From Candidatus Moraniibacteriota bacterium (GTDB lineage Bacteria; Patescibacteriota; Minisyncoccia; Moranbacterales; DUUL01): a DNA stretch of 64,000 nucleotides. Location of the stretch: NCBI GenBank assembly GCA_041583775.1, contig JBFHFF010000007.1, positions 3,382 to 67,381 of the forward strand, written 5' to 3'. Below the pieces are notes generated by a model, which saw nothing but the letters and a program-made list of their open reading frames with translations, was not told where the DNA came from and searched no databases. Both the position numbers and the translations under genes were made by a program. Positions 1 through 64,000 of this stretch are shown here, piece by piece; the first letter of the stretch is position 1, and the number at the start of each line of letters is the position of its first letter.

Positions 1-520
1 TGTAACTCTTTTGGAAGTTCCAAAGAATGTTGTTACTCTGATAAGAACAGAAGAGAAGGACGGATATAGTTCTGTGCAGGTTGGTTTGTTCGATCAAAAG
101 AAAACTGACAAATTGAAGAAAGATATATATACAACAAAGAGAGAATTCAGATTAAGTTCAGCAGCTGAATATCAATTAGCACAAGAACTTGGAATTGATC
201 AATTTGAAGTTGGGCAAGAAGTTGAGATTACAGGCGTTTCAAAAGGTAAAGGGCAGGAAGGTGTTGTGAAGAAATGGAACTTTGCTGGTTCACCAGCATC
301 TCATGGACACAGACACGACGAAAGATCTCCTGGATCAATCGGTAGTGCTTTTCCTGAGAGAGTTTTTAAGGGAAAGAAAATGGCAGGCCGTTCAGGTTCT
401 GAAAATGTTACAGTTAAAGGAATGAAAATTTCATTAATTGATCCAGAGAAAAATATTATCGCTATTAAGGGTTCTATTCCTGGGAATAACGGAGGTATCG
501 TTGAGGTAGTAATTAAGTAA
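1..520 (+). CDS. rplC: 50S ribosomal protein L3, 5' end truncated by window edge
   Basis: C-terminal L3 motifs (GSPASHGHRH..., FKGKKMAGRSG) and position ahead of L4. Confidence 0.9.
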   Translation, partial: VTLLEVPKNVVTLIRTEEKDGYSSVQVGLFDQKKTDKLKKDIYTTKREFRLSSAAEYQLAQELGIDQFEVGQEVEITGVSKGKGQEGVVKKWNFAGSPASHGHRHDERSPGSIGSAFPERVFKGKKMAGRSGSENVTVKGMKISLIDPEKNIIAIKGSIPGNNGGIVEVVIK

Positions 521-539
521 ATTAAGATTTTTTTCTAAG

Positions 540-1229
540 ATGAAAGTAGAGGTAAAAAATTTACAAGGTGAGAAAGTTGGAGATATCACATTGAATCAAG
601 ATGTTTTTGGTGTTGTGATAAACGAAGAACTTCTTCATGGTGTATATATTGCGCAAAACGCAAACAAGAGACAGTCAACAGCACATACTAAAACAATTTC
701 TGATAGAGCTGGTTCAACAAAGAAACCTTGGAAACAAAAAGGAACTGGACGAGCGAGAACTGGGTCTGTTCGAAATTCAATTTGGAGAAAAGGTGGAGTT
801 GTATTCGGTCCATCAAATGAAAAGAATTACAAGCAAAAAATAAACAAGAAAGTTGCTAAAAAAGCTTTTTGTATGGCACTCTCTGGAAAACTTGCAGATG
901 GAGAAATCATCATTGTTGATGAACTGAAAATGAAAGACAATAAAACAAAGTCATTTGCAGAGGTGATGAAGGCGCTCGGAATTAATAAGAAAGCAGTAAT
1001 GGCTTTCGTTGATGAAGAAAAGCAAACAGTTCTTGCAAGCAGGAATTTGGAGCAAATCACAAACACTCTAGTTTCAAACTTAAATGTTGTGAATATTCTA
1101 AACAATAAATTCCTACTCGTTAGTAAAAAAGGAATTGAAGTTTTAGAATCAAGATGTTTAGGGGCAATTGAAGAGGAGAAAGCTCCAGTGGAAGCTAAAG
1201 TAGAAAAGAGTAAATTAGAGAAAAAATAA
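540..1229 (+). CDS. rplD: 50S ribosomal protein L4 with Lys/Glu-rich C-terminal tail
   Basis: KKPWKQKGTGRARTGS...GGVVFGP L4 signature; operon position. Confidence 0.9.
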   Translation: MKVEVKNLQGEKVGDITLNQDVFGVVINEELLHGVYIAQNANKRQSTAHTKTISDRAGSTKKPWKQKGTGRARTGSVRNSIWRKGGVVFGPSNEKNYKQKINKKVAKKAFCMALSGKLADGEIIIVDELKMKDNKTKSFAEVMKALGINKKAVMAFVDEEKQTVLASRNLEQITNTLVSNLNVVNILNNKFLLVSKKGIEVLESRCLGAIEEEKAPVEAKVEKSKLEKK

Positions 1230-1266
1230 GTTTATATAGATTATTTAATCAAGAAAGGTAACAATT

Positions 1267-1701
1267 ATGTCAGCATTTTGGAATAAAAAGGAAGAAGAGC
1301 AAAAAGCAGCAAATCAAAGAGCAGCTGCCAAAAAAACTCTAGTTAAAGCCGAAAAGACTGAGAAGAAGGACAAGAAGTCAAAGCCTCAGAGAAAACTTAC
1401 AGCTGTTCAAGCAGAATTGGTAAACAGAGTTATGAAAAGACCAAGAATTTCTGAGGATACAATGAATAAGCAGGCTGAAGGGAAATATGTTTTTGAAGTA
1501 AGTTTGAGTGCTAATAAGAGTGAAGTTTCAAAAGCAATTACAGCGCTATATGGAACAGATGTCATCGCTGTTAACATTATTAATTACAAGAAGCAAAATA
1601 AGAAATTTAGAGGACACTCTGGGCAAACAAAAGCTTTTAAAAAAGCGATTGTAACAATAAAGAAAGGTCAGAGCATTGAATTGTTTAAAGAAGCTAAATA
1701 G
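1267..1701 (+). CDS. rplW: 50S ribosomal protein L23 with about 45-aa Lys/Ala-rich N-terminal extension
   Basis: YVFEVSLSANKSEV...KKAIVTIKKGQ matches L23; GAAAGG RBS upstream of the long start. Confidence 0.85.
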   Translation: MSAFWNKKEEEQKAANQRAAAKKTLVKAEKTEKKDKKSKPQRKLTAVQAELVNRVMKRPRISEDTMNKQAEGKYVFEVSLSANKSEVSKAITALYGTDVIAVNIINYKKQNKKFRGHSGQTKAFKKAIVTIKKGQSIELFKEAK

Positions 1702-1737
1702 GTTTATCAATAATTTGGATTGAATTAAAATAGGATT

Positions 1738-2565
1738 ATGGCAGTTAAAGTTTACAAAAGAAATACAGCCGGTCGACGAAATATGTCAGTATTAAAACCT
1801 GATAATTTGACCGACAAGAAACCAGAAAAGGCTCTAACAAAGTCAATTAAAAAACATTCTGGAAGATCACATGGAAAAATATCTGTTAGAAACAGAGGAG
1901 GTGGTGCAAGAAGAATCTATCGAGAGATTGATTTCAAAGTAACAAAAGCAGGAATTCCTGGAAAGATTACAGCAATTGAAAAAGATCCAAATCGAACAGC
2001 AGGGATTGCACTTATCTGTTATGCTGATGGTGAAAAAAGATATATCATCGCAACTCAGAATATGAAAGCTGGAGATGAGATACTTATGGATGCAAATGCT
2101 CCAATCAGAGAAGGAAACAGAGTTATGTTGAAAAACATTCCAACTGGAACAGGCGTTTGTAATGTAGAAATGGTGCCAGGAAAAGGAGCTCAAATGGCTA
2201 GAAGCGCTGGAGCTCAAGTAATTTTGCAAGCTATCGATGCAGGAATGGCAACATTAAAACTCCCATCAGGTGAAATCAGAATGGTGAGAGAAGATTGTTA
2301 TGCAACACTCGGAAGAATTAGTAATTTTGAACACGCAAGTGTGAAGATTGGAAAAGCTGGAAAATCTCGACATATTGGAAAGAGACCAAAGGTTCGAGGT
2401 TCTGCAATGAATCCAGTTGATCATCCACATGGAGGAGGAGAAGGAAGACAAGGTGTGGGTATGAAATATCCTAAGACTCCATGGGGAAGACACGCACTAG
2501 GAAAGAAAACAAGAAGAAAGAATATTGCTTCTGACAAATATATTGTCAAGAGAAGAAAGAAATAA
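1738..2565 (+). CDS. rplB: 50S ribosomal protein L2
   Basis: GRRNMSVL..., VDHPHGGGEGR motif typical of L2. Confidence 0.95.
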   Translation: MAVKVYKRNTAGRRNMSVLKPDNLTDKKPEKALTKSIKKHSGRSHGKISVRNRGGGARRIYREIDFKVTKAGIPGKITAIEKDPNRTAGIALICYADGEKRYIIATQNMKAGDEILMDANAPIREGNRVMLKNIPTGTGVCNVEMVPGKGAQMARSAGAQVILQAIDAGMATLKLPSGEIRMVREDCYATLGRISNFEHASVKIGKAGKSRHIGKRPKVRGSAMNPVDHPHGGGEGRQGVGMKYPKTPWGRHALGKKTRRKNIASDKYIVKRRKK

Positions 2566-2595
2566 GCACGATTTAAGAATTAGTTACAATAAATT

Positions 2596-2922
2596 ATGGC
2601 TCGCTCACTGAAAAAAGGACCATTTGTGGATGAAAAATTGCTAAGTAAAATCAAGGACTTGAAACCAGGAGGAAAAGAAGTTATTAAGACCTGGTCACGC
2701 AGTGCAACTATCGTCCCTGAGATGGTGGGATATACATTCGGAATTCACAACGGAAGAATGCACACCGCGGTTAGAATTGTAGAAGATATGGTTGGGCACA
2801 AACTTGGGGAATTTTCTCCAACAAGAACATTCAGCCGTCATGGTGGAAAGATTCAGAAAGATCTTGACCAAGCTAGAAAAATGAAAGAAATCGATGCTGC
2901 AAAAGCGGCAAAAGCTAAGTAA
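2596..2922 (+). CDS. rpsS: 30S ribosomal protein S19 with short Lys/Ala C-terminal tail
   Basis: [16 protein letters not shown]...[13 protein letters not shown]. Confidence 0.95.
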
Positions 2923-2941
2923 TACGATTAATTTAATATAA

Positions 2942-3427
2942 GTGATGAAAGTTCAGGCACGACTCAACAGATATAGACGATCAGCTCAAAAAGTACGGGA
3001 AATTTTTCCTGTTATCAAGGGGCTGGACGCCACAGAGGCGCTTTTGCAATTAGAATACTCAAAGAGAGGTGATGCATTGGATATCAAGAAACTTCTTGCG
3101 AGCGCTATTGCAAATGCTACAAATAATTTCAAATTGAATAAAGCTGATTTGTTTGTAGAAAACATTCTTGCCGAAGAAGGGAAGACAATGAAGCGTTGGA
3201 GACCAAGAGCATATGGACGAGCAGCAAAAATTCTAAAGCGAACATGTGATATCATTATTACATTAGAGGAAAAAGCAAAAGAAGAAAAAACTGTTGCAAA
3301 GAAAGTAGCTAAAAAGGTCGTTGACAAAAGTGAGGTAACGGAGGGGAAAAAAGTTGAAAAGAAAGAATCGCTTAAAGTAGAGGCGAAATCAAAAAAGGCC
3401 GAAGTAAGCGAGAAGACAGATAAATAA
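2942..3427 (+). CDS. rplV: 50S ribosomal protein L22 with about 50-aa Lys/Glu-rich C-terminal extension
   Basis: L22 core (ARLNRYRRSAQKVREI...KRWRPRAYGRAAKILKRTCDIIITLEE); operon position. Confidence 0.9.
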   Translation: MMKVQARLNRYRRSAQKVREIFPVIKGLDATEALLQLEYSKRGDALDIKKLLASAIANATNNFKLNKADLFVENILAEEGKTMKRWRPRAYGRAAKILKRTCDIIITLEEKAKEEKTVAKKVAKKVVDKSEVTEGKKVEKKESLKVEAKSKKAEVSEKTDK

Positions 3428-3458
3428 GATAAATTGTAATTTCTAATTTTTTTCAAAT

Positions 3459-4151
3459 ATGGGACAGAAAGTAGATCCACGAGGATTCCGAATCGGAATA
3501 AATAAAACTTGGAGCTCTCGTTGGTACAGCAACAAAGGTTATGGGGCGAATCTTGAGAAAGATACGCTTATTAGAGAATATGTTTTGACAAACTTCAAGC
3601 ACGCGGCAATTTCTAGCGTTGACATCGAAAGAAGTGTTGCAAAACTCAGAATGATTATCAGAACAAATCGACCAGGTGTTATTATTGGACGAGGAGGAAA
3701 GGGACTTGAAGAATTGCGACAACAACTTGAGAGAAAATTTCTTTTCAAGGAAAAATTGCAAGTCCAAATTGATATTATTGAGGTTAGATCAATTGAGGAA
3801 GATGCTCAACTATTAGCAAATGACGCAGCATTTCAAATTGAAAAACGAGTAGCATTCAGAAGAGTGATGAAGATGATGCTTGATAAGGTGATGCAAAACA
3901 GAAATGTTTTTGGAATTAAAATCCAACTTTCTGGAAGATTGGGCGGAGCTGAAATGTCAAGAGTAGAGTGGTTATCAAAAGGAAATATCCCACTTCACAC
4001 ATTGAGAGCAAATATTGACTATGCACCAGCAACTGCAAGAACTACATATGGAGCAATTGGTGTTAAGGTTTGGCTAAATAAGAAAGAACAGCTTGAGCAA
4101 GAACAAGGAAAAAGACGGGAAAGACAAGAGCGAAAGCCAAGCCATAGATAA
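3459..4151 (+). CDS. rpsC: 30S ribosomal protein S3
   Basis: MGQKVDPRGFRIGINKTW, KH domain, GRLGGAEMSR. Confidence 0.95.
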   Translation: MGQKVDPRGFRIGINKTWSSRWYSNKGYGANLEKDTLIREYVLTNFKHAAISSVDIERSVAKLRMIIRTNRPGVIIGRGGKGLEELRQQLERKFLFKEKLQVQIDIIEVRSIEEDAQLLANDAAFQIEKRVAFRRVMKMMLDKVMQNRNVFGIKIQLSGRLGGAEMSRVEWLSKGNIPLHTLRANIDYAPATARTTYGAIGVKVWLNKKEQLEQEQGKRRERQERKPSHR

Positions 4152-4200
4152 TTAGAACAGGTTTAGTTAGAATAATTTATAATGATTTCACAACGGACAT

Positions 4201-4611
4201 ATGTTAATGCCTAAGAAAGTAAAACATAGAAAGGTTCACAGAGGTGGAAAACTCAAAGGAGATGCCAAAAAAGGAGCAGAGGTTTCATTTGGAAAATATG
4301 GAATCCAGTCACTTGACTATGGAGCAATTAACTCACGAGAGATTGAAGCTGCACGACGAGCTATTACAAGATATGTACAAAGAGGGGGTAAGATTTGGAT
4401 TAGAATTTTCCCAGATCACTCAATGACAAAAAAAGGAGCTGAAGTTCCTATGGGTAAAGGTAAGGGTTCCCCAGATCATTTTGTAGCCAAGATAAAGCCA
4501 GGAAGAGTTTTGTTTGAGATGGATGGAGTTGATGAAGCAATCGCAAGAAGAGCTTTGAGATTGGGTTCAGATAAATTGAGTGTGAAAACTAAATTTATCA
4601 CAAGTAAATAG
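4201..4611 (+). CDS. rplP: 50S ribosomal protein L16
   Basis: [18 protein letters not shown]...[14 protein letters not shown]. Confidence 0.95.
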
Positions 4612-4637
4612 ATAATTGATAACTTTTCCATAATAAT

Positions 4638-4820
4638 ATGAAAGCAAAGGAAATCAGGGAGAAAAACAAAGAAGAACTTGAGACAGAATTGAAAGATTCT
4701 CGAGCAAAGCTTATGCAAGCTCGTTTCGATTTGAATTCAAGACAACTTCGAGATTCTAGCGGAATCAAAAAATTAACAAAGGATATCGCAAGAATTATGA
4801 CAATTCTTCATAATAAATAG
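4638..4820 (+). CDS. rpmC: 50S ribosomal protein L29
   Basis: 60-aa protein; ELETELKDSRAKLMQARF pattern; operon position. Confidence 0.85.
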   Translation: MKAKEIREKNKEELETELKDSRAKLMQARFDLNSRQLRDSSGIKKLTKDIARIMTILHNK

Positions 4821-4839
4821 TTTAGACCCAAGAAATTTT

Positions 4840-5106
4840 ATGAATAAGGATAATAAAGAGAAAGAGACAATCAAGAAGCAAAAAGGGACTGTCGTTAGCA
4901 TTGCTGGTGACAAGACCATTGTGGTAGAGGTTGTTACTCTGAAGACTCACAAGAAATATGTGAAGAAATATAAGTCTTCAAGTAAATTTAGTATTCATGA
5001 TGAAAAAAATGAATATAAAATTGGGGATGTTGTTTATTTTAAAGAATGTCATCCAATTAGCAAGAATAAGAAGTGGACAGTTATTGGGAAAGTGGAGAAC
5101 AAATAA
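4840..5106 (+). CDS. rpsQ: 30S ribosomal protein S17
   Basis: KGTVVSIAGDKTIVVEV...HDEKNEYKIGDVV. Confidence 0.9.
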   Translation: MNKDNKEKETIKKQKGTVVSIAGDKTIVVEVVTLKTHKKYVKKYKSSSKFSIHDEKNEYKIGDVVYFKECHPISKNKKWTVIGKVENK

Positions 5107-5150
5107 GCTTTTCTCAAACTTTAGAGTTTAATTAAGTTATTATATAGACA

Positions 5151-5516
5151 ATGATACAAGCAGAGTCAAAATTGAAAGTTGCAGATAATTCAGGAGCAAA
5201 AGTGATTGAATGTTTCAAGGTTCTTGGTGGATCTAAGAGACGGTATGCTTATGTTGGAGATATTATCGTAGCTTCTGTAAAGGAATCAGAGCCTCGTGGA
5301 TCAGTGAAGAAAAAAGAGGTTGTAAAGGCTGTTATCGTTAGACAAAAGAAAGCGATTCAGAGAAAAGATGGGTCGACTATTAAATTTGACGAAAATGCAG
5401 CGGTTATACTAGATGGAACAGAACCTAAGGGGACACGCGTTTTTGGACCAATTGCAAGAGAGGTTCGAGACCGAGGATTTATGAAGATTGTTTCTTTGGC
5501 AGAAGAAGTTTACTAA
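5151..5516 (+). CDS. rplN: 50S ribosomal protein L14
   Basis: [17 protein letters not shown]... Confidence 0.95.
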
Positions 5517-5543
5517 TTAAAAGTAAAAAATAGTTTTAAAGCA

Positions 5544-5846
5544 ATGAATATTAGAAAAGGTGATAAGATTAAAGTTTTGAGCGGTAAAGATCGCGGAAAA
5601 ACTGGAAAAGTTACAAAAGCGCTTCCTGCCGAAGGAAAAGTTGTTGTTGAAAAGATTAATGTTGTTAAAAAACACAACAAAGCAAAAGGAGCAACACCAG
5701 GCGAGAGAATTGCTGTTGAATTGCCAATTGGCATCTCAAATGTGCAATTAGTTTGTTCTAAATGTGGAAAACCGACAAGGGTAGGAAAGAAAAAAGTCGG
5801 CGACAAGATGGTTAGAATTTGTAAAAAATGTGAAGCTGAAATTTAG
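5544..5846 (+). CDS. rplX: 50S ribosomal protein L24 with C-terminal CxxC...CxxC zinc-ribbon-like tail
   Basis: KOW region GDKIKVLSGKDRGKTGKV; C-terminus CSKCG...CKKCE. Confidence 0.85.
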   Translation: MNIRKGDKIKVLSGKDRGKTGKVTKALPAEGKVVVEKINVVKKHNKAKGATPGERIAVELPIGISNVQLVCSKCGKPTRVGKKKVGDKMVRICKKCEAEI

Positions 5847-5889
5847 TAAGAAATTTAAATATACTTAACCCATCAGTTTTTGAAGATAT

Positions 5890-6438
5890 ATGAAAAAGAA
5901 TGTATTAGAAGAAAAATATATAAAAGAGGTTGCACCAAAGCTTATGGAAAAGTTTGGTTATGACAATGTAATGGCAATTCCCAAGATTACCAAAGTTTCA
6001 ATAAATGTTGGATTGTCAAAAGCGGCTAATAATCAAAATTTCAAAGAAGATGTAATTCGTGATTTGAGATTGATTACAGGTCAAAAGCCAATGTTAACAA
6101 AAGCTAGAAAGGCTATCGCTGGTTTTAAAATCAGAGAAAACCAAGAAGTTGGAGTTAATGTTACCTTGAGAGGAAAGAGAATGTGGGATTTTGTTAATAA
6201 GCTTATTAATGCTACAATTCCAAGAATGAAGGACTTTCAGGGGATAAAGAGAGAGAATTTTGATAATCAAGGAAATTTCAATTATGGAATTAAAGAACAA
6301 TTGATTTTTCCAGAGATTTCAACTGACGATATAACTACAACCTTTGGATTGCAAGTTAATATCACTTCTTCAACAAGTGGTCGAGATGAAGGAATTGAAT
6401 TGTTTAAATTACTAGGTTTTCCAATTCAGGAAAAATAG
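5890..6438 (+). CDS. rplE: 50S ribosomal protein L5
   Basis: PKITKVSINVGL...KARKAIAGFKIRE. Confidence 0.95.
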   Translation: MKKNVLEEKYIKEVAPKLMEKFGYDNVMAIPKITKVSINVGLSKAANNQNFKEDVIRDLRLITGQKPMLTKARKAIAGFKIRENQEVGVNVTLRGKRMWDFVNKLINATIPRMKDFQGIKRENFDNQGNFNYGIKEQLIFPEISTDDITTTFGLQVNITSSTSGRDEGIELFKLLGFPIQEK

Positions 6439-6471
6439 AGTAGATAAGATAAATATTAGTAAATATATCAT

Positions 6472-6864
6472 ATGAGTTTTGATCAAGTTTCAGATATGCT
6501 CACTAGAATCAGGAATGCACAAATGGCTGGAAATGCTGATGTGTCAATGCCCTGTTCAAAGTTTAAGCTTGCATTAGCAAGGGCATTATATAGCAATGAA
6601 TATATTGAAGAAGTTTCAATTTTTTCTGAAGGAAATAAAAAATATCTTCGATTAAAATTGAAATATTTCGGATTAGTACCTGCTATTAAAGGAATTAGTC
6701 GAGTTAGTAAACAAGGACAGAGAATCTATATTGGAAGCAAAGATCTTCCAAGAGTTAAGAATAATTTTGGTGTTGCATTTATTTCTACATCAAAAGGGAT
6801 TATGACAGATAAGAGTGCAAGAAAGGAGAATTTGGGAGGAGAATTTATCTGTAAGGTTTGGTAA
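6472..6864 (+). CDS. rpsH: 30S ribosomal protein S8
   Basis: DMLTRIRNA...GGEFICKVW; aligns along full length with bacterial S8. Confidence 0.95.
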   Translation: MSFDQVSDMLTRIRNAQMAGNADVSMPCSKFKLALARALYSNEYIEEVSIFSEGNKKYLRLKLKYFGLVPAIKGISRVSKQGQRIYIGSKDLPRVKNNFGVAFISTSKGIMTDKSARKENLGGEFICKVW

Positions 6865-6899
6865 TTTTTATAAATTGGTAGAATAAATATAACGAAAAT

Positions 6900-7085
6900 A
6901 TGGCAAAAAAATCAGTTATAGCAAGAGCGCAAAAAAAGCCAAAGTTTTCCAGCCGTATTGTAAATAGATGTTGGAAATGTGGACGAAAGCATGGATATAT
7001 GAGACAATTTGGTCTTTGTAGAATTTGTTTTCGAGAGCTCGCTGTTAAGGGATGTGTTCCTGGCGTTAGACGCTCAAGTTGGTAG
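6900..7085 (+). CDS. rpsN: 30S ribosomal protein S14, zinc-binding type Z (61 aa)
   Basis: [10 protein letters not shown]...CRICFRELA; C4 short form. Confidence 0.9.
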
Positions 7086-7118
7086 AATTTTGTATAAAAT
7101 GTTAAATAGTTAAAGAGG

Positions 7119-7661
7119 ATGTCAAGAATTGGAAAAAAACCTATTTCTATACCTAGTGGCGTAACAGTAACTCTTGAGGACAAAACCGTAAAGGTTAAAG
7201 GTCCAAAAGGGGAGTTGTCTTTTGAGACAAGCTATGAAGTCGAGGTTGGAGTAAAGGACAATGAAATCGCTGTTACAAAAATTGGAAGAACTAAAGCTGC
7301 CCCTGCACTTTGGGGAACAACTAGGTCAAGAATTCAAAATCTGGTACTAGGTGTTTCGGAAGGATTTAAAAAAGGATTAGAACTTCATGGAGTTGGTTAT
7401 AAAATGACTCTACAAGGGAAAAAATTGGTTTTAAACCTTGGGTTCTCTCATCCTATTGAACTTCAAATTCCAGAAGGTTTAACAGTTACGATTGAAAAAA
7501 ATATAATGACTGTTGAAGGAATTGACAAACAAGTTGTTGGACAATTTACAGCAGAAGTTAGATCTCTTAAAAAAGTCGAACCTTACAAAGGTAAAGGATT
7601 TAGGTATATTGGCGAGACTTTTGTTAAAAAAGAAGGAAAGCGTGCTACTGCTAGTAGCTAG
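7119..7661 (+). CDS. rplF: 50S ribosomal protein L6
   Basis: MSRIGKKPISIPSGV...two-domain L6 pattern. Confidence 0.95.
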   Translation: MSRIGKKPISIPSGVTVTLEDKTVKVKGPKGELSFETSYEVEVGVKDNEIAVTKIGRTKAAPALWGTTRSRIQNLVLGVSEGFKKGLELHGVGYKMTLQGKKLVLNLGFSHPIELQIPEGLTVTIEKNIMTVEGIDKQVVGQFTAEVRSLKKVEPYKGKGFRYIGETFVKKEGKRATASS

Positions 7662-7688
7662 TAAATAGAGGTATAATCTAAATATTTT

Positions 7689-8036
7689 ATGAAAAAAAGT
7701 AAGAATCAGATACGCGTTCACAGGAAGCGAAGAATTCGTTCTAAGATTTCTGGAACAGCAAGTATGCCAAGATTAAGTGTTTTTAGGAGTCTTACAATGT
7801 TAAGTGCTCAAATTATTGATGATGTTGAGGGAAAGACATTGGCGGCTGCAGACACAAGAGAATTGAAGAAAAAAGAATTTAGCGTTAAGGTTGCTACTGA
7901 GCTTGGAAAATTGGTTGCAACTAAGGCAAAAAAGGCAAAAATCGAATCAGTCGTTTTCGATAGAAGCGGATACCTATATCACGGGAAAATTAAGGCTTTT
8001 GCCGAAGGAGCTCGTGAAGGAGGATTGAAATTTTAA
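7689..8036 (+). CDS. rplR: 50S ribosomal protein L18
   Basis: RVHRKRRIR...PRLSVFRS... Confidence 0.9.
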   Translation: MKKSKNQIRVHRKRRIRSKISGTASMPRLSVFRSLTMLSAQIIDDVEGKTLAAADTRELKKKEFSVKVATELGKLVATKAKKAKIESVVFDRSGYLYHGKIKAFAEGAREGGLKF

Positions 8037-8065
8037 GTTATTAATTGTTATTGATTTTTTGTGAT

Positions 8066-8761
8066 ATGGCAACAACACAACAAGATAAAGGAAATAAGAA
8101 GTTTTCTCGAGGTAGAAAGAAGAAATTCCAAAAACGAGAGAAACCTGAATTCGAACAAAAACTACTCGACCTTGCTCGTGTAACTCGTGTAGTTAAAGGT
8201 GGACGAAGATTTTCGTTCAGAGCCTCTGTTGTTATCGGAGACAGAAAGGGGAAAGTTGGTTTTGGAGTAGCTAAAGGATCTGATGTTTCAGTTGCAATTG
8301 GGAAAGCATTTGCAGCTGCAAAGAAAAATATGATTTTAGTGAAAAGAGCCAATTCAACCATTGCTTTCGATATCAAAAAGAAATTTGGTGCAGCAAAAAT
8401 TATTATGCGTCCAGCTAAAAAAGGAAGAGGAATCGTTGCCGGAGGAGCAATGAGATCAGTCTTTGAACTTGCTGGAGTAAAAGATATTGTTGCAAAGTCA
8501 TTAGGTTCTTCAAATAAAATCAATGTTGCTCGGGCAACAATGGCTGCTCTTGAAGAATTGGGAATGCAAATGATAGGAAAGGGGATGGTGAAGAAATCTA
8601 TTGCTAAAAAGGTTGTTAATAAAGTTGAGAGCAAAGTGAATTCTGCTAAAACTGAGACCGAAAAGGCTGTTAAAGAAAGTGTTAAAGTTGAAAAGGATAC
8701 TAAAAAGAAAGCTGCAAAAACTGTAAAAAAAACAGTTGTGAAAAAAGCAGAAGTTAAGTAA
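8066..8761 (+). CDS. rpsE: 30S ribosomal protein S5 with about 70-aa Lys-rich C-terminal extension
   Basis: RVTRVVKGGRRFSFRA...GFGVAKG; start placed at in-frame ATG 8066 rather than the track start at 8045. Confidence 0.9.
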   Translation: MATTQQDKGNKKFSRGRKKKFQKREKPEFEQKLLDLARVTRVVKGGRRFSFRASVVIGDRKGKVGFGVAKGSDVSVAIGKAFAAAKKNMILVKRANSTIAFDIKKKFGAAKIIMRPAKKGRGIVAGGAMRSVFELAGVKDIVAKSLGSSNKINVARATMAALEELGMQMIGKGMVKKSIAKKVVNKVESKVNSAKTETEKAVKESVKVEKDTKKKAAKTVKKTVVKKAEVK

Positions 8762-8779
8762 GGTTAAATCTATTTTGAT

Positions 8780-9202
8780 ATGCAAATTAATGATCTAAAA
8801 GCTGCGGAAAGAAGTTCTAAAAAAAGAACACGCGGTGGAAAAAAGGGAACATATTGTGGTGCTGGAATGAAGGGGCAAAAATCCAGAAGTGGACATTCTC
8901 AAGCCGCAACATTTTCTGGAGGAAGCTCTTCAATTGTTAGACAAACAAAAAAACTTAAAGGATTTAAATCCTTAAAACCAGAAATGCAAATAGTTAATTT
9001 AAAAGAAATTGACAGAGATTTTGATAATGGTGCAGAAATAACTCCTGAATCTTTAAAAGAAAAAGGATTGATAAGTAAATTATCACTTCCTGTGAAAATT
9101 CTTTCAGTGGGTGAAATTTCCAAAAAAGTGTCTTTGAAAGATGTCGCTTTTTCAGCTACAGTGAAAGAAAAAATTGAAAAAGCTGGTGGAAGTGTAGCGT
9201 AA
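8780..9202 (+). CDS. rplO: 50S ribosomal protein L15
   Basis: KKRTRGGKKGTYCGAG..GQKSRSG; follows rpsE directly with no L30 gene between. Confidence 0.9.
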   Translation: MQINDLKAAERSSKKRTRGGKKGTYCGAGMKGQKSRSGHSQAATFSGGSSSIVRQTKKLKGFKSLKPEMQIVNLKEIDRDFDNGAEITPESLKEKGLISKLSLPVKILSVGEISKKVSLKDVAFSATVKEKIEKAGGSVA

Positions 9203-9262
9203 TATTTAGTTTTTTGATATACACAATCACTAAATATTTTATATAACACTAGAAAAAAACAA

Positions 9263-10534
9263 ATGTTGGAAAAAGTTAAGCAAATATTTAAAATAAAAGA
9301 GCTACGAAATAAAATATTTTTTATTTTAGCAATTCTTATTGTTTATAGACTTGCAGCTAATGTGCCTATTCCTGGTGTTGATACTAGTCAGCTGAAGGCC
9401 TTTTTTGAAGGCAATCAGCTTTTTGGTATGCTCGATATGTTTTCGGGAGGTGGTCTGAAAAATATTTCCATTGTGATGCTTGGAGTTGGTCCTTATATTA
9501 CAGCATCAATTGTGATGCAGGTAATGACGATGATTTTCCCTAAATTAGAGCAATTACAGAAAGAAGAGGGTGAGGCTGGAAGACAGAAATATAATTCTTG
9601 GACAAGATATTTAACAGTCCCTTTTGCTATTTTGCAGGTGTTTGCGATGATATCCCTTTTCCGTTCGCAAGGAATTATTGGAAATTTAACACCAATGAAT
9701 TATGTTACGATTATTATGACAGCAACTGCTGGAACAGTTTTCTTGATGTGGTTAGGAGAATTGATAACAGAAAAAGGGCTCGGTAATGGTGTCTCATTGT
9801 TGATTTTTGCGGGAATCGTCTCTGCGCTTCCAAGTTCTATTCAACAGTTAATTGCAACTTGGGATCCTTCTCTTATTTTAACTTATTTCTCATTTCTTGT
9901 GATTTCAATTGCGACCGTTGTGGGAATTGTTATTGTTAATGAGGGTCAAAGGGATATCCCGGTTTCTTTTGCAAGAAGAACTAGAGCAGGAACTGCAAGT
10001 GGTTCATCGAAGAGCAGTTTGCCTTTGAGAGTTAATCAGGCTGGCGTAATCCCAATTATCTTTGCAATGTCGATTATGATATTCCCAGGGATGATTGCTA
10101 ATTTGCTTTTGCAGATTAACAATGAAGCAGTTAAAAGTGTTGCTAGTTGGATAGCTGATTTATTTGCTAATCAAACTTTTTATGGAGTTGCATATTTCTT
10201 TTTGGTCGTAGCGTTTACTTTCTTTTACACATCTGTAACATTTGATCCAAAAAATATTTCTGAAAATCTTCAAAGACAAGGAGGTTTCGTACCAGGAATT
10301 CGACCAGGTGTTCCAACGATGGAGTACTTGAATTATATTGTGAATAGAGTTACAACATCGGGAGCAATTTTTCTTGGTTTGGTAGCAGTTCTTCCTTTTA
10401 TTGTTCAAGGAGCAACAGGGATGAAAACGCTAACAGTAGGAGGTACAGGAATATTGATCGTTGTCTCTGTGGTAATTGAAACAATCAAACAAATTGAAGC
10501 ACAGTTGGTGATGAGGGATTATGAAGGATTCTAG
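9263..10534 (+). CDS. secY: preprotein translocase subunit SecY
   Basis: 10-TM protein, LNIFALGIMPYITASI-like segment (MLGVGPYITASIVMQ); operon position. Confidence 0.95.
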   Translation: MLEKVKQIFKIKELRNKIFFILAILIVYRLAANVPIPGVDTSQLKAFFEGNQLFGMLDMFSGGGLKNISIVMLGVGPYITASIVMQVMTMIFPKLEQLQKEEGEAGRQKYNSWTRYLTVPFAILQVFAMISLFRSQGIIGNLTPMNYVTIIMTATAGTVFLMWLGELITEKGLGNGVSLLIFAGIVSALPSSIQQLIATWDPSLILTYFSFLVISIATVVGIVIVNEGQRDIPVSFARRTRAGTASGSSKSSLPLRVNQAGVIPIIFAMSIMIFPGMIANLLLQINNEAVKSVASWIADLFANQTFYGVAYFFLVVAFTFFYTSVTFDPKNISENLQRQGGFVPGIRPGVPTMEYLNYIVNRVTTSGAIFLGLVAVLPFIVQGATGMKTLTVGGTGILIVVSVVIETIKQIEAQLVMRDYEGF

Positions 10535-10560
10535 AAGTAATAAATATTCTACTTCAGATA

Positions 10561-10590
10561 AAAAACAGTCGAAAGGCTGTTTTTTATTTT
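10561..10590 (+). terminator. weak A/T-rich hairpin with T-tract after secY
   Basis: AAAAACAG-tcgaaagg-CTGTTTTT then TATTTT. Confidence 0.35.
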
Positions 10591-10639
10591 GAGTTATACT
10601 TGACAAAAAAGATTAAATATGCTTTATTTAAAATAGTAA

Positions 10640-10945
10640 TTTTTTTATTATAAACCTTTGAAAGGGAGGTGTGTATGCTGAGACCATAGAGTTCTTGGGA
10701 TCATTCAGTCTGGTCTTAAAATCAACCCAAAAGATCTTGGGAGACTGGGGGTGGCAAGTACATTTCATTTTCTTCTAATTTCTGGCTTGATAGGATATGT
10801 TCCATTATTGGTCGGTTAAAGGGGGTTGTGAAATTTCCCGAATAAGTGGCCTGGTAAACCACAAATTCTAAAGTGAGATTAGGGATCTTGCAAAAACTTG
10901 TAAAAAGGTCTTTCCATCGATATGGAAAGACCTTTTTTCTTTTGT
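10640..10945 (+). ncRNA. unassigned structured non-coding region ending in a strong terminator; candidate small RNA
   Basis: No ORF in any frame; locally GC-richer; internal hairpins (GTGG-cctggtaaa-CCAC, CCCAA-aagatc-TTGGG); TTGACA box at 10600-10605; terminator at 10905-10940. Confidence 0.3.
10905..10940 (+). terminator. rho-independent terminator, potentially bidirectional
   Basis: Perfect 13-bp stem AAGGTCTTTCCAT/ATGGAAAGACCTT, loop CGAT, then TTTTTT; A-run upstream. Confidence 0.7.
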
Positions 10946-11020
10946 CGTTGTATTTTACAAGGTTTGACTTTTTAGTCCCTTTGGAGTAATCTATATATTG
11001 TTAAGATGAAATTTGAAAAA

Positions 11021-11095
11021 GCGAGCGTCGTATAATGGTTATTACCCCAGCCTTCCAAGCTGGTGACGCCGGTTCGATTCCGGTCGCTCGCTCCA
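11021..11095 (+). tRNA. tRNA-Gly (anticodon UCC)
   Basis: Hand-folded cloverleaf: acceptor GCGAGCG/CGCTCGC, anticodon stem CCAGC/GCTGG, loop CTTCCAA, T-loop TTCGATT, encoded CCA. Confidence 0.85.
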
Positions 11096-11100
11096 ATTAA

Positions 11101-11126
11101 AAAACTCCCTAGAAGGGGAGTTTTTG
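11101..11126 (+). terminator. rho-independent terminator after tRNA-Gly
   Basis: AAAACTCCC-tagaag-GGGAGTTTT then T-run. Confidence 0.65.
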
Positions 11127-11165
11127 TTTAAGTGACCCAATTATGCTAAATTAAAATAGAAGCTA

Positions 11166-11184
11166 CTATAGAGGCTTCTATAGA
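11166..11184. promoter_or_regulatory. pair of palindromic CTATAGA boxes upstream of the AbrB-like ORF; candidate operator
   Basis: CTATAGA-ggctt-CTATAGA directly upstream of ORF at 11211. Confidence 0.3.
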
Positions 11185-11210
11185 TACCTCTAAAAAATAA
11201 AACAAAATAA

Positions 11211-11375
11211 ATGGAAAAAAATATCCACAAACTGAAAAAGGCCAGTAAATACAGCTACAGTATTACAATCCCAAAAGAAATTATTGAAAAATATAGTTGG
11301 AAGGCTAAGCAAAAATTAACTGTTGAGGATAAGGGGAGAGGAGTTTTAGAGATTAAGGATTGGAGGAGGAAGTAA
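11211..11375 (+). CDS. 54-aa AbrB/MazE/SpoVT-fold (swapped-hairpin) DNA-binding protein; not in ORF track (<60 aa)
   Basis: Translation MEKNIHKLKKASKYSYSITIPKEIIEKYSWKAKQKLTVEDKGRGVLEIKDWRRK; the ...SITIPKEI...G..L.V...G motif is typical of AbrB-type antitoxins/regulators. Confidence 0.55.
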   Translation: MEKNIHKLKKASKYSYSITIPKEIIEKYSWKAKQKLTVEDKGRGVLEIKDWRRK

Positions 11376-11664
11376 GTTGTTTGGTTGTATTTAGTGTTTG
11401 ACTTGAGGTACTTTCCCTTTTTGAAGAGGGACGCAGGGGTTTTTTGTTTTTAGTGTGACTGATTTAATTTATAATTTTCAATTAGTTAATAAATAAAAAA
11501 CTAATTTTCAAAATTAGAAATTCAAAATTTGAGAAAACTCAAACACCAAACCGCTGGCACAGTCTGGATTCCTGCTGATGTTTACCCCACGAATGTTGGA
11601 GTAGGAATGGCAAAGGAAAAAGATTGAGAAATAAAATTTCATAAATAAATATAAAGCCTAAGAT

Positions 11665-12294
11665 ATGCCAAATCATAAAAAAGAAATAGTAATAGCCACT
11701 GAAAACAATGGCAAGATTGAAGAGCTTAAAAGAATTTTTGCAAACACTAGTTTTGTGCCGAGGTTTCTTAGTGAATTCACGGAACAATTAGGGGATACAA
11801 AAATCCTAGAAAATGCCAAAACTTTTGAAGGAAATGCATTGATAAAAGCAATTGTTGTGGGAGAAAAACTAGGAATACTAACTCTTGCAGATGATTCTGG
11901 TCTTTGTGTGGACGCTCTTGATGGAGACCCTGGTGTGTATTCTGCGAGATATTCCAACGAAGGAACTGATATTGCCAATTATGAAAAGCTACTAAAAGAA
12001 ATGATAAATGTTCCAAAGGAAAAGCGAGAATGTTATTATAATTGTACAGTTGCTATCTATGACCCGGAAACAAATTTCGTTGAAACTGTTTCTGGAAAAT
12101 GGCAGGGAAGGATAGCAAAGGAGCCACGTGGTAGCAAATCTTTCGGATATGCACCAATATTTTTGTCAGAAGATTCCAATTTCAAAAAAACCAATGCCGA
12201 ATTTGACCCAGAGGAATTGACAAATATGAATCACCGAGGAAAAGCTTTTCTAGGAGCGATTAAGATTTTGGATGAATACTTTAACTTAAAATAA
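11665..12294 (+). CDS. rdgB: non-canonical purine NTP pyrophosphatase (Ham1/RdgB/ITPase family)
   Basis: IATENNGKIEE...LADDSGLCVDALDGDPGVYSARY...FGYAPIF. Confidence 0.85.
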   Translation: MPNHKKEIVIATENNGKIEELKRIFANTSFVPRFLSEFTEQLGDTKILENAKTFEGNALIKAIVVGEKLGILTLADDSGLCVDALDGDPGVYSARYSNEGTDIANYEKLLKEMINVPKEKRECYYNCTVAIYDPETNFVETVSGKWQGRIAKEPRGSKSFGYAPIFLSEDSNFKKTNAEFDPEELTNMNHRGKAFLGAIKILDEYFNLK

Positions 12295-12547
12295 GAATAT
12301 ATCAAAACAAATGTTTGGAACTCTAGATATTTTAGTCTCTCTTAAAAATAAAATTACCAAAGAAGAGGAGGAAAATGCAAATAAATTTAATAAATATTTT
12401 ATCAATAGGGGTGATGAATTGACAGTGCTTGGAATTGGCAGATTGAATCGCAAATATGATTTTTTTGGATAAATTCTTTTTTTTGCTTTTCATTATTTCG
12501 AAAAAAATGTATAATAATAAAGTAATATAAGTCGGTAGAAATTTGAA

Positions 12548-12817
12548 ATGAAAGAAAAATTGGTAATTAAGGTTGAAGGCAAAGCAATTACATTAGAATT
12601 AGAAAAAGAAAATAGTGTTTTAGACACAAAAGAATGGCAAGAAGATGGAAATCTTTCCAAGACATTGCTAAATGAGATTGATACTATTTTGACTAAAAAT
12701 AAACTTAAAATATCAGATATCGACCCTGATGTGAGGGTTGAGACTGATAATGATTCATATACTTCGGCTAGGATTGTAAATGTTGTGGCTAAAATAATGA
12801 AATATTCACTATCTTAA
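12548..12817 (+). CDS. short (89 aa) TsaB/YeaZ-like N-terminal domain protein
   Basis: KLVIKVEGKAITLEL...ISDIDPDVRVETDNDSYTSARIVNVVAKIM resembles the ...LALDTS...DID.I.V..GPGSFTGlRIG... N-terminal ASKHA half of TsaB; C-terminal half absent. Confidence 0.4.
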   Translation: MKEKLVIKVEGKAITLELEKENSVLDTKEWQEDGNLSKTLLNEIDTILTKNKLKISDIDPDVRVETDNDSYTSARIVNVVAKIMKYSLS

Positions 12818-12827
12818 CTTTTTTTAC

Positions 12828-12856
12828 TTGACAAATAGGAAAACAGAGTGTAAAAT
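12828..12856 (+). promoter_or_regulatory. sigma70-like promoter upstream of rpoB (TTGACA-17-TAAAAT)
   Basis: ttgaca at 12828-12833, taaaat at 12851-12856; about 300-nt leader before rpoB ATG. Confidence 0.5.
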
Positions 12857-13160
12857 GAACCTGTTAAATCAAAGATGGTTAGATGCAAAAACAATTGTAT
12901 GTTTTTGGATTTTATCGTCTTGCGTGAGTATGAAATAAAATCACTAAAAGAAAATTCTTGTATTGATTTTGTTTGTTTGAAAAATTTACGGTTTTTAAAA
13001 TGGGCCATAACTTGGCCTATATAATATGCTTGATCTCTTTTCCTCAGATGCCTAAGAGAAGCAACGATCACAAAAAATAGATAAATTTATATATTAATCA
13101 GTAGAACTGATTGTTTTTTGTCTACTCCAGGAAACAGTCAAATAACCAAATTGCGCTTAT

Positions 13161-16100
13161 ATGAAAAAAGTCAAAAAAAATCTCGTAGTAAGGTCAAAGT
13201 TTAGTTCTCATTCAAGTTTGTCAAAACGAAAGTTTTTTCAAAAACAACCAATGGTTTCTTTGCCAAATTTGATTGAGTCTCAAATTAAATCCTACCAATG
13301 GTTTTTGAAAGAGGGATTGGATGAGATTTTGAAAGAAATTTGTCCTATTGAGGATTTTACAGGAAATGAAATGGAGCTTTCGATAGGTGAGTGTTATTTA
13401 GACGAACCGAAATATGACGAATTAACAGCAAAAGAGAAGAATATTTCATACGATGCTCCACTTAGAGCTCAAGCTAGTCTTTTGATTAAGAAGACTGGAG
13501 AAATAAGAGAACAGGAAATTTTTCTTGCCGATTTTCCAATAATGACAGATAGAGGAACTTTTATCATCAATGGTGTTGAGAGAGTTGTTGTTTCTCAATT
13601 AATCCGAAGTCCTGGAGCTTTTTTCACAATGGAGTATACAAAGGGGCGAAAACTTTTTGGTGCTAAGGTTATTCCTAATAGAGGAGCTTGGTTGGAGTTG
13701 GAAACTGATATGGATGGAGCAATTTGGGCAAAAATTGATCGAAAAAGAAAAATTCCAGTAACTTCTCTTCTGAGAGTTTTTGGATTAGATACTGATAAAG
13801 ATATTTTAGCAGCCTTTAAAGGTGCTGATAATGGTGAGGTTGCTATGGTCAAGGAGACATTAGAAAAAGATCCAGCCAAAAACACTGGAGAGGCATACAA
13901 GGAAATCTACAAAAGATTGAGACCAGGTGATCTTGCTACAACAGAGAATGCAAAGCAAATGGTTGATTCTATTTTCTTTAGCAATGAAAGATATGACTTT
14001 GGTAGAGTGGGAAGATATCGTTTGAATTTGAGACTGGAAATGGATAAAGATGAAAGTAAAGAAGAAAATAGAATCTTAAGTAAGGATGAGATTATATTAA
14101 TCATAGGAGAAATTATTAGACTAAATAATGATCCTTCGGCTATTCCTGATGATATTGATCACCTTGGGAATAGACGCCTAAGAGGTGTTGGAGAGTTGGT
14201 TCAGAATAAAGTCAGAGTTGGTTTGGCACGAATGGTGCGAAACATTAAAGATAGAATGAGTACTTGTGATGTTACTACTGTTGTTCATGGACAATTGATA
14301 AATCCAAGACCAGTAGCAGCTTCAATAAAAGAATTTTTTTCTTCTTCTCAACTTTCTCAATTTATGGATCAGGTCAACCCTTTAGCTGAGCTTGAACATA
14401 AAAGAAGATTGAGTGCTATGGGACCAGGAGGTTTGACACGAGAGAGAGCTGGTTTCGAGGTTCGAGATGTTCACAATTCTCATTATGGAAGAATTTGCCC
14501 AGTACAAACACCAGAAGGTCCAAATATTGGTTTGGTTGGTCATTTGGCTTGTTATGCAAGAGTTAATGATTATGGTTTTTTAGAAACACCTTATAGAATT
14601 GTTAGGAACACAATTAAAAATAGTGGCGATAAATTAGCTGAAAATAGAATTTTAACTGAAGATGTTAAAGATTCTGCAGGAAAAGTTTTAATAGCTAGTG
14701 GAACAAAAATCGGAACTGCTGAATTGGAGAAATTGAAAAAATCAGCAAGTGAAAGTGTTAATGTTTTGCCATTTATGACAGGTGAGGTTAAATATCTAAA
14801 CGCACTTGCTGAAGAAAAGGTTAGTATTGCACATGCCCGAATTGATATTGATGAATATGATAATTTAGTAGAACCAATTGTTGAGGCTCGTGTTCACACA
14901 GAGGCAACAAAAATTGATACTAGGGAAGTTGACTATGTTGATGTTTCAGCAAAACAATGTATTTCTGTTGCAACAGCACTTATTCCATTTTTGGAACATG
15001 ATGATGCAAACCGTGCTCTTATGGGTTCAAATATGCAACGACAGGCAGTTTCTTGTATTATTCCAGATGCGCCACTTGTTGGAACTGGACTTGAGGACAA
15101 GGCAGCTGCTGATTCCGGACAAGTAGTCTTAGCTAGAACAGATGGAGAAATTGTTGAAGTGGATGGTGCACATATCGTGCTTAAAGAAACTGCAGAAAAA
15201 GGTAAAAGATCAAAGAGACAAACCTATCCTTTACAAACATTCGCAAAATCAAACGCATTTACAAGTATGAATCAGGTTCCGCGAGTTTCTAGGGGACAGA
15301 TGGTTAAAGCTGGAGATTTATTAGCTGACGGAGCTTCAACTGATCATGGTGAATTAGCACTTGGAAAGAATGTTTTGATGGCATTTATGCCTTGGGAAGG
15401 TTTTAATTATGAGGATGCTATTATCGTTTCTGAAAGATTGAGACACGAAGACGGATACTCTTCTGTGCATATTGAAGAATTTACGGTTGATGTTAGAGAT
15501 ACAAAACTTGGACCCGAAGTTGTTACAAGAGATATTCCAAACATCGGAGAAGATAGATTGAGAAATCTTGATGAGACTGGAATTATTAGAATTGGAGCTG
15601 AGGTAAGTTCGGGTGATATCTTGGTTGGAAAAGTAACATTAAAAGGTGAAGGAGATTTGACAGCAGAAGAGAGACTTCTCCGAGCGATTTTTGGTGAAAA
15701 ATCAAGAGATGTTAAGGATACATCACTATATGTTCCACACGGAAAGAGCGGAAAAGTTGTTGACATTAAAATTTTCTCACGAGAACAAGGAGATAAACTT
15801 CAAGCGGGAGTTATTCAACAAATTCAAATTTCCGTTGCACAGCTTCGAAAAATTTCTGTTGGAGATAAACTTGCTGGTAGACATGGAAATAAGGGTGTAA
15901 TCTCAAAGGTTGCGGCAATTGAAGATATGCCATATCTTCCAGATGGAACTCCTGTGGATGTTATTCTGACTCCGCTTGGTGTTCCTTCTCGTATGAACCT
16001 TGGACAGATTTTTGAAACTCATCTTGGATGGGCTGCTCAAAAACTTGGATACAAGGCAGCATCACCTGCACTGGATGGTGTAACTGCGGAAGAAATTAAG

Positions 16101-16613
16101 GGAGAATTGAGAAAGGCTGGATTACCAGAAGATGGAAAAATTCAATTAATAAGTGGAAAGAGTGGAAAGCCTTTCATCGAAAAAACGATGGTTGGTTATA
16201 TGTATATTATGAAATTGAATCATTTGATTGAAGATAAGATGCATATGCGTTCTATTGGACCATATTCACTAATTACACAACAACCTCTTGGAGGAAAGGC
16301 TCAGTTTGGAGGACAGAGATTTGGAGAGATGGAAGTTTGGGCACTTGAGGGATATGGTGCAGCTTATACTCTTCAAGAAATGCTTACAATTAAATCTGAT
16401 GATGTACTTGGTCGCTCTAGAGCATATGAATCAATTATCAAGGGTGAACCCATTAAGCCACCGAACATTCCTGCAGCATTTCATGTTTTGGTTAATGAGC
16501 TCAAGGCTCTTGCACTGGAAGTGAATTTATTAGAAGCGAAAATCGATACTAGTGAAAGCCCTAAGGTGGATGAGGAAACTGGTTTGGAAAAAGAAGTATC
16601 AACTGAGAAATAA
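13161..16613 (+). CDS. rpoB: DNA-directed RNA polymerase subunit beta
   Basis: 1150 aa; RKFFQKQP...NLIESQIKSYQWF aligns with the rpoB N-terminus; NSHYGRICP, GQRFGEMEVWALE motifs. Confidence 0.97.
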   Translation: MKKVKKNLVVRSKFSSHSSLSKRKFFQKQPMVSLPNLIESQIKSYQWFLKEGLDEILKEICPIEDFTGNEMELSIGECYLDEPKYDELTAKEKNISYDAPLRAQASLLIKKTGEIREQEIFLADFPIMTDRGTFIINGVERVVVSQLIRSPGAFFTMEYTKGRKLFGAKVIPNRGAWLELETDMDGAIWAKIDRKRKIPVTSLLRVFGLDTDKDILAAFKGADNGEVAMVKETLEKDPAKNTGEAYKEIYKRLRPGDLATTENAKQMVDSIFFSNERYDFGRVGRYRLNLRLEMDKDESKEENRILSKDEIILIIGEIIRLNNDPSAIPDDIDHLGNRRLRGVGELVQNKVRVGLARMVRNIKDRMSTCDVTTVVHGQLINPRPVAASIKEFFSSSQLSQFMDQVNPLAELEHKRRLSAMGPGGLTRERAGFEVRDVHNSHYGRICPVQTPEGPNIGLVGHLACYARVNDYGFLETPYRIVRNTIKNSGDKLAENRILTEDVKDSAGKVLIASGTKIGTAELEKLKKSASESVNVLPFMTGEVKYLNALAEEKVSIAHARIDIDEYDNLVEPIVEARVHTEATKIDTREVDYVDVSAKQCISVATALIPFLEHDDANRALMGSNMQRQAVSCIIPDAPLVGTGLEDKAAADSGQVVLARTDGEIVEVDGAHIVLKETAEKGKRSKRQTYPLQTFAKSNAFTSMNQVPRVSRGQMVKAGDLLADGASTDHGELALGKNVLMAFMPWEGFNYEDAIIVSERLRHEDGYSSVHIEEFTVDVRDTKLGPEVVTRDIPNIGEDRLRNLDETGIIRIGAEVSSGDILVGKVTLKGEGDLTAEERLLRAIFGEKSRDVKDTSLYVPHGKSGKVVDIKIFSREQGDKLQAGVIQQIQISVAQLRKISVGDKLAGRHGNKGVISKVAAIEDMPYLPDGTPVDVILTPLGVPSRMNLGQIFETHLGWAAQKLGYKAASPALDGVTAEEIKGELRKAGLPEDGKIQLISGKSGKPFIEKTMVGYMYIMKLNHLIEDKMHMRSIGPYSLITQQPLGGKAQFGGQRFGEMEVWALEGYGAAYTLQEMLTIKSDDVLGRSRAYESIIKGEPIKPPNIPAAFHVLVNELKALALEVNLLEAKIDTSESPKVDEETGLEKEVSTEK

Positions 16614-16646
16614 ATTTACTTATTATATCTTTAATAGCAAAATTCG

Positions 16647-19600
16647 ATGACAGAAAACATAACGAGAATTTCAGATTTCAGTGCAGTGCAATTGAAAGTA
16701 GCCTCACCTGAAAAAATTCTTGAATGGTCACACGGGGAAATTACTCGACCAGAAACAATTAATTATAGAACTCAAAGATTTGAAAAAGACGGACTTTTTT
16801 GCGAGAAAATTTTCGGACCTTCAAAAGATTGGGAATGTTATTGTGGAAAATATAAAAGAATTCGATATAAAGGAATTGTTTGTGATAAGTGTGGTGTTGA
16901 AATTACAAAATCAATAGTAAGGCGTGAAAGAATGGGGCACATTGAACTTGCCGTGCCAGTTTCACATATTTGGTTTCTAAGAAGTGTTCCTTCTAGAATT
17001 GGATTGGCATTGGATATGTCAGTTCAAGAATTAGAAAGAGTAGTTTATTTTGCTAGCTACATTGTTATTTCAATCGATGAGGATGCTAGAGCAGAGGCAT
17101 TGAAGGAGCTTGAAACTGAATTTAAATTGAACACGAAAAGCGCTACAACTGAATCAGAGAAGGAAGATATAAAAGCAGTTTACCAAGCCTCAAAAGAGGG
17201 CTTGAAGTCTCTTCAGAAAAGACAAACACTTTCTGAAATTGATTATCACAATATTTCAAGAAACTTTGGACATGTATTTGAAGCTTCAATTGGAGCGGAA
17301 GCCATTTTCCAACTTTTACGAGAACTTGATTTGAAAAAAGAGGTAGATGCTTTAAGTGAAAAGATTGTAAATGGAGATACTTCTGATAAGAAAAGATTGG
17401 CAAAAAGACTTAAGGTGTTGGCAGGATTTTTGAATGCAAAAATCAAGCCAGAATGGATGATGTTAAAAGTTATTCCTGTGATTCCACCAGATCTTAGACC
17501 AATGGTTCAATTGAACGGTGGGCGTTTTGCAACAAGCGATCTCAATGATCTTTATAGAAGAATTATTAACAGGAATAATCGACTTCGAAAGTTGATTGAA
17601 CTTGGTGCCCCAGAGGTTATTCAGAGAAATGAAAAGAGAATGTTGCAAGAAGCAGTGGATGCCTTAATTGACAACAGTTCAAGAAGGTCACAAGCACAAG
17701 TTGCTGCCTCAACTGGCCAAAGAAGGGCATTGAAATCAGTTTCTGATATGCTAAAAGGAAAGCAAGGACGATTTCGACAAAACTTGCTTGGAAAGCGTGT
17801 TGATTATTCAGGACGATCAGTTATTGTAATCGGACCAAAATTGAAATTACATCAATGTGGAATTCCAAAAAAGATGGCATTGGAATTGTTTAAACCTTTT
17901 ATTATCAATCAGTTGATTGAAAAGGAACATGCACACAATGTAAGAACAGCGGGGAGAATGGTTGATGCTGAAAGGGAAGAGGCATATGAAATGTTGGATA
18001 ACATTATTGGTAACCACTATGTATTGTTAAATCGTGCCCCAACTTTGCACAGACTTTCAATTCAAGCTTTTCAACCAGTTCTAATTGAAGGAAAAGCCTT
18101 GCGAGTCCATCCATTGGTTTGTACGGCATTTAATGCTGACTTTGACGGTGATCAGATGGCCGTTCATGTTCCACTTACAACTGAAGCAAGAAAGGAATGT
18201 GCAGAAATTATGCTTTCTAGCAAGAATCTATTAAAACCCTCAAGTGGAGATCCTATCACAGTTCCTTCGCAGGATATCGTTTTAGGAGCTTACTTTATGA
18301 CAACTTTTTGGGATGGCGCGAAAGGTGAAGGAAAAAGTTTTTCTTCAATGAATGAAGTTATCAGGGCATATCAAATGGAGATTATCGACTTAAGAGCTAA
18401 GATCAATTTGTATTATAATGGTGAGAAGTTAGAAACTTCAGCTGGACGAGTTTTGATTAACGACATTCTTCCTGAAAAACTTCGCTTTGTAAACAAGCAA
18501 TTAACAAAAGGTGACCTTAAAGACTTGGTTGCTGGTTTCTTAAAAAACGATGGAACTGATGAAGCAGCTGTTTTTGTTGATGATTTAAAAAATCTTGGGT
18601 TTGAATATGTTACTCAATCAGGTATTAGTTTGGGAATGGACGATTTTCAAGAGCCGGCAGATAGAGAGAAGACATTTGAAGCTGCTGATAAGAAAGTTGA
18701 GGAGGTTCAAGCTCAATACGATATGGGTCTTTTAACGAATTCTGAGAGAAAGACAAAAGTGATTAAGATTTGGAATGAAACTAAGGATGAGATCACGAAG
18801 AAAGTTGTTGCTGCGATTGATCCAAAAGGTTCAATTCATGCAATGATTCATTCAAAAGCTCGTGGTTCTGAAGCTGTTGTTGTTCAGATGACAGGAATGA
18901 AAGGTTTGGTTGCTGGACCAACAGGAGAAACAATTGAACTTCCAATTAAGGGTTCTTTGAAGGGTGGTTATGATGTATTGGAATATTTCATTTCTACTCA
19001 TGGTGCTCGAAAAGGTATGGCTGATACAGCACTTAGAACTGCGACTGCTGGTTATCTAACGCGTCGTTTGGTTGATGTAGGTCAAGATGTGGTTATTAGT
19101 GAAGAGGACTGTGGTGATACAGTGGGAGCATATTTATATAGAGAAGATTCTGATCAGATAGGGCAAGGATTTGCATCTCGTGTTGAAGGAAGAACAACTC
19201 TTGAAATTGTTAAAGATCCAAAGACGGGCGAAAAGATTGTCGGAAAGGGAGAATTGGTAACCCCAGTACAAGCTCAGAAAATCGAAGATGCTGGTGTAGT
19301 GAAAGTTAAGATTAGAAGTTTAGTTACTTGTAAGACTAGGAGAGGAGTTTGTCAGAAATGTTATGGTAAAGACTTGGGAAGAAATCGTCTTGTGGGTCTT
19401 GGTCAAGCAGTTGGAACGATTGCAGCGCAAGCCATTGGAGAGCCTGGAACACAGTTGACAATGCGTACTTTCCACATCGGAGGTGTTGCAGGAACCGATA
19501 TTACTCAAGGTTTGCCTCGTGTAGAAGAAATCTTTGAAGCAAGAACTCCAAAAGGTGAGGCAGTTATAGCTGAAGTCGATGGAACAATTGAAAATATTGT

Positions 19601-20294
19601 TGAAAACAAGAAACAAAAGATTATTACATTGAGAAAAGCACAAACAGGAAAGGTTAAAAAGATTGAGGATAAGGACTATTCAATTCCAGCCGTAATGAAT
19701 GCTAAAGTTGCAAAAGGAGATTTAGTTACCAAGGGACAAGTACTTTCTGAAGGGCATTTGGATTTGAAAAAGTTGTTTAAGATTGGTGGTGACGAGGCTT
19801 TGCATAGATATATTATCTGTGAGGTTCAAGAGATTTATCAAACTCAAGGTGAGGGAATTAATGATAAACACATTGAAATTGTTATCAGACAAATGTTGTC
19901 TAGAGTTAAGGTTTCTGATCCTGGAGATACAGAATTACTTGCCGGAGATATCGTTGAGAAAGCAAAATTTGTGGAAATGAACAATGAAATGAAGGCAAAT
20001 GGAAAGACAGAAGCGATAGGAGAGCAATTGGTTTTGGGAATTTCTAAGATTGCACTTTCGACAGATAGTTTCCTTTCAGCTGCATCATTCCAAGAAACAG
20101 CAAAAGTTTTAATTGATGCTTCAACTCAAGGGAAGATTGATTATTTGCGAGGATTGAAAGAAAATGTGATTCTTGGAAAACTTATTCCTGCGGGAACTGG
20201 TTTTGCGAAAAGAAGAGCTGAGATGATTGCACTTGAAAACATAGAATCAACAGGAGATGATTTATCAAGATTTTTGCCAGTAGACAATGAGTAG
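16647..20294 (+). CDS. rpoC: DNA-directed RNA polymerase subunit beta-prime (no large lineage insertion)
   Basis: Zn finger [34 protein letters not shown] catalytic motif. Confidence 0.97.
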   Translation: [1215 protein letters not shown]

Positions 20295-20323
20295 AAATTG
20301 TAAATAATCACAGTTGTACTAAA

Positions 20324-20357
20324 TAAAAAAACGACCTTTAAAGGTCGTTTTTTTATT
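20324..20357. terminator. bidirectional rho-independent terminator between rpoC (+) and the GNAT gene (-)
   Basis: AAAAAAACGACCT-ttaa-AGGTCGTTTTTTT. Confidence 0.7.
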
Positions 20358-20373
20358 TATTTGAGCTAGATTT

Positions 20374-20706
20374 TTATAACAAATTAAATCTAAACTCTTT
20401 TCCATAATCAATGAAGCCGATTTTTTTGTATAATCTGTGAACACTTAAGCGAGAATTTCTACTGGTGGCTATTAACTTGTAACATCCTAATTCTTTGGCT
20501 TTTTTTATTGCATGTTTTGTTATTTTTGTTCCAAGCCCCCTTCCTCTAGCAACTTCACTTACAAAAACATCTTCTAGAAAAGCAAATGGCTCGGTGTGCA
20601 AATTATTGTGCATTATATATAAAAAAGCTCTGGCGATTTCCTTGTCATTTTCTTTGATGGAAAATCTAAGTCCAGAAAGTTGTTTATTTTCTTCTGAAAT
20701 TTTCAT
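20374..20706 (-). CDS. GNAT family N-acetyltransferase
   Basis: VSEVARGRGLGTKITKHAIKKAKELG (acetyl-CoA binding motif A). Confidence 0.8.
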   Translation of the reverse strand: MKISEENKQLSGLRFSIKENDKEIARAFLYIMHNNLHTEPFAFLEDVFVSEVARGRGLGTKITKHAIKKAKELGCYKLIATSRNSRLSVHRLYKKIGFIDYGKEFRFNLL

Positions 20707-20711
20707 TGAAA

Positions 20712-21770
20712 TTATTTGTTAAATTCTTTTAAGTCATCTTTAAATTCAGTTTGATAGATGTGTAGAATGGCTATAAACATAGCAATAATGACTGGGCCAA
20801 CCAAGAATCCAATTAGTCCAAAAAGTGCCAATCCTCCAAATGTAGAAATGAAAATTAAAAGAGGGTGAAGTCCTGAGTCATTTCCAACTAGTTTTGGTCT
20901 CAATATATTATCTATTAGACTAATAACAACTGTTCCGACAATAGTGAGCACGATTGCTTGCCATAATTGACCAAGTAACAACAGAATTATTGCAACTGGC
21001 GCCCATACAAAAACAGGCCCAAGTATTGGAATAAGAGAAAAGAATGTTGCGACAACGCCAAGAAGTGCTGCTGATTGAACATCTAGTAGCCATAGCGTAA
21101 GACCGGTCAAGGTTCCTTGAATCAAAGCCACAACTAAAGTGCCTTTCAATGTGGCTCTTGATATTTCTACGAATTTTTCAATTAAGATTTTTTCTTGCTT
21201 GTTTCTCAATGGACTGATTTTCATTATTTCCTTGATAATTCTATCGCCATCTTTGAATAAGTAATATAGAGCAAAAAACATCACAAAAGTAAGAAAAGCT
21301 AGCTGACTGGTGCTTCGATAGGCGCTTTTGATAAATGTTGCAAAGAGATTACCAGCATCCTTAACGCTATTTATGAATTTATCTGTACCTATGATACTAT
21401 GTAAGTCAGAATTGCTAATATAGATGTTTAATCCTGGAATTGTTAGTTCACTTCCGTTTACTTTTTCAATGAAATGATTTTTTTGAATAATTTCATAAAG
21501 ACCATTTGCTTCAGAAACAAGCAGGCTTGATATAGAAATTAAAGGTATAATAATAATAAAAAGAATCATTCCACAGGCAAGGAAAGAACCCACACTTTTT
21601 CTTCCTCTGAAGAATTTAGTGAATCTTAGATAGTAGTTTTTGAATAACTGTGAAAGAACAAAAGCAACTAAAAGTGCCAATAAAAAGGGTTTAAAAACTA
21701 GATATGCGCCATATCCAGAAGCTGCTATTAATAAAAATAAGAATGTCGCATTTATGTGGCTTCTTGTCAT
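20712..21770 (-). CDS. AI-2E family transporter (PerM/UPF0118-like permease)
   Basis: 8-TM protein with the typical C-terminal GLFGLIGFLVGPVIIAMF segment. Confidence 0.75.
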   Translation of the reverse strand: MTRSHINATFLFLLIAASGYGAYLVFKPFLLALLVAFVLSQLFKNYYLRFTKFFRGRKSVGSFLACGMILFIIIIPLISISSLLVSEANGLYEIIQKNHFIEKVNGSELTIPGLNIYISNSDLHSIIGTDKFINSVKDAGNLFATFIKSAYRSTSQLAFLTFVMFFALYYLFKDGDRIIKEIMKISPLRNKQEKILIEKFVEISRATLKGTLVVALIQGTLTGLTLWLLDVQSAALLGVVATFFSLIPILGPVFVWAPVAIILLLLGQLWQAIVLTIVGTVVISLIDNILRPKLVGNDSGLHPLLIFISTFGGLALFGLIGFLVGPVIIAMFIAILHIYQTEFKDDLKEFNK

Positions 21771-21912
21771 TTGTTTTGTTATATTTTTTAGATTTATAGT
21801 TATTAATTTTTTCGGTATCTTTATTATAAAGGAAATATGTTTTTGAACAACCCATAATTATAAAAAATATTAAGCAAAGTTTATTTGAATTGTTTTAAGA
21901 AATGTTTGTTTT

Positions 21913-22770
21913 TTAATTTTGCCAAAAATCTTGCATTGCCTTAATTATGATTGGCTTTTTCGAAAAAAATTTATGATATGATAACCTTAGGATAAATACT
22001 GACCAGAAATAGGGGAGTGCTATTTTGGGATAGTGCTTTTTAAAGAAGTAAAGAGCATTTCTTGTCAAAAAGTAATCTTTTGTTTCAGATGATGTGGAAT
22101 GTGATTCTTGATGGAAGCAAATCGCTGAACTTTCCGTGTCAATTTCAAAGCCAGCGTCCAAGGCTCTTCTTGAAAAATCGGCATCCTCATAGTACAGGAA
22201 GAAATTTGGGTCAAATCCTCCTATCTTCTCTATAAGCGAATTTTTTATAAGTAGGGCACAACCAGTAACATATTGCTCTTGAAATGTTTTTGGGGGATCG
22301 TGGAGGCTCTTGAAGCAGAGGAAATCTATACTACCTTTTTCAAAGATAATCTTCTTTGTTGACGGGTCGATTATTTTGCAAGACAAAAGTCCTATTTTTT
22401 TTCTTTTTTTTGCAGTTTCTATTAAATTTTCTAGTACATCCTTTTCGATAATAGTATCTGGATTTAATAAAAAAAAGAAACCAGAAGCATATTTTTCTTC
22501 CTCTATTATGGTGTTAATTGTTTTTCCAAAACCCTCATTGAAGTCATTTAGAATTATATTAGAAACTCGTGAGTCTTTGATAAATCTTTTTAAAATTTTA
22601 GGAGTTTTGTCTTGAGAGTTATTGTCTATAACAATAATTTTTTTCTTAAAACCGCTAAGTTTGTTTTTGAAAACAGAAAAAAGACAATTTTCAATAGTCG
22701 TTTCGTTGTTGTAGGTTATTATAATGATAGTAATAACCCTGGCATTGTTTTTATTGAGAATTTTTTTCAT
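21913..22770 (-). CDS. family 2 glycosyltransferase
   Basis: ITIIIITYNNETTIENCL...IIVIDNNSQDKT (GT2 DxD region). Confidence 0.8.
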   Translation of the reverse strand: MKKILNKNNARVITIIIITYNNETTIENCLFSVFKNKLSGFKKKIIVIDNNSQDKTPKILKRFIKDSRVSNIILNDFNEGFGKTINTIIEEEKYASGFFFLLNPDTIIEKDVLENLIETAKKRKKIGLLSCKIIDPSTKKIIFEKGSIDFLCFKSLHDPPKTFQEQYVTGCALLIKNSLIEKIGGFDPNFFLYYEDADFSRRALDAGFEIDTESSAICFHQESHSTSSETKDYFLTRNALYFFKKHYPKIALPYFWSVFILRLSYHKFFSKKPIIIKAMQDFWQN

Positions 22771-24190
22771 TTCTATCCTTCTTTAACAATAACATAATTT
22801 CTTCTTTAGAGATTGCTTTTAGAAGCACAGTTGCTGTGAAATAAACAAGTGGGCTTAGAATAACAACAACAAGAAACGGAAGATATATTTTTGATATTAA
22901 TAGGAAAATGAAAAGAATAAATCCAGAAAGAAAAATCGAGAAAACTCTTTCAAATTTCGGAAAGAAATTGAGATTTTTATAAATCAAGAACCCTCCTATC
23001 ATAATAACCAAGAGTTCTGTGAAAACCGAAGTATATGCTGTTGCGAAGTAAGAATATTTTGGGATAAACAAGAGGTTGGAGGAAACATTAAAAATTGCAA
23101 CAAATAGCAATCCCCAAAGTAGCTCTTTTTGTAATTTTGCTGCTATTAAAATACTATTAAAAAGTTGACCAAAGAAAATAAAAACGAGCGATAGAATAAC
23201 GATCCGAAGAATATCAGCTGAGATGATAAACTCTGGTCCTGCAATTAGAGTGATAATCTCTTCTGCCAAAACTTGCGTTCCAATAAAAATTGGGATTGAA
23301 AGTATGAGAAAGATTTTGAAATTTTTATTTACAATAATTTCAAATTTTTTGCGATTAGAGAAAATATTATAAGAGATGATAGGCATTGTGAGGCCAACAA
23401 TCATCCCTGGAAAAAAGCTAAGATTTTCAATTACCTTGTAGGCAGCACCATATACACCAACATCAGCAGCTGGTTTTAACCAGGAGAGGATAATTGAATC
23501 AGCCTTGAAATATATAAAAGATACAAAAACAGAAAGTCCTATCGGAAAGGATTGGTAAAGGAATTTTTTCCAATAATTAATGTCAAAAGAAGGTTTGAAT
23601 TTTATGAATTTTTTTGCAAACCAAAAAGTGACAAGGAAGTTGAAAATCATTGTTATCAAAAGTGTCCCAACGATAAAGTTGAATCCCAAATCTAATTTAA
23701 CTCCAAGTAATGTAAGTGCTAATTGAAGTCCTTTACCAAACATATCCACAAGTGCGACTCGGTCCATCATTAGTCTTTTCTGGAAAAGCCCGATTAGCAT
23801 TTGAGTAAATGATGAAAAGAAAAATGAAAAAAGAACAATACACAAAGAAAACTTCAATTCATTTGAATATGAAGAAAGATAAATAAAAAGAGGAGCAATC
23901 GCAATTACTATTAAGGAGATTGCAATTCTAAGTCCAACAGCGTTGTTAACTATTTTTTCTTCATCCGCATTTGGACGGGAAATTTCTCGCATAGTTGTTT
24001 GGTAGATTCCAAAATCTCCAAATGCAGTAAAGAATAAAAAAAATGCCAAAGCAACAATGTAATTGCCAAACATTTCTTGACCTAGATATCTCGTGATAAC
24101 CCCAATATTAACGAGGGCAATAACTGTTGTAATTACCTTAGATATTGAAGATGCCGTAACATTATAGATTATTTTTCGAGAAACGGACAT
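22751..24190 (-). CDS. polysaccharide biosynthesis flippase (Wzx/MOP superfamily)
   Basis: 479 aa, about 12 TM; N-terminal SISKVITTVIALVNIGVITRYLG pattern of Wzx proteins; 20-nt overlap with the GT2 gene. Confidence 0.75.
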   Translation of the reverse strand: MSVSRKIIYNVTASSISKVITTVIALVNIGVITRYLGQEMFGNYIVALAFFLFFTAFGDFGIYQTTMREISRPNADEEKIVNNAVGLRIAISLIVIAIAPLFIYLSSYSNELKFSLCIVLFSFFFSSFTQMLIGLFQKRLMMDRVALVDMFGKGLQLALTLLGVKLDLGFNFIVGTLLITMIFNFLVTFWFAKKFIKFKPSFDINYWKKFLYQSFPIGLSVFVSFIYFKADSIILSWLKPAADVGVYGAAYKVIENLSFFPGMIVGLTMPIISYNIFSNRKKFEIIVNKNFKIFLILSIPIFIGTQVLAEEIITLIAGPEFIISADILRIVILSLVFIFFGQLFNSILIAAKLQKELLWGLLFVAIFNVSSNLLFIPKYSYFATAYTSVFTELLVIMIGGFLIYKNLNFFPKFERVFSIFLSGFILFIFLLISKIYLPFLVVVILSPLVYFTATVLLKAISKEEIMLLLKKDRNEKNSQ

Positions 24191-24222
24191 TTTTGTTGTG
24201 TTTTTAATTTTCTTTTTTAAAA

Positions 24223-24732
24223 CTAGAGATCATAATCATCTCCAACTGAAGTTGGCTTGATAATGATTTTTCTATCCTCACCCTCACCAACGCTTTCAGT
24301 TAGAATTCCTTCCATTTTAGCAAGTTCAACATGAACTATTCTTCTTTCATATGCATTCATGGCACGGAGCATTGCAGATTTTTTCTCTTTGCGAACCTTC
24401 TCCCCAGTTTCAATTGCAAGTGTTATAAGCGTTTGTTTTTGATCTTCGCGATAATTATTGACATCAACGTTGAAGTTAATTTTTTCAGTTGTTTTTTTTC
24501 TAATAAGAACTCTTAAGATGTGTTGAAGTGCAGCAAGATTTACACCATATTTTCCAATTAAATATTTTGAATCGGCAAGTTGAAGTTCAACTGAGATAGG
24601 GGTTTCTTCAGAAATTTCCTCCTCTGAAGTTGAAGCGCTTGTTGCGATATAGATTGTTGCTTGAAAGCCCATTTTCTCCAAAAGTTCTTTTGTTGTTTCT
24701 TCAATCAGTTTCTTTTTCTCTTCGAGTTGCAT
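24223..24732 (-). CDS. khpB: Jag/KhpB/EloR RNA-binding protein (Jag_N, KH and R3H domains)
   Basis: YLIGKYGVNLAALQHILR (KH), ERRIVHVELAK...R3H-like C-terminus; located next to yidC. Confidence 0.8.
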   Translation of the reverse strand: MQLEEKKKLIEETTKELLEKMGFQATIYIATSASTSEEEISEETPISVELQLADSKYLIGKYGVNLAALQHILRVLIRKKTTEKINFNVDVNNYREDQKQTLITLAIETGEKVRKEKKSAMLRAMNAYERRIVHVELAKMEGILTESVGEGEDRKIIIKPTSVGDDYDL

Positions 24733-24766
24733 ATCAGTCTATAATTAATTTTTATAAATATTAAAA

Positions 24767-25567
24767 TTATTTTTTACCAGACTCCTGATTATTTTTTTCT
24801 TTTCCGTTTTCTTTCTTTAAAATATAGTATTGTTGAATAATCATAAATAGCGTTGAGATTGTCCAATACAGAATCAGACCTCCAGCAAATTTCACCCCAA
24901 TAACAAGTGTCATGATTGGTCCTAGATATACCATTTGAGTTTGTATCATTGTTGAGAAATCTGGCTCATCAGCGTCTTTTTTGTCAGAACCACCATTTTT
25001 CTTTTCTCGCTCAACCTTTTCTTTTTCGGTCTTAGCCATCATCATTTTTGATTGAATGAATTGCAATGCTGCTGCAACTATGGCAAGTGGAATACTTGGA
25101 TTATTGAGATTGAAAAAGCCAAATGCAATAGGATTTAATGTGCCAGGGTTCTTTATGAAATCATACAAAAGTCCGGATAATTTAGCAACTTGATCCGGAG
25201 AAGTGTTGAGTGATAGACTTAATACTTGGAAAAGAGCTATGATGAAAATCATTTGAATTATGATTGGAAGGCACCCACCAGCTGGGTTAACACCATGTTT
25301 TTTGTAGAGCTCCATTGATTTTTGACCAAGTAGAGCTTTATCCTCCTTGTATTTTTTTTGAAGTTTTTTAAGCTCAGGTTGAAGGTCTTGCATGGCCTTT
25401 TGTGACTCAATTGACTTTTTTGTCAAAGGCAACATCGCAAGCTTTGTTATTATTGTGAATAAAATAATAGCTATTCCAAAATCAGGGATGATAATATAAA
25501 GAATAACCAGTAAATTAAGAAGTGGTTGAAATACTAATAATGAAAAAGCTGTTTTAATAAGTCCCAT
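24767..25567 (-). CDS. yidC: membrane protein insertase YidC (short form)
   Basis: QKAMQDLQPELKKLQKKYK...KKHGVNPAGGCLPIIIQMIFIIALFQVL. Confidence 0.9.
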   Translation of the reverse strand: MGLIKTAFSLLVFQPLLNLLVILYIIIPDFGIAIILFTIITKLAMLPLTKKSIESQKAMQDLQPELKKLQKKYKEDKALLGQKSMELYKKHGVNPAGGCLPIIIQMIFIIALFQVLSLSLNTSPDQVAKLSGLLYDFIKNPGTLNPIAFGFFNLNNPSIPLAIVAAALQFIQSKMMMAKTEKEKVEREKKNGGSDKKDADEPDFSTMIQTQMVYLGPIMTLVIGVKFAGGLILYWTISTLFMIIQQYYILKKENGKEKNNQESGKK

Positions 25568-25579
25568 TTTTATTTTTTA

Positions 25580-25924
25580 TTATTTTAAGAGTTTGGCAAA
25601 TAAAAACGCTTTTTCTATACAGCGTTTAGTTTTTTCCAAATTAACACTTTCTGGTGCGATGTTTTTAATATTAACAACGATATCGAAACCAGGCTTCAAT
25701 TTTTCAAGAAATTGCTCAGTTGCAGCTCGCAACAGTCGCTTAGTTCGATTTCTTTTTACTGCACTTTTTGAATGTTTCAACCCAACACTAAATGCTATGC
25801 GAGATTGCTGTAGATTATTGGGGCAAAACTTTAAAAATAAAAAACCGTTCTGTGCCGATTTTCCGTCTAAAAAAACTTTTTTTATATCAGTTGAATTTTT
25901 TAGGCGATTCTTTAGGGGTAGCAT
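25580..25924 (-). CDS. rnpA: ribonuclease P protein component
   Basis: FSVGLKHSKSAVKRNRTKRLLRAATEQ (RnpA RNR motif). Confidence 0.8.
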   Translation of the reverse strand: MLPLKNRLKNSTDIKKVFLDGKSAQNGFLFLKFCPNNLQQSRIAFSVGLKHSKSAVKRNRTKRLLRAATEQFLEKLKPGFDIVVNIKNIAPESVNLEKTKRCIEKAFLFAKLLK

Positions 25925-25992
25925 TTCCGTTTTCGTTGTTTGATTTTATAGCAATTGAAAAAGCTAGTTATTAAACTATTTTTTCTTAAAAA

Positions 25993-26130
25993 CTACACAG
26001 ATAGCTTTTTTCTTCCTTTCTGTCTTCTATTTTTCAAAACATTTCGTCCAGTTTTTGTTGCTGACCTTTTTAAGAAGCCATGTCTTCTAGATCGCCTTCT
26101 ACTTTTTGGTTGATAAGTTCGCTTTGGCAT
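25993..26130 (-). CDS. rpmH: 50S ribosomal protein L34 (45 aa; start placed at the internal Met of the track ORF)
   Basis: [45 protein letters not shown]. Confidence 0.85.
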
Positions 26131-26331
26131 ATTATCGTAATATTTAATCAAATTAACTAAGTAATATTGTAGCATCTAAAGGCACAAAGTCAATGGTGCT
26201 TGTAGTTGGCCCAAAAAAGTTTTAACTCAACTAATGTTGCAATTTTTCCAAGAGAGAATTATGTTGTATAATACAGAGGTGTATTGTGGGTAGGAAAATT
26301 AAATAAGCAGAAATAATTAATTTAGAAAAAT

Positions 26332-26448
26332 ATGCTTAAAAGTACAAAAAAGAAAATTAGAATTCTTTGGATTTTTATTTCAATAATAGCTGCTTTGGGT
26401 ATGGTGGCTTTTACGGTAGCGCCATTTTTAGAGACGCTGGGTAGATAA
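26332..26448 (+). CDS. 38-aa hydrophobic small ORF (single TM), hypothetical
   Basis: MLKSTKKKIRILWIFISIIAALGMVAFTVAPFLETLGR; preceded by a TGTATAAT-like extended -10 near 26264-26272. Confidence 0.25.
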   Translation: MLKSTKKKIRILWIFISIIAALGMVAFTVAPFLETLGR

Positions 26449-26477
26449 AGTTTAATCTTTTTGGAAGATCTTATTTA

Positions 26478-26915
26478 ATGAGAAAGTCGAAAATAATAAA
26501 AACGCAAGGAGAGCATAAATGTAAAGCAAATAATGGAAGAAGGGCGTTTCTTTTCTTTACTTTTTTTGTCTTGTTAGGCTTTATAAGTTTTATAGTTTTT
26601 AGAATGTCTCATCAGGCAGAAAAACAAAACGGTATTAATGATGAAATTGCAAAACTTCAAATTCAGGCGAATAAGTTGGAGGGTGAAAACCAGGATCTAA
26701 AAGAGATGATTGATTATTTAAAGACGGATGATTTTAGAGAAAAAGAAGCCAAAGACAAATTAAATTTGATTAAGGAAGGGGAGCAGATGATTTTAGTTAA
26801 AGAGGATAGTTTGAATAGCGAGATAATTTCAGAAAAAAAGACAAAAGAGACGGAACTAATTGTTCATAGGGGAAATTATTATTATTGGTGGCATTACTTT
26901 TTTAGCATTAAATAA
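26478..26915 (+). CDS. ftsB: septum formation initiator FtsB/DivIC-like protein
   Basis: N-terminal TM, coiled coil, DDFREKEAKDKLNLIKEGEQMILV matches the FtsB/DivIC C-terminal motif. Confidence 0.65.
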   Translation: MRKSKIIKTQGEHKCKANNGRRAFLFFTFFVLLGFISFIVFRMSHQAEKQNGINDEIAKLQIQANKLEGENQDLKEMIDYLKTDDFREKEAKDKLNLIKEGEQMILVKEDSLNSEIISEKKTKETELIVHRGNYYYWWHYFFSIK

Positions 26916-27073
26916 AAGTGAGAATGTTGTGATTAAATTTTGAAAAACTTAGATTTATAAAGAATCAGAAAGCTTCTTATGATATAGTATTGCTTGAAAA
27001 ATCAAATGCTTTTTTGGAACAAAGATATGACGAGGAGGATTGTGTCTAATTTAATTATTTTTAGAAAATCAAA

Positions 27074-28321
27074 ATGCTTAATTATAAAAATTTAGAGAGT
27101 CAAGATTTAGAGGTTATGAAAATAATAAGAGCAGAAGAGACTAGGCAAAAGGAGGAATTGGAATTTATTGCTTCGGAAAATTATGTGTCAAAGGCTGTTT
27201 TGGAGGCAATGGGAACTGTTTTGACAAATAAATATTCAGAGGGATATCCTGGGCATCGCTATTACGGTGGAAATGGGATTATCGATGATATCGAAAATAT
27301 AGCAATAAAAAGAGTTAAGGAAATATTTCAAGCAGAACATGTCAATGTGCAGCCACTTTCTGGTTCACCAGCAAATGCTGCTGTATATTTTGCATTTTTA
27401 AAGCCCGGAGATAAAGTTATGGGGCTAAAACTTGATCACGGAGGTCATCTTTCACATGGTCACCCAGTTAATTTTTCTGGAATGCTCTATGATTTTGTTC
27501 AGTATGAGGTGGATGAAAAAACTGGAAAGATTGATATGGAAAAAGTAAGAAAGATTGCTTTAAAGGAGCGACCAAAAATGATTGTAGCTGGTTACAGTGC
27601 TTATTCTAGAGAAATAGAATGGGAAAAGTTCAAAGAAATAGCTGATGAGATTGGCGCTTATACATTCGCTGATATAGCTCATACGGCAGGATTAATCGCT
27701 GCTGGACAATTGAATAATCCTGTTCCATTTTTTGATGTTGTTTCGACAACGACCCATAAAACTTTAAGGGGGCCACGAGGTGCAATTATAATGTGTAAAG
27801 AAAAATTCGCAAAACAGATCGACAGAGCTGTTTTTCCGGGTATGCAAGGAGGCCCTCATGATCATATAACAGCAGCAAAAGCAGTTGCTTTTGGTGAAGC
27901 TTTGAGACCAGAATTTAAGGAATATGCAAAAAAAGTAATTGAGAATGCAAAACTAATGGCAACTGTTTTTATGGATAAAGGTTATCGAGTTATTTCCAAT
28001 GGAACAGACAATCATCTTTTTGTTGTTGATATGACAAGTAAGGGGGTCAGTGGGAAAGATGTAGAAAAAGTTTTAGAAAAAGTGGGAATTTCTGTTAGTC
28101 GGTCAACAATTCCAAATGATCCAAATCCACCAATGAATCCTTCTGGTGTGAGATTTGGAACGCCAGCTGCAACCTCAAGGGGAATGGGCGTTGTTCAAAT
28201 TGAAAGAATTGTTGAAATTGTTGATTTGGCTATTTTGAATAGGGAAAATGATGAAAAATTGGGAGAAATTAGAGAGGAGATAAGAGGAATGTGTGCAGAG
28301 TTTCCGATTCCTAGTTTGTAA
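27074..28321 (+). CDS. glyA: serine hydroxymethyltransferase
   Basis: ASENYVSKAVLEAMGTVLTNKYSEGYPGHRYYGG...TTHKTLRGPRGA. Confidence 0.95.
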   Translation: MLNYKNLESQDLEVMKIIRAEETRQKEELEFIASENYVSKAVLEAMGTVLTNKYSEGYPGHRYYGGNGIIDDIENIAIKRVKEIFQAEHVNVQPLSGSPANAAVYFAFLKPGDKVMGLKLDHGGHLSHGHPVNFSGMLYDFVQYEVDEKTGKIDMEKVRKIALKERPKMIVAGYSAYSREIEWEKFKEIADEIGAYTFADIAHTAGLIAAGQLNNPVPFFDVVSTTTHKTLRGPRGAIIMCKEKFAKQIDRAVFPGMQGGPHDHITAAKAVAFGEALRPEFKEYAKKVIENAKLMATVFMDKGYRVISNGTDNHLFVVDMTSKGVSGKDVEKVLEKVGISVSRSTIPNDPNPPMNPSGVRFGTPAATSRGMGVVQIERIVEIVDLAILNRENDEKLGEIREEIRGMCAEFPIPSL

Positions 28322-28379
28322 AGTGTGAAGTACGGTTGGTGTAGAGAAATTTAATAAGATCTAAATTAAAAGGAATCTG

Positions 28380-29219
28380 ATGGAAATTTTAGATGGAAAG
28401 GTTGTTGCTAATGTAATCAATGAAAATATTAAAAAGAAAGTTTCTTTGTTGGAGAGAAGGCCTGTTTTGGCAATTATTTTAGTGGGAGATAACCCTGCTA
28501 GTAATATTTATGTTAAAAAAAAGAGAGAAGCTTGCAATGAGGTTGGAATTAAATCAATTCAAATTAGTCTAAATAGTGATATTTCAGAAGAGGAGTTGTT
28601 GGTAGAAGTTGATAAATTGAATCAAGATTTAAACATTGATGCTATTATGGTGCAAATGCCCTTACCGAAGCATATTTCAGAAAAAGTTGTTTTAGATGCA
28701 GTTGCTGCGAAAAAAGATGTAGAATGTCTGAATAGTTCTAATTTTGGAAAGTTTAGTGAATATGGAGAGGATAGTGTGGCAGTGTCTCCCGTTACTGCAA
28801 TGGCTGTGATGAAAATATTGGAAGTATATGATATTGAAATCGAAGGTAAGAATGCGGTTGTGGTAGGAAATTCAAATATTGTGGGAAAGCCAATTGCAAT
28901 GCTTTTAACCGACAATGGGGCGACTGTAACTGTTTGTCATAATAAAACCAAAGATATTGCAATTCATACTCGATGGGCTGATATATTAGTTGTTGCTGTT
29001 GGAAAAAAACATCTTATTGGTAAAGGAATGTTTAAAAAAAATGCAACAGTTATTGATGTGGGGATTAATCGAGAAGGTAAGAAGATATTTGGTGATGTTG
29101 ATTTTGAAGCAGCCAAGGAAGTGGTTGGTGCGATTACTCCAGTTCCAGGAGGAGTTGGACCAGTTACTGTGGCAATGTTAATGAAAAATACATTTGAATT
29201 ATTTTCTAAAAACCTCTAA
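28380..29219 (+). CDS. folD: bifunctional methylene-THF dehydrogenase/methenyl-THF cyclohydrolase
   Basis: ILDGKVVA...PVLAIILVGDNPASNIYVKKK...GGVGPVTVAMLM. Confidence 0.9.
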   Translation: MEILDGKVVANVINENIKKKVSLLERRPVLAIILVGDNPASNIYVKKKREACNEVGIKSIQISLNSDISEEELLVEVDKLNQDLNIDAIMVQMPLPKHISEKVVLDAVAAKKDVECLNSSNFGKFSEYGEDSVAVSPVTAMAVMKILEVYDIEIEGKNAVVVGNSNIVGKPIAMLLTDNGATVTVCHNKTKDIAIHTRWADILVVAVGKKHLIGKGMFKKNATVIDVGINREGKKIFGDVDFEAAKEVVGAITPVPGGVGPVTVAMLMKNTFELFSKNL

Positions 29220-29257
29220 GATAGGAAGGCAAATTCAAAATAGCTAAAAATATATAA

Positions 29258-30592
29258 ATGACAAGAAAAAAAACTATTATAATAGTTCTTATACTAATCG
29301 TTATCGTTGCCATAGGATATAAACTTTTTTTTGCAGACAAGAAAGATTTGATTACATACGAAACAGAGGAAGCGAAAGTGGGGTCAGTGCAACAAACTGT
29401 TTCTGTGACAGCTGATCTGAAATCCAAACAAGAGGTTATCTTGAATTTTGAGGCTGCCGGAAGGATAAATTCCATAGATGTATATGTTGGAGAAAAAATT
29501 GCATTGGGTGATACAATAGCAACAATTGATGATGTTGTTTTAAGACAAGATCTGATGCGTGCTGAGGCTGGGCTTACTCAAGCCATAGCAAATAGTGGTG
29601 CAAACAAAGATCTTATTAGGGAGGCTGAACAGAGAAAGGACAACGCTAAAGATGTTCTAGATGAGACGGAGAGCTTAGAAAAGCAAAGAGTTAATTCGGC
29701 CGAGAGAGCATATGAAGATGCAAAAAATAATTATGAAGATGCAAAAGAATATTACGAGCAGGTTTTAAATGACAATGGTATTGATAGTTCTATTACGAAA
29801 AGTGCAAAACTTACTCTTAATTCTGCAAATTCAGCAAAACACAGTGCTGAAGAGGCTGTTGAGTCTGCAAAAAAGGCAAGGGATTTGTCCTTAGTGTCAG
29901 CCGAGAATGCAGTCAAGAGTGCAAGAGAGGGACTGGAAACTGCTGAGTCTAGTTATGTGAAAATGAGCAAAGATGCTGCAATTGAGAGTGCAAAAGCTTC
30001 GCGTGAAATGGCTTTAGTAAATTTACAAAAAGCAACATTGAAATCGCCAATAAACGGGTTGATAACTCAAGTTAATTATAAGAAAGGAGAAGTTTTGGGA
30101 ACGATTATGAATAGTTCTTTTGGAAAAATTTTATCTTCCGATTTCACATTAGAGGCTGATATTCCAGAGTCTGATATTGTGAAAATAAGACTTGATCAGG
30201 AAGCGACTGTAACTTTCGATGCCTTTGAGGAGAGTGAAAAATTTTCAGCAAAGGTCATAGAGATTGAACCAGCTGCAACTGTTATTCAAGATGTTGTTTA
30301 TTATAAGGTTAAATTAAGATTAGTAGAATCTGATATTCGCTTAAAAGAAGGTATGAGTTCTGATATTGATATTCACACGGCAGAGAAGGTAGATGTTGTT
30401 GTGATTCCAAGGAGGGCTGTGAGGATAGAAAATGATAAAAAATATGTAGATATTTTAACTGGTGAAAATGATTTAAAAACGGTTGAGGTGGAAACTGGTC
30501 TTCGTGGTGATGATGGAGAAATAGAAATAATTTCTGGAATTAGTAGCGGAGACAAAGTTGTCGTTTTTGTTAATGACCCAAATAAGGAATAG
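29258..30592 (+). CDS. efflux periplasmic adaptor (HlyD/MacA-like membrane fusion protein)
   Basis: N-terminal TM, long coiled-coil, beta-barrel and MP domains; directly upstream of MacB-type ABC genes. Confidence 0.8.
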   Translation: MTRKKTIIIVLILIVIVAIGYKLFFADKKDLITYETEEAKVGSVQQTVSVTADLKSKQEVILNFEAAGRINSIDVYVGEKIALGDTIATIDDVVLRQDLMRAEAGLTQAIANSGANKDLIREAEQRKDNAKDVLDETESLEKQRVNSAERAYEDAKNNYEDAKEYYEQVLNDNGIDSSITKSAKLTLNSANSAKHSAEEAVESAKKARDLSLVSAENAVKSAREGLETAESSYVKMSKDAAIESAKASREMALVNLQKATLKSPINGLITQVNYKKGEVLGTIMNSSFGKILSSDFTLEADIPESDIVKIRLDQEATVTFDAFEESEKFSAKVIEIEPAATVIQDVVYYKVKLRLVESDIRLKEGMSSDIDIHTAEKVDVVVIPRRAVRIENDKKYVDILTGENDLKTVEVETGLRGDDGEIEIISGISSGDKVVVFVNDPNKE

Positions 30593-30620
30593 AAGAGGTG
30601 CAAAAATTTAAAAATGCAGG

Positions 30621-31349
30621 ATGTCAAAATTGATACAAGTTGTAGATTTACATAAAACATATAAAACGGACGAAGTTGAAACACTGGCTATTTGTGGTGT
30701 TTCTTTTGAAATTCAAAGAGGTGAATTTGTTGCAATAATGGGACCGTCAGGTAGTGGGAAGTCTACATTGATGCAGATGTTGGGATTATTGGATCAACCC
30801 ACTAAAGGGGAATATTTATTGAATGACAGAAGTATTGGTAATCTCTCTGATGATGAAATGGCAAATATTCGCAATGTAAATATGGGCTTTATTTTCCAAT
30901 CATTTAACTTGCTCCCAAAAACCACAGTATATGAAAATGTGGAGCTTCCACTTCTTTATGATCATCGGAAAACTAATATAAAAGAAAATCGAGAAAAGAT
31001 TTTAAAAGCATTAAAAGCTGTTAATCTTGAGCACAGAATTGATCATTTCTCTAACCAACTTTCTGGAGGTGAAAAACAAAGAGTTGCAATTGCAAGAGCG
31101 CTTGTTAATGATCCGGATATTATTTTTGCAGATGAGCCAACTGGAAATCTTGATTCAAAATCTGGCACACAAATTATGAAAATCTTGCAAGAATTAAACG
31201 ACGAAGGAAAGACAATTATTTTAGTTACCCATGAAACTAGGACTGCTAATCATGGAAAAAGAATTATCTATGTGGTTGACGGAAGGATTGATAGTGATAG
31301 ACCAGTTACAAAGCGTTTGATTGCAAAGCAAGGGGAATTGTTAAAATAA
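30621..31349 (+). CDS. ABC transporter ATP-binding protein (MacB/LolD type)
   Basis: Walker [10 protein letters not shown], signature [15 protein letters not shown], Walker [13 protein letters not shown]. Confidence 0.9.
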
Positions 31350-31366
31350 AATATTTATCTAAAGAT

Positions 31367-32626
31367 ATGTGGTTTTTAAGCACAACAGTTGGTGCAATAA
31401 AAATTTCTTTAAAAAATTTGATCGCATCAAAAGTGCGGTCATTTTTGACAGTTCTTGGTGTTGTTATTGGTGTTGCATCTGTGATTATTATTTTTTCAAT
31501 AGGTCTTTCTGCTCAGGAATTAATATTGGATCAAATTAGAAATGTTGGTTCAAATTTAGTGATGATTATCCCGGGAGGTTCTGATGAAGATGGGCCACCA
31601 GCAGCACTTTTTGGTATATCTATAACATCTCTTACATATGAAGATCTGGAACAACTCTTAAAGAAAAACAAAGTTGCTGGAGTTGAGAATGGTGCAGGTT
31701 ATGTTATGGGGACGGCAAAAATTTCAAGTGATACAAGGGATTTAAGTAGGAGTTTTTCGGGAACCACCGCAAGTTATATCGATGTTGAAAACGCGACTAT
31801 TGAAAGTGGAAGATTTTTCACGAAAGATGAAGAGCGAAATATGACAAGGGTTGTAGTTTTGGGCAGTACTGTTGCGAGTGAACTTTTTGATGGGCGTGAT
31901 CCACTTGGGAAGGTAATTGAAATAAAAGATCAAAATTTTACAATCATAGGGGTTTTAAAAGAAAGAGGTTCTGCTGCAATGGGAATGTCTAATCAGGATG
32001 AATCAGTTATTATACCTTTAAAAACAGCCCAGAAATTACTTCTGGGAATCGATCACCTAGCACTTATTCGTTTAAAAGCTACTAATGAAAAATCAGTTGA
32101 TTTACTCAAAGCAAGTGCAACTGCAACTTTGCGTGAACAGCATAATATTGAAAACGCCTCCAATGATGATTTTACCATTAATGATCAAGCAACTGCGCTT
32201 GAATTAGTTGGTAACATAACTGATGTATTGAGATATTTTTTGCTTGCAATAGGAACAATTTCGCTTATTGTTGGAGGGGTTGGGATTATGAATATTATGC
32301 TTATTGCCGTTAATCAGAGAGTTAGAGAGGTTGGTGTGAGGCGTGCTGTGGGTGCGAAGAAAGTTGATATTCTAATTCAATTTATTGTGGAGTCTGCAAC
32401 CGTTTCTTTGGCGGGGGGAGTTATAGGAATTTTATTAGGAATTTTTATTGCCTTTATTACAGCCATCATCATTAATGCTATGGGATATAATTGGCAATTC
32501 CTATTATCGTTAAACTCTATTATTGTGGCAGTTATTATTTCTCTTGGAATAGGTTTAGTTTTTGGAGTTTATCCTGCAAGAAAGGCTTCGAAGATAAGTC
32601 CAATGGAATCTCTAAGATACGATTAG
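31367..32626 (+). CDS. ABC transporter permease (FtsX/MacB-like with periplasmic domain)
   Basis: N-terminal TM, large extracytoplasmic domain, C-terminal FtsX 3-TM bundle (NIMLIAVNQRVREVGVRRAVGA). Confidence 0.85.
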   Translation: MWFLSTTVGAIKISLKNLIASKVRSFLTVLGVVIGVASVIIIFSIGLSAQELILDQIRNVGSNLVMIIPGGSDEDGPPAALFGISITSLTYEDLEQLLKKNKVAGVENGAGYVMGTAKISSDTRDLSRSFSGTTASYIDVENATIESGRFFTKDEERNMTRVVVLGSTVASELFDGRDPLGKVIEIKDQNFTIIGVLKERGSAAMGMSNQDESVIIPLKTAQKLLLGIDHLALIRLKATNEKSVDLLKASATATLREQHNIENASNDDFTINDQATALELVGNITDVLRYFLLAIGTISLIVGGVGIMNIMLIAVNQRVREVGVRRAVGAKKVDILIQFIVESATVSLAGGVIGILLGIFIAFITAIIINAMGYNWQFLLSLNSIIVAVIISLGIGLVFGVYPARKASKISPMESLRYD

Positions 32627-32635
32627 AATTTAAAA

Positions 32636-33895
32636 ATGCGTGCATTTATAATGGCCACAAAGTTGGCTTCTAAAAATCTAACAACAAATTTAGCAAGAAC
32701 AGCATTGTCATTGTTGGGTATTGTTATAGGTGTTATGGCCATTGTTTTTGTGATGTCACTGGGTGAGGGAGTGAGGCGTTTTGTTATGTCCCAAGTTGAA
32801 GTGTTTGGTACTGATGTCATTAATATTGAAGTTAAGACTCCAAATACTGAACATGAATCATCTCAAAATGCATCTTCACAATTTGGAGGTTCACAAATCA
32901 CGACATTTAAAATTGAAGATGCCGAAGAAGTGTCAAAATTAGCAAATGTGAAAAGTTGGTATGCAGGTGGATTCGGTCAAGATGTTGTTAGTCGTGAGGG
33001 TCGAAATAAAACAGTAATGATTTATGGTATAACTTCTGGGATTGCAGATGTTGATAAGAATTTTGAAATCGAAGAAGGAGAGATGTTTGAGGAGGAAGAT
33101 GATGAAAGTTTGAAACAAGTCATTATTATTGGTAAAAAGGTAAAAGAGGACCTTTTTGAAAATGAGAGTGCATTAGGGAAGAAAGTTAAGATTAATGATC
33201 AGTCCTATAAAGTTATTGGCGTTTTAAAAGAGCGTGGTGGTGGAGGAATTCTCGATTTTAATACTATGGTCTATATGCCAATGAGAACTCTTCAGAAGAA
33301 GGTGTTGGGAACTGATTTTATTTCTTTTGCAATTTTTTCAGTCAAGGATCCGTCAAAAATTGACCTTACTGTTCTGGAAATGGATGATGTGATGCGTGAT
33401 CAACACAACATTGATGATTCTGATGATGATGATTTTGATGTTATGAGTATTGCTGAAGCCATCGATATGGTTGGAACCATTATAAACACAATGAATATTT
33501 TATTAATTGCAATGACATCAATTTCTTTGATTGTTGGAGGTGTTGGAATTACTAATGTTATGTATGTTGCAGTTGCTGAACGAACATTCGAAATTGGTTT
33601 ACGAAAATCAATTGGAGCAAAAAGTTCTGATATATTTAAGCAGTTTCTTTCAGAAGCAATATTCCTCACTTTTGCTGGTGGTTTTTTGGGAGTTGTTTTT
33701 GGTCTTAGTTTTGCTAAGTTGGCACAATTTATAGCAGAAAAAAAAATGCCTGGAATTATTTTGGAATTTCCAATAACAACGGAAGCTATTGTTTTAAGTC
33801 TTCTTTTTTCAGTAATAACAGGATTAGTTTTTGGGATGAAACCAGCGGTTACAGCTTCTAAGCTTTCACCAATGGAGGCGATAAGAAAAGAGTGA
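32636..33895 (+). CDS. second ABC transporter permease (FtsX/MacB-like) with acidic insert DDSDDDDFD
   Basis: Same architecture as the preceding gene (NVMYVAVAERTFEIGLRKSIGA). Confidence 0.85.
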   Translation: MRAFIMATKLASKNLTTNLARTALSLLGIVIGVMAIVFVMSLGEGVRRFVMSQVEVFGTDVINIEVKTPNTEHESSQNASSQFGGSQITTFKIEDAEEVSKLANVKSWYAGGFGQDVVSREGRNKTVMIYGITSGIADVDKNFEIEEGEMFEEEDDESLKQVIIIGKKVKEDLFENESALGKKVKINDQSYKVIGVLKERGGGGILDFNTMVYMPMRTLQKKVLGTDFISFAIFSVKDPSKIDLTVLEMDDVMRDQHNIDDSDDDDFDVMSIAEAIDMVGTIINTMNILLIAMTSISLIVGGVGITNVMYVAVAERTFEIGLRKSIGAKSSDIFKQFLSEAIFLTFAGGFLGVVFGLSFAKLAQFIAEKKMPGIILEFPITTEAIVLSLLFSVITGLVFGMKPAVTASKLSPMEAIRKE

Positions 33896-34117
33896 GAAGC
33901 TTAGATTCAGTGATTGTGATTATCGAGGTTTTTATTTCTAAATGGATTTGAAATGAATTGTGAAAAAGTTATTCCTAAAAAGAATGTGAGGATGAAGGAG
34001 AAAAGGGTCTAAAGATGATATAAATAACATGCATCTTTTTAAATTGAAAAAGCTTAAAATTTGTGATATTCTCAAAATAAGATTGAAAGAAAGATAATAA
34101 AGAGAAAAAATAAAAAT

Positions 34118-35398
34118 ATGGGAAAGAAAAAGAAGAAGAAGGAATTGGTTTCGGAGAAAGTTTCTGAAGAACAATCTAGCGAAAAAGAGATATTAGAAAA
34201 AAAGAAAACAGCATTTGTGAAAAAAATAACAGATAAACTTAAACCGAAAATAGAAAAAAAGGGAAAGAGTAAAAATGATAGTGCAAGAGTTTTGAAGTTG
34301 AAAAGTTTTTGTAATAAATTTTATCTCAAAAAAATAGCTATTTTATTTGTGGTTTTATTGTTTTTGCTTTTAGTAATTGTTCCAGTTGGAGTTTATTTTT
34401 ATGGACCACTTGGTGAAATCACAAGACCAATTTTTAAAAAAATTCCATATCCAGTTGCTTTTGTAGGTGAAGATAGGTCAATGATTTCAACAAAGCAATT
34501 GATTCAAAATGTCGATGCGGTGAGAAAGTTTTATGAAGACCAAGATCTTACAGGAAAAGGCTTACGAGTAGATTTTACTACCCCGGATGGGGAGATGCGC
34601 TTGAAAATAAAAGAGAAAGAAATTCTTGATAAACAGGTTGAAGATCAAATCATTAAACAACTTGGCAATGAAAATGGGATTGTGATTACCGTTGAAGATG
34701 CACAAAAGGAGCTAGATAGTACTGTGAAAAAAGCTGGAAGTAAAAAAGCAGTAGAATTAAAGCTCGCTGCTTTATATGGTTGGGGATTTAATGATTTGAG
34801 AGATAAAGTTATTATCTATCAAATGTATACAAATAAATTACTTGAGAAATATTCTGAAATTTCTAAAAAACAAGAAGCGTATCAAGAGATGGAAAAAGCG
34901 AGGAAAGAGTTGGAAGAAGATGGTTCAAATTTTGCCGAAATTAGCAAGAAGTATTCAGAGGGTGAAAGTGTTAAAAACGAAGGTGAATTAGGCTGGTTTC
35001 CATTAAATAAAATTGACAGTGAAGTTGCGGTTGAAATTATGAATTATAAAAAGGGTCAAATTTCAGGAGTAATTTCTAGTCGTTTAGGTTTTCACATTGT
35101 TCAACTTCAGGACTATCGAGAAACAGAGATTGTTTTGGAAGATGATGATGATGTTAATAATTTAAAGAAGGGCGATATAATCAAAAACAAGGAGGTTAAA
35201 ATTCGGCAAATATTTAAGCCAGGGATCAGTTTTGTTAAATGGGTTGAGCAAAAAAAACAGAAAACAAAAGTTTCTGTTTGGATGAAGGACTATGAATGGG
35301 ATCAAAGCAGTGGACATATTCGTTTTGCAGATGAGCAGATGCGATTGTTGGAGAAAAGGATAAAAAATCGTTCTCAAGCAGATCCTAGCATTAAATAA
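34118..35398 (+). CDS. membrane-anchored parvulin-type peptidyl-prolyl isomerase (PrsA/SurA-like)
   Basis: Lys-rich cytoplasmic N-terminus, TM, C-terminal parvulin motif GELGWFPLNKIDSEVAVEIMNYKKGQISGVISSRLGFHIVQL. Confidence 0.7.
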   Translation: MGKKKKKKELVSEKVSEEQSSEKEILEKKKTAFVKKITDKLKPKIEKKGKSKNDSARVLKLKSFCNKFYLKKIAILFVVLLFLLLVIVPVGVYFYGPLGEITRPIFKKIPYPVAFVGEDRSMISTKQLIQNVDAVRKFYEDQDLTGKGLRVDFTTPDGEMRLKIKEKEILDKQVEDQIIKQLGNENGIVITVEDAQKELDSTVKKAGSKKAVELKLAALYGWGFNDLRDKVIIYQMYTNKLLEKYSEISKKQEAYQEMEKARKELEEDGSNFAEISKKYSEGESVKNEGELGWFPLNKIDSEVAVEIMNYKKGQISGVISSRLGFHIVQLQDYRETEIVLEDDDDVNNLKKGDIIKNKEVKIRQIFKPGISFVKWVEQKKQKTKVSVWMKDYEWDQSSGHIRFADEQMRLLEKRIKNRSQADPSIK

Positions 35399-35426
35399 TT
35401 TGCTATAATTAAAATTAAAGATATTT

Positions 35427-35606
35427 ATGAAAATTTCAATTGATGAGAGTAAGTGTATAGGTTGTGGAACTTGCGAGGTTATGTGTCCTAATTGTTTCAA
35501 GATGGATGGAAATCTTGCAAAAGTTATTGATGAAATTTGCGAAGAGGAAAATATTAAAGATGTTGTAGCTAGTTGTCCAGTGGAGGCAATTGTTGTTGAA
35601 AAATAG
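35427..35606 (+). CDS. 59-aa single-cluster [4Fe-4S] ferredoxin; not in ORF track
   Basis: MKISIDESKCIGCGTCEVMCPNCF...ASCPVEAIVVEK (CxxCxxC...CP plus a distal CP). Confidence 0.7.
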   Translation: MKISIDESKCIGCGTCEVMCPNCFKMDGNLAKVIDEICEEENIKDVVASCPVEAIVVEK

Positions 35607-35750
35607 AAGCAATTTAGATTCAAGGGAGATTTAAAAAAACATTCGAATAGTTTTTTTGTTTATGCTATAATATTTTAAAGTGATAGCATCTTAAAATGTC
35701 ACTAACTTATTTACTGTATAATTTTTTGTAAATTTGTAAAAAATAAATGT

Positions 35751-37085
35751 ATGAACGATAATTTAATAGAACAGGAAACTGATTTTGTCATAAAAGATGA
35801 CGGGAAAAATATAAAAACAGAAAAGAAAAAGATTCCTCGGGAAATATTACAAACAATAGCAATCAGCATTTTAATTAGTGCTTTCATCGGTGGAATTGCT
35901 GGTTTTTTAGCTAGTGAAATCAGCACAGAAGGTATTAAGGGTGTTATTGATACTTTGGAAATGAAAAGAGGTACTCAAGACAAATCACAGAATTCGGCTG
36001 AAAATGAAATAAAAAGTGATAGTTCTAAATTGAGTGTTGTGGAAGAAGAATCTGCAACAATTGAAGCAGTAGAACAAGCTTCTCCAGCTGTTGTAAGCGT
36101 TATTGTCACAAAGGATGTTCCAAAACTGGATAGCTATTTCGTTGATCCTTTTGCAAATGATCAGTTTTTTAATCCTTTTGGGCTTAAAAGTACTCCAGCA
36201 GTAGAGCCAGAAACTGAGAAAAAGGAAATCGGTGGGGGAACTGGATTTATCTTAAGTGAGGATGGTTATATTATTACCAACAAACATGTTGTTAGTGACG
36301 ATAGTGCTGAATATTCAGTTGTTACAAACAGTGGTGATAAATATGACGCTGTTGTTTTGGCAAAGGATACTATTTTGGATATTGCTGTAATTAAAATTGA
36401 AGCAGAAAAATTGCCGACAATAAACTTGGGTAATTCCGATGAATTAAAAGCAGGTCAAACAGTGATTGCTATTGGGAATTCTCTTGGTGAGTTTAGGAAT
36501 ACAGTTTCAAAGGGAATTATTTCTGGACTTAAAAGAAGTGTTAGTGCCAGCGATGGTTATGGTAAATCAGAGCTTTTGGATGAAGTGATTCAGACTGATG
36601 CAGCTATTAATCCCGGTAATTCAGGTGGTCCAATTATTGATTTGAAGGGGAATGTTGTTGGTGTTAATGTTGCTATGGCTCAGGGCGCTGAAAACATTGG
36701 GTTTGCAATTCCGATTAACAATGTGAAAAAGATTTATCAAAGCGTTAAATCGACTGGAAGAATAATAAGGCCTTATATGGGGATTAGATATATGGTTATC
36801 AATGAAGAGCTTAAAGAAGTAAATAATTTGGAATTTGACTACGGTGCAATTATTGTCAGGGGGAATAGTGCAAATGAACTAGCAATTGTACCAGGGAGTC
36901 CAGCGGATAAGGCAGGTTTGTTGGAGAATGATATTATTTTAGAGATTGATGGTGAAAAAGTAGAAAAGGAAGCTGACTTTTCTAATATCATTAAAAATAA
37001 AAATGTTGGAGACGAAGTAACTCTTAAGGTGTGGAGTAAGGGTGTAGAAAAAACAATTACTGTAAAGTTAGAAGAGTCTAAATAG
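35751..37085 (+). CDS. htrA: HtrA/DegP-family serine protease with PDZ domain (catalytically intact)
   Basis: TNKHVV (His), DIAVIKIE (Asp), GNSGGPIID (Ser), C-terminal PDZ; N-terminal TM. Confidence 0.9.
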   Translation: MNDNLIEQETDFVIKDDGKNIKTEKKKIPREILQTIAISILISAFIGGIAGFLASEISTEGIKGVIDTLEMKRGTQDKSQNSAENEIKSDSSKLSVVEEESATIEAVEQASPAVVSVIVTKDVPKLDSYFVDPFANDQFFNPFGLKSTPAVEPETEKKEIGGGTGFILSEDGYIITNKHVVSDDSAEYSVVTNSGDKYDAVVLAKDTILDIAVIKIEAEKLPTINLGNSDELKAGQTVIAIGNSLGEFRNTVSKGIISGLKRSVSASDGYGKSELLDEVIQTDAAINPGNSGGPIIDLKGNVVGVNVAMAQGAENIGFAIPINNVKKIYQSVKSTGRIIRPYMGIRYMVINEELKEVNNLEFDYGAIIVRGNSANELAIVPGSPADKAGLLENDIILEIDGEKVEKEADFSNIIKNKNVGDEVTLKVWSKGVEKTITVKLEESK

Positions 37086-37225
37086 GCGTCATTGAGATGG
37101 TTATAAATTAAAGAATCATCTCTTATGATATTCTAAACGCTATAATTAAGGTATGATGGAGAGGTTGAGTTTGTGGGGACGAGGGTCGGATGTGGTTTTT
37201 TGTTAGTATTGATATTTAGAAAAGA

Positions 37226-38068
37226 ATGTTACTCAAGTTAAATGCTTTTTTGTTTAGTTTAATTTTTATGGGCGCCCTAGAACTTTCAATTCTGAGAGAA
37301 GCTTTGTTTTTTGGTGTACTTGCTTTTTTGGTGGCATTTTCAATTTTAGTTGTTTGGCCAATGGCTGGAAAAATGCGTTTTTTGGCAATTCCATTTTTTT
37401 TAAGTCTAGGCTCGTTGAGTCTTTTATATCTAATTGATGGGAGAATAGAAAGACAAGTTTTTGTTATTTTAAGTGGAGCTGTTTATTACCTAGCACTTCT
37501 TGGGGCATATAGACTGAAACTTTATGATTGTGATCAAACGGCTCAAGGGATGCTTAATTTAGCTACCCTAGCAACTGGATTCTTTTGGTTTGTTTCTAAT
37601 TATGGGTGGTATTTGAATTTTACTATTAGTGCTTGGTCACTAGTAATAACTTTTATTGGTTCCACTTTTCTTATAGGTTTGCCATCCTTAAGAATAGTCT
37701 CTGAGGCTTCTAGTAAAATTAAAGAACGAGCTAAGCAGCAAGAGGTCGGGGTTAAAAAAAGAAAAAATTCGGAAGCTGTTGAAAAAACTAACGATTTTTT
37801 TTCAGAGCAGGATTATTTAAAAATTATGATGTTAAATTTAGTTATCTCTCTAATTATGGGTCAAACAATTTGGGCATTCTCACTTTTGCCATTTGGATAT
37901 TTAACAACGGGCGTTATTACACTAATTGTTTATTTTTTAATGTGGGATGTTGTGAGGAGATACATTCAAGGGTTTTTGTTAAAGAAGACAATTGTGTTAA
38001 ATATTGTTTTGTCTATAATAGCAGTTGGCGGGATTTTATTTTCCGCACAATGGACGCTTGTTGTTTAG
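37226..38068 (+). CDS. polytopic membrane protein, hypothetical
   Basis: About 8 predicted TM helices; sits between the two HtrA paralogues. Confidence 0.5.
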
Positions 38069-39308
38069 TGTTATTTTATTTTTAAAACCATCAATAGTGA
38101 AAAAAATTGTAAAAATTACTACCTTGTGTTTATTAGTAGTATTTTTGGGGGGTCTTTCTGGAATACTAGCTGATCGATTTCTAATGCCCTGGTTGTCATC
38201 AAAAGAATCTTTAAATAAATGGTCTTTTTTTAAGAAACCTAAGGAAAATGTAACTGTTATAAATAAAACAGAGCAAGTAGTTGTTGGCGATGATTTTTCT
38301 GCTGCCAAAATTGCACAGAAAATTTTACCATCAGTTGTGAAAATTGTTTCATATGAAGAGATTGAAGTTACTGATAAAAAGAGTGATAACCTTAAAGACA
38401 CCCTTAAGGAGATTAAATCCAGTGAAGATATTCAAAAAAGAGTTAAGACTGGATTAGTTATTACCAATGATGGGCTTATAATGAGTGTTAGTAGAGAAGA
38501 GACTGAGCAAAAGAATAAATCAAAAGTAGAGTTAAGGCATAAAATTTTATTTTCTGATGGTAAAGAGTTTGATGCCGAGCTGATTCTTTCTGATGAGTAT
38601 TCAGGATTGGAGTTTTTTAAGGCAAATCAAGAAAATTTGCCTACTCCAACTTTTGGAAATTCAATGTATTTGGAATCTGGAGAAAAAATCGTTATTGTTG
38701 GAGACATTGCAGAAGAATATCAAAACAACCTTGCTTCTGGAATTATTAGTGAAGTTGATGAGAAATATACGCTATTAAACTCACAATTATCTTCATCTGA
38801 AAAAATTGAAGGTGCACTTTTGAGTGATATTAAAATTGATGAAGAAAACATTGGTGGACCAGTGTTTGATGTTAATGGAACTGTTATTGGAATTGCTAAT
38901 GTTGTTGTAAAAGATGGTGAGAAGGAAGGGTTTATAATTCCTATAAATAGCCTAAAGAGCACCATTGACAGAGTGGTTAGAGGAGAAGAAGTGAAACGCG
39001 CCAAGTTGGGAGTATACTATCTATCAATTGATAAGGAGCTTGCGCTAATAAGCGATTTGTCAGTCTCAGCGGGTGCGTTGGTTTATTCTTTCTCTGGACA
39101 ACAGGGCTTGGCTGTCAAAAGGGGTTCGGCTGCTGATTTAGCCGGTATAAAAATTGGAGATATACTCTTGACCGTGAATGGTACAGCGATTACATTGGAG
39201 AAGTCTCTTTCTAGTTTAATTTCGGAGATTGCTCCTGGTGACAAAGTTAAATTTAAAATTCTTCGAGATAAAGGAGAAGCGGTTGAAGTGGAAATTGTTT
39301 TGGAATAA
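38025..39308 (+). CDS. HtrA-like pseudoprotease with PDZ domain; catalytic His/Asp/Ser all substituted (possible GTG start at 38097)
   Basis: Aligns with the upstream HtrA, but [11 protein letters not shown] replaces [14 protein letters not shown] replaces DIAVIKIE, and ENIGGPVFD replaces GNSGGPIID. Confidence 0.75.
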
Positions 39309-39318
39309 TAAATATAAA

Positions 39319-39969
39319 ATGAGAATTGTTTTTGATCTTGACCACACCCTTTTTAAAACAAATTTGTTTAAGAAAGACTTTTTTAAGTTATTTGTGCTGG
39401 CTGGAACTGATGATTTTACAATAAGAAAAACTTACCAAAAACACCTTAAAGAAGAGGGTGGTGCCTATGATTTTAAAAAGCATTGCTCTGAGATTAAGAA
39501 AAGCAATGTGAAATTTAAAGAAAGTTTTGCAATTGCTCTATTTGAAAAATTTTTAGCGAATACAGATTTTTCAAGATATATAGAAAGGGGGTGTCTCAAA
39601 TTTTTAAAAGAGCAGAAAACTGCTGGAAGCTATCTTGTTCTATTGACAAAGGGAGGGGATGAGCTTCAGCGGATTAAAATCGAAAAAACTGGTTTTTTAA
39701 ATGTTTTCGATGAAATATCGATTTGTAAAGACACAAAATTGGATAAAATAAAAGAGTTGAAGCTCGGTAAATATGATTTTTTTATTAATGATTTATGTAA
39801 AGAAACGCTGGAAATAAGAGAAAGGTTTCCTTTATTGAGATTTGTTATGCTGGATATAGAAAATCATAAAAAAAGAGCTAAAAAATGCTCATCTTTAAAA
39901 TTGGACGATATACCAATTATCAATTCGATTAGAAACCTGGAAAGTGTTATAGAAAAAACAAGAAAATAA
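39319..39969 (+). CDS. HAD-superfamily hydrolase (start at internal Met of the track ORF)
   Basis: MRIVFDLDHTLF (DxDxT motif I); downstream K and DD motifs. Confidence 0.65.
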   Translation: MRIVFDLDHTLFKTNLFKKDFFKLFVLAGTDDFTIRKTYQKHLKEEGGAYDFKKHCSEIKKSNVKFKESFAIALFEKFLANTDFSRYIERGCLKFLKEQKTAGSYLVLLTKGGDELQRIKIEKTGFLNVFDEISICKDTKLDKIKELKLGKYDFFINDLCKETLEIRERFPLLRFVMLDIENHKKRAKKCSSLKLDDIPIINSIRNLESVIEKTRK

Positions 39970-39997
39970 ATCATAGCAGTCGCTATGATTTATTGTT
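39968..39997 (+). terminator. rho-independent terminator
   Basis: AAATCATAGC-agtc-GCTATGATTT then T-run. Confidence 0.6.
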
Positions 39998-40014
39998 TAA
40001 AGTATGCTAAACAT

Positions 40015-40043
40015 TTGACTTTTTTGCCACTTTGTAGTATAAA
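40015..40043 (+). promoter_or_regulatory. sigma70-like promoter (TTGACT-17-TATAAA) for the Wzz genes
   Basis: ttgact at 40015-40020, tataaa at 40038-40043. Confidence 0.4.
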
Positions 40044-40109
40044 AGAAAGTTATAATAATTTTAGGTATATTGGAAAAATTTTTGAGATTTAAACACAGTT
40101 TTAAATACG

Positions 40110-42752
40110 ATGAGTAAATTTGTTTTGGATGTAATAAAAAAATGGCAATTGGTTTTGTATATTTCGCTTATGTTAAGTGCGGTGACTTTTTTTGTATCCA
40201 CTGCAATTGCTCCAAAATATAGATCAGATATAACAGTTTTGATAACTCAGAAAGATGCGGATGTGCTAACGGCATCTCAAAATGCTGAATATTTGAGTGA
40301 TGTTTTTGAGAAAGTTCTTTATACGGAATCTTTTATGAGGGGTGTATTGAAGAGTGATGCTGAAATTAAAAGAGAATTTTCAGGGGATGCTAAGAAAAGA
40401 ATAAAAGAGTGGGCAGCTGAAATTCAAACAGAGAAAGTTGGGAGTTCTGGAATCTTAAAAATAGTTGTTTTTGATCCAAGAAGCGAAGATTCCTATAAGA
40501 TAGCAACAGGCATTGTTAATAATTTTAAAGAAAATAGAACTGAATATTTTGGAGAAAAAGATGAGGTTGAAATAAAAATTCTTGATGGGCCAATAAGTTC
40601 GTCAAAAGTTGCCTATCCAGATATAAAACTAAACACAGCTCTTGGTTTTTTTGTGGGGGTTATTGGATCTCTAATGATTATTTTGTTTTTTGAAGATTTT
40701 GATTTGAGACTCGTTAGGAAGTCTAAAAGAGGGATAGCTTTTTCGATAAAGTCTGCAGAGAAAGCAATTGAGCAAAAAATCGGCGATCAGTTGGTTCGAC
40801 AACTTGAAAAGAGAAAGGATAATGTAGCTTTGGAGTATCTAGAGAAACAGTTTGAGCGAGGTGATGATTTTGCGACATCAGAAAATCCTTCATTTATAGA
40901 TACATCCATAGATACATTGAATACATTGAAGCAAGATGTTGATAGTTCGAAAGAAATAGCGAAACAAAAAAATTCGATTATAAGTGAAGAGCTTGAATAT
41001 ATTGATATTCCAGAAGAGGATGATTTTGACAAGGAGGATGAGAAGTTTTTTTATTCTGCGCATAGCCAAGAAAGTGAAGTGGGTGAGTCTATTAATAAAT
41101 CAGAAATTGTGCTGAAGGGTTCTTTTAGTAATAGGGGGGCAATAAAAGATTTGGAAAATACCAAAGAAAAAGAAGTTGAAATTGTAGACACAAAAAAGAG
41201 TAGTGAAGATTTTTGGGAAAATATGCACTCAATAGATGGTGTGGAAGATGATTTAAAAGATGATCACAAGGACAATCCTTTATTAGCAGATTCTATGGTT
41301 GATATAGATAGGTATCATGAGATTATTCAAGCTGGAGAAACTTTTAAAGGCTTTAAAAGGCTTCGAGAGCAATATCAATCAAAAGATTCGAGTGAAACTG
41401 ATATTGAAAATAAAAAAATAGCTTTAAAAGAAGACTCTGAAAAAAAAGTTGATTTTGATGGTGAAAATGATGCTATCAAACAAGGAAGAGGAGAAGTTGT
41501 TGAATTGGAAAAAGAGTTGGATTTGCCAGAGCTTAAGAGAGGTGAGGAAGAAAAAGAGAGTGATGCAAAAAGAGAGATTGTTGCAAAGAAGGACGATAAA
41601 GAAACGCAAAAGGAGTTAGGACTAACAAAAAAAACGAAAGAGCAAGTAAAAGAAGAAGCCTTGGAATTAACTGCTGTTGGTTTGAAGAAGATTTTAGCAA
41701 CTCAAAATGTTGCACAACAAGAAGATGAGAGTGATGTTGTAGTGAAAGCGAAAGAAGATGAAGAACAAAATATTTTTAAAGAAAAAGATGTTGATGAGGA
41801 AATTCTACAAGTAGAATCTATGAGTCCGATTGGTGACATTGATGAAATCGAAGAAATAGGGGAAATAGTTGAAGAAAAAGAGTCTTTGGAGCCTTCCACT
41901 GAAAAAGAAGAAATTGAAGATGAAGAAGATTTTGAGGAAATCGTAGAGAAGAAGAAAAAGAAAGAAAAAGAGGAAATAGAAAGGTTATTGGAAGAGGAGA
42001 TAAAGAAAAATGTTCAGATAGAGCAAGAACTTGTTAGTAATAAAATCAAGAAAAAAGAGGAAGATATAATTAATCAAACAAACGAGCCTGAGGAAATAGA
42101 AAGCATTGATTATATTGGAAGTGCTGACGCTAACGAGGATGATGAATTGGAATTAAACACAAAAGAGATCCAGCGTTCAACTCAGGAGGGTTCTGAACAC
42201 GGGAATGCTTTTGCTAGGCTATATGAGAAATCTTTATTTAATGATGATAAATATAAAGAACAACAAGCTAAGAGAGTAACTCATCATATGGAAATGGACC
42301 CAGAAGAGTTGGAAATGATGCGGAAGATGTTGGAGGCCGAGGGAAAGAGCGAGGAGGAGTTTGTTTTGGAAAACGGGCTTGTTGAAATTGACGAGGAATC
42401 TGCAGAAAGTTTAAAAAAAGAGAATGTGAAGGATGTTGAGTTGAATGAAAAAATCTCAATAAAAAAATCAACTTTTGAACCAGTAGAGGAGTCTGTGAGG
42501 AAAATAGAGACGACAGAAGAATTGCAAATGGGGGATAAGAAAGGCGCTGCTCCCCACGGTTTGGCGATTTTTATGGAGGAAGAAGATGAGCAAGACACAT
42601 TTGCCAGAAATTTGCTCAAGGAAAAAGTTCAAAATAAAGGGAATGAGCAATTAAAGGGACAGGCTATTGATAAGATTATTGATCCCAATAAGGAAGTTTC
42701 GGAGGAAGAAATTAAAGATAGATTAAATAGGCTATTACAAGGGGAATTGTAA
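40110..42752 (+). CDS. Wzz/polysaccharide co-polymerase (chain-length determinant) domain protein with about 680-aa Glu/Lys/Asp-rich cytoplasmic tail
   Basis: TM1, periplasmic Wzz-like region (APKYRSDITVL...), TM2 GFFVGVIGSLMIILFF, then low-complexity acidic repeats to residue 880. Confidence 0.75.
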   Translation: MSKFVLDVIKKWQLVLYISLMLSAVTFFVSTAIAPKYRSDITVLITQKDADVLTASQNAEYLSDVFEKVLYTESFMRGVLKSDAEIKREFSGDAKKRIKEWAAEIQTEKVGSSGILKIVVFDPRSEDSYKIATGIVNNFKENRTEYFGEKDEVEIKILDGPISSSKVAYPDIKLNTALGFFVGVIGSLMIILFFEDFDLRLVRKSKRGIAFSIKSAEKAIEQKIGDQLVRQLEKRKDNVALEYLEKQFERGDDFATSENPSFIDTSIDTLNTLKQDVDSSKEIAKQKNSIISEELEYIDIPEEDDFDKEDEKFFYSAHSQESEVGESINKSEIVLKGSFSNRGAIKDLENTKEKEVEIVDTKKSSEDFWENMHSIDGVEDDLKDDHKDNPLLADSMVDIDRYHEIIQAGETFKGFKRLREQYQSKDSSETDIENKKIALKEDSEKKVDFDGENDAIKQGRGEVVELEKELDLPELKRGEEEKESDAKREIVAKKDDKETQKELGLTKKTKEQVKEEALELTAVGLKKILATQNVAQQEDESDVVVKAKEDEEQNIFKEKDVDEEILQVESMSPIGDIDEIEEIGEIVEEKESLEPSTEKEEIEDEEDFEEIVEKKKKKEKEEIERLLEEEIKKNVQIEQELVSNKIKKKEEDIINQTNEPEEIESIDYIGSADANEDDELELNTKEIQRSTQEGSEHGNAFARLYEKSLFNDDKYKEQQAKRVTHHMEMDPEELEMMRKMLEAEGKSEEEFVLENGLVEIDEESAESLKKENVKDVELNEKISIKKSTFEPVEESVRKIETTEELQMGDKKGAAPHGLAIFMEEEDEQDTFARNLLKEKVQNKGNEQLKGQAIDKIIDPNKEVSEEEIKDRLNRLLQGEL

Positions 42753-42844
42753 AAAATCAGGAAGTGATACAAAAATACTTGACATATAGCAATTTATGTA
42801 CTATTGTAGCATATTAAATTATATTCAAAGTAGTCATTAAAAAA

Positions 42845-43516
42845 ATGGATTTAAAGTTTATTATCAGAAAAAGACAAACAATAATAGTAATTTCATTGAT
42901 TGCGTTACTTTTGGTGACTATTTTTACGCTTTTACAGCCTGTTAAATATAGCGCTAAGGCCAAAGTTTTGGTTGTGCAAAAATTCAATAAGGATGTTGAC
43001 TCATATGATATTGCAAGGTCAAAAGCTTATTTAGGTGAAATATTAGCAGAAGTTGTTACTACATATCCGATTTATGATCAAGTTGCAAAAAGTGAGTTTG
43101 GTGTTGATCGAGGGTATTTTGAAAAAAAACCAGAAATTGATAATGTTGTAAAAAAATGGAAAAAAACTGTTGATGCTTCAAGCTATGGCGATTCTGGAAT
43201 TATTGAAATTGTAGTAAAGCATTCAAATGCTAAACAAGCAGAGAATATTTCAAACGGAATTTTGGAAGTGCTTGCCAATAAGCATTCAAAATATCACAAT
43301 GGTGAGAATGTCAAATTAACAACAATTGATCCCCCAGTTATTGGATTGGCATCACCTAATATTAAACTGAATCTTATGATTGCTTTTTTTATGGGACTTT
43401 CTTTTGCTTTTATTTATATTGTGGTTTTCCCGGAGCCAGAACACGACTTGAATATTTTCAAAAAAAAGAAGAGTAATTTGCTTGAAATTAAAACGCTAAA
43501 AACACTTGACAAATAA
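42845..43516 (+). CDS. second Wzz/chain-length-determinant family protein (223 aa, CapA/YveK-like)
   Basis: TM1, QPVKYSAKAKVLV..., C-terminal TM LMIAFFMGLSFAFIYIVVF; TTGACA-17-TATTGT upstream at 42779-42807. Confidence 0.75.
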   Translation: MDLKFIIRKRQTIIVISLIALLLVTIFTLLQPVKYSAKAKVLVVQKFNKDVDSYDIARSKAYLGEILAEVVTTYPIYDQVAKSEFGVDRGYFEKKPEIDNVVKKWKKTVDASSYGDSGIIEIVVKHSNAKQAENISNGILEVLANKHSKYHNGENVKLTTIDPPVIGLASPNIKLNLMIAFFMGLSFAFIYIVVFPEPEHDLNIFKKKKSNLLEIKTLKTLDK

Positions 43517-43813
43517 TTTTTATTGTGCTAGATTTGCTTAGTTAGGAGATTTGACATTTTTTCATAGTCGTGTTGTACCCTTTGTTATATATGAAAAAAA
43601 GTTTAGAAAACAGAGACGAAGTGATATTAATTTTGTGTCCGAAAGATAATAAAAAAATTCGGATACAGAAACGATACTCGTTTCAAGTACCAAGTACTTT
43701 GATTTTTTTATAATCTTAACCGTTCGACAAGGAGGGCTAACGGACGCAGAAACAAAGAAAATGAAATAGACAACAGGGATTTCCTCTGTTGTCAAAAAAA
43801 CAAGGAGAAAAAA

Positions 43814-44467
43814 ATGACGACAAAAAAAGTTTTTTTAACAAGTTTCTTTATTTTTTTCATCGCATTGCCCGCATTTGCCTGCGAGGGACCTGAGTGTTCG
43901 GAGCCAGTGGTTCCGGACTTGTCGGAAGGTTGTATCGGCAGCTGTGATGGTGCAATTGCCATCGGGGCTGCAAATGGAGACGTCTTCGCAAATGTGAAGG
44001 TTGAGAGAGGGGATCTTTTCGCAGAAGCCTGCGGAGACTTGGAAATGGTCAATATGGCCGGAGCTCCAAGTGATGGTGTTGTATCGGTTGAAAATAAATT
44101 CGGCCGAACAGCGCTGGTGGAGAAGATATCACCGGATGGAAACACCGGTTTTCAGTTTGCGGAAGCAATTTCTGCGCAACTTAATTCGCAGGCTGAAAAC
44201 GGCGGATACACTGCCGGCGCAATTAAGGCCGAAAATACAGTTTCGGCAAATGGCAGCGCTGTCGCCTGGGAGAGAGGTGATTCTGTTGGGCTCAAAATGG
44301 ACCTTAACCAGGCCGTAAACTCAGCAGCGATGTTTTGCGCAGCTGACGGAACGACTGGAAGCCTTAACTCGGAAGTTATTGCAAATAGCTTCCAAAATAT
44401 TGAAACGGAAGCCATCACTGGCTTCCAGCAAAGTATGATATCAACAAAAATTGGTATCAACAAGTAG
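43814..44467 (+). CDS. secreted Cys-rich/Ala-Gly-rich hypothetical protein (island gene 1)
   Basis: Signal peptide MTTKKVFLTSFFIFFIALPAFA; CEGPECSEP...GCIGSCDG; SD AAGGAG. Confidence 0.7.
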   Translation: MTTKKVFLTSFFIFFIALPAFACEGPECSEPVVPDLSEGCIGSCDGAIAIGAANGDVFANVKVERGDLFAEACGDLEMVNMAGAPSDGVVSVENKFGRTALVEKISPDGNTGFQFAEAISAQLNSQAENGGYTAGAIKAENTVSANGSAVAWERGDSVGLKMDLNQAVNSAAMFCAADGTTGSLNSEVIANSFQNIETEAITGFQQSMISTKIGINK

Positions 44468-44493
44468 GAGGTGTAGGCCACAATAGGCCGATC

Positions 44494-44525
44494 AAAGCCC
44501 AGGAAATATTTTTTTCCTGGGCTTT
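44494..44525 (+). terminator. rho-independent terminator
   Basis: Perfect 13-bp stem AAAGCCCAGGAAA/TTTCCTGGGCTTT. Confidence 0.7.
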
Positions 44526-44651
44526 ATAACGAAAAATTAGTGAAATTTGAAAAAATAAGGCGAATAGAATGAAAACTTTTTCATCAGTAATTTGTAAAAA
44601 TAGGTGGCGAAATTATTTTCTTAATTGGGTATAGGAGTAATTAAAAAAGAC

Positions 44652-44680
44652 TTGACAAAAATAAAAAAAAAGTGTATAGT
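44652..44680 (+). promoter_or_regulatory. sigma70-like promoter TTGACA-17-TATAGT for island gene 2
   Basis: ttgaca 44652-44657, tatagt 44675-44680; about 170-nt leader with TGTGCAA-type inverted repeats. Confidence 0.55.
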
Positions 44681-44852
44681 TCTTAGAATGCTCTTTAAGA
44701 TAGTTTCTTATTAAAATAACCAAGTTCATCATTCATCGCATTGTGCAATGAGTGATGAATAGTTTATTTTGAGTATTTTGACAATTTAAAATTGCACATT
44801 TATTTGTGCAATAAAAAACAGTTCAGACGGAAGTCTGAACAAGGAGGAGAAT

Positions 44853-46178
44853 ATGGAAAAAATATGGATGTTAAGGTTAAGTTTGTTGTTGATGGTTCTG
44901 CTGTTTGGGTCTCAGGCTCAAGCGCAGACGAATTTTTCGGGAAATTCAAAGGTGTCGGTTGAAAATGACACCAGTAATTTTCTTAACACCCAGGTAGTTG
45001 CTGGGGGGGCCAATGTCTCAATTGACTTTGGAAGTGGAGAGGCTGGTGCTGACAAGTATCCAGGGGGATTATTGGGCGCTTATTATATGGGCGTTCCTGA
45101 AACTCCAAACATCCCCTTGCCACAGGCAAGCAAAGGTGGTTCTTGGAGGTTGCAGGCTGCAGATTTAGTATTTGCAGGTCTTCCGGCCGTGCTAACTCCT
45201 GATTCCATCAGGAGTTATGAGATGAATAAAACCATCCTTGTTGATGACAAGGATGATAAAAAGGAGCTTCGTGAGAAATTCGATAAGGCGAAGCGAAAGC
45301 TTCTTCTGAGTGCAAATGTTGTTTTGCCGGTAGTATTACCGGAAACCAACAGTATTCGTTTGAGTAAGAAGCTTCCGGCGCCCAATGGGATGCTTTTTGG
45401 AGAAAGTTATTCTCCAGCAGGCAACCTAACCTTTCATACAGTGGAAGAACTTGATGGATGGTTTCAGAAAGCGGATATGAAAAGTCTCTCTTCCGGTGAT
45501 CTTGCCGTTATGTTGGCAAGTGCCGGAATGAAGTGCGGAGCATCATTGATGGTCCCGACCGGCCAAGGTGCTGAAAATATATTCAACACAACGGCCGGAA
45601 GTAAGAGCTTGAGCGGACTGCTCTCAAGCGTTACAAATCTCGCAGGACAAAACGCTTTGCCGTCAGCAGTGTCTGCTGGCGGAGGAATTTCCGGGACTGA
45701 CGGTAACAACAATGTCGTCCATCAACCATATTTAACAGTCGCCTTGTTTAAAAAAGAGGCAGGACCTGTTAAAGGAAAACTTCAAAGAGATATTTTCTAT
45801 GAACTGGTAATGTGCGCATTGCCAGTTCCGGAGCCAAATGGAAGACTTCGATTAGAGGTGGCGAATCAGATGCTTCAGAAATATTTCGATTCCGGTCGGA
45901 ATAATGTGGAGCCACTGATTCATGCCCAGGCTAATTTAGCCCAATCCATCAAGGATGGAAAAAAGTCTCGAATCATAAAAGAGGCTTTGGCTGCCACCTG
46001 GGCTGAAAGAGTGATACTTGTGGGGCGCGGTTATAAGCAAGGACTTATGACTGAAAGAGAGTATAAAAACTCTCACCTACACAACCTTAAGAAGGCAGAA
46101 GGAGCAATGTCTTCTTATGGATTTAAGTCCATAAGAACGCTTGATCTCTGCGCAAAGGATTTGTCAAATCTAAAATAA
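44853..46178 (+). CDS. secreted 441-aa hypothetical protein (island gene 2)
   Basis: Signal peptide MEKIWMLRLSLLLMVLLFGSQAQA; SD AAGGAGG; no recognisable domain. Confidence 0.7.
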   Translation: MEKIWMLRLSLLLMVLLFGSQAQAQTNFSGNSKVSVENDTSNFLNTQVVAGGANVSIDFGSGEAGADKYPGGLLGAYYMGVPETPNIPLPQASKGGSWRLQAADLVFAGLPAVLTPDSIRSYEMNKTILVDDKDDKKELREKFDKAKRKLLLSANVVLPVVLPETNSIRLSKKLPAPNGMLFGESYSPAGNLTFHTVEELDGWFQKADMKSLSSGDLAVMLASAGMKCGASLMVPTGQGAENIFNTTAGSKSLSGLLSSVTNLAGQNALPSAVSAGGGISGTDGNNNVVHQPYLTVALFKKEAGPVKGKLQRDIFYELVMCALPVPEPNGRLRLEVANQMLQKYFDSGRNNVEPLIHAQANLAQSIKDGKKSRIIKEALAATWAERVILVGRGYKQGLMTEREYKNSHLHNLKKAEGAMSSYGFKSIRTLDLCAKDLSNLK

Positions 46179-46252
46179 CCGAAACAATTCCCGCCCAAAC
46201 TTCGGTTTTGGCGGGAACTAAAAAAACTCTTGAAAAAGAGGGAGGAGTCAAC

Positions 46253-47086
46253 ATGGCTATTAAAAGGATTGCTTTTTCATGTTTCGTCGTAGTAATTTTA
46301 TTTTCTCAGCAAATCGTTTCCGCGGAAACGATTTCGCTTGAGCAAATAAGGCAGAAGATCCAGGCAGCGCAAACTGCCGGAGTTTCAATGGTCAAAAGCT
46401 CTGATATAAAAAAAGAGCTTAAGAATAAAAAACCCAAATCACAATTTGGGATTGCCCTTAGTAATTTTGGGCAAATTCCTCTTAGTGTTTTAAGGTTGAA
46501 AAAGGGAGAGACAGTTTCTGAGCTTTCGGCAGTGGTTTCAAAGAAATCATTCCGAAGAGTAATGTCTGGGAACGGCCTCTCTCCCAGTAAGTGTGAAAAA
46601 TTGCCTGTGGGATTTGAACTTTATATCCCAACGGCATGGCTTTTGCCAAAGCTGAGACTGTCACCAGTCGAGATTGGTGTTCTCCAGGAAAGTCTTGCGT
46701 CTGCCAAAGAGGCAGCAGCAGACCTTACGGCGGAGGTTGGTCATTTAAAAGAGGAGATCGTCATTAAAGACGGTCAAATCTCTGAGTTGACAGGAAATCT
46801 TTTGGCTGAGCAGACCGCTCATGCCAAGACGAAGGAAGAGCTTTTGGCTGAGCAGACCGCTCATGCCAAAACGAAAGCCAATCTTTCGGCCCCGGCTTCG
46901 GTGGTCAAAGCCAAGCTTTCGGCTCCAGGAGGATTGGAATTTATGAATAATCCAATCTCTTGGATCGCAATAGCCTTCTTGGCTATTGCAGCAACAGCCT
47001 CTTTGGTCTTTTTGAAAAGAGGCAAAGGAAAAAAAAAGCCTGAGCAGCGCAGGACTGCTGATATAGCAGAGCCTGCAGTCAGCTAA
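46253..47086 (+). CDS. secreted LysM-like protein with tandem repeat and C-terminal TM anchor plus basic tail (island gene 3)
   Basis: Signal peptide MAIKRIAFSCFVVVILFSQQIVSA; LysM-like KKGETVSELSA...L.IP; 2x LLAEQTAHAKTK; C-terminal ISWIAIAFLAIAATASLVFL-KRGKGKKK; SD GGAGG. Confidence 0.7.
   Translation: MAIKRIAFSCFVVVILFSQQIVSAETISLEQIRQKIQAAQTAGVSMVKSSDIKKELKNKKPKSQFGIALSNFGQIPLSVLRLKKGETVSELSAVVSKKSFRRVMSGNGLSPSKCEKLPVGFELYIPTAWLLPKLRLSPVEIGVLQESLASAKEAAADLTAEVGHLKEEIVIKDGQISELTGNLLAEQTAHAKTKEELLAEQTAHAKTKANLSAPASVVKAKLSAPGGLEFMNNPISWIAIAFLAIAATASLVFLKRGKGKKKPEQRRTADIAEPAVS
46799..46882 (+). repeat. 2 x 42-bp in-frame tandem repeat inside island gene 3
   Basis: cttttggctgagcagaccgctcatgccaaRacgaaRg... 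repeated head-to-tail. Confidence 0.8.
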
Positions 47087-47107
47087 TAATGGTCCGGAAT
47101 CTCGGAC

Positions 47108-47145
47108 AAAAAGCGGTGGTACGCAATTTATGTACCACCGCTTTT
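47108..47145. terminator. bidirectional rho-independent terminator between convergent genes
   Basis: 14-bp stem AAAAGCGGTGGTAC/GTACCACCGCTTTT. Confidence 0.75.
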
Positions 47146-47232
47146 AATTTGCAAAAAATAAAAAATACTAACTAATTTAAAAAAAGATAGTAAATAATAT
47201 TAAAAATAATATGTTTTTGTTTAAAAGTTAAA

Positions 47233-48594
47233 TTAAATTCTATAGTTTTTTCTATTTGTTCTAATTGCTAAAAGTCCACCAGCTTCTGCCCAGAAAGCCC
47301 ATTGAAGTGCAGTTGCGTTAATGATGTTATCTCCAAAACTTGCTGCGTATAATCCTATTGTGAAACAAAGAAAAATCAAGAATAAAAAGGCTATTTCATC
47401 GTTGTTTTTTGATCTTGAGAGAAATTCTAATAACAATTCTTTTAATAGAGATAGAAAAATTATAATAAAAGCGACAAGACCAATTATTCCATTTCCTAGA
47501 AGAATTCTTAAAAAATCATTATGAGGGGCTGGAGAGCCAAGTCGAAGACCGCGTCTTTCTAGAATCAATTCCTCGGCAGTTCCAGTTCCATACCCCAATA
47601 TTGGAGCTTCTCTCGAATATACCAAAGCATCTTGCCATAAATTGAATCTCCAAGATATTGAACTGTATGGCGAAAGTGTTGTAATAGAATTTATTCGTTC
47701 ACGAATCGGAGAGATTATCAAATATACTGAAAAAAAAGCGATTATTGAAAAAAACAAAAGTTTTCGCAACTTCAACATTCCAGCACCAAGAATCATAAAA
47801 GCAAATAAAATCCACGCACCCCTAGTATAGGTCAATATCAGCAGGAAAAAGAATATTAAAAAAGAAGTTACATAGATCCATTTTTGGTAGTATTTATTTG
47901 TAAGAAGAAACATTTCAATTGAAAGTGCGATTGAAAGTGTTAATGAGAAAGCAAAGAGATTGGGATGTGCAAAGGTGCCAAAAAGTCTGTTGGGAATATC
48001 TTGATATGAAAGTGATAAGCCAGTGTTAGTTGTTAGCTGATAAAAAGCAACAAGTGAAGGGATTATCATTGAAGCAATTATGGTCACGGTTAACTCTAAT
48101 AAATCCTTTTTTGTTTTTATTGCAATAAAACCAAGGATAAAAAATGAAAAAATTGTTGAAACTCTTACAAGCTCTGAAATGCTGGAAGTTTTGTTGAAGG
48201 AAAATGAAATTCCAAAAATTAAGATAATAAGAAAAATCAACCATTGTTTTAGAAGTGGATTTTTCTTGAGTTTAGCGAGTTGGTTGGGTAATTTTAAAAC
48301 AGTTATTAGGATTAGCACTATGCCTAGAATTGAGGCAAGATTTATTGGATTGTTAAAAACCTTTAAAATAGTTATCTCTGAGGAAAAATCTAGGATTGGT
48401 CGTAACAATAATAATAAAAAAAACCCCCATTTTAAATCTATGAAAAAGACTAAAAATGTGAAAAAAATTCCAATGAGAAGAAGTGTGATAAGCAGTGGTG
48501 TCTTGAAAAAAGACAAAAACCCAACAAAAACAGTAATTGAAAGTATTGTGATGACGGCTAAAAGGTAGTTGTAGAAGTTTTTTTTACTTGACAT
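47233..48594 (-). CDS. O-antigen ligase/polymerase-like (Wzy/WaaL family) membrane protein
   Basis: About 12 TM; YTRGAWILFAFMILGAG segment typical of the Wzy_C domain. Confidence 0.65.
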   Translation of the reverse strand: MSSKKNFYNYLLAVITILSITVFVGFLSFFKTPLLITLLLIGIFFTFLVFFIDLKWGFFLLLLLRPILDFSSEITILKVFNNPINLASILGIVLILITVLKLPNQLAKLKKNPLLKQWLIFLIILIFGISFSFNKTSSISELVRVSTIFSFFILGFIAIKTKKDLLELTVTIIASMIIPSLVAFYQLTTNTGLSLSYQDIPNRLFGTFAHPNLFAFSLTLSIALSIEMFLLTNKYYQKWIYVTSFLIFFFLLILTYTRGAWILFAFMILGAGMLKLRKLLFFSIIAFFSVYLIISPIRERINSITTLSPYSSISWRFNLWQDALVYSREAPILGYGTGTAEELILERRGLRLGSPAPHNDFLRILLGNGIIGLVAFIIIFLSLLKELLLEFLSRSKNNDEIAFLFLIFLCFTIGLYAASFGDNIINATALQWAFWAEAGGLLAIRTNRKNYRI

Positions 48595-48765
48595 ACTAGC
48601 TTGATTGTGATAATTTTAATAGCTTTATATATGCACTTTGCTTAATTTTTTTTAGCATAAACATTTTTTATAATTATGTTTATGAAAAGTTATCTTAGCA
48701 TAGGCATTAATTCAAATCAATAGAGCGCGTTTTTTAAAAGGAATTTAACTTTTATCAAAGAATCT

Positions 48766-50028
48766 ATGAGAATTTTGGTTGTTAATAATAATTTTTTCCT
48801 TCGCGGAGGTGCTGAACGGGCGTTTTTTGATATGATAAATATTCTTGAAAAAAAAGGGCATAAGGTTGCACATTTTTCTTCAAAAACAAAAGAAGACCGA
48901 CAATCCCCTTGGGAGAAATATTTTGTTAAATATAACGAACTTAGTGATTCGTCAAAATTTGGAACTTTTGAGAAGATGAAAATTGTTTCTAGAATTTGGT
49001 ATAACTTCGAAACTCGGCGAAAACTAAGAGAATTAATAAAAGAATTTCAACCAGAAGTGGCGCATCTGCACAATATATTTCATCATCTAAGTCCATCGGT
49101 TATTGATGAGCTGAAGAAGCAGGGAGTTCCAATAGTATGGACACTACATGATTATAAAATGGTTAGTCCTAGTTATGACCTAAGTGTTCGTGGAAATATT
49201 TGGGAGGAAAACAAAAAAGGAAGAATGCATAAATGTATCACACATAAATGTGTCTATGATTCATATCTTAAAAGCACTGTTTGTGTGATTGAAAATTTTT
49301 TACATCGATTTTTAAAAACCTTTAACAAAGTTGACCAATTTATTTCACCAAGCAATTTTTTAATAGATAAATATGGAGAATTTGGTTTTAAAGCTCAAAT
49401 AGAAAAAATTGTTAATCCTGTTTTGCCAAGAAAAGTTAATTTTGATTTGGAGCCTTGGAAATTGGGAATTGGTGAGCACAGAGAAGGTTTTATGCTCTAT
49501 GTTGGGAGACTTTCTTTTGGGAAAGGAGTGCAAGATTTAATAGAAGCCTATGCTGGTCTTGATACAAGAACTTCCTTGCTTATTGCTGGTGATGGGCCAG
49601 AAAGAGAAGGGTTGGGATTGCTTGCGAAAAAATTAAATGTTTGTGGAAAGGTTAAATTTTTAGGAAAACTGGAAGATGATAAGCTTTTTCCAATAATGGC
49701 TCGTGCGGATTTTGTTGTTATGCCATCAAGGCTTTATGAGAATGCTCCCTATGGAATTTTAGAGGCAATGTTGTTGGGAAAGCCAGTGATATCTTCTAAT
49801 TTAGGTGGTTCGAGAGAAATTATTAAAAATAGTGGTGCAGGCGATTTATTTGAAGCGGGAGATGTGGATGATTTGAAAGTTAAATTGCAATATGCGGTTG
49901 AAAATAAAGAGTTTTTCAAGGAAAAGGGATCGCAAGGAAGGAAATTCATTGAAGAACATTATAGTGAAGATTTGTTTTATGATAAGTTGATGACGATATA
50001 TAGAGCTTTAATTTCAAAAAAGGCCTAG
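48766..50028 (+). CDS. GT4 (GT-B fold) glycosyltransferase
   Basis: GRLSFGKGVQDLIEA...YENAPYGILEAMLLGKPVISSNLGGSREII. Confidence 0.85.
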   Translation: MRILVVNNNFFLRGGAERAFFDMINILEKKGHKVAHFSSKTKEDRQSPWEKYFVKYNELSDSSKFGTFEKMKIVSRIWYNFETRRKLRELIKEFQPEVAHLHNIFHHLSPSVIDELKKQGVPIVWTLHDYKMVSPSYDLSVRGNIWEENKKGRMHKCITHKCVYDSYLKSTVCVIENFLHRFLKTFNKVDQFISPSNFLIDKYGEFGFKAQIEKIVNPVLPRKVNFDLEPWKLGIGEHREGFMLYVGRLSFGKGVQDLIEAYAGLDTRTSLLIAGDGPEREGLGLLAKKLNVCGKVKFLGKLEDDKLFPIMARADFVVMPSRLYENAPYGILEAMLLGKPVISSNLGGSREIIKNSGAGDLFEAGDVDDLKVKLQYAVENKEFFKEKGSQGRKFIEEHYSEDLFYDKLMTIYRALISKKA

Positions 50029-50093
50029 AGGTTATTTTAGATATAAGGATGGGGGCGAATTGGAACAGGTTAACAAAAAGATAATTAAAAATT

Positions 50094-51275
50094 ATGAAAA
50101 TAGCATTTATTGGACAAAAGGGAATACCAACACATCAAGGAGGAATTGAAAGGCATGTTGAGGAATTAGCTATTCGCTTAGTTTCTCAAGGTTGTGAAGT
50201 GATTGCCTATACAAGACCATATTATGTTGATAAAAATTTAAAAGAATATAAAGGAATTCAGTTGATTAGTTTGCCGACAATTCGCACAAAACATCTTGAT
50301 GCCATTGTCCACACTTTTTTTGCTTGTCTTAATGTTGGAAAACATAAAGTCGACATAATTCATTTCCATTCAATAGGACCATCATTTTGGATTTGGTTGG
50401 CAAAACTTTTAAACCCAAGAACGCCAATTGTTGCGACTTTCCATCTTCAGTGTTATAGGCATAAAAAATGGGGAAAGTTTGCAAAGTTGTCTTTGAAAAT
50501 AGGGGAAATTATTTGTTGTTTGTTGTCAGATAAATTGATTGTTGTTTCTAGAAATCTAAAGAGGATGGTTCATAGGAATTACAAAAGAACCGCAGACTAT
50601 ATTCCTAACGGTGTTCCAAGTTACAAAAGAGTAAAGGCTGACGAGATAAATAAAATAGGACTCAAAAAAGAAGGGTATATCTTGTATGTAGGAAGATTAG
50701 TAGAGAGTAAAGGGGCACACTATTTGATTGAGGCGTATAATCACTTAGAAACTGAGAAGAAACTTGTTATAGTTGGGGATGAGGCACATTCGGATGGATA
50801 TGAAACAAAACTTAAGGAGATGAGCAAAGGAAATTCTAATATTGTTTTCACTGGCAGACTCGAAGGAAATAGTCGGTTGTTGGCAGAGCTTTTTTCTAAT
50901 GCATATCTTTTTGTGCATCCCTCAGAAATCGAAGGCTTGTCAATTTCGCTTTTGGAAACAATGTCATATGCAAGAGCGGCTTTGGTTTCTGATATCCCCG
51001 AGAACATTGAAGCGGTTCAGTCAGCGGGATTTTCATTTAAAAATGGAGACTCAAAAGACCTAGTATTTCAATTGAAGAAATTAATGGAAATGCCGAGCCA
51101 GGTCCACAAAAAAGGATTGGAGGCAAAAAATAGAGCAGAAAATCATTATAGCTGGGAGGCTGTTTCATCAAAAACTTTGGTTGTTTACAGGGAATTGAAG
51201 AATAATAGAGATTGTAGAAAAGAATTTTTTCCTAGACTTAGATATATCAAAAATTTTTTAGGAGGGATGTTTTAG
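50094..51275 (+). CDS. GT4 glycosyltransferase
   Basis: MKIAFIGQKGIP...GGIERHVEEL; EGLSISLLETMSYARAALVSDIPEN. Confidence 0.85.
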   Translation: MKIAFIGQKGIPTHQGGIERHVEELAIRLVSQGCEVIAYTRPYYVDKNLKEYKGIQLISLPTIRTKHLDAIVHTFFACLNVGKHKVDIIHFHSIGPSFWIWLAKLLNPRTPIVATFHLQCYRHKKWGKFAKLSLKIGEIICCLLSDKLIVVSRNLKRMVHRNYKRTADYIPNGVPSYKRVKADEINKIGLKKEGYILYVGRLVESKGAHYLIEAYNHLETEKKLVIVGDEAHSDGYETKLKEMSKGNSNIVFTGRLEGNSRLLAELFSNAYLFVHPSEIEGLSISLLETMSYARAALVSDIPENIEAVQSAGFSFKNGDSKDLVFQLKKLMEMPSQVHKKGLEAKNRAENHYSWEAVSSKTLVVYRELKNNRDCRKEFFPRLRYIKNFLGGMF

Positions 51276-51292
51276 TTTATTGAAGTTAAAAA

Positions 51293-52264
51293 ATGGGATA
51301 TTTTATTAGAAAAATCAAGGAGAGATTTTGGAAGGAGCAATGGAGTATTGCTGTTTTTCGTGGAAAAGCTTCAGATTTGCTTGAAGGTCAAATTAATCAA
51401 AACGACTTACAGTGGTTATTTTCTGATTATAAAAAAGGCTTTTGTGCTGATCCTTTTGTGATAGAGGATGGAAAGTCTGTTTTTTTGTTCTATGAACAAT
51501 TTGAATATGATAAACAGAAAGGAAGAATAATGGTTTCAGAACTTATCGAAGATGAGGATGGGAAAATAACAACCACTGAAAGTGAAGTGGCTATTGAACG
51601 AGATAAGCACATTTCATATCCATTTGTTTTTTCATTTAATGGAGAAATGTTTATGATTCCAGAAACTTCAGCAGAAAACGAAATTGCTCTTTATAAAGCA
51701 ATTGATTTTCCTTTGAAATGGGAAAGGGAAAGAGTGCTTATCCCAAATTTTGCTGGAATAGATGCAACGCTTCATTTTGCAGATGGAAAGTGGTGGATTT
51801 TTTGTTCAAATGCCAAAAGTGGCGCAAATGAGAATTTATATATTTTCTATGCAGAAGATCTTTTTGGTATTTGGCAGGAACATAAAAAAAATCCTGTTAA
51901 AATAGATATTGAAGATTCTCGTATGGCAGGTTCCTTTCTCTTGTGGAAGGGAAAGACTATTAGGGTTGCGCAAAATTGCAAAAGAACATATGGAGAGGAA
52001 GTTGTTTTGAATGAATTGGAAATTCTTTCAATTGAAGATTTCAAGGAAAAAGAGCTTTATGCGCTTAGTTTAAGTAATAAATCAGAGTATTCTGAGGGAA
52101 TGCACACGATTTCTGCAAGTGAGCATTTTGTTGCAATTGATGCAAAAAGATTTTTGGGAATTAGGAAATATTTAGATAAATGGAATTCTAAAAGGAAAGT
52201 CTGTCTTGTTAAAGTAGGGAAGGTGTTCCAAAAAAAGAGTCTACTTGGTATAATAAAAAAATGA
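51293..52264 (+). CDS. predicted beta-propeller protein (GH43/GH130-like fold), polysaccharide-modifying, function uncertain
   Basis: Repeated blade-like segments (CADPFVIEDGKSVFLFYE, HISYPFVFSFNGEMFMIPE, ATLHFADGKWWIFCS, GSFLLWKGKTIRVAQN). Confidence 0.35.
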   Translation: MGYFIRKIKERFWKEQWSIAVFRGKASDLLEGQINQNDLQWLFSDYKKGFCADPFVIEDGKSVFLFYEQFEYDKQKGRIMVSELIEDEDGKITTTESEVAIERDKHISYPFVFSFNGEMFMIPETSAENEIALYKAIDFPLKWERERVLIPNFAGIDATLHFADGKWWIFCSNAKSGANENLYIFYAEDLFGIWQEHKKNPVKIDIEDSRMAGSFLLWKGKTIRVAQNCKRTYGEEVVLNELEILSIEDFKEKELYALSLSNKSEYSEGMHTISASEHFVAIDAKRFLGIRKYLDKWNSKRKVCLVKVGKVFQKKSLLGIIKK

Positions 52265-52294
52265 AGAAAAAGGAAATAAAGAAAACATTTAACA

Positions 52295-52942
52295 ATGACT
52301 AGAAAGAAAAAACAAAATAAAAAAGTGGCAGTCGGGATTGCAGAAAAATTTCTATCTTTAATGGAAAAACAAAAACGCAAATTTCTTTATCTTTTTGCTG
52401 TAGTAATAATCGCCAATGTTGTTTTTTTAGTTGTTTTTAAAGGGGTAGATTCAATTTGTGGCTTGATATCAGCAAGTGAAATTTATATCGAAAGTAAGAT
52501 TAGAAATGAAAATGTGGATCATTTTGTAGAGGTTCGTAAAGTGATTTCTAATGTCGAGAAGAATCTTGATTACATTGAAATTGAACTTGGTTGGCCGACA
52601 GACGATGTTTGGTTGGATGGTGAAAAGAGGTTGGATTTATTGGCTTCATTAAGAAGATTAGATGAACTCTCTTATGAACTCGAATGGGTTGCAAATGGAT
52701 ATTTCACTGACTATTCCATTCAATATTATCCAATTGAGACAGGAAATTTGTCGAGCTATATTTACGAAACGAGATATTTGAAAAAATCAATTGATAGATT
52801 TGTGCGTGTGGCTGAAATTGCTATCGCACTAGATTCTTTTGATAAAAGACAAATTGAAGTTGTTCAAGTTGAATTGGATGAAATTGGAGAATATTTGAAG
52901 AATATTGATCAATTTGAACAAAGATTGCGTTTATTTAATTAG
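52295..52942 (+). CDS. hypothetical protein with N-terminal TM anchor
   Basis: FLYLFAVVIIANVVFLVVF; no recognisable motif. Confidence 0.5.
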   Translation: MTRKKKQNKKVAVGIAEKFLSLMEKQKRKFLYLFAVVIIANVVFLVVFKGVDSICGLISASEIYIESKIRNENVDHFVEVRKVISNVEKNLDYIEIELGWPTDDVWLDGEKRLDLLASLRRLDELSYELEWVANGYFTDYSIQYYPIETGNLSSYIYETRYLKKSIDRFVRVAEIAIALDSFDKRQIEVVQVELDEIGEYLKNIDQFEQRLRLFN

Positions 52943-52986
52943 GGCGCTGAAATTCTGACATTAAAAAATTTAAAAAAATAAAAAAA

Positions 52987-54171
52987 GTGATAAAGATAGG
53001 AATTAATGCGTCATTCATTCGCAAACAGGATTCGGGAATTGGACAAGTAAGTATGAATTTTATAAAGACACTTGTAAATGAGATTCAGAAAAATCCCGAT
53101 GTTTTTGGTGACATTGTCTTTGTTTTGTATCTAGAGAAGGATGTGGAAATGGAGCTACCTGATAATTTTGAGAAGTCAGTGATAAAGTCTTTTTACAAAA
53201 GGGATGATTTAGTGAGGAAAATTATTTGGGAGAAAATTTTACTTCCACGACAAATTGAGAAAGACAGTTGTGATGTGTTTTTGTCTCTTTATCAGTCCCC
53301 AACTGTATTAAAAAATACAAAACATATAATGCTTGTGCACGATGCAGTCTGGAAGAAATTTCCTCAGTACCTGAATAATTTTCGCAAGAAAATTTATTAT
53401 TATCTAATCGGAAGGGGAATTGCAAAGGCTGATAAGGTTATTACGGTTTCGGAAAATTCCAAAAAAGATATCAAGAGATTTTTTGATAAAATAGACGAAG
53501 AAATTAGAGTTATTTCAATTGATTGCGATCAGATTTTTAAAGAAAAGCTTTCTGATGACAAGAAAGCGGAAGTGTTAGCGAAATTTAGATTGGAAGAGGA
53601 GGGATATATTTTTTATGTTGGGGGTTTTGATGTTAGAAAAAATGTTGATGCACTTTTGCGTGCTTATGGTGTTTTATATACTAGGCAGAGTAAAAAAATA
53701 GAAATGCCGCGTTTGATTTTGGCAGGATCATTTCATTCAAATCTAGTTCCATTAGTTACTGACATTCCAAATATTGCAGAGAGTGTTATGCAAAAAAATG
53801 GGATACCAAGAGGTTATATTGAATCAATTGGTTTTGTTTCACAAGAGGATTTGCCGTTTGTTTTTGCAGGTGCAAAAATGTTTTGCTACCCATCTTTATA
53901 TGAAGGATTTGGCTTGCCAGTTTTAGAGGCAATGAATGTTGGTTGTCCAGTTGTGACATCAAACATTTCTTCTATTCCTGAAATCTTAAACGAAACAGAG
54001 GCTGTTCTGGTTGATCCTAAAAATGATGAAAAGATTGCAGAAGGAATGTTGAATTATCTTATTGATGATGATTTGCGGGAGGAAAAAATTCGTAACGCAA
54101 AAAAGAAATCAATCGAGTTTAGTTGGGAAAAAACTACAAATGAAATAATGAATTTATTAACAAAAATCTAA
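52987..54171 (+). CDS. GT4 glycosyltransferase
   Basis: FYVGGFDVRKNVDALLRAY...EGFGLPVLEAMNVGCPVVTSNISSIPE. Confidence 0.85.
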   Translation: MIKIGINASFIRKQDSGIGQVSMNFIKTLVNEIQKNPDVFGDIVFVLYLEKDVEMELPDNFEKSVIKSFYKRDDLVRKIIWEKILLPRQIEKDSCDVFLSLYQSPTVLKNTKHIMLVHDAVWKKFPQYLNNFRKKIYYYLIGRGIAKADKVITVSENSKKDIKRFFDKIDEEIRVISIDCDQIFKEKLSDDKKAEVLAKFRLEEEGYIFYVGGFDVRKNVDALLRAYGVLYTRQSKKIEMPRLILAGSFHSNLVPLVTDIPNIAESVMQKNGIPRGYIESIGFVSQEDLPFVFAGAKMFCYPSLYEGFGLPVLEAMNVGCPVVTSNISSIPEILNETEAVLVDPKNDEKIAEGMLNYLIDDDLREEKIRNAKKKSIEFSWEKTTNEIMNLLTKI

Positions 54172-54172
54172 A

Positions 54173-55816
54173 ATGAATTTCAAACAATATTTAGGAACTC
54201 TTCTTGTTGGTTTTGCAATTAGCATTTTTTTGATCATATGGAGCACTTTTTTGGAAGGGGAGATGCATTTTTTATTTTTTTTGGTTTTAATTATAGCAAC
54301 TTTCCGTTGGTGCTTTAGGTTTCCAAAGAGAGCTTTTTTGGTTTTTGTGATGTTACTTCCACTTGAAAACATCATAATCACCCCGTCAGAGTTAGGTTTA
54401 AATCTAAGGCCTTTTCAATTTCTTGGTGCAATTCTTGCGATTACCATTCTGGTGCTTGGCTATAAAAAAAAACCAATACTGAAACTTCTCAGTTTTAGCA
54501 ACATCTGTTTCTTTTGTAAGATTTTCAAAGCGAAAAATTGTAAATTAATTTCTAAAAAAGAAGCATTCAGCCCTCTTGATCGAATGGTTTTTGTTCTTCC
54601 AGTATTTGCTTTTTTGGCAATTTTAAATTCACCACTCAAAGAAGTTTCTACCAAGTTAGCAGTAATTTTTGTTTCATTTATAGTTTTGTATTGGCTTATC
54701 AGAAACTTTACTCAAACCAAACATTCGATAATTGAAGCACTCACTTTTTTTGTTTTTGGTTCAATTCCTGTGATTTTTTGGAGTTTTTATCAAGCATTGG
54801 CGAGACTTGTTGGTTGGCAAGATTTTCAAGTTTTTACAGCAAGAGTGAATGGGACTTTCACGGAACCTGATTGGTTGGGCGTTTATTTAACGCTTATGAT
54901 GGCAGTGTTGCTCTGGTTTCGTCATCTAGCAAAACCAGATACTAGCAATCTAATGATTGGTTCTTTTGGTGTGTCAAGAATTTTTGGATTTTTTATTAAT
55001 CTTTATTTTATCATTGCTTTTTCGGTATTAATTCTTACAGTTTCCAGGAGTGCTTGGTTGGGTGTTTTGGGTGTTTGTTTGGTTTATTTTGGTATTTTAT
55101 TTATGGATAAAGTTTTTCACAAAACAATTTCATTGGTACAGATTTTGAAAAATGCTTTAGTAATTGGATTTTTGGCTACATTCGCAGTTGCTATAATTAT
55201 TTTTACCAACCTTTCCACTTTTCATTTTGGAAATCGTGCAGTAAGTTCGGTTAGCGGAAAGCAATTAATTACAATTAGTTGCGAGAAGAATAATGAATTG
55301 CCAGACGAGATTAACGATATGGAGGAGTTGGAGATTTTTGGGTGTCGTCATATCGGATTGGAAGAAGTCGAGAGAGAAAAAATGAACAAAATGTTCGTGA
55401 CAACAATTATGCGACCAGATCCAAATGTCGATATTAGAAAAGATATTTACACAAAAACATCTCAGCAAATTAAAAATCATCCTTTTTTGGGGCAAGGACT
55501 GGGTAGTGCTGTTTCATTTTTGGGTCAAGATGATCACGGGAGTGGCTTGAATACTTCAAATATTGTTTTGGAAATTTTTCTTTCTATGGGGTTTATTGCA
55601 GCTGTTATTTCCGTTTATGTTATCGGATTTTTGATGGTTTGGTCGTTTGATAGGATATTTAAAAATAAGGAACATATGTTTTCTTCTTTTATTTTGCTTT
55701 CTAGTGTTGCCATCATTATTCCGAATATGTTTAATTCAGGACTTCTTTTGGGGATGTTTTGGTTTTGGTTGGCTATTGTTATTTCGATTTATAATGTAGC
55801 TACGGCTAAGGAATAA
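54173..55816 (+). CDS. second O-antigen ligase/polymerase-like (Wzy family) membrane protein
   Basis: Multi-TM; VSRSAWLGVLGVCLVYFG Wzy_C-like segment. Confidence 0.65.
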   Translation: MNFKQYLGTLLVGFAISIFLIIWSTFLEGEMHFLFFLVLIIATFRWCFRFPKRAFLVFVMLLPLENIIITPSELGLNLRPFQFLGAILAITILVLGYKKKPILKLLSFSNICFFCKIFKAKNCKLISKKEAFSPLDRMVFVLPVFAFLAILNSPLKEVSTKLAVIFVSFIVLYWLIRNFTQTKHSIIEALTFFVFGSIPVIFWSFYQALARLVGWQDFQVFTARVNGTFTEPDWLGVYLTLMMAVLLWFRHLAKPDTSNLMIGSFGVSRIFGFFINLYFIIAFSVLILTVSRSAWLGVLGVCLVYFGILFMDKVFHKTISLVQILKNALVIGFLATFAVAIIIFTNLSTFHFGNRAVSSVSGKQLITISCEKNNELPDEINDMEELEIFGCRHIGLEEVEREKMNKMFVTTIMRPDPNVDIRKDIYTKTSQQIKNHPFLGQGLGSAVSFLGQDDHGSGLNTSNIVLEIFLSMGFIAAVISVYVIGFLMVWSFDRIFKNKEHMFSSFILLSSVAIIIPNMFNSGLLLGMFWFWLAIVISIYNVATAKE

Positions 55817-55930
55817 TAATTAGGCATTAATAATTCTTGACTAAGATAAAAGTCTTGCTTTTCTTAAGTAATCGTGTATACTTTATTTTGTTATGATATA
55901 AAGTTGTTTTAGGAATTAAATAGACATTAT

Positions 55931-56004
55931 GGGGGCGTAGCTCAGCTGGTTAGAGCGATTGCCTGTCACGCAATAGGTCGCCGGTTCGAGTCCGGTCGTC
56001 CCCG
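55931..56004 (+). tRNA. tRNA-Asp (anticodon GUC)
   Basis: Hand-folded: acceptor GGGGGCG/CGTCCCC (one G-U), anticodon stem ATTGC/GCAAT, loop CTGTCAC, T-loop TTCGAGT. Confidence 0.85.
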
Positions 56005-57528
56005 CATACAGAAAACAGCACTCTTTGGAGATGCTTTTTTTGTTTTAGTTATGCCAAAAAAAGAAGGTTCGAAGGTTCGATTTATGGTGCTAAATCCTTG
56101 CATGTCTTCGTGAAGCCAATTGAAGGGTTCGGAGAGTACAAAACTAGTGATTTTTTGATTCTCTATGGTGACATTCGAGGATAGAATAGAGATGATCTCT
56201 TTTTTAATCTTTGGGGTTCCATTTTCGAAAATATCACGAGCAGATTTAACAAATTCTGCTATGAGCTCAATCTTTCCAACAATGTCCTTTTTGTGTGTTT
56301 TTACGTTTTGTAATTTCTCTTCGATTTCCGCTTCTTCACTTCGAAGCTCTGAAAGCCTGCGATTGTAGATTTCAGTTGGGATATAATTATCAATAAACTT
56401 TTCAACCAAGGAGTCTTGCTTTTGATTATTCTGTTTTAAGATTTCCGCAAGCTTTGTTTCTGATTCTTTTCTGTATTTCTGTTGTATAAGCCACTTTTCC
56501 TTTGTTGCAGAAACAATCAAATCCAAAACTTCTGCATCAAAATTGATATTTTGCAAAACGTCTCCAAAGGATAAAATCAATTCTTTCTCCCTTAGATATT
56601 TTTGGGAACAATTCTTTGCTCCTCGTGATTTTGTGCAATGATAATAAACATGACCTTTTTGTTTTTCCGCTGTAATTTTTAATCCACATTCTCCGCAAGT
56701 CATCAGCCCTCTGAAGACAAAGTTTTTTGATTCTTTTACGCTATGAAGATATTTGAAAGGGAAGAGTAGTTTTTGAACTTTCTCGAATTTACTTTTTGTA
56801 ATAATAGGCAAATGACTGCCTTTGTGAATTTGTTCTTTCCAACGGAATAGACCGCAATAAATCGGATTGTTTAGCATACCTTGAATCACTGTTTTTCCAA
56901 TCCTTTTATTTTTATTTGAGCGGAGTCCGTCGTTGTATAATTCATCAGCCAATTCTCTTATTGAAAATTTCTTTGAGCTATACAACTCAAAGGCTTTTTT
57001 GATATAAAAGCTCTTACTTTTATCAAGCTCTAATTTCTTGGTTTTTAGATTTCTGATGTATCCGATGGGAGCACAGCCAGGGTATTCGCCCCGGCGAATC
57101 TTTTCAGCCAAACCTCGTTTTACATTCTTGCTTAAATCTCGAATGTATTGATTCGCCATTCCAAACTCTATGCTTGCAATAACAACATTATCCTCGGGAT
57201 TATAATCCCGTTCAAAAGTTTTAATTCTGCCAATGATTTCTTTTTGAAGTAGCCACTTGATCAATCCTTCATCAACTGGGTTACGAGCCAGCCGATCAAT
57301 TTTCCAACACAAGACACCAACCTTTTTATTTTGCTTGATAAATTCAATCATCTCATTAAACACTGGCCTCCCAGGTTCTTTAGCTGATTTTGACTCTTGG
57401 AAAAGCTTGACCACATTTAACTTTTCCCGCTTAGCAATTTCTTTCATCTCAATGATTTGAGACTGGATTGAAAGAGCTTGGCGGTCTTCACTTTCTGTTG
57501 ATTTTCTCACATAGATTACATAGTCCAT
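55966..57528 (-). CDS. large serine recombinase/integrase; C-terminal about 12 aa are antisense read-through of the tRNA-Asp 3' end, so the true stop is uncertain
   Basis: N-terminal resolvase domain YVIYVRKSTESEDRQ (catalytic Ser), recombinase domain, Zn-ribbon CGECG...YYHC, coiled-coil. Confidence 0.85.
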   Translation of the reverse strand: MDYVIYVRKSTESEDRQALSIQSQIIEMKEIAKREKLNVVKLFQESKSAKEPGRPVFNEMIEFIKQNKKVGVLCWKIDRLARNPVDEGLIKWLLQKEIIGRIKTFERDYNPEDNVVIASIEFGMANQYIRDLSKNVKRGLAEKIRRGEYPGCAPIGYIRNLKTKKLELDKSKSFYIKKAFELYSSKKFSIRELADELYNDGLRSNKNKRIGKTVIQGMLNNPIYCGLFRWKEQIHKGSHLPIITKSKFEKVQKLLFPFKYLHSVKESKNFVFRGLMTCGECGLKITAEKQKGHVYYHCTKSRGAKNCSQKYLREKELILSFGDVLQNINFDAEVLDLIVSATKEKWLIQQKYRKESETKLAEILKQNNQKQDSLVEKFIDNYIPTEIYNRRLSELRSEEAEIEEKLQNVKTHKKDIVGKIELIAEFVKSARDIFENGTPKIKKEIISILSSNVTIENQKITSFVLSEPFNWLHEDMQGFSTINRTFEPSFFGITKTKKASPKSAVFCMRGRPDSNRRPIA

Positions 57529-57534
57529 TTTGTT

Positions 57535-57660
57535 TTATTTCTTATGTTTGAGATATTCAAAAAACTCATGAAAAAAAATTAAGATGACCAAACCAAAGAG
57601 CATTATAAGAAGATGAGGTTCGGCTGGGGTAGCATCGCTATAATATTCAAAATAGTCCAT
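57535..57660 (-). CDS. 41-aa hydrophobic small ORF directly upstream of the recombinase, speculative
   Basis: MDYFEYYSDATPAEPHLLIMLFGLVILIFFHEFFEYLKHKK. Confidence 0.2.
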   Translation of the reverse strand: MDYFEYYSDATPAEPHLLIMLFGLVILIFFHEFFEYLKHKK

Positions 57661-57849
57661 TTAGGCATCTTATTTTTTTAATAGCAAGGTTTTTGGATAA
57701 CAAAAGGACGACCCTGCTTGGACACAATCTCCAGTAAGAAAATTGTAGCAAAGATCGTCCTTACGATCTCCTACTGGTTTATAGATTGTGTCCATCTCAA
57801 CTTTAACATATTTTTTGTAATTTTTAAAGGAATTTAACCCACTCCACTT

Positions 57850-58730
57850 CGCTACAACAAATTGCTCGTCTTTGAATTTTTAAATTCATAAAAATTCACT
57901 TCCAACGCAACTTTGTTTCCGCTTCGTTCCGTTCGTACATTGCTTGTTTCAGGCTGTTCAAAATGGTAAGCGTCCGGAGGGCACGCTATCCTCGAGCACT
58001 CCTCGAGACTTTGTTTTTCGTTCCTGTGCCACTCCGAAAAACAAGACTTCTCCGAGATGCTCTGCGTCGCTTTGGCATTGTTAGAAATTAACAATGCGCA
58101 TTGATTGTCACTGCATAAGCGCCAGCCTTCGGCATCCCCACCCGCCAGTATTTTATTGTTTGCCTGCTTGTTAAGGTTTCAGGTAGATTAGGGCAAAAGA
58201 CGTAAAGGGATTCTCTCCATTCCACTCAACTCACAAAATCAAAATTCAGAAAAATCCAAAATGGATGAAAAATGAAAAAGTTTTTTCGCTGTGCTTCAAA
58301 ACACTTTCATTTTTCCACAAAGGTCTTTTTTTTGTTTGGATTTTTTTCTGAATTTCGCTTTTGTTCGTTCAGTTCCATTCCGTTCACCCTCGCACAACAG
58401 AAATTTTGCGACATTCCAATTTTTCCTTCCTTCGCTTTCTGGCTTTTTTCTCGTGGGGACCCCCGCCCCTCTCCAAAAAATCTGAAATCGAAGAGGAAAA
58501 ATGGAACATCGCAAGAATTTGTGTTGTGCGACATCTTTTGCGTGCGTTGATTATGCGTTGTCCCCCCAAACCTGCTAGCCAAGGGCAACAAGCTCCGCGT
58601 CTGTAAACAATTTCCCGTTTGATGTGGCATTGCTTCCTTGGAACTGCCAGCTACCACAAACGGACGGCGGAAAACCTTATCCCTTGGAAAGCGCGCTGAA
58701 TAATTGTAATCGAAATTATTCAGCGTATGC
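57850..58730. other. GC-rich non-coding block; candidate large structured RNA or decayed foreign DNA
   Basis: Roughly 50% GC by eye versus about one-third in flanks; only short mutually overlapping ORFs in all six frames; perfect palindromes CAATGCGCATTG (58092-58103) and CGCTGAATAATT-N8-AATTATTCAGCG (58694-58725). Confidence 0.35.
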
Positions 58731-58884
58731 TTCGCTTAATCAACTTATATTTCTGAAAAGAACTGAAGAATAATATTACCCGATCGAATTCTGAAGCTAG
58801 GGTAGCATGGAAGCTGTTTCGAAGTTTGTTGGTTTCGACTGTTCCGCAATTTTAGAATTCTAAAAAGTGTTCTTTGAAAAAACA

Positions 58885-58940
58885 CTACCTTGTTTATACT
58901 TACTTATATATATACTTATACTTAAGTATAAGTAAGGTAG
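58885..58940 (-). terminator. long hairpin (20-bp perfect palindrome ACTTATACTTAAGTATAAGT flanked by CTACCTT/AAGGTAG) downstream of the minus-strand gene ending at 58960
   Basis: Palindrome 58914-58933; followed on the minus strand by TGTTTTTTC. Confidence 0.45.
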
Positions 58941-58959
58941 TTTAGAATCGATTTCTTAC

Positions 58960-59379
58960 TTACACTTTCTTTTTGCTTCTTTTTCTTTGTGATTTCATTA
59001 CCATCTCATGATTGAAATAGTTGTTCATTGCAGGGCAGTTAAGAAAATCAATAGTTCTGCAAAAAGTTTCTTCACCTTTTTTGCAATTAGATTTTAAACA
59101 GTCCCATTTAGAATCATCCCTTGTTAGCATTGGACATGTTTTCTTGTCCAATATGTGATCAAGAATTTTTTTGATGTCTACATCAATGCATTTTTCAATT
59201 AACTCTTCGCTGATTTCTTCTAGAGGTATCCCTTTGAGAATCCGGGCAGCTATTTTTTCTGCTGCAAGATCCTTAACATCTTCTTTTTCGCAAGCTTCTT
59301 TTTTTCGATTTTCTACAAATAGTTGCTTGTCTCTCTCTGATTTTTCCATTATTTCTTTTGCTGTCATTTTTTTTCTCAT
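58960..59379 (-). CDS. hypothetical protein with Cys-rich C-terminus (element cargo)
   Basis: KKTCPMLTRDDSKWDCLKSNCKKGEETFCRTIDFLNCP; N-terminus overlaps the upstream ORF. Confidence 0.45.
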   Translation of the reverse strand: MRKKMTAKEIMEKSERDKQLFVENRKKEACEKEDVKDLAAEKIAARILKGIPLEEISEELIEKCIDVDIKKILDHILDKKTCPMLTRDDSKWDCLKSNCKKGEETFCRTIDFLNCPAMNNYFNHEMVMKSQRKRSKKKV

Positions 59380-59647
59380 TTTTTTTATTTCTAATTATTA
59401 AATTATCTATATTTTTTTCAGCTGTCCTGATGACTTCGATAAGCCTTTCAAAACGCGCTGTGGCTTTTATAGCTCGATGTGGAGCAGTGCGCAGGTATTC
59501 TTTGGATAAAGATATTAAATCCTTAAAATATCCTTCATTTTGCCACGCTATGAGCCCCGTGCGCTTCTTAACCTTCCTTTCCAAGATAAAGTTGTTGTGG
59601 ATTATCTTAATCCTGACTTCTTTGTCGATTGGAATAATTTTTTCCAT
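59273..59647 (-). CDS. hypothetical protein (element cargo); 3' part may be a frame-overlap artefact
   Basis: MEKIIPIDKEVRIKIIHNNFILERKVKKRTGLIAWQNEGYF...; Lys/Arg-rich tail in the overlap zone. Confidence 0.35.
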   Translation of the reverse strand: MEKIIPIDKEVRIKIIHNNFILERKVKKRTGLIAWQNEGYFKDLISLSKEYLRTAPHRAIKATARFERLIEVIRTAEKNIDNLIIRNKKNEKKNDSKRNNGKIRERQATICRKSKKRSLRKRRC

Positions 59648-59888
59648 TGGCTTTATTTTTAATTTTTAAGAGATTCCTAGATGAATTAAGAATCTTGACG
59701 GTTAGCATTCCCACATTTGCTAATTGATCCAATGCTAATTCAGCTTGTTCAGCGGAAATTCTCCCCCCAGTTCTTTTGTCAATTATTTTCTGACATTTAA
59801 TGATTAAATTTTGGGAGTAGCGATTTTTCAAGCCATTGGATAAATAATTAACTATCCCTATATAAAAAAATCCTCTCCGATGAGTCAA
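59607..59888 (-). CDS. hypothetical protein (element cargo)
   Basis: 93-aa ORF; overlaps the next ORF by 41 nt. Confidence 0.35.
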   Translation of the reverse strand: MTHRRGFFYIGIVNYLSNGLKNRYSQNLIIKCQKIIDKRTGGRISAEQAELALDQLANVGMLTVKILNSSRNLLKIKNKANGKNYSNRQRSQD

Positions 59889-59984
59889 TGGAGAGGATTT
59901 GAGAGATTTTGATTTTGATTTTTTCCCTTAGATTACATAAAATAGAGGTCTGATTTCTCTATTTCTTGAAAAGTTGTTAGAAAT

Positions 59985-60929
59985 TCAGCTTAATCGAATA
60001 GTATTTGTTTCTTTATCGATTATGATTTCGAATGGTTTAATCTTATTTCCTTTTTGTAATGTTTTTTTAGCGTTTTCAAGTGCTTTTAATTTCTCATCTT
60101 GGTATGATTTAGAATCATAGTGCTTCCCATGTCGTATCGCTTCATAAGCATCATCAATCGAAATATTTTCATCAACTCCTTTTGTAGTTAGAAATTTTAA
60201 AAGTAGGTAATGCCTGGAATTAGCATTGCCAATTTTTTTTCTTTGGGAACTATTCTTTATTTGAAAAAAGCCAATATTGCCACTCAAAAAACATTTGGGA
60301 GATCTTTTTCTCTTAGTTTTTTCTTTTAATCCAGTTTCTTCTAAAAACTTATTTTTCACTTCTAGCGCTATTCTGTAAAAATTATCATTCTTGGGGTTGT
60401 TTAAATTATAAATAACTTTAATTTCAAGATATTTTTGTTTCTCTAAAATCAAAAGACTCTCAAATAATCTATAACCATTTTCAATTTCGTTATCATTTAA
60501 AGAAAGAGTTGTGCTTATTTTTCCTGCTAGCTTCTGTTCTATTTTGGCAATAAAATATCTTTTTTGTTCATTGAACTGATAATAATCCTCATCAATTGGT
60601 ATTAATTTTCCATCAGTAAAGCTTTTTAAATGTTTTTCTATCTCTTCCCAAATAACTTCAATTGATTTTTTTGTTATTTCAATTTCTGGATAATTATTTT
60701 TTATTAATTTTACTTTCAAACCAGTATCTCGCTCGAGGTTTAGAAGAAGATTGAGGAGCTTTTCAATTCCTAGTTTCTTGAATACAAGCCTTTTTAATTG
60801 ATCAGGTTCAATTATGCCTGGAGTTTTTTCTGGATAATCAATTAATTTCAAAAGCAAGAAGATGAAATCATTTGAAAATAAGCGATTTTGGAAAAGTGGC
60901 GTATTAGATTTTTTTGTTTTTTTATTCAC
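59985..60929 (-). CDS. hypothetical 314-aa protein, divergent from the downstream two-gene operon
   Basis: Clean ORF with AT-rich codon usage like the host; no recognisable motif. Confidence 0.55.
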   Translation of the reverse strand: MNKKTKKSNTPLFQNRLFSNDFIFLLLKLIDYPEKTPGIIEPDQLKRLVFKKLGIEKLLNLLLNLERDTGLKVKLIKNNYPEIEITKKSIEVIWEEIEKHLKSFTDGKLIPIDEDYYQFNEQKRYFIAKIEQKLAGKISTTLSLNDNEIENGYRLFESLLILEKQKYLEIKVIYNLNNPKNDNFYRIALEVKNKFLEETGLKEKTKRKRSPKCFLSGNIGFFQIKNSSQRKKIGNANSRHYLLLKFLTTKGVDENISIDDAYEAIRHGKHYDSKSYQDEKLKALENAKKTLQKGNKIKPFEIIIDKETNTIRLS

Positions 60930-60992
60930 CGCGATTTTTCTTGAGTAATTATGTACTTAATGATAACATAAGTAAAATTATAATTCTGCTCT

Positions 60993-61943
60993 ATGGGACA
61001 AAAAATTTCATCTGTAATGAAATCAAGACGAGGAATTTCATATCAAGACAAGTACGTGTTACTTGTTTTTCTTGAAGGTTTAATAGAGGATTTAAATTGT
61101 GAGTCAGATATTTGTTTGTTGGAAGCTAATACGGAATTTTCTTATGGAAGAAACCTTTCCCTTGACATTAGAATGTTATTTTCTGAAAAAGAAGTTATAT
61201 ATGAAGTCAAGACAGGAAAAGCATACAAGGACGATAAAAAGGAAATAGGGAAGTCTCTCGATAGTTTATATGAATATGCGCAAGGAAGATTAGATTTAGG
61301 TGAACCAATCGAGATTAGACTTGTTATTACTCCAGAATTTCGTGAAAAGATCATGTCAGTTTGGTCTCAATTATTGCATATTAATGAGGCTCATAGCGTG
61401 ACCAAAAAGAATTTTTATGGCAAAACAGTTGCTAGTTCCATAAAAGACTTAATAGAAAAACTTGATTTAAAGAAGCTCACCAAGAAAAATTTTGAAAGTT
61501 TTGTTAAAAAAATGAAAATTGAAGTTGGTCCAAAAGATGAATTGCGTGATGGTGGCTCTGAAATTGATGATAGGATACGAGGCAGGATAAGAATGTTATT
61601 GAAAAAATGTCGTTGTGAAAATAATGAAGTTGAAAGTCCTGTTGATTCTATTCAGCTTGAATTAATTGATGTGGTTCGCTTGAGTTCAGAGGGAAGAGTT
61701 ACGGATTTTAAGAAATCTATGATTGATAAACTAATTCAGTGTTTTGCAAGAAAAAAAATACTCGAGAACGCAAGCTATAAACAAGAATTTATCTTTTCTA
61801 ATGAAATAAGCGGATATGAAAAAGACATAAAGTCGCTTTTAACAAAAGAATCTGAGCCTGGTGAAGTCTCGGCGACTAATAGTATGGAAGGTAAACCTCT
61901 TGGAGAAAATAACCAGAATCTTAATGATATAATTCAAATCTAG
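60993..61943 (+). CDS. hypothetical protein with N-terminal PD-(D/E)xK-like (restriction-endonuclease-fold) signature
   Basis: YVLLVFLEGLIEDLNCESDICLLEANTEF...EVIYEVKTGKAY gives D...E-x-K spacing typical of Mrr-like nucleases; the rest has no recognisable domain. Confidence 0.45.
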   Translation: MGQKISSVMKSRRGISYQDKYVLLVFLEGLIEDLNCESDICLLEANTEFSYGRNLSLDIRMLFSEKEVIYEVKTGKAYKDDKKEIGKSLDSLYEYAQGRLDLGEPIEIRLVITPEFREKIMSVWSQLLHINEAHSVTKKNFYGKTVASSIKDLIEKLDLKKLTKKNFESFVKKMKIEVGPKDELRDGGSEIDDRIRGRIRMLLKKCRCENNEVESPVDSIQLELIDVVRLSSEGRVTDFKKSMIDKLIQCFARKKILENASYKQEFIFSNEISGYEKDIKSLLTKESEPGEVSATNSMEGKPLGENNQNLNDIIQI

Positions 61944-61944
61944 T

Positions 61945-64000
61945 ATGAAAACAGATCTATTAAAGAGAATAAATAACGTCATTAGTAAGTCTTCTTATAA
62001 AAAAAATAAGAAGGAAATTTTAAAATGGTTGAAAGATCAGAAATTGGCAGCATATTTAATAAACAAGCTTCAAAAAGAAAAATTAAATGATCTGAAATCG
62101 CTCGATTTTATTCTTGAAGAGGAAATTAAGAAAGAGAATATCTTTCCAATATTTCATATTCTGCAGGAAAATATCAGTGAGAAAAATTGTCAGTTTATCC
62201 TTGATTTTCTTTTTGATAAATTTCCAAGCGCAAAGGAAGAAAAATCACTACGAATAGATGATTTTATTGGTGGAACAGTTAATATTTTGGATATTATTAT
62301 CAAGCAATATCCGGAAAAAATAGAAAGTGTGTATCTGTTGATCAAGTTGATTTTAAGGGTTCATCAAAAGCATTTTAGAGAACTAAGGACACCTCGAAGT
62401 CACGATAAACAAATCATTGCTGATTTGTTACAGAAAATATACTTTGAATATAGAAAGCAAAAAAACATTAAAAGGATTGATGAAATAATCAATCTAATTG
62501 ACTTGGGGTTTGATTTGGTAAGTGATTATAGTGATATGTCTATGTATACTCCCAGTCATATTTTTGAAGTCCTTGAGGATTATATAAGTCTTGATTTTAA
62601 GGCGAACTTTGAAAAGATTTTTGAAATTATCTTAGTTCAATTTAAAAGCAAAGGCAGTTGGTTTGATGGTTGGGAAGGTTTTGGAGGAGGTATCTCGCAA
62701 TTTGGAATAAAATATCATATTAGCGATAGACATTTTGTTGGAAAGGTATTATCTCCTGCCTTGGAAAAGTTTTATTCTGAATCAAAAAATAAACAGGAAA
62801 CCTGGAAGTATATAAGAGAGTGTTATGTGTCAAGAAAGTCAGAAGAAGTCTCAAATAGAAAACCTGACTTTTTGACTCGTTCTACGATAGGTATTGTTTT
62901 GGATCGATATAAAAACTGTAGAGGCAAAAACAAAGAAGAGGCGTTTGAAATTTTGAGAGATTTTATGAAAATGGGGAAAGGAATTCCAAGTAAAACGGAT
63001 CTTATTTTTCAGAAGTTAAAAGAGACTGACTTTAATCTTGATAAAAAATGGAAATTTATAGAAATTTCTTTGAGCTTAGAATGGAATAAAGACAAGCTTC
63101 CTGCGAACATTTTTGTTGAACAGCTCGTTGCTGATTTTGGAAAAGAGAACTATAGACCAGCTATTGAACTTCAAAATAAATGGCTCGAAACAAGAGAGAA
63201 GAGAAAAAAGAAAGTGGGATTTATGGATGATTATACTGTGGAAGCGATTAAGTCTCTTTTGCAGGGAGAAAAAACAAGAAAAGAGGGTCTGAAATTTTTC
63301 GAGTCATATGTTTCAAAGGATATTTTCAGGAATAATTTAGAGCGTTTTGACGTTTTTGATGTTGCTCAAATTTTGGGTGGAATTTTGGAATCTAACTTTG
63401 ATTTTGGTCTTAAAATTTTAAACGAGATTTCTTCCAGAAAAAAAATGACAGAAAATGAACAGGTCTTGGTTTGTAATAGCATAAACAAGATTGACAACAA
63501 AGAGATTCTGCTAAAAATTTACAATAACTTTTTACTTCCTTTTCTTGAAAAGTTAGATAACAATATAGTTAGAATAGAAAGAAGAATTGATAATTCTCAT
63601 GTTAGGGGAGCCCTTGTTGACTTTGGTGATTTACTTGCAAAAGCAGGATATTTTAAAGAAGCTCTGTTTATTGCAGAAATCTTTATTGATGACAAAGATC
63701 CGATTATTGAAAACGAAGAAGATGATCCAAGGGGAGAGCACAATCTACATAAAAGAGCACAAAAAGGTGATGATTTGAATTCAATAACAAGCGTTCGTGG
63801 CAAAGTTTGTTGGCTTTTGCATGAATTTCCAGTTTTGGGTGGTAGAAAATATATTCCTAAAGCTGTGTCTTTAGTTAAAAAGTTATCGAAAGACAATAAT
63901 TATTATGTGAGAAAGCAGGCAACACTCCCTTTAGCAGAATTGGTTCGAGTGAGGAATGCAGTTTTACCAGAAGATAAAACAAAATGGTTTTTGAATAGAG
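61945..64000 (+). CDS. large (>680 aa, runs off the window) alpha-helical repeat-like hypothetical protein, co-oriented with 60993..61943
   Basis: Hand translation from ATG 61945 stays open to the window end; start overlaps the upstream TAG (TAGTATG); no Walker A/P-loop seen. Confidence 0.5.
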   Translation, partial: MKTDLLKRINNVISKSSYKKNKKEILKWLKDQKLAAYLINKLQKEKLNDLKSLDFILEEEIKKENIFPIFHILQENISEKNCQFILDFLFDKFPSAKEEKSLRIDDFIGGTVNILDIIIKQYPEKIESVYLLIKLILRVHQKHFRELRTPRSHDKQIIADLLQKIYFEYRKQKNIKRIDEIINLIDLGFDLVSDYSDMSMYTPSHIFEVLEDYISLDFKANFEKIFEIILVQFKSKGSWFDGWEGFGGGISQFGIKYHISDRHFVGKVLSPALEKFYSESKNKQETWKYIRECYVSRKSEEVSNRKPDFLTRSTIGIVLDRYKNCRGKNKEEAFEILRDFMKMGKGIPSKTDLIFQKLKETDFNLDKKWKFIEISLSLEWNKDKLPANIFVEQLVADFGKENYRPAIELQNKWLETREKRKKKVGFMDDYTVEAIKSLLQGEKTRKEGLKFFESYVSKDIFRNNLERFDVFDVAQILGGILESNFDFGLKILNEISSRKKMTENEQVLVCNSINKIDNKEILLKIYNNFLLPFLEKLDNNIVRIERRIDNSHVRGALVDFGDLLAKAGYFKEALFIAEIFIDDKDPIIENEEDDPRGEHNLHKRAQKGDDLNSITSVRGKVCWLLHEFPVLGGRKYIPKAVSLVKKLSKDNNYYVRKQATLPLAELVRVRNAVLPEDKTKWFLNR

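Follow-up and report, generated by a model that had tools for sequence, protein, structure and literature searches.

What does an HtrA-type protein do once its catalytic residues have been replaced, and which neighbouring protein would it work with? The question arises from a 64,000-nucleotide stretch of DNA from a Candidatus Moraniibacteriota bacterium (contig JBFHFF010000007.1; hereafter the window), in which an original prediction described an active HtrA protease, a polytopic membrane protein and a catalytically dead HtrA paralogue as a three-gene module. The three open reading frames are present on one strand at the positions predicted for them, preceded by a foldase gene and a short ferredoxin-like frame (Table 1).

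Table 1. Coordinates of the genes, motifs and active-site positions discussed in the text
Feature	Position in window	Strand	Description
PpiC-type peptidyl-prolyl isomerase	34118..35398	+	membrane-anchored, PrsA/SurA-like foldase; Pfam Rotamase E 5.8e-19
4Fe-4S ferredoxin ORF	35427..35606	+	59 aa; between ppiC and htrA; CxxCxxC...CP motif
Active HtrA	35751..37085	+	TM anchor, complete triad, one PDZ; Pfam Trypsin_2 and PDZ_2
Active HtrA TM anchor	35847-35915	+	N-terminal
Active HtrA H179	36285-36287	+	catalytic His
Active HtrA D210	36378-36380	+	catalytic Asp
Active HtrA S291	36621-36623	+	catalytic Ser
DUF5656-type membrane protein	37226..38068	+	polytopic; 9 predicted TM helices
DUF5656 cytoplasmic loop, 16 residues	37505-37552	+	conserved
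DUF5656 outside loop NYGWYLNF	37598-37621	+	conserved
DUF5656 outside loop (W/L)PFGYLTTG	37877-37912	+	conserved
DUF5656 C-terminal tail SAQWTLVV	38042-38065	+	outside; conserved
Dead HtrA paralogue	38097..39308	+	403 aa; GTG start; BLASTP, Pfam, AlphaFold, Foldseek
Dead HtrA TM anchor	38100..38198	+	residues 2-34, helix in model; N-in
Dead HtrA juxtamembrane motif, 13 residues	38247..38285	+	most conserved stretch of protein; includes TVINKTEQ
Dead HtrA R133	38493..38495	+	catalytic His position, in an 11-residue context
Dead HtrA G170	38604..38606	+	catalytic Asp position; YSGLEFFKA
Dead HtrA I252	38850..38852	+	nucleophile Ser position; ENIGGP, loop L1 GGP kept
Dead HtrA PDZ domain	38994..39305	+	PDZ_2 E 1.4e-10
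PDZ carboxylate-binding loop SGQQGLAV	39093-39116	+	strongly conserved

Loss of the catalytic triad is conserved across orthologues

The upstream paralogue matches Pfam Trypsin_2 (E 3.3e-34) and PDZ_2 (E 2.4e-14), and its TNKHVV, DIAVIK and GNSGGP motifs are largely kept across 59 orthologues (GNSGGP in at least 95%); its score against the NCBIfam model TIGR02037 (degP_htrA_DO) is 300 bits, below the cut-off of 416.2. The downstream paralogue aligns with it at 24% identity over approximately 400 amino acids (BLASTP, E 4e-35). As predicted, the alignment spans the protease and PDZ domains, and it also covers the transmembrane (TM) anchor, where FIGGIAGFLA faces a 10-residue counterpart.

Alignment of the dead-HtrA family profile to solved HtrA, DegP and DegQ chains, together with MAFFT alignments, placed R133, G170 and I252 at the positions of the catalytic His, Asp and Ser, and these alignments returned the same three substitutions that had been read from the sequence. 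Among 81 dead HtrA sequences, the His column contains S, D, N, G, E or K and never His, the Asp column contains N (60), G (8), D (8), E (3), H (1) and Q (1), and the Ser column contains V (34), I (29), A (7), L (6), T (2), M (1), P (1) and S (1). The flanking residues of loop L1 are retained, with G253 conserved in 100% and P255 in 97%. In two overlapping sets totalling about 200 orthologues the nucleophile column is mainly Ile or Val, with Ser in one sequence per set. H147 (ELRHKIL) was considered as an alternative catalytic histidine and rejected, being unconserved in a column that is mostly Tyr, and a search of all columns of the 81-sequence alignment for a conserved His found none above 20%.

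The same class of substitutions recurs in over 100 orthologues, the most distant of them at 34% identity, which answers the question of conservation raised with the original prediction and shows that the substitutions are not sequencing errors. Homologues form more than 438 protein clusters, and the full-length open reading frame is intact in every locus examined, including those of 80 GTDB species representatives, from a scan that gave 151 confirmed matches. These observations confirm that the loss of the triad is real and that the dead HtrA is an evolutionarily retained pseudoprotease.

The dead HtrA retains an anchored HtrA architecture

Despite the lost triad, the dead HtrA matches Pfam Trypsin_2 (E 2.6e-13), PDZ_2 (E 1.4e-10) and PDZ_6 (E 7.1e-9). 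Its AlphaFold monomer model (pLDDT 83.9, with the PDZ region above 90) was matched by Foldseek to DegP, DegQ, MucD and M. tuberculosis HtrA, with E values down to 2.9e-25 (DegP), and the family profile matches 130 distinct PDB HtrA sequences (best E 2.4e-44). Set against the HtrA/DegP (S1C) definition, the chymotrypsin/trypsin-like fold and the C-terminal PDZ are present, but the His-Asp-Ser triad and GNSGGP are absent, and the score against TIGR02037 is 142 bits with a cut-off of 416.2, far below every NCBIfam HtrA cut-off. The carboxylate-binding loop of the PDZ is kept (G337 95%, L338 98%, A339 93%), in agreement with the predicted pseudoprotease with a retained PDZ, which is tied to the intervening membrane gene. 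Judged from the model and the alignments, the protein is a membrane-anchored, outward-facing HtrA paralogue that is probably permanently without catalysis and has kept the predicted HtrA fold and the PDZ loop.

Two starts had been proposed for this gene, one overlapping the end of the membrane gene and one at GTG 38097. The second is favoured, because a public gene call of 403 amino acids (P0001) is identical and because the N-terminal region read from this codon, including its Lys-rich start and TM anchor, can be aligned across orthologues; TTG 38025, which would overlap DUF5656, was rejected on the same grounds. The gene therefore begins after a 28-nt gap following the DUF5656 stop codon, with no overlap.

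Two N-terminal segments stand out among the 81 species representatives. The TM anchor conserves G19 (96%), G22 (88%) and P31 (100%), and in the juxtamembrane motif T53, I55 and T58 are found in 100% and N56, K57, E59 and Q60 in 96-97%. This motif lies in a part of the monomer model that is disordered (residues 50-64, pLDDT below 50), and it is a candidate docking motif. As a separate observation, the NVTVINKT segment contains N-x-T sequons, which are candidate glycosylation sites.

The membrane partner is a DUF5656-type protein

The intervening gene had been described as encoding eight TM helices, whereas its AlphaFold model (pLDDT 89.6) has nine, and the model and positive-inside analysis place the N-terminus inside and the C-terminus outside. 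The window protein scores 18.3 bits against Pfam DUF5656 (PF18900), below the gathering threshold of 23.3, while 39 of 41 orthologues match this model at E<=0.01 (best 6.8e-13) and many homologues were already annotated as PF18900. The family is small: clustering at 50% identity gives 442 groups in a set of 1.84 billion representatives.

The most conserved loops and the C-terminus face outward, and conserved polar motifs are found on both faces, with R96, D103 and T105 invariant in the cytoplasmic loop. The tail is hydrophobic, outward-facing and fixed in length, with the consensus [ST][SAT][KR]-W-[IL]-P-[VI]-[IVL]-COOH, W at position -5 in 71 of 74 sequences and a terminal I, V or L in 69 of 74. 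Foldseek yielded no match between the DUF5656 model and solved structures, and these searches together with Pfam and NCBIfam revealed no similarity to a transporter, channel or enzyme. DUF5656 is a catalogued but uncharacterised family, and the term appeared in none of the papers covered by our literature search, so that no function or partner is reported there and the link to the dead HtrA is new information. The few papers found that join HtrA with Patescibacteria, or proteases with Moranbacteria, have titles and abstracts on unrelated subjects.

DUF5656 and the dead HtrA form a strict gene pair within a protein-folding cluster

DUF5656 lies upstream of the dead HtrA on the same strand in all 78 Moranbacteria-type loci with upstream DNA (78/78), and is directly adjacent in 75. 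A profile protein search combined with contig look-ups located seven distant DUF5656 loci, and in six of them the next gene downstream is a degenerate HtrA. The two genes are thus a strict, co-inherited pair.

This pair is the end of a conserved protein-folding gene cluster whose dominant order across related loci is ppiC-fdx-htrA-clpB-DUF5656-deadHtrA, with clpB present in many loci but not all. The first gene, ppiC, has an upstream orthologue in 57 of 83 related loci, and the ferredoxin frame is found in 54 of 83; its NCBIfam ferredoxin matches are weak, and loci L002 and L003 carry a Fer4 gene call. Active HtrA is upstream on the same strand in 59 of the 83 loci, yet directly abuts DUF5656 in only 21; clpB lies between them in 43, and 24 have no active HtrA within 6 kb, so that a direct dependence on the active copy is at most a possibility. 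The predicted three-gene module accordingly holds for the window, where the layout is tight, but the strictly conserved unit consists of two genes, and the tight htrA-DUF5656-deadHtrA layout is one variant of the larger cluster. The same tight order recurs in a very distant DUF5656 lineage (L087, L089), which makes a functional link to active HtrA plausible. In these two loci the dead homologue lacks the PDZ and keeps the juxtamembrane motif as RTTIINKT[DE]Q, and distant members of DUF5656 keep only 0-3 residues of the tail beyond the conserved Trp. A reading of the locus as a defence system was rejected, PADLOC having returned weak generic protease-domain matches only.

Compared with the proteins encoded in the window, dead HtrA orthologues have a median identity of 39%, close to the values for DUF5656 (37%) and PpiC (36%), which, like the intact reading frames, speaks for purifying selection on the dead copy. 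A mirror-tree test on PpiC, active HtrA, DUF5656 and dead HtrA from 51 loci did not single out the DUF5656-deadHtrA pair; all pairwise correlations were r 0.81-0.86, with a partial r of 0.30 for this pair and 0.16-0.40 for the others. Neighbour joining separated all active from all dead copies in 100 of 100 bootstraps, in a tree that is unrooted and without an outgroup and that supports only the grouping of the active copies. The split therefore does not prove a single origin of all dead copies; distant dead proteins score better on the dead-family than on the active-family HMM profile, which supports a common origin without proving it.

Comparison with known pseudoproteases

The nearest known analogue is the MamO/MamE system, but the dead HtrA does not belong to the MamO family. 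In MamO, a dead trypsin/HtrA-like domain is fused to a polytopic membrane domain and promotes proteolysis by active MamE, which is encoded nearby; the action is non-catalytic, and the origin of the pseudoprotease lies in the duplication of an HtrA-like gene that was redundant (PMC4794232). The window shares the coupling of a degenerate HtrA-type domain with a polytopic module, together with a nearby active HtrA. However, the TauE-like module of MamO is part of the same protein as the dead domain, whereas here the membrane module is a separate upstream gene of the unrelated DUF5656 family. MamO has no PDZ and a di-His metal site, whereas the dead HtrA has a PDZ and no conserved His, and the setting is biomineralisation in one case and general envelope proteostasis in Patescibacteria in the other. 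The degenerate active site and retained fold of MamO-type proteins are found in the dead HtrA, but the di-His motif is not; its single N-terminal anchor is its only membrane domain, its partner gene has no Pfam TauE match, and its score against the NCBIfam MamO model (NF040961) is 25.1 bits with a cut-off of 800.

With the canonical membrane-anchored HtrA found in monoderm bacteria, and with DegP/DegQ/DegS (MEROPS S1C), the dead HtrA shares an N-terminal TM anchor, a chymotrypsin fold, one C-terminal PDZ and an outward orientation, but differs in the replacement of all three catalytic residues, in the additional invariant TVINKTEQ motif and in its obligate genomic partner DUF5656. In plant DEG7 and yeast Nma111 a duplicated HtrA protease domain is likewise inactive and kept for protein-protein interaction, serving in DEG7 as an oligomerisation module (PMC3194040); in DEG7, however, that domain shares a polypeptide with the active one and mediates homotrimerisation, whereas the dead HtrA is a membrane protein of its own with a 9-TM partner. 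The pair does not fit a DegS/RseA-type stress sensor, in which the PDZ controls the activation of a competent protease that cuts a membrane anti-sigma factor: here the protease domain is dead and DUF5656 has no anti-sigma-like domain.

Possible functions of the pair

We give an even chance to a reading, drawn from sequence and gene order, in which the membrane-anchored dead HtrA sits on DUF5656 as an ectodomain that binds substrates or serves as an adaptor without catalysis, in concert with the folding machinery of HtrA and PpiC. Docking would take place in the membrane, with candidate contacts through the conserved Gly-rich TM helix of the dead HtrA and between the invariant juxtamembrane TVINKTEQ and the conserved DUF5656 outer loops. 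The PDZ could also bind the hydrophobic outward C-terminal tail of DUF5656, a contact that is weakened by the retention of the pair without a PDZ in L087 and L089 and by the short tails of distant members. The pair would act without catalysis, either by holding unfolded exported proteins or by serving as an adaptor at the membrane surface, and clients would pass to active HtrA or the PpiC foldase, or the pair would modulate those. The DegP variant S210A retains chaperone activity. The regulatory or chaperone-only partner, or membrane-anchored complex, of the original prediction is still the best reading.

A different, and in our estimate unlikely, role would have the dead HtrA tune or localise active HtrA in mixed trimers or oligomers, with DUF5656 as a membrane platform only. 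HtrAs are obligate trimers formed through their protease domains, the dead domain of DEG7 offers a precedent for an oligomerisation module (PMC3194040), and the alignment of the paralogues extends into the TM anchor; the co-orientation of active HtrA in 59 of 83 loci, directly upstream of DUF5656 in 21 and in two distant lineages, fits as well. Yet the paralogues are only 24% identical, 24 of 83 loci have no active gene within 6 kb, and the invariant partner is DUF5656, not active HtrA. Hetero-oligomers of HtrAs this diverged are, to our knowledge, undocumented.

Similarly improbable is a sensor or gate, in which the PDZ and pseudoprotease ectodomain would sense unfolded or C-terminally exposed proteins and switch DUF5656, which would be a transporter, channel or enzyme with a conserved 15-residue cytoplasmic loop; such an arrangement would recall PDZ sensing of the DegS type, or MamO, whose effector function lies in the membrane domain. 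DUF5656 resembles none of these protein types in the searches above and lacks an output domain on the cytoplasmic side, and in L087 and L089 the dead partner is without a PDZ. What speaks for switching is the conservation of polar motifs on both faces of DUF5656, including R96, D103 and T105, and of the PDZ carboxylate-binding loop, as well as the fixed-length hydrophobic tail, which could be displaced by competing C-termini; in MamO, moreover, it is the transporter-like domain and not the dead protease domain that is needed to activate MamE (PMC4794232).

That the dead HtrA is still a protease, with non-canonical catalytic residues, is very unlikely. K197 (96%), S189 (90%), S234 (79%), E235 and E238 are conserved in its protease domain and a Ser-Lys pair is conceivable, but the nucleophile position is aliphatic (Ile/Val), a conserved His is absent and the Asp position is mostly Asn; we know of no chymotrypsin-fold enzyme with a nucleophile relocated like this. 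The triad loss, taken alone, might point to a pseudogene in decay or to an error of assembly or sequencing, but this reading has next to no chance of being correct and is already refuted by the sequence conservation data, given the intact frame in every locus, the shared substitutions among distant orthologues and the strong motif conservation outside the old active site.

Implications

Patescibacteria have genomes of approximately 1 Mb and have shed most non-essential genes. That so reduced a genome strictly retains a dead protease along with its own membrane partner implies that the two have an important task other than catalysis at the cell surface, which is the interface on which episymbiotic Patescibacteria depend. 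One speculative and rather doubtful possibility is that the two proteins form a hitherto unrecognised envelope device restricted to the CPR/Patescibacteria, in which the pseudoprotease-PDZ ectodomain gates DUF5656 (in transport, lipid or cell-wall handling, or signalling) and reads the folding state or the C-termini of exported proteins, much like a DegS-type stress sensor without proteolysis derived from an ancient HtrA duplication.

The public labels "S1C family serine protease" and "serine protease Do" overstate the activity of dead HtrAs, as the triad is absent, and this is an issue for annotation. As a family, the dead HtrAs offer a bacterial example, well sampled across the phylogeny, of a protease turned pseudoenzyme that parallels MamO and is independent of it, and DUF5656 gains its first functional lead through the link to the dead HtrA. 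In total, the sequence evidence suggests a two-protein, non-enzymatic and previously undescribed unit in cell-envelope protein quality control.

Loss of the catalytic triad in a second HtrA-like protein

The window (G+C ~33%), whose proteins find their best matches in Candidatus Moranbacteria/Moraniibacteriota (Patescibacteria, or CPR), encodes two HtrA-like proteins on either side of a polytopic membrane protein. Their predicted paralogy was borne out, as they align with 24% identity over ~400 residues (E 4e-35), with the N-terminal transmembrane anchor inside the alignment, and have Trypsin_2 and PDZ Pfam domains in common. The first protein carries a complete triad (H179 in TNKHVV, D210 in LDIAVIK and S291 in GNSGGP). 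In the second, referred to here as dead HtrA, the residues that match the catalytic His, Asp and Ser of solved DegP-like structures, by alignment with a profile of 32 orthologues, are R133, G170 and I252. They are the substitutions named in the original prediction, and MAFFT alignments give the same placement. Catalysis has been lost and the fold has been kept, with a confident AlphaFold model on the orthologue alignment (mean pLDDT 83.9) for which the best Foldseek matches were DegP, DegQ, MucD and M. tuberculosis HtrA (E down to 2.9e-25). The best start is the GTG at 38097, one of two options originally offered, given an identical 403-aa public gene call (P0001) and an N-terminal region alignable across orthologues from this codon; the upstream TTG start overlapping the membrane gene is unneeded.

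Coordinates of features in the window and in related loci (L-numbers) of other contigs
Sequence	Feature	Coordinates	Strand
Window	MacAB-type export set	29258-33895	+
Window	MacB/FtsX permease paralogues, tandem	31367-32626 and 32636-33895	+
Window	PpiC-type prolyl isomerase, membrane-anchored	34118-35398	+
Window	Ferredoxin (fdx), 4Fe-4S, 59 aa, between ppiC and htrA	35427-35606	+
Window	HtrA protease, 444 aa	35751-37085	+
Window	Interval lacking clpB	37086-37225	
Window	Polytopic membrane protein, 280 aa	37226-38068	+
Window	Second HtrA-like protein (dead HtrA), 403 aa	38097-39308	+
Window	Juxtamembrane motif, residues 51-63	38247-38285	
Window	HAD hydrolase	39319-39969	+
Window	Wzz/CpsC-like N-terminal domains	40110-42752 and 42845-43516	+
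Window	Region of raised G+C	44001-48000	
Window	ORFs in that region	44853-46178 and 46208-47086	
L024	Full-length clpB between active htrA and DUF5656	2606-5212	
L003	Full-length clpB between active htrA and DUF5656	769-3387	
L084	Gene after the pair, S8-like by eye	7128-8474	
L090	Gene after the pair, S8-like by eye	4672-6291	
L088	ECF-type sigma-70 factor and DUF5667 protein	3073-4869	

Triad conservation was followed in two sets, the 120 best database homologues (36-100% identity) and 81 non-identical sequences taken mostly from 80 GTDB species representatives. No sequence in either set has His in the His column. The Ser column holds I 55, V 37, R 9, others 18 and S 1 in the first set, and V 34, I 29, A 7, L 6, T 2, M 1, P 1 and S 1 in the second; the Asp column includes N 68 and D 4 in the first, and N 60, G 8, D 8, E 3, H 1 and Q 1 in the second. 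Nowhere in the protein does any column carry His in >20% of the 81 sequences, and an alternative triad is therefore excluded. Sequencing error, also raised originally as a way in which the prediction could fail, is likewise excluded, and triad loss is ancient and universal. The gene is an intact ORF in all loci examined, and its median identity to the window protein (39%) points to an evolutionary rate about equal to that of its neighbours (membrane protein 37%, PpiC 36%, active HtrA 52%). These comparisons indicate a conserved pseudoenzyme, not a pseudogene.

Retained and new motifs are also conserved, including a Gly-rich TM helix (G19, G22, P31), the Gly-Gly-Pro of loop L1, an SSEKxEG loop, the PDZ carboxylate-binding loop GQQGLAV and a juxtamembrane motif, TVINKTEQ, that is disordered in the monomer model despite 96-100% conservation. 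Triplets resembling N-x-T sequons occur twice in the invariant juxtamembrane stretch [10 protein letters not shown], perhaps by coincidence or perhaps with a role such as glycosylation.

The dead HtrA gene is paired with a DUF5656 membrane protein gene

Across 83 loci (80 species representatives and three from contig look-up), all 78 with upstream DNA have a membrane-gene homologue preceding dead HtrA on the same strand, directly adjacent in 75. In 59/83, active HtrA, recognized by its GNSGGP-type nucleophile motif, is encoded at most 6 kb upstream in the same orientation. It is the immediate neighbour of the membrane gene in only 21, and a ClpB gene (868-873 aa) intervenes in 43/83. The tight three-gene layout of the window is thus a local variant without clpB, which is missing from this interval in the window's clade; no ClpB-sized ORF (about 870 aa) in that role turned up near the cluster in the window. 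The order seen most often is ppiC - fdx - htrA - clpB - DUF5656 - deadHtrA, and a Wzz-like gene frequently comes next (27/83 loci, and also a distant locus, L085). Of the three-gene module first proposed, the pseudoprotease and its membrane partner stand, and the conserved core is a strict two-gene pair within a larger folding and quality-control cluster.

In the window, the membrane gene starts 140 nt after HtrA and ends 28 nt before dead HtrA, and about 10 nt separate dead HtrA from the HAD ATG. No convincing terminator was found between the genes, which makes co-transcription likely. Several other features were observed nearby. A redox protein, the ferredoxin, sits within this envelope-proteostasis cluster and holds the same position in 54/83 loci. 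Directly upstream of the cluster is a MacAB-type export set (HlyD-like adaptor, ABC ATPase and two permeases); a MacB gene is close to the pair in 13/83 loci, sometimes downstream on the opposite strand. Downstream are two Wzz/CpsC-like chain-length-determinant domains (weak Pfam; NCBIfam polys_exp_MPA1, E 9.8e-9), the first fused to a ~650-aa extremely acidic Glu/Lys-rich low-complexity region. Further on, G+C rises to 39-43% versus about 33% elsewhere, in a region that may be foreign or otherwise unusual DNA; two ORFs in it had no Pfam match, and Rfam found no rRNA there.

The window membrane protein falls below the Pfam DUF5656 threshold, and 39/41 orthologues match. The family is small, since 1.84 billion representatives, searched exhaustively with a profile, yielded only 442 clusters at E<=1e-3. 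Nine helices are predicted (pLDDT 89.6), replacing the eight originally counted, and positive-inside analysis of 41 sequences on these helices gives an N-in/C-out topology (average Lys+Arg 1.4-6.7 in cytoplasmic and 0-0.9 in outside segments). This is compatible with dead HtrA, whose ectodomain is predicted to lie outside the cell on a single N-terminal helix. Conservation is strongest in two outside loops (NYGWYLNF and (W/L)PFGYLTTG), in the cytoplasmic loop [15 protein letters not shown] and at a C-terminal Trp. The C-terminal tail, hydrophobic and facing outward, is of fixed length in the Moranbacteria subfamily, [ST][SAT][KR]-W-[IL]-P-[VI]-[IVL]-COOH, with Trp at position -5 in 71/74 and I/V/L last in 69/74. 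Such tails presumably resemble the ligands of HtrA PDZ domains, which are hydrophobic C-termini. A tail-PDZ contact is only a hypothesis, because distant members have 0-3 residues after the Trp and in two lineages the dead partner has no PDZ; the PDZ of active HtrA is an equally plausible target.

Of seven distant DUF5656 loci, six show the DUF5656 gene followed at once by a degenerate HtrA-like gene, with a PDZ in L084, L085, L088 and L090 and without one in L087 and L089; the last two also have active HtrA immediately upstream, the window's order. The seventh (L086, contig 64% G+C) has no such neighbour. The distant dead proteins score higher against the dead-family than the active-family profile, which fits a single old HtrA duplication inherited together with DUF5656. 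All that an unrooted NJ tree shows is that the active copies form one group. In a mirror-tree comparison of PpiC, active HtrA, DUF5656 and dead HtrA over 51 loci (pairwise r 0.81-0.86), the DUF5656-dead HtrA pair did not stand out (partial r 0.30, other pairs 0.16-0.40). In the lineage of L084 and L090, a bPH_2 membrane protein lies upstream and the gene after the pair resembles a subtilisin-type (S8) peptidase by eye, which, if truly so, would be another extracytoplasmic protease neighbour. At L088, the sigma factor and DUF5667 protein ~600 bp downstream give a possible hint, from one locus, of an envelope-stress link.

Possible roles of the pair

We infer that dead HtrA and DUF5656 would form a membrane complex in which dead HtrA contributes an ectodomain that binds clients or acts as an adaptor without catalysis, in concert with the active HtrA and PpiC foldase encoded alongside; taken as a whole, this family of models has a roughly even chance of being right. 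The earlier regulatory or membrane-anchored reading is supported in part, keeping its pseudoprotease and membrane partner, now centred on the pair and not the trio.

The closest analogue is MamO/MamE. MamO joins a dead trypsin/HtrA-like domain to a polytopic TauE-like domain and, itself non-catalytic, activates a neighbouring active HtrA, MamE (PMC4794232). The plant protein DEG7 demonstrates that HtrA protease domains, once degenerated, can specialise in protein-protein interaction (PMC3194040). Unlike MamO, dead HtrA has no fused transporter domain or di-His site and does have a PDZ; membership of the MamO family was rejected (MamO model, 25 bits vs 800). That dead HtrA is purely a hetero-oligomeric regulator of active HtrA is rather unlikely. 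We give similarly low credence to a sensor gating a putative activity of DUF5656, for which Foldseek against solved structures (best E 1.6), NCBIfam and PADLOC yielded no match. Residual non-canonical protease activity is very improbable, and decay or artefact is effectively refuted. Public annotations of these proteins read 'serine protease Do' or 'S1C family serine protease'; dead HtrA, structurally a member of the HtrA family, lacks its defining triad and falls below all curated HtrA score cut-offs.

In the literature searched, the term DUF5656 appears in no paper, and the few papers that name HtrA with Patescibacteria or proteases with Moranbacteria looked unrelated from title and abstract. 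HtrA pseudoproteases are already known as a kind, and what is new here is one with a dedicated 9-TM partner. With its mechanism still inferred, the pair provides a clean pseudoenzyme system that can be put to the test, in bacteria of which little is understood.

Follow-up and report, generated by a model that had tools for sequence, protein, structure and literature searches.

The locus described here raises the question of what a Wzz-like protein from Candidatus Moraniibacteriota might do with a charged cytoplasmic extension of several hundred residues that holds no kinase. The window, meaning the whole stretch of 64,000 nucleotides that we analyzed, contains two neighbouring genes of the PCP (Wzz superfamily) type. 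ORF A (40110..42752, 880 aa, strand + as for all features of the two ORFs given below) carries the long tail and was defined from the ORF listing, its orthologues and the PCP fold, and ORF B (42845..43516, 223 aa) is a short paralogue defined from the ORF listing together with profile and paralogue matches. Both coordinate pairs are exactly those given in an earlier note on this DNA, which had called the genes tandem Wzz/PCP paralogues, and the alignment of the first 215 aa of ORF A with the whole of ORF B (28 % identity over the full length, E = 9e-21) bears this out. As an open frame of 2.6 kb in DNA of 33 % GC that is conserved end to end in its orthologues, ORF A lies far beyond chance. 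Putative promoters, called by consensus match only, are found upstream of ORF A (TTGACT-17-TATAAA, 40015..40043, strand +), preceded on its 5' side by a terminator-like hairpin seen in the sequence (39965-39994), and between the two genes (TTGACA-17-TATTGT, 42779..42807, strand +, 10/12 positions). Pfam searches placed the glycopolymer genes WzyC_1 (47233-48594, strand -), GT4_1, GT4_2, a GINT1_N-like gene, GT4_3 and WzyC_2 (54173-55816) at 47233..55816, and with two Wzy_C genes and three GT4 genes the window also holds a Wzx flippase ~17 kb upstream of ORF A/B. Wzy_C and GT4 genes again accompany A-type PCPs in eight related loci from different lineages, and orthologues of Wzy_C and GT4_1/GT4_3 were seen beside A-type PCPs in L002, L004, L005, L009, L014, L015 and L016. 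The ABC system near ORF A/B is of the MacB type.

Hydropathy, a positive-inside count and the AF2 model agree with the topology proposed before, in which an extracytoplasmic domain is enclosed by two TM segments. In ORF A, TM1 spans residues 12-35 (40143..40214; AF2 helix 12-32, pLDDT >90), the extracytoplasmic α/β PCP domain residues 36-171 (40215..40622; pLDDT 90-98, located by AF2 and Foldseek) and TM2, placed by hydropathy, residues ~172-195 (40623..40694), whereas the TM segments of ORF B comprise residues 9-36 and 172-198 and are followed by a basic C-terminal tail of only 25 aa (EHDLNIFKKKKSNLLEIKTLKTLDK), which is conserved in the orthologues of the clade. Flanking the TM segments we counted 3 and 6 K+R residues inside against 3 and 1 outside, and this inside excess supports an N-in/C-in topology and thus a cytoplasmic tail. 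With a pLDDT of 90-98 over residues 1-200, the ORF A model was compared to the PDB by Foldseek, where the top 50 matches were all Wzc (E = 1.6e-7) or KpsE (target TM-score up to 0.64, rmsd 4.4-4.9 Å, ~190-200 columns). The profile scores of the two proteins themselves are low, with 19.6 bits for ORF A and 23.1 bits for ORF B against PF02706 (Wzz; Pfam gathering cutoff 25.5) and 35 and 57 bits against TIGR01006 (cutoff 296), the latter alignment covering model positions 14-205 of 226, which is the whole PCP domain of both. Among the 115 aligned relatives, PF02706 was matched by 98 at E <= 1e-3 (best 1e-10) and a G-rich, GNVR-like TM2 segment was detected in 37, and ORF B shares 37-41 % identity with Patescibacteria proteins that carry both PF02706 (Wzz) and PF13807 (GNVR). 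According to these matches and the predicted structure, ORF A and ORF B are true paralogues of the two-TM PCP/Wzz architecture, with the fold confirmed at the level of the structural model.

The tail of ORF A, given as ~680 aa in the earlier note, measures 675 aa (residues 206-880, 40725..42749; delimited by composition and AF2). As six full-length orthologues with conserved synteny were found in independent Moraniibacteriota/Patescibacteria assemblies, the tail is not a chimera, an artefact that the earlier note had asked to be checked together with the orthologues: every member of this long-tail clade is 775-1005 aa long and carries the tail in full length. The tail is therefore real and conserved, at an overall identity between ORF A and its orthologues of 40-53 %, which divides into 63-80 % for the extracytoplasmic domain and 37-48 % for the tail among the orthologues. 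ORF B is an extra short paralogue retained in one sublineage.

The tail had been described as highly acidic, repetitive and intrinsically disordered, and the first two of these attributes do not hold. Glutamate (19.7 %), lysine (12.7 %) and aspartate (8.9 %) are abundant and the net charge is -87, but with 16 % basic next to 29 % acidic (D+E) residues, FCR 0.44, NCPR -0.13 and a kappa of 0.21 (0.18 after shuffling) the tail is a well-mixed strong polyampholyte, so that "polyacidic" overstates its character. The peptide quoted for it is present at residues ~578-633, although its first residue is D and not E. Repeats were not recovered, as self-BLAST of the protein returned the identity match alone and Tandem Repeats Finder gave just trivial short arrays. 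Disorder is predicted for most of the tail: 415 residues fall below pLDDT 50 in the AF2 model, a value that serves as a proxy for disorder only, the Uversky plot places the tail on the disordered side of the boundary, and AF2 predicts helices but no β-strand in it. The picture of a purely disordered arm has to be modified in that ~10 conserved islands, several of them predicted helical with pLDDT 70-93, and two family-wide motifs interrupt it, separated by linkers of variable length in which alignment A1 shows numerous indels.

Among the conserved segments are juxtamembrane helices (residues 209-253, 40734..40868, IEQKIGDQLxRQLEKRKD..LEYL in alignment A1; AF2 helices 209-234 and 241-252), a region that is matched in relatives with tails of intermediate length up to profile position ~245-283. 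Residues 368-416 (41211..41357) form an island specific to the long-tail clade, with invariant columns in A1 and also picked up by the island scan (FWENM.ID..PLLADSMVD..Y.EII.AGETFKGF), and a further clade-specific island of the insert reads HH.EMDPEEL.MM..ML.AEG. A long E/K-rich helix follows at residues 608-656 (41931..42077), predicted by AF2 as a single helix with pLDDT ~88-93 and showing the conserved pattern EDFE.IVE.KK.EK.EI..LL in A1, and the alignments define another island at residues 699-757 (42204..42380, FARLYEKS.F...HHMEMDPEELEMMRKMLEAEGKSEEEF; AF2 helices with pLDDT 64-82), whose LYxKS.F portion is common to intermediate-tail relatives. These islands bear directly on the possibility that the extra ~400 residues arose mostly by neutral expansion of low-complexity sequence, in a genome that evolves fast and is rich in AT, with a role only for the ancestral elements (the juxtamembrane helix and the motifs M1 and M2 described below) and none for length as such. 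The poorly conserved, indel-rich linkers would be expected from such an expansion, as would an enrichment of E/K/D/N/I from AT-rich codons at 33 % GC, and relatives manage with tails of 90-350 aa. The many invariant positions in FWENM, PLLADSMVD..Y..II.AGETF and HH.EMDPEEL.MM..ML.AEG despite only 40-53 % overall identity, and a length of 775-1005 aa maintained in all clade members, speak against it, and we consider this explanation rather unlikely.

Our chief new finding is a pair of motifs, M1 and M2, common to a wider family of Patescibacterial PCPs with tails of ~90 to 795 aa. M1 (residues 810-821, 42537..42572, KKGAAPHGLAIF) was defined in an alignment of the C-terminal region of 15 family members and has the family consensus KK[GA]xAPxNLPIF (KKxxAPxNLPIF), of which P815, L818 and P819 hardly vary in alignment A3. 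In ORF A itself the motif is degenerate, with GLAIF for NLPIF and an Ala for the motif Pro, which weakens the case for M1 working in this protein; it resembles the FtsZ peptide DIPAFL only weakly, and the profile did not support this resemblance. M2 is a predicted amphipathic helix at the very C-terminus (residues 861-880, 42690..42749, KEVSEEEIKDRLNRLLQGEL-COOH; family alignments, AF2 helix 865-875 with pLDDT ~80) with the consensus EEIKERLNKLLxGEL-COOH, the pattern ..E[IV]K[ED][RK]LN[KR]LLxG[ED][LM]-COOH and the invariant residues L, N, L and G. It was found in 28 of 153 cluster representatives, these 28 ranging from 296 to 1005 aa, and a DNA-pattern scan of 241 million metagenome records yielded 24 loci, all 24 of them the extreme C-terminus of PCP-like ORFs with two TM segments and with 0-1 residues after the motif. 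The conservation of M1 and M2 is thus independent of tail length, and M2 was found on PCP-like proteins only. We define the "class-1" tailed PCP family by a PCP domain, a variable charged tail, M1 and a C-terminal M2; the profile search and the DNA-pattern scan recovered it twice independently, and ORF A belongs to it as it ends in M2 and carries the degenerate M1. We infer that M1 and M2 are putative binding sites and that the linker is a tether for them.

As M2 is predicted to be helical and amphipathic (muH 0.49, compared to 0.57 for the helix of E. coli FtsA), it could instead target the membrane in the manner of the C-terminal helices of FtsA and MinD. In that case the tail would bend back towards the inner leaflet, and the PCP oligomer would be surrounded by a charged brush close to the membrane, with no specific protein recruited. 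Aligned ungapped from the C-terminus, RLNKLLRGEL and RLNSWLRKEF of FtsA share 6/10 identical residues, and the M2 profile scores the FtsA C-terminus above 99 % of shuffles (22/2000 were as good), but this score amounts to just 1.2 bits, was noticed post hoc and is not the best match of the profile across the whole of FtsA, which falls elsewhere. M2 also has no aromatic residues, its 20-residue motif is net acidic and its last 15 residues have a net charge of 0 to -1 as opposed to +3 in FtsA, which is unfavourable for anionic membranes, whereas the invariance of N and G and the strict need for a free C-terminus are more suggestive of specific recognition than of unspecific binding to lipids. 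Membrane targeting by M2 is therefore in our view unlikely.

For a kinase in the tail or nearby, all tests were negative, in agreement with the earlier note, which had seen no tyrosine-kinase domain in the tail. Pfam families are absent from it at E <= 0.1, as are a Walker A motif and a Tyr cluster, its 8 Tyr being scattered over 675 aa and missing from the final 160 residues. A BLAST comparison with the kinase domain of Wzc gave E = 1.5, the Foldseek matches to ORF A are confined to the PCP part and leave the tail unmatched, and the AF2 model of the tail shows no α/β Rossmann-like region. Small ORFs with a P-loop were not found in the 64-kb window, nor were P-loop kinases within ~10 kb at 14 family loci. 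The called neighbour genes gave no match to AAA_31, CbiA or ParA, and no ParA/MinD-like gene was seen near the PCP at the 14 loci or in the window. The claim that the tail "replaces" a kinase is not supported: since the short-tailed relatives and tail-less B-type PCPs of Patescibacteria are likewise without an adjacent kinase, and no kinase Pfam family turned up in any of the 115 family members, a substitution of kinase by tail cannot be traced.

The tail might also be an extended modulator tail of the CapA/CpsC type, with M2 docking to a BY-kinase or BY-pseudokinase whose gene lies at another place in the genome, which would make the system (pseudo)kinase-dependent after all. Modulator and kinase genes are usually adjacent, as in cpsCD, capAB and tkmA-ptkA. 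The PCP domain comes closest to the CpsC/PCP-2b type of Gram-positive bacteria, and M2, present on PCPs only, sits at the position of the PCP-2b docking peptide, a C-terminal cytoplasmic peptide of the PCP that acts as docking element in PCP-2b and pseudokinase systems (PMC12004946). The lack of P-loop or ParA/MinD-like genes at the 14 family loci and in the window argues against this, and so does M2 itself, whose profile found no match at E <= 10 to the CapA-CapB chimeras and Wzc chains of the PDB in the searched set and scored -4.7 bits against the α1/β1 segment of Wzc (1601/2000 shuffles as good), making such a dependence quite improbable. A polyacidic element that binds cations (Mg2+, polyamine) or acts electrostatically on the export machinery, as the earlier note had suggested, would suit the net charge of -87, the 29 % D+E and the net negative tails of all orthologues, but is very improbable given that this charge ranges from -20 to -95 among them, showing that acidity per se is not the conserved property, that it is ~0 or positive in shorter-tailed family members (P0023 -1, P0024 +9), that the charges are well mixed without the polyacidic tracts typical of cation sinks, and that what is conserved are discrete motifs and not charge.

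We favour, with moderate confidence, that ORF A works as a PCP without a kinase and that its tail, variable in length within the family, is a tether which presents docking peptides, a reading based on the variable linkers, the disorder proxies and the retention of M1 and M2 across tails of ~90 to 795 aa; among the earlier suggestions, "scaffold" agrees most closely with the evidence. ORF A would serve as the polysaccharide co-polymerase in a Wzx/Wzy-dependent pathway for a surface glycopolymer of Candidatus Moraniibacteriota (Patescibacteria), and its 675-aa extension an expanded, flexible and highly charged tether on which the family-wide M1 and M2 and the clade-specific helical islands might act as docking elements. 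The tails of a PCP oligomer could then form a kinase-independent interaction hub that recruits or organises partners of the assembly machinery in the cytoplasm or at the membrane periphery. More tentatively, it is possible that Patescibacteria evolved a kinase-free control of Wzy-dependent glycopolymer assembly, in which disordered PCP linkers in the style of SSB and FtsZ, with M2 as a strictly C-terminal recognition peptide and M1 as an internal motif, recruit specific cytoplasmic partners, candidates being glycosyltransferases, the initiating transferase and division or elongation proteins, and in which the linker of Moraniibacteriota expanded to ~675 aa and acquired extra docking helices. 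If true, the reach of this linker would be in the order of tens of nanometres and a sizeable fraction of the diameter of an ultra-small cell, an estimate that we derive from polymer scaling and from the cell sizes published for CPR bacteria.

Compared to known systems, ORF A shares the PCP base fold with PCP-1 (Wzz/FepE/WzzE) and PCP-3 (KpsE), as KpsE gives the best structural superposition and the Pfam Wzz N-terminal domain is found across the ORF A family. PCP-1 proteins differ in that their periplasmic coiled coils are long and a cytoplasmic domain is all but missing, and KpsE acts together with ABC transporters of the KpsMT kind, for which no genes are present here, as the ABC system close by is MacB-type. 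With the PCP-2a proteins Wzc/Etk, in which the PCP is fused to a BY-kinase, ORF A has in common a large cytoplasmic region after TM2 and the Foldseek match in the TM/periplasmic part, but this region includes no P-loop kinase, and the long helical barrel that Wzc has in its extracytoplasmic domain is missing from ORF A. PCP-2b proteins (CapA, CpsC/Wzd, TkmA; TIGR01006) similarly have two TM segments around an extracytoplasmic α/β domain of ~135 aa, with ~200 aa to TM2, and like them ORF A lies in a Wzy/GT cluster and ends in a functional-looking C-terminal cytoplasmic peptide; in contrast, its tail has 675 instead of ~30 aa, no BY-kinase gene is adjacent, the TIGR01006 scores stay far below the cutoff, and M2 has no sequence similarity to the kinase-docking segment of CapA or Wzc. 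The pseudokinase systems EpsV/EcpK and HfsA/HfsB (PMC12004946) are similar in that their PCPs do without tyrosine phosphorylation and rely on cytoplasmic scaffolding based on the C-terminus. They encode a folded BYK-like partner nearby, however, whereas none was seen at ORF A and the long tail is part of the PCP itself. In SSB and FtsZ, a folded oligomeric core is followed by a variable disordered linker and a conserved terminal peptide that recruits partners. This likeness to the C-terminal tip of SSB and the linker and C-terminal peptide of FtsZ is an analogy of layout and no homology, and it comprises an oligomeric core (for ORF A by PCP homology), a linker whose length and sequence vary several-fold and a strict terminal motif.

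The two open reading frames lie where the earlier note had placed them, ORF A at 40110-42752 on the forward strand (880 aa) and ORF B at 42845-43516 on the same strand (223 aa), and by hydropathy each has two TM segments (12-35 and about 172-195 in ORF A, 9-36 and 172-198 in ORF B) enclosing a domain of ~135 aa. Lysine and arginine residues beside these segments count 3 and 6 on the inside versus 3 and 1 on the outside, and together with the homology to polysaccharide co-polymerases (PCPs) this places both termini, and hence the tail of ORF A, in the cytoplasm. As the first 215 aa of ORF A share 28 % identity with the whole of ORF B (E = 9e-21), the two are genuine paralogues. Both score just under the Pfam Wzz threshold of 25.5 (19.6 bits for ORF A, 23.1 bits for ORF B) and align along the entire CpsC-type model TIGR01006 with scores far under its cutoff, and profile searches of the PDB sequences with alignment A1 and with ORF B gave no significant match. 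At the level of family sequence comparison the PCP question is settled for both proteins: an exhaustive profile search yielded 833 relatives, and among the 115 that were aligned Pfam Wzz is found in 98, GNVR also in 37 and a kinase family in none. AlphaFold, run with a deep family alignment, models residues 1-200 of ORF A with a pLDDT of 90-98, the best 50 PDB matches in Foldseek are all PCPs, and the structure search with the ORF A model matched Wzc (E = 1.6e-7) and KpsE (target TM-score up to 0.64, rmsd 4.4-4.9 Å). Together with the two Wzy_C proteins, three GT4, one GT2 and one Wzx flippase encoded in the window, this identifies ORF A and ORF B as PCPs of a Wzx/Wzy-type pathway.

The 675 residues that follow TM2 in ORF A are real. 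The identical protein is encoded on independent contigs from both Logan and NCBI, with the same neighbours on the Logan assembly contig, and five more full-length relatives of 775-1005 aa come from other samples (40-53 % identity, 100 % coverage). Three reference MAGs encode the tailed protein, one of them from Candidatus Moraniibacteriota and one from the Patescibacteria group UBA2772. An assembly chimera, which the earlier note had proposed to check, or a frameshift is thus refuted by identical independent contigs and six syntenic full-length orthologues. A word-indexed search with alignment A3 returned only the six proteins already found, the E/K low complexity having swamped the candidate words. 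A "900-aa plus short PCP" pair at locus L007, from a distant relative, agreed in length by chance, its longer member being an unrelated secreted PT-rich protein. Orthologues of ORF B are present in the long-tail clade, as we call the full-length relatives of ORF A, and at locus L014, and distant B-type PCPs are essentially without a tail and without an adjacent kinase. The 25-aa cytoplasmic tail of ORF B itself (43439-43513, EHDLNIFKKKKSNLLEIKTLKTLDK) is near-invariant among clade orthologues of only 64-83 % overall identity and is net basic, opposite in charge to the tail of ORF A.

The gene order PPIase, HtrA1, DUF5656, HtrA2, (HAD), A, B, X1, X2, X3, Wzy(-), GT4, GT4 is kept throughout the long-tail clade, and at the examined loci Wzy_C and GT4 (GT2 being optional) always accompany A-type PCPs. 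A division into two modules, one made up of A, WzyC_2 and GT4_3 and the other of B, WzyC_1 and GT4_1, hinted at by L009 and L007, is not supported because L015 and L016 encode WzyC_1 and GT4_1 orthologues yet have an A-type PCP alone. Two genes ahead of ORF A an HtrA-like protein is encoded (38025-39308, forward strand) in which none of the three catalytic residues of its paralogue at 35751-37085 survives (His, TNKH to EQKN; Asp, LDIAV to SGLEF; Ser, GNSGGP to ENIGGP). It retains a TM anchor and a PDZ domain, so that judged by its sequence it looks like a membrane-anchored pseudoprotease. Such a protein and a DUF5656-like membrane protein stand beside the tailed PCP in one sublineage only, namely the clade of the window with L009, L011 and L014, and are missing at L015 and L016. 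The HAD-family hydrolase gene between it and ORF A (39229-39969, forward strand) is kept in L002 and L005 and was not found by BLAST in L004, L009, L014, L015 and L016. A strong palindromic, terminator-like hairpin (39965-39994) lies 3' of this gene, and a promoter-like element seems to serve ORF A separately. The PCP pair is followed by three ORFs of 217, 441 and 292 aa (43814-47086, forward strand), each of which starts with a signal-peptide-like N-terminus and has no Pfam match. Their GC content is about 0.43 versus about 0.33 in the rest of the window. Syntenic homologues of 23-38 % identity in L002, L004 and L005, with partial ones in L009 and L014, show that the three were not inserted recently. 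In the 292-aa protein a LLAEQTAHAKTK segment is duplicated and the C-terminus carries a TM with a basic anchor, and the three may be surface proteins tied to the glycopolymer cluster. Just past this cluster, on the reverse strand, lies the gene of a large serine recombinase (55966-57528) that has Resolvase, Recombinase and zinc-ribbon domains. At the same place the GC skew flips and small minus-strand ORFs stand in a row (56000-60000), so that an integrated element may sit at the cluster edge.

The tail of ORF A contains 19.7 % E, 12.7 % K and 8.9 % D with a net charge of -87, and the peptide quoted from it in the earlier note is present apart from its first residue, which differs. The description of the tail as repetitive did not hold, since TRF found trivial arrays only and a BLAST of the tail against itself returned the identity match alone. 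"Polyacidic" was likewise an overstatement: with an FCR of 0.44, an NCPR of -0.13 and a kappa of 0.21, near the shuffled value, the composition is that of a well-mixed strong polyampholyte. Net charge ranges from -20 to -95 among orthologue tails, and extreme acidity is therefore not the property under selection. By the Uversky boundary the tail counts as disordered, and 415 of its residues have an AF2 pLDDT < 50. A heptad-periodicity scan for coiled coils gave no window above an arbitrary threshold, which speaks neither for nor against them. Identity among orthologues is 37-48 % in the tail versus 63-80 % in the PCP domain. The six orthologues share about ten conserved islands, several of which coincide with predicted helices at 209-253, 608-656 (pLDDT about 90), 713-754, 825-841 and 865-875.

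PCP-2 proteins are thought to require a ring of cytoplasmic BY-kinases or pseudokinases for cycling between oligomeric states, and PCP-2b C-termini dock onto BY-kinases (PMC12004946). The tail of ORF A does not hide such a kinase: Pfam HMMs, the search by which the earlier note would have recognised a BY-kinase domain, found nothing in it at E <= 0.1, a Walker A motif and a Tyr cluster are absent, neither of the two AF2 models has a predicted beta-strand between residues 206 and 880, Foldseek gave no match outside the PCP part, and the E. coli Wzc kinase domain aligned with the tail by BLAST at E = 1.5. A kinase was not found nearby either: the 64-kb window and the surroundings of about 10 kb at 14 family loci contain no small P-loop ORF, and P-loop matches there comprised only a MacB-type ABC ATPase, ClpB and chance matches. 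This PCP lineage of genome-reduced, mostly uncultured Patescibacteria thus has no visible BY-kinase or pseudokinase partner.

Conserved short motifs were found instead. The family forms a gradient in the exhaustive profile search, from the full tail in only four or five cluster representatives through proteins of 350-550 aa matching in 2-4 stretches to hundreds of PCPs of 200-350 aa. Most of what sets the long-tail clade apart is a stretch of about 400 additional residues, conserved clade-specific islands included, that separates the juxtamembrane helix from the LYxKS.F island. In 28 of the 153 top representatives, 296-1005 aa long, the protein ends in motif M2, E[PA][ST]E[ED]E[IV]K[ED][RK]LN[KR]LL[KRQ]G[ED][LM]-COOH, with invariant L, N, L and G, and 30-110 residues upstream lies the internal motif M1, KK[GA]xAPxNLPIF, which is degenerate in ORF A (KKGAAPHGLAIF). 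Both are conserved independently of linker length, the tether ahead of M2 varying about 8-fold. When 241 million metagenome records were scanned independently for a DNA pattern of M2, the motif turned up 24 times, each time with 0-1 residues after it, and the ORFs with a complete 5' end all encode 2-TM PCP-like proteins of 285-887 aa, bar one 30-aa miscall. M2 is thus found solely on PCP-like proteins and solely at their extreme C-terminus. At L037 (3501-3557, LZQN01000019.1) an M2-encoding stretch lies in the 30-aa ORF, which an in-frame stop upstream cuts short; frameshifting or pseudogenisation of a tailed PCP could explain this, as could an error in sequencing. A different terminal motif, W[ILVM][KEQR][TS]G[KRQ], occurs in 16 further representatives; this second Patescibacteria-type PCP group of 237-450 aa, ending in ..[DE]xW[ILVM][KEQR][TS]G[KRQ]F.., includes P0048, P0054, P0066, P0073, P0076, P0084, P0091, P0092, P0112, P0145 and P0149 and points to alternative terminal peptides as a general feature of the tails of Patescibacteria-type PCPs.

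We lean slightly towards ORF A being a kinase-independent PCP with a tail that acts as a flexible tether and presents docking peptides to partners in the assembly machinery. The tether would display M1, M2 and the clade-specific helices, which would there meet their putative partners, and we infer that M1 and M2 bind something and that linker length matters. That M2 is a membrane-targeting helix like that of E. coli FtsA is improbable: RLNSWLRKEF of FtsA does resemble RLNKLLRGEL of M2, but the M2 profile scores FtsA at 1.2 bits only, with 22 of 2000 shuffles equally good (p about 0.01, uncorrected), and M2 lacks aromatic residues and is net acidic, the wrong charge for lipid binding. M2 does not resemble the PCP-2b kinase-docking segment (alpha1-beta1 of CapA/Wzc): its profile left the CapA-CapB chimeras and Wzc chains in the searched PDB set unmatched at E <= 10, and scored directly against Wzc alpha1/beta1 it did no better than shuffles. 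M1 is only weakly similar to the FtsZ C-terminal peptide (DIPAFL), with no profile support. Binding of the hydrophobic, strictly C-terminal end of M2 to the PDZ domains of adjacent HtrA-like proteins is ruled out by topology, these domains being extracytoplasmic and the tail cytoplasmic, and L015 and L016 have no HtrA linkage.

Present annotation describes family proteins as no more than "hypothetical" or "Wzz N-terminal domain-containing" (one NCBI label reads "Wzz/FepE/Etk N-terminal domain-containing protein"), and our literature search found no paper on PCPs with such disordered tails and none on PCPs in CPR/Patescibacteria. New here is a subfamily of PCPs that combine a disordered tether with a conserved terminal peptide, an arrangement that is extreme in Moraniibacteriota, and M1 and M2 make this subfamily recognisable. 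The two short peptides give a concrete way into the question of how PCP regulation might work in the absence of BY-kinases. Should they be docking sites, they would represent a third, scaffold-by-tail way to couple cytoplasmic steps with polymerisation, and 12-20-residue bait peptides could be used to find partners in these genetically intractable organisms. Among known systems Gram-positive PCP-2b proteins are nearest to ORF A and ORF B in size and layout, although neither protein qualifies by the criteria that define PCP-2b. The tails of SSB and FtsZ have, as an analogy only, a layout like that of the ORF A tail.

What the first reader, a model, noticed from the sequence alone, without database searches (positions are those of the whole stretch)
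43700..47150. GC-rich, SD-rich three-gene island of secreted proteins inserted in the polysaccharide locus
Base composition jumps visibly, for example gcattgcccgcatttgcctgcgagggacctgagtgttcggagcc. All three ORFs have cleavable signal peptides and canonical AAGGAGG-type ribosome-binding sites, which most native genes in this window lack. The block is delimited by strong terminators and has its own TTGACA-17-TATAGT promoter. None of the three proteins has a recognisable enzymatic domain (Cys-rich/Ala-Gly-rich; a 441-aa orphan; a LysM-like repeat protein). A foreign secreted-protein cassette dropped into a cell-surface locus of a probable episymbiont is a plausible host- or partner-interaction module.
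Basis: partly seen in the sequence, partly recalled or inferred. Interest (0 to 1): 0.7.

Follow-up and report, generated by a model that had tools for sequence, protein, structure and literature searches.

The report
Conserved fast-evolving secreted-protein module, not an insertion
Three GC-rich genes for secreted proteins, each with a strong ribosome-binding site, stand out sharply from this AT-rich Patescibacteria genome, but they are not a recent foreign insertion: every relative found carries the same trio in the same slot of the cell-envelope locus, with the same odd composition and very divergent protein sequences.

Summary
The three ORFs (43814-44467, 44853-46178, 46253-47086) have GC3 of 0.42-0.45, against 0.256±0.033 in 47 other genes of the window (z 5-6). 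They are the only genes in 64 kb with a strong Shine-Dalgarno site. All three have Sec-type signal peptides, and the block carries its own promoters and stable hairpins.

Five other Patescibacteria lineages carry homologues of all three genes in the same slot, between a Wzz-like gene and a convergent Wzy_C gene. Their flanking proteins are 42-83% identical to the window's. In those lineages the GC excess is the same, and 19 of 19 module genes have an SD site against 1 of 55 flanking genes.

Flanking DNA and the intergenic leaders are conserved at 72-79%. The three proteins are only 33-40% identical between the closest relatives, whose flanking proteins are 75-83% identical. P1 and P2 are also saturated at synonymous sites.

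P3 is a divergent LysM, coiled-coil, membrane-anchored protein. P1 (Cys motifs) and P2 (α/β plus TPR-like domains) belong to tiny uncharacterised families.

Best reading: a resident, probably highly expressed, rapidly diversifying cell-surface module. Its function is inferred, not shown.

The parts
43506..43534 (+). Promoter-like site upstream of P1 (TTGACA-17-TAGATT, with TG before the -10). Its -35 box lies in the last codons of the Wzz-like gene.
   Evidence: 10 of 12 consensus positions. The TGTGCTA...T part is conserved in five lineages.
43620..43712 (+). Highly conserved non-coding block in the P1 leader. It contains three adjacent hairpins (43634-43667, 43668-43684, 43685-43699) followed by TTTTTTATAAT.
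   Evidence: Alignment A9 is near-invariant over about 100 nt in five lineages. Fold energy -22.2 kcal/mol, z -5.5. Flank-level DNA similarity to relatives runs up to 43719-43748.
43814..44467 (+). P1: a 217-aa secreted protein. Signal peptide (AFA|C), then C-x4-C and C-x3-C motifs near the N-terminus, two further conserved Cys, a Gly/Ala/Asn/Ser-rich body and a conserved C-terminal LGT-x-x-IN motif. SD site AAGGAG.
   Evidence: Family alignment A11. Only itself found among 5.8 billion protein clusters. Homologues recovered through synteny at 31-34% identity.
44494..44525 (+). Intrinsic-terminator-like hairpin after P1 (13-bp stem followed by UUUAU).
   Evidence: -21.7 kcal/mol, z -5.4. Conserved in five lineages.
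44652..44680 (+). Promoter-like site for P2-P3 (TTGACA-17-TATAGT). An A-tract lies upstream, and the same AAAAAnACTTGACAAA context occurs at the P1 promoter.
   Evidence: 11 of 12. Conserved in L004, L012 and L016, and displaced in L013. Repeat family D3.
44712..44771 (+). Conserved hairpin or inverted repeat of about 57 nt in the P2 leader, followed by an invariant TTGACAATTT (44778).
   Evidence: 24 pairs, 5 of them with compensatory changes. (93% of cells paired against 37-54% when slid; 13 of 500 shuffles reach the score). (-21.6 kcal/mol, z -6.0). This is the only DNA-conserved stretch inside the island.
44821..44840 (+). 8-bp hairpin immediately upstream of the P2 SD site.
   Evidence: -12.5 kcal/mol, z -5.7. 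Not conserved in sequence in relatives.
44853..46178 (+). P2: a 441-aa secreted protein. Signal peptide (AQA|Q), about 90 residues predicted disordered, an α/β domain (about 110-245 and 294-301) and a C-terminal helical TPR-like domain (about 326-440). SD site AAGGAGG.
   Evidence: AF2 model with a 14-sequence alignment, pLDDT 66 overall and 75-95 in the domains. Family of only 15 representatives among 1.84 billion.
46188..46217 (+). Stable hairpin with a UUCG loop between P2 and P3. It has no U-tract, so it is probably an mRNA-stabilising or processing element in a P2-P3 transcript.
   Evidence: -18.2 kcal/mol, z -4.0. A hairpin with the same loop but a different stem sequence lies upstream of P3 in L012.
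46253..47086 (+). P3: a 277-aa type-I membrane protein. Signal peptide (VSA|E), a LysM-like module (about residues 80-126), a coiled-coil stalk with a 14-aa tandem duplication, a C-terminal TM helix (234-256) and a basic tail. SD site GGGAGGAG. The start is the ATG at 46253, not the TTG at 46208.
   Evidence: repeat family D1. LysM evidence.
47109..47145 (.). Perfect 14-bp stem flanked by A and U runs. It would act as a bidirectional terminator shared by P3 (+) and the convergent Wzy_C gene (-). Flank-level DNA similarity to relatives resumes here.
   Evidence: -23.9 kcal/mol, z -6.7. (I10). (similarity resumes at 47104).
42845..43516 (+). Context, upstream border of the slot: a 223-aa Wzz-like chain-length-determinant paralogue.
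   Evidence: Pfam Wzz E 9e-5, 23.1 bits, just below the 25.5 cut-off. 83/74/72/62/45% identical in relatives.
47233..48594 (-). Context, downstream border of the slot: a 453-aa Wzy_C-domain protein of the O-antigen ligase/polymerase/O-oligosaccharyltransferase family.
   Evidence: Pfam PF04932 E 2.6e-19. 76/70/67/44% identical in relatives.

Best explanation
The block is a resident, vertically maintained cell-envelope module of this Patescibacteria lineage. It has three parts and is not a newly inserted island.

Transcription (inferred). P1 appears to be transcribed alone, from a consensus-like promoter through a conserved structured leader of about 270 nt to its own terminator. P2 and P3 appear to be co-transcribed, from a second near-consensus promoter through a leader of about 165 nt that carries a conserved long hairpin. 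A UUCG hairpin lies between the two genes. The transcript would end at a strong terminator shared with the convergent Wzy_C gene.

Export and architecture (inferred from sequence features). All three products have Sec signal peptides with signal-peptidase-I sites. P3 would stay in the membrane through its C-terminal helix. It would project a coiled-coil stalk and a divergent LysM module, which is expected to bind peptidoglycan or GlcNAc-type glycan. P2 has a disordered N-terminal segment, an α/β domain and a TPR-like helical domain, and is proposed as an adaptor or scaffold. P1 has N-terminal disulfide-type Cys motifs and a Gly/Ala/Asn/Ser-rich body, and is proposed as the exposed component. 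The neighbouring Wzz / Wzy_C / GT4 genes make the glycan that this complex binds or that decorates it.

Expression and evolution. Near-consensus promoters, structured leaders, canonical SD sites in a genome that otherwise lacks them, and strong terminators point to high and stable expression, as is known for S-layer and other major surface-protein genes. The proteins evolve far faster than their neighbours, as expected for a surface exposed to phage or to a host or partner cell.

Composition. The GC-rich, SD-led signature is a conserved property of the module in almost every carrier. It is not a scar of recent transfer. What maintains it is unknown.

Shown here: the composition, the SD sites, the synteny, the divergence, the LysM-like similarity and the RNA hairpins. 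Inferred: transcription units, expression level, assembly of the three proteins, their location and their function.
For: Same slot and homologous trio in five other lineages.

The trio also occurs in more distant, GC-richer contigs, next to Wzz (L020), sortase and PMT_2 (L021/L022), or MreB/MreC/PBP2 (L023).

SD core present in 19 of 19 module genes against 1 of 55 flanking genes in six lineages, Fisher p = 9e-17.

Module GC3 exceeds flank GC3 in 8 of 9 carriers, by +0.05 to +0.16, including hosts with flanks at about 46% GC.

Flank DNA similarity runs to 43719-43748 and resumes at 47104. The P1-P2 intergenic region is 72-79% identical in five lineages, while the coding regions are undetectable at the DNA level. 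Promoters, leaders and the P1 terminator are conserved.

Island proteins are 33-40% identical between window and L004. The Wzz223, Wzy_C and two GT4 flanking proteins are 75-83% identical; the long Wzz-like protein is 58%.

P3 and LysM: Pfam LysM hits 3 of 10 family members, best E 1.7e-6. The family profile against the MltD LysM domain gives E 5e-5 over window residues 80-123. The G, N, G and P positions are invariant or nearly so. TM helix at 234-256.

Signal peptides. Hairpin stabilities. Leader hairpin covariation.

The module is identical in independent samples of the same organism. This argues against an assembly artefact and against hypermutation within a population.
Against: No expression or localisation data exist. 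The roles of P1 and P2 are guesses.

Ribosomal-protein and RNA-polymerase genes in the same window show neither high GC3 nor SD sites. High expression alone therefore does not explain the signature.

P1 and P2 show no residual synonymous similarity between window and L004 (-0.05 and -0.04). The flanks show +0.08 to +0.20. In addition, the window's P1 and P2 are outliers even though its flanks are closest to L004. Both points fit allele replacement at least as well as in-place fast evolution.

Only six AT-rich lineages were available.
Confidence: 0.55

Rival explanations
1. Resident slot with recurrently replaced content. The regulatory framework and the flanks are inherited vertically. The coding cassettes, at least P1 and P2, are swapped by homologous recombination with divergent alleles from other Patescibacteria, many of which are GC-richer. 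The GC/SD signature and the extreme divergence would then reflect a shared laterally moving gene pool. This is comparable to O-antigen or capsule loci that are exchanged between conserved flanks.
For: P1 and P2 are saturated at synonymous sites although the flanks are not.

Relationships are incongruent. The window's flanks are closest to L004, but its P1 and P2 fall outside the L004/L012/L013/L016 group, and its P2 is closest to an unlinked metagenomic protein, P0002, at 48%.

The window has both the most divergent alleles and the largest GC3 excess, while L016 has the smallest.

The module exists in contigs of 47-50% GC, where its own GC is 0.48-0.55.

Each gene carries its own promoter or SD site and terminator, so a cassette would be expressed wherever it lands.
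Against: The P1-P2 intergenic region and the leaders are conserved at flank-like identity. A whole-block swap therefore needs a donor with the same leaders, or crossovers inside short conserved stretches.

P3 keeps a synonymous excess of +0.09 and its nearest relatives follow the flank order.

The module is GC-richer than its flanks even where the flanks are about 46% GC. That points to a cause intrinsic to the genes.

No donor closer than 48% identity was found among 1.84 billion representatives. No mobility genes or repeats are present.
Confidence: 0.27
2. One reading: a recently acquired foreign genomic island, inserted into the polysaccharide locus of this particular genome.
For: Strong GC, GC3, codon and tetranucleotide anomaly with sharp borders. 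SD sites unlike native genes. The proteins look like orphans in word-indexed searches.
Against: The homologous trio sits in the same slot, with the same anomaly, in five other lineages whose flanking proteins are 42-83% identical. The intergenic DNA inside the block is as conserved as the flanks. There is no integrase, no att-like repeat and no adjacent tRNA. No matches in viral contigs, PHROGs or BFVD.
Confidence: 0.05
3. Targeted hypermutation, such as a diversity-generating retroelement or phase variation, drives the divergence of the three genes.
For: Extreme protein divergence confined to the coding regions, next to conserved non-coding DNA.
Against: No template/variable repeat pair in or around the block. 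The only sizeable repeat is a 42-nt tandem duplication inside P3. No reverse transcriptase appears among the genes called from about 34.9 to 56.2 kb. The module is 100% identical in independent samples of the same organism, for the window and for L013/L024/L025.
Confidence: 0.03

Closest known systems
S-layer and major surface (glyco)protein genes lying next to their glycosylation cluster. From general knowledge: Geobacillus stearothermophilus sgsE with the slg cluster including the Wzy_C-type O-oligosaccharyltransferase WsaB, and Tannerella forsythia tfsA/tfsB. Reviews: PMC4232325, PMC6120980.
   Same: Exported proteins encoded beside Wzz / Wzy_C / glycosyltransferase genes. Near-consensus promoters, long structured 5' leaders and strong terminators. 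Very low sequence conservation between related organisms.
   Different: No SLH, CWB2 or other known S-layer anchoring domain, and no Ig- or β-rich lattice fold is predicted. The proteins are small (217-441 aa). Abundance, lattice formation and glycosylation were not tested. Membership is not claimed.
LysM-domain (PF01476) cell-wall-binding proteins
   Same: P3 has one module of about 45 residues with the LysM pattern (h-x-h-x-x-G-x-T ... N-x-h ... G-x-x-h-x-h-P). It matches LysM at profile level, and three family members match at Pfam level.
   Different: The window protein itself gives no Pfam LysM hit at E ≤ 1. The module has a 6-10 residue insertion. The architecture of signal peptide, LysM, coiled coil and C-terminal TM anchor was not matched to any curated family.
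Horizontally acquired genomic islands, defined by atypical composition
   Same: Sharp GC, codon-usage and oligonucleotide anomaly. Self-contained expression signals.
   Different: No mobility genes, att repeats or tRNA target. Present at the same site in all relatives found. The anomaly recurs in nearly every carrier.
Hypervariable surface-polysaccharide loci exchanged between conserved flanks, such as O-antigen clusters between galF and gnd or pneumococcal cps between dexB and aliA. These are known for atypical GC (general knowledge).
   Same: A conserved slot in an envelope locus whose content is far more divergent than the flanks and compositionally atypical. There are hints of phylogenetic incongruence.
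   Different: The variable content here is three secreted proteins, not sugar-pathway genes. The GC deviation is upward. The non-coding DNA inside the block is conserved. Exchange has not been demonstrated.

Membership tests
Recently acquired genomic island (HGT) | Composition differs from the host genome | tested here: met
   GC3 z = 4.9-6.0. Expected GC3 0.255 against 0.428 observed. Tetranucleotide distance peaks on the island.
Recently acquired genomic island (HGT) | Absent from the same site in related genomes | tested here: not met
   The trio is present between the Wzz-like and Wzy_C genes in L004, L005, L012, L013 (= L024/L025) and L016/L017. No empty site was found.
Recently acquired genomic island (HGT) | Mobility hallmarks: integrase or transposase, flanking direct repeats, a tRNA target | tested here: not met
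   No att-like repeats. The tRNAs are at 11 kb and 55.9 kb only. The neighbouring genes are envelope genes.
LysM domain (PF01476), for P3 | Significant match to the LysM profile | tested here: inconclusive
   Window P3: no Pfam hit at E ≤ 1. 3 of 10 aligned family members hit LysM, best E 1.7e-6. Family profile against the MltD LysM domain: hhalign E 5e-5, probability 68%, window residues 80-123.
LysM domain (PF01476), for P3 | Binds peptidoglycan or chitin-type GlcNAc glycans | not testable with these tools
   Needs a binding assay with the purified ectodomain.
Sec-exported proteins with signal-peptidase-I sites (P1, P2, P3) | Positive n-region, hydrophobic h-region, and small residues at -3 and -1 | tested here: met
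   Heuristic scan: two K/R residues each; hydrophobic cores with Kyte-Doolittle 2.5-3.1; AFA, AQA and VSA sites. The pattern is conserved in homologues. SignalP was not available.
S-layer protein with adjacent glycosylation cluster | Known S-layer or cell-wall anchoring domain (SLH, CWB2 and similar), or a lattice-forming fold | tested here: not met
   No Pfam or NCBIfam domain. The P2 model gives only TPR-like helical matches.
S-layer protein with adjacent glycosylation cluster | Lies next to Wzy_C-type transferase and glycosyltransferase genes | tested here: met
   Two Wzy_C genes, three GT4 genes and Wzz-like genes flank the block.
S-layer protein with adjacent glycosylation cluster | Most abundant cell protein; forms a 2-D lattice | not testable with these tools
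   Needs proteomics and cryo-electron tomography.
Diversity-generating retroelement target | Reverse transcriptase plus a template/variable repeat pair nearby | tested here: not met
   No such repeats. No RT among the genes called from about 34.9 to 56.2 kb. Alleles are identical across samples.
Phage-derived or defence cassette | Match to phage or defence protein families, or to viral contigs | tested here: not met
   PHROGs: only E ≥ 0.12. PADLOC: none. IMG/VR scan with P2: none. BFVD fold search: E ≥ 0.18.

The most novel reading that the evidence does not exclude
In these Patescibacteria, which otherwise hardly use Shine-Dalgarno sites, the P1-P2-P3 trio is a self-contained 'plug-and-play' surface cassette. 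Its GC-rich coding sequence, canonical SD sites, own promoters, structured leaders and terminators would be kept by selection. One possible reason is that the genes are translated under a separate SD-dependent regime at very high level, as the cell's main surface or host-contact structure. Another is that the cassettes are exchanged between lineages through the conserved non-coding blocks, which would act as homology arms. Either way, the trio would be the first sequence handle on the surface apparatus of this uncultivated group.
Probability: 0.2. Interest if true: 0.75.

Novelty: new variant of a known kind. Interest (0 to 1): 0.5.

Why it matters
Patescibacteria (the CPR) are ultra-small, mostly uncultivated bacteria thought to live attached to other cells, and the proteins that make up their surface are largely unknown. 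This work defines a conserved three-gene module of exported proteins with no described family. Every database copy examined is named 'hypothetical protein', and P2 has only 15 relatives among 1.84 billion representatives. The module has a recognisable signature: its position in the envelope-glycan locus, a LysM-like anchor, Cys-motif N-termini, 19 of 19 SD sites against 1 of 55, and excess GC3. That signature makes it a concrete candidate for expression, localisation and binding studies. It is also a cautionary case: a textbook-looking compositional 'island' that is not a recent transfer. Finally, it raises an open question: what keeps GC3 and SD sites high in three fast-evolving genes of an AT-rich genome that otherwise lacks SD sites?

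Tried and rejected
Word-indexed protein searches found only self-matches for P1 and P3, and one 48% relative for P2 on 1.4-kb contigs without context. The homologues were recovered through synteny and through an exhaustive HMMER profile search.

AF2 on a two-sequence alignment was useless, with pLDDT 37. The 14-row run gave pLDDT 66. No structure jobs remained for P1 or P3.

Pfam, NCBIfam, PHROGs and PADLOC gave nothing for the window proteins. Rfam found nothing in the block except a chance miRNA hit at E 0.21.

The viral-contig scan with P2 gave nothing. No further lineages and no empty site were obtained.

A search for att-like or DGR-like repeats gave none.

A second 'TTGACA' at 44778 was considered as a promoter and rejected, because no -10 element is conserved downstream of it. 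G·U against C·A mismatch counts do not show which strand of the leader hairpin matters.

P1 as a lipoprotein was rejected. Only L012 has a proper LAGC lipobox. Several homologues have Asp or Thr between the AxA site and the first Cys.

Literature searches found no description of this module.

Full report
1. WHAT IS AT THE COORDINATES

The region 43.7-47.15 kb holds three same-strand ORFs:
- P1, 43814-44467, 217 aa.
- P2, 44853-46178, 441 aa.
- P3, 46253-47086, 277 aa. The ATG at 46253 follows GGGAGGAG and is the likely start. The TTG at 46208 is not.

Upstream lie two Wzz-like genes of 880 and 223 aa. Downstream lie a convergent Wzy_C gene, three GT4 glycosyltransferase genes, a GINT1_N-like gene and a second Wzy_C gene.

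Composition:
- In 200-nt windows GC climbs from about 0.30 to 0.46-0.53 inside each ORF and drops to about 0.26 in the spacers.
- Gene by gene, GC3 is 0.454, 0.419 and 0.421. The 47 other genes of the window have 0.256±0.033 (maximum 0.344), so z = 4.9-6.0.
- With the window's own codon preferences the island's amino-acid sequence would give GC3 of 0.255. The observed value is 0.428.
- The shift affects almost every amino acid and both G- and C-ending codons. It is therefore not the NNC-type bias expected from translational selection.
- The tetranucleotide distance from the window average is highest on the island.

Expression signals:
- The three genes carry AAGGAG, AAGGAGG and GGGAGGAG at the correct spacing from the start codon. 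None of about 48 other genes matches more than 5 nt of the SD consensus.
- All three proteins have a basic n-region, a hydrophobic core and an AxA-type site at about residues 20-24. P3 also has a C-terminal TM helix at 234-256 (a heuristic check, since SignalP was not available).
- The promoter TTGACA-17-TATAGT (44652-44680) is the best consensus match in the region. A second promoter-like site (43506-43534) precedes P1.
- Stable hairpins follow P1 (-21.7 kcal/mol) and P3 (-23.9 kcal/mol). The hairpin between P2 and P3 has a UUCG loop and no U-tract, so P2 and P3 are probably one transcript.

Other checks:
- No Pfam, NCBIfam, PHROG or PADLOC family matches any of the three proteins.
- An independent assembly is 100% identical over 21 kb, so this is not a chimera.

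3. IT IS NOT A ONE-OFF INSERTION

A scan of species-representative genomes with the downstream GT4 protein found two relatives: a Candidatus Moraniibacteriota MAG (L004, GT4 79% identical) and a more distant Patescibacteria MAG (L005, 50%). An exhaustive profile search with P2, followed by contig look-ups, added L012, L013 and L016/L017. L013 is the same organism as L024 and L025.

In every one of these lineages, the slot between the 223-aa Wzz-like gene and the convergent Wzy_C gene holds a P1-like, a P2-like and a P3-like gene. L012 and L013 also have an acetyltransferase gene in the slot. L005 also has a lipoprotein gene.

The signature travels with the genes:
- Module GC is 0.42-0.46 and flank GC is 0.34-0.37.
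- Module GC3 exceeds flank GC3 by +0.05 to +0.16.
- A ≥5-nt SD core precedes 19 of 19 module genes but only 1 of 55 flanking genes (Fisher p = 9e-17).

No empty-site relative, integrase, att-like repeat or adjacent tRNA was found.

4. WIDER DISTRIBUTION

The P2 family is tiny, with 15 representatives at E < 1e-3 among 1.84 billion proteins. The distant members again sit in a trio: a small protein with a signal peptide and an N-terminal Cys motif, then P2, then a P3-like protein that in two cases carries a precomputed weak or faint LysM hit. Their neighbours are Wzz (L020), sortase and PMT_2 glycosyltransferases (L021/L022), or MreB/MreC/PBP2 (L023).

These contigs are 47-50% GC. The module is GC-richer than its flanks in L020 and L021 but not in L023. 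The positive GC offset therefore recurs in 8 of 9 carriers. That looks like a property of the genes rather than a memory of one donor.

5. A CONSERVED FRAME WITH HYPERDIVERGENT CODING REGIONS

BLASTN of the window against the relatives shows the following:
- Flank-level similarity (68-75%) runs through the Wzz-like gene and on through the non-coding DNA to 43719-43748.
- It disappears over P1.
- It reappears only in the P1-P2 spacer (44610-44815, 72-79% in five lineages).
- It disappears over P2 and P3.
- Against L004 it resumes at 47104, which is the terminator.

Alignments of the spacers show these conserved elements:
- the P1 terminator;
- the P2 promoter;
- a hairpin or inverted repeat of about 57 nt (44712-44771), with 5 compensatory pairs among 24 and 93% of cells paired against 37-54% when the partners are slid;
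- an invariant TTGACAATTT;
- upstream of P1, a near-invariant block of about 100 nt that folds into three hairpins.

Between the window and L004 the proteins compare as follows:
- Flanks: Wzz223 83%, Wzy_C 76%, GT4 79% and 75%.
- Module: P1 34%, P2 40%, P3 36%.

The module is identical in independent samples of the same organism. The variation is therefore between lineages and not within populations. No DGR-type repeats or reverse transcriptase are present.

6. FAST EVOLUTION IN PLACE, OR ALLELE REPLACEMENT?

Two results go beyond simple fast protein evolution.

First, the flanks group the window with L004. The window's P1 and P2, however, fall outside the L004/L012/L013/L016 group. The window's values against these lineages are 31-34% for P1 and 33-40% for P2, while the group members are 40-54% (P1) and 38-50% (P2) identical to each other. 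The window's P2 is closest to an unlinked metagenomic protein, P0002, at 48%.

Second, at amino-acid positions conserved between the window and L004, codon identity was compared with the codon-usage expectation:
- The flanks exceed the expectation by +0.08 to +0.20.
- P1 (-0.05) and P2 (-0.04) do not exceed it.
- P3 exceeds it by +0.09.

The P1 and P2 alleles are thus older than the flanks, or they mutate faster. This fits replacement by divergent alleles. So does the fact that the window has both the most divergent alleles and the largest GC3 excess.

Against wholesale swapping stand the conserved intergenic DNA, the vertical-looking P3, the lack of any donor closer than 48%, and the GC offset seen even in GC-richer hosts. 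I therefore keep 'resident module, evolving fast' as the main reading (0.55) and 'resident slot with recurrent allele replacement' as the serious rival (0.27). The recent-island reading is given 0.05.

7. WHAT THE PROTEINS LOOK LIKE

P3:
- Ten homologues align around an invariant Asn107 and nearly invariant Gly85, Gly120 and Pro126, in a LysM-like pattern.
- Three of the ten hit Pfam LysM, best E 1.7e-6.
- The family profile matches the MltD LysM domain at E 5e-5 over window residues 80-123.
- The window protein alone does not reach Pfam significance.
- A coiled-coil segment follows, containing a 42-nt tandem duplication at 46799-46882. After it come a TM helix and a basic tail.

P2:
- The 14-sequence AF2 model (pLDDT 66 overall, 75-95 in the domains) shows a disordered N-terminal segment of about 90 residues, an α/β domain and a C-terminal helical repeat domain.
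- The near-invariant residues are Thr115, Gly229, Cys321, Asn329 and Arg333. They do not form a recognisable catalytic set.

P1:
- After the signal peptide come C-x(2-5)-C and C-x(3-4)-C motifs and two further conserved Cys residues.
- An MAGAP motif and a conserved C-terminal LGT-x-x-IN motif are also present.
- The same N-terminal C-x-x-x-x-C motif occurs in some P2 family members.

8. MECHANISM PROPOSED (INFERRED)

P3 anchors in the membrane and reaches the wall through its stalk and LysM-like module. P2 acts as a scaffold, and P1 is the exposed variable component. The neighbouring Wzz / Wzy_C / GT4 genes provide the glycan that is bound or attached.

Near-consensus promoters, long structured leaders, SD sites and strong terminators argue for abundant, stable transcripts, as is known for S-layer and other major surface-protein genes (review PMC4232325). 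The divergence pattern argues for selection at an exposed surface. None of this has been shown experimentally.

The cause of the persistently high GC3 remains open. Candidates are selection on the mRNA, biased gene conversion at a recombination-prone locus, or repeated import of alleles. High expression alone does not explain it, because the ribosomal-protein and RNA-polymerase genes in the same window have low GC3 and no SD sites.

9. COMPARISON WITH WHAT IS KNOWN, AND VERDICT

The module works like a major surface-protein locus embedded in its glycan cluster. Its evolutionary pattern recalls hypervariable O-antigen or capsule loci. It fails the membership tests for a recent genomic island, a phage or defence cassette, a DGR target and a known S-layer family. 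Only P3 can be tied, at profile level, to a known domain (LysM).

All database copies examined are 'hypothetical protein', and literature searches found no description of the module.

The 'foreign insert' interpretation is largely wrong. What is there is an undescribed, conserved, fast-evolving secreted-protein module with an unexplained conserved GC/SD signature. I rate it a new variant of a known kind, with interest 0.5.

Noticed in passing
window 55931-57528: A 520-aa large serine recombinase (Resolvase + Recombinase + Zn_ribbon_recom, minus strand) overlaps the 3' half of tRNA-Asp (55931-56005). DNA similarity to L004 and L005 is about 95% over the tRNA region and stops at 56000. An element integrated at tRNA-Asp probably starts there. 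No attR copy of the tRNA end was found up to 64000.
   Followed up: partly
window 1-64000 (all genes except 43814-47086): Native genes essentially lack Shine-Dalgarno sites. None of about 48 genes matches more than 5 nt of the SD consensus, including the putative ribosomal-protein and RNA-polymerase genes (assigned from position and size only). Their upstream regions are A/T-rich. The same is true of flanking genes in five related lineages (1 of 55 with an SD core). The 16S rRNA 3' end could not be checked because the window has no rRNA.
   Followed up: partly
window 43620-43712: A non-coding block of about 100 nt upstream of P1 is nearly invariant in five lineages and is more conserved than the neighbouring protein genes. 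It folds into three adjacent hairpins (-22.2 kcal/mol, z -5.5). It has no Rfam match. It could be a leader or regulatory RNA, or a protein-binding region.
   Followed up: partly
window 43722-43747: An SD-like AAGGAGGG lies inside a small hairpin (aaccgtt...aacgg) about 80 nt upstream of the P1 start, and is conserved in L004 and L012. It is followed by a two-codon mini-ORF (ATG AAA TAG at 43762-43770). This could be a sequestered or decoy ribosome-binding site.
   Followed up: no
window 40110-42752: The 880-aa Wzz-like protein consists of an N-terminal Wzz-type segment, a very long, highly acidic Glu/Lys/Asp-rich low-complexity region and a conserved C-terminus. Its length varies from 487 to 988 aa in relatives, and it is only 35-59% identical between them.
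   Followed up: partly
L012 10587-11648; L013 10803-11861; L005 4205-4714; L020 2350-2919: The slot is not fixed in content. L012 and L013 have an extra Acetyltransf_6 gene between P3 and Wzy_C, with ordinary GC and no SD site. L005 and L020 have an extra small lipoprotein gene between P1 and P2, with an SD site and intermediate GC.
   Followed up: partly
P0002, P0012, P0016, P0017 (N-termini); window 43880-43900: The N-terminal motif 'A-C-x(2-5)-C-[ST]-x-P', found just after the signal peptide of P1, also occurs at the mature N-terminus of several P2-family proteins. It may be a shared sorting, disulfide or metal-binding tag.
   Followed up: no
window 46799-46882: A 42-nt tandem duplication (86% identical) inside the coiled-coil part of P3 encodes LLAEQTAHAKTK twice.
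   Followed up: yes
window 44853 vs 44868: The public gene call for P2 (P0001, 436 aa) starts five codons downstream of the ATG that sits at the proper distance from the AAGGAGG site. A 441-aa version (P0018) also exists in the database. Likewise, P3 is recorded both as 292 aa (TTG start) and as 277 aa.
   Followed up: yes
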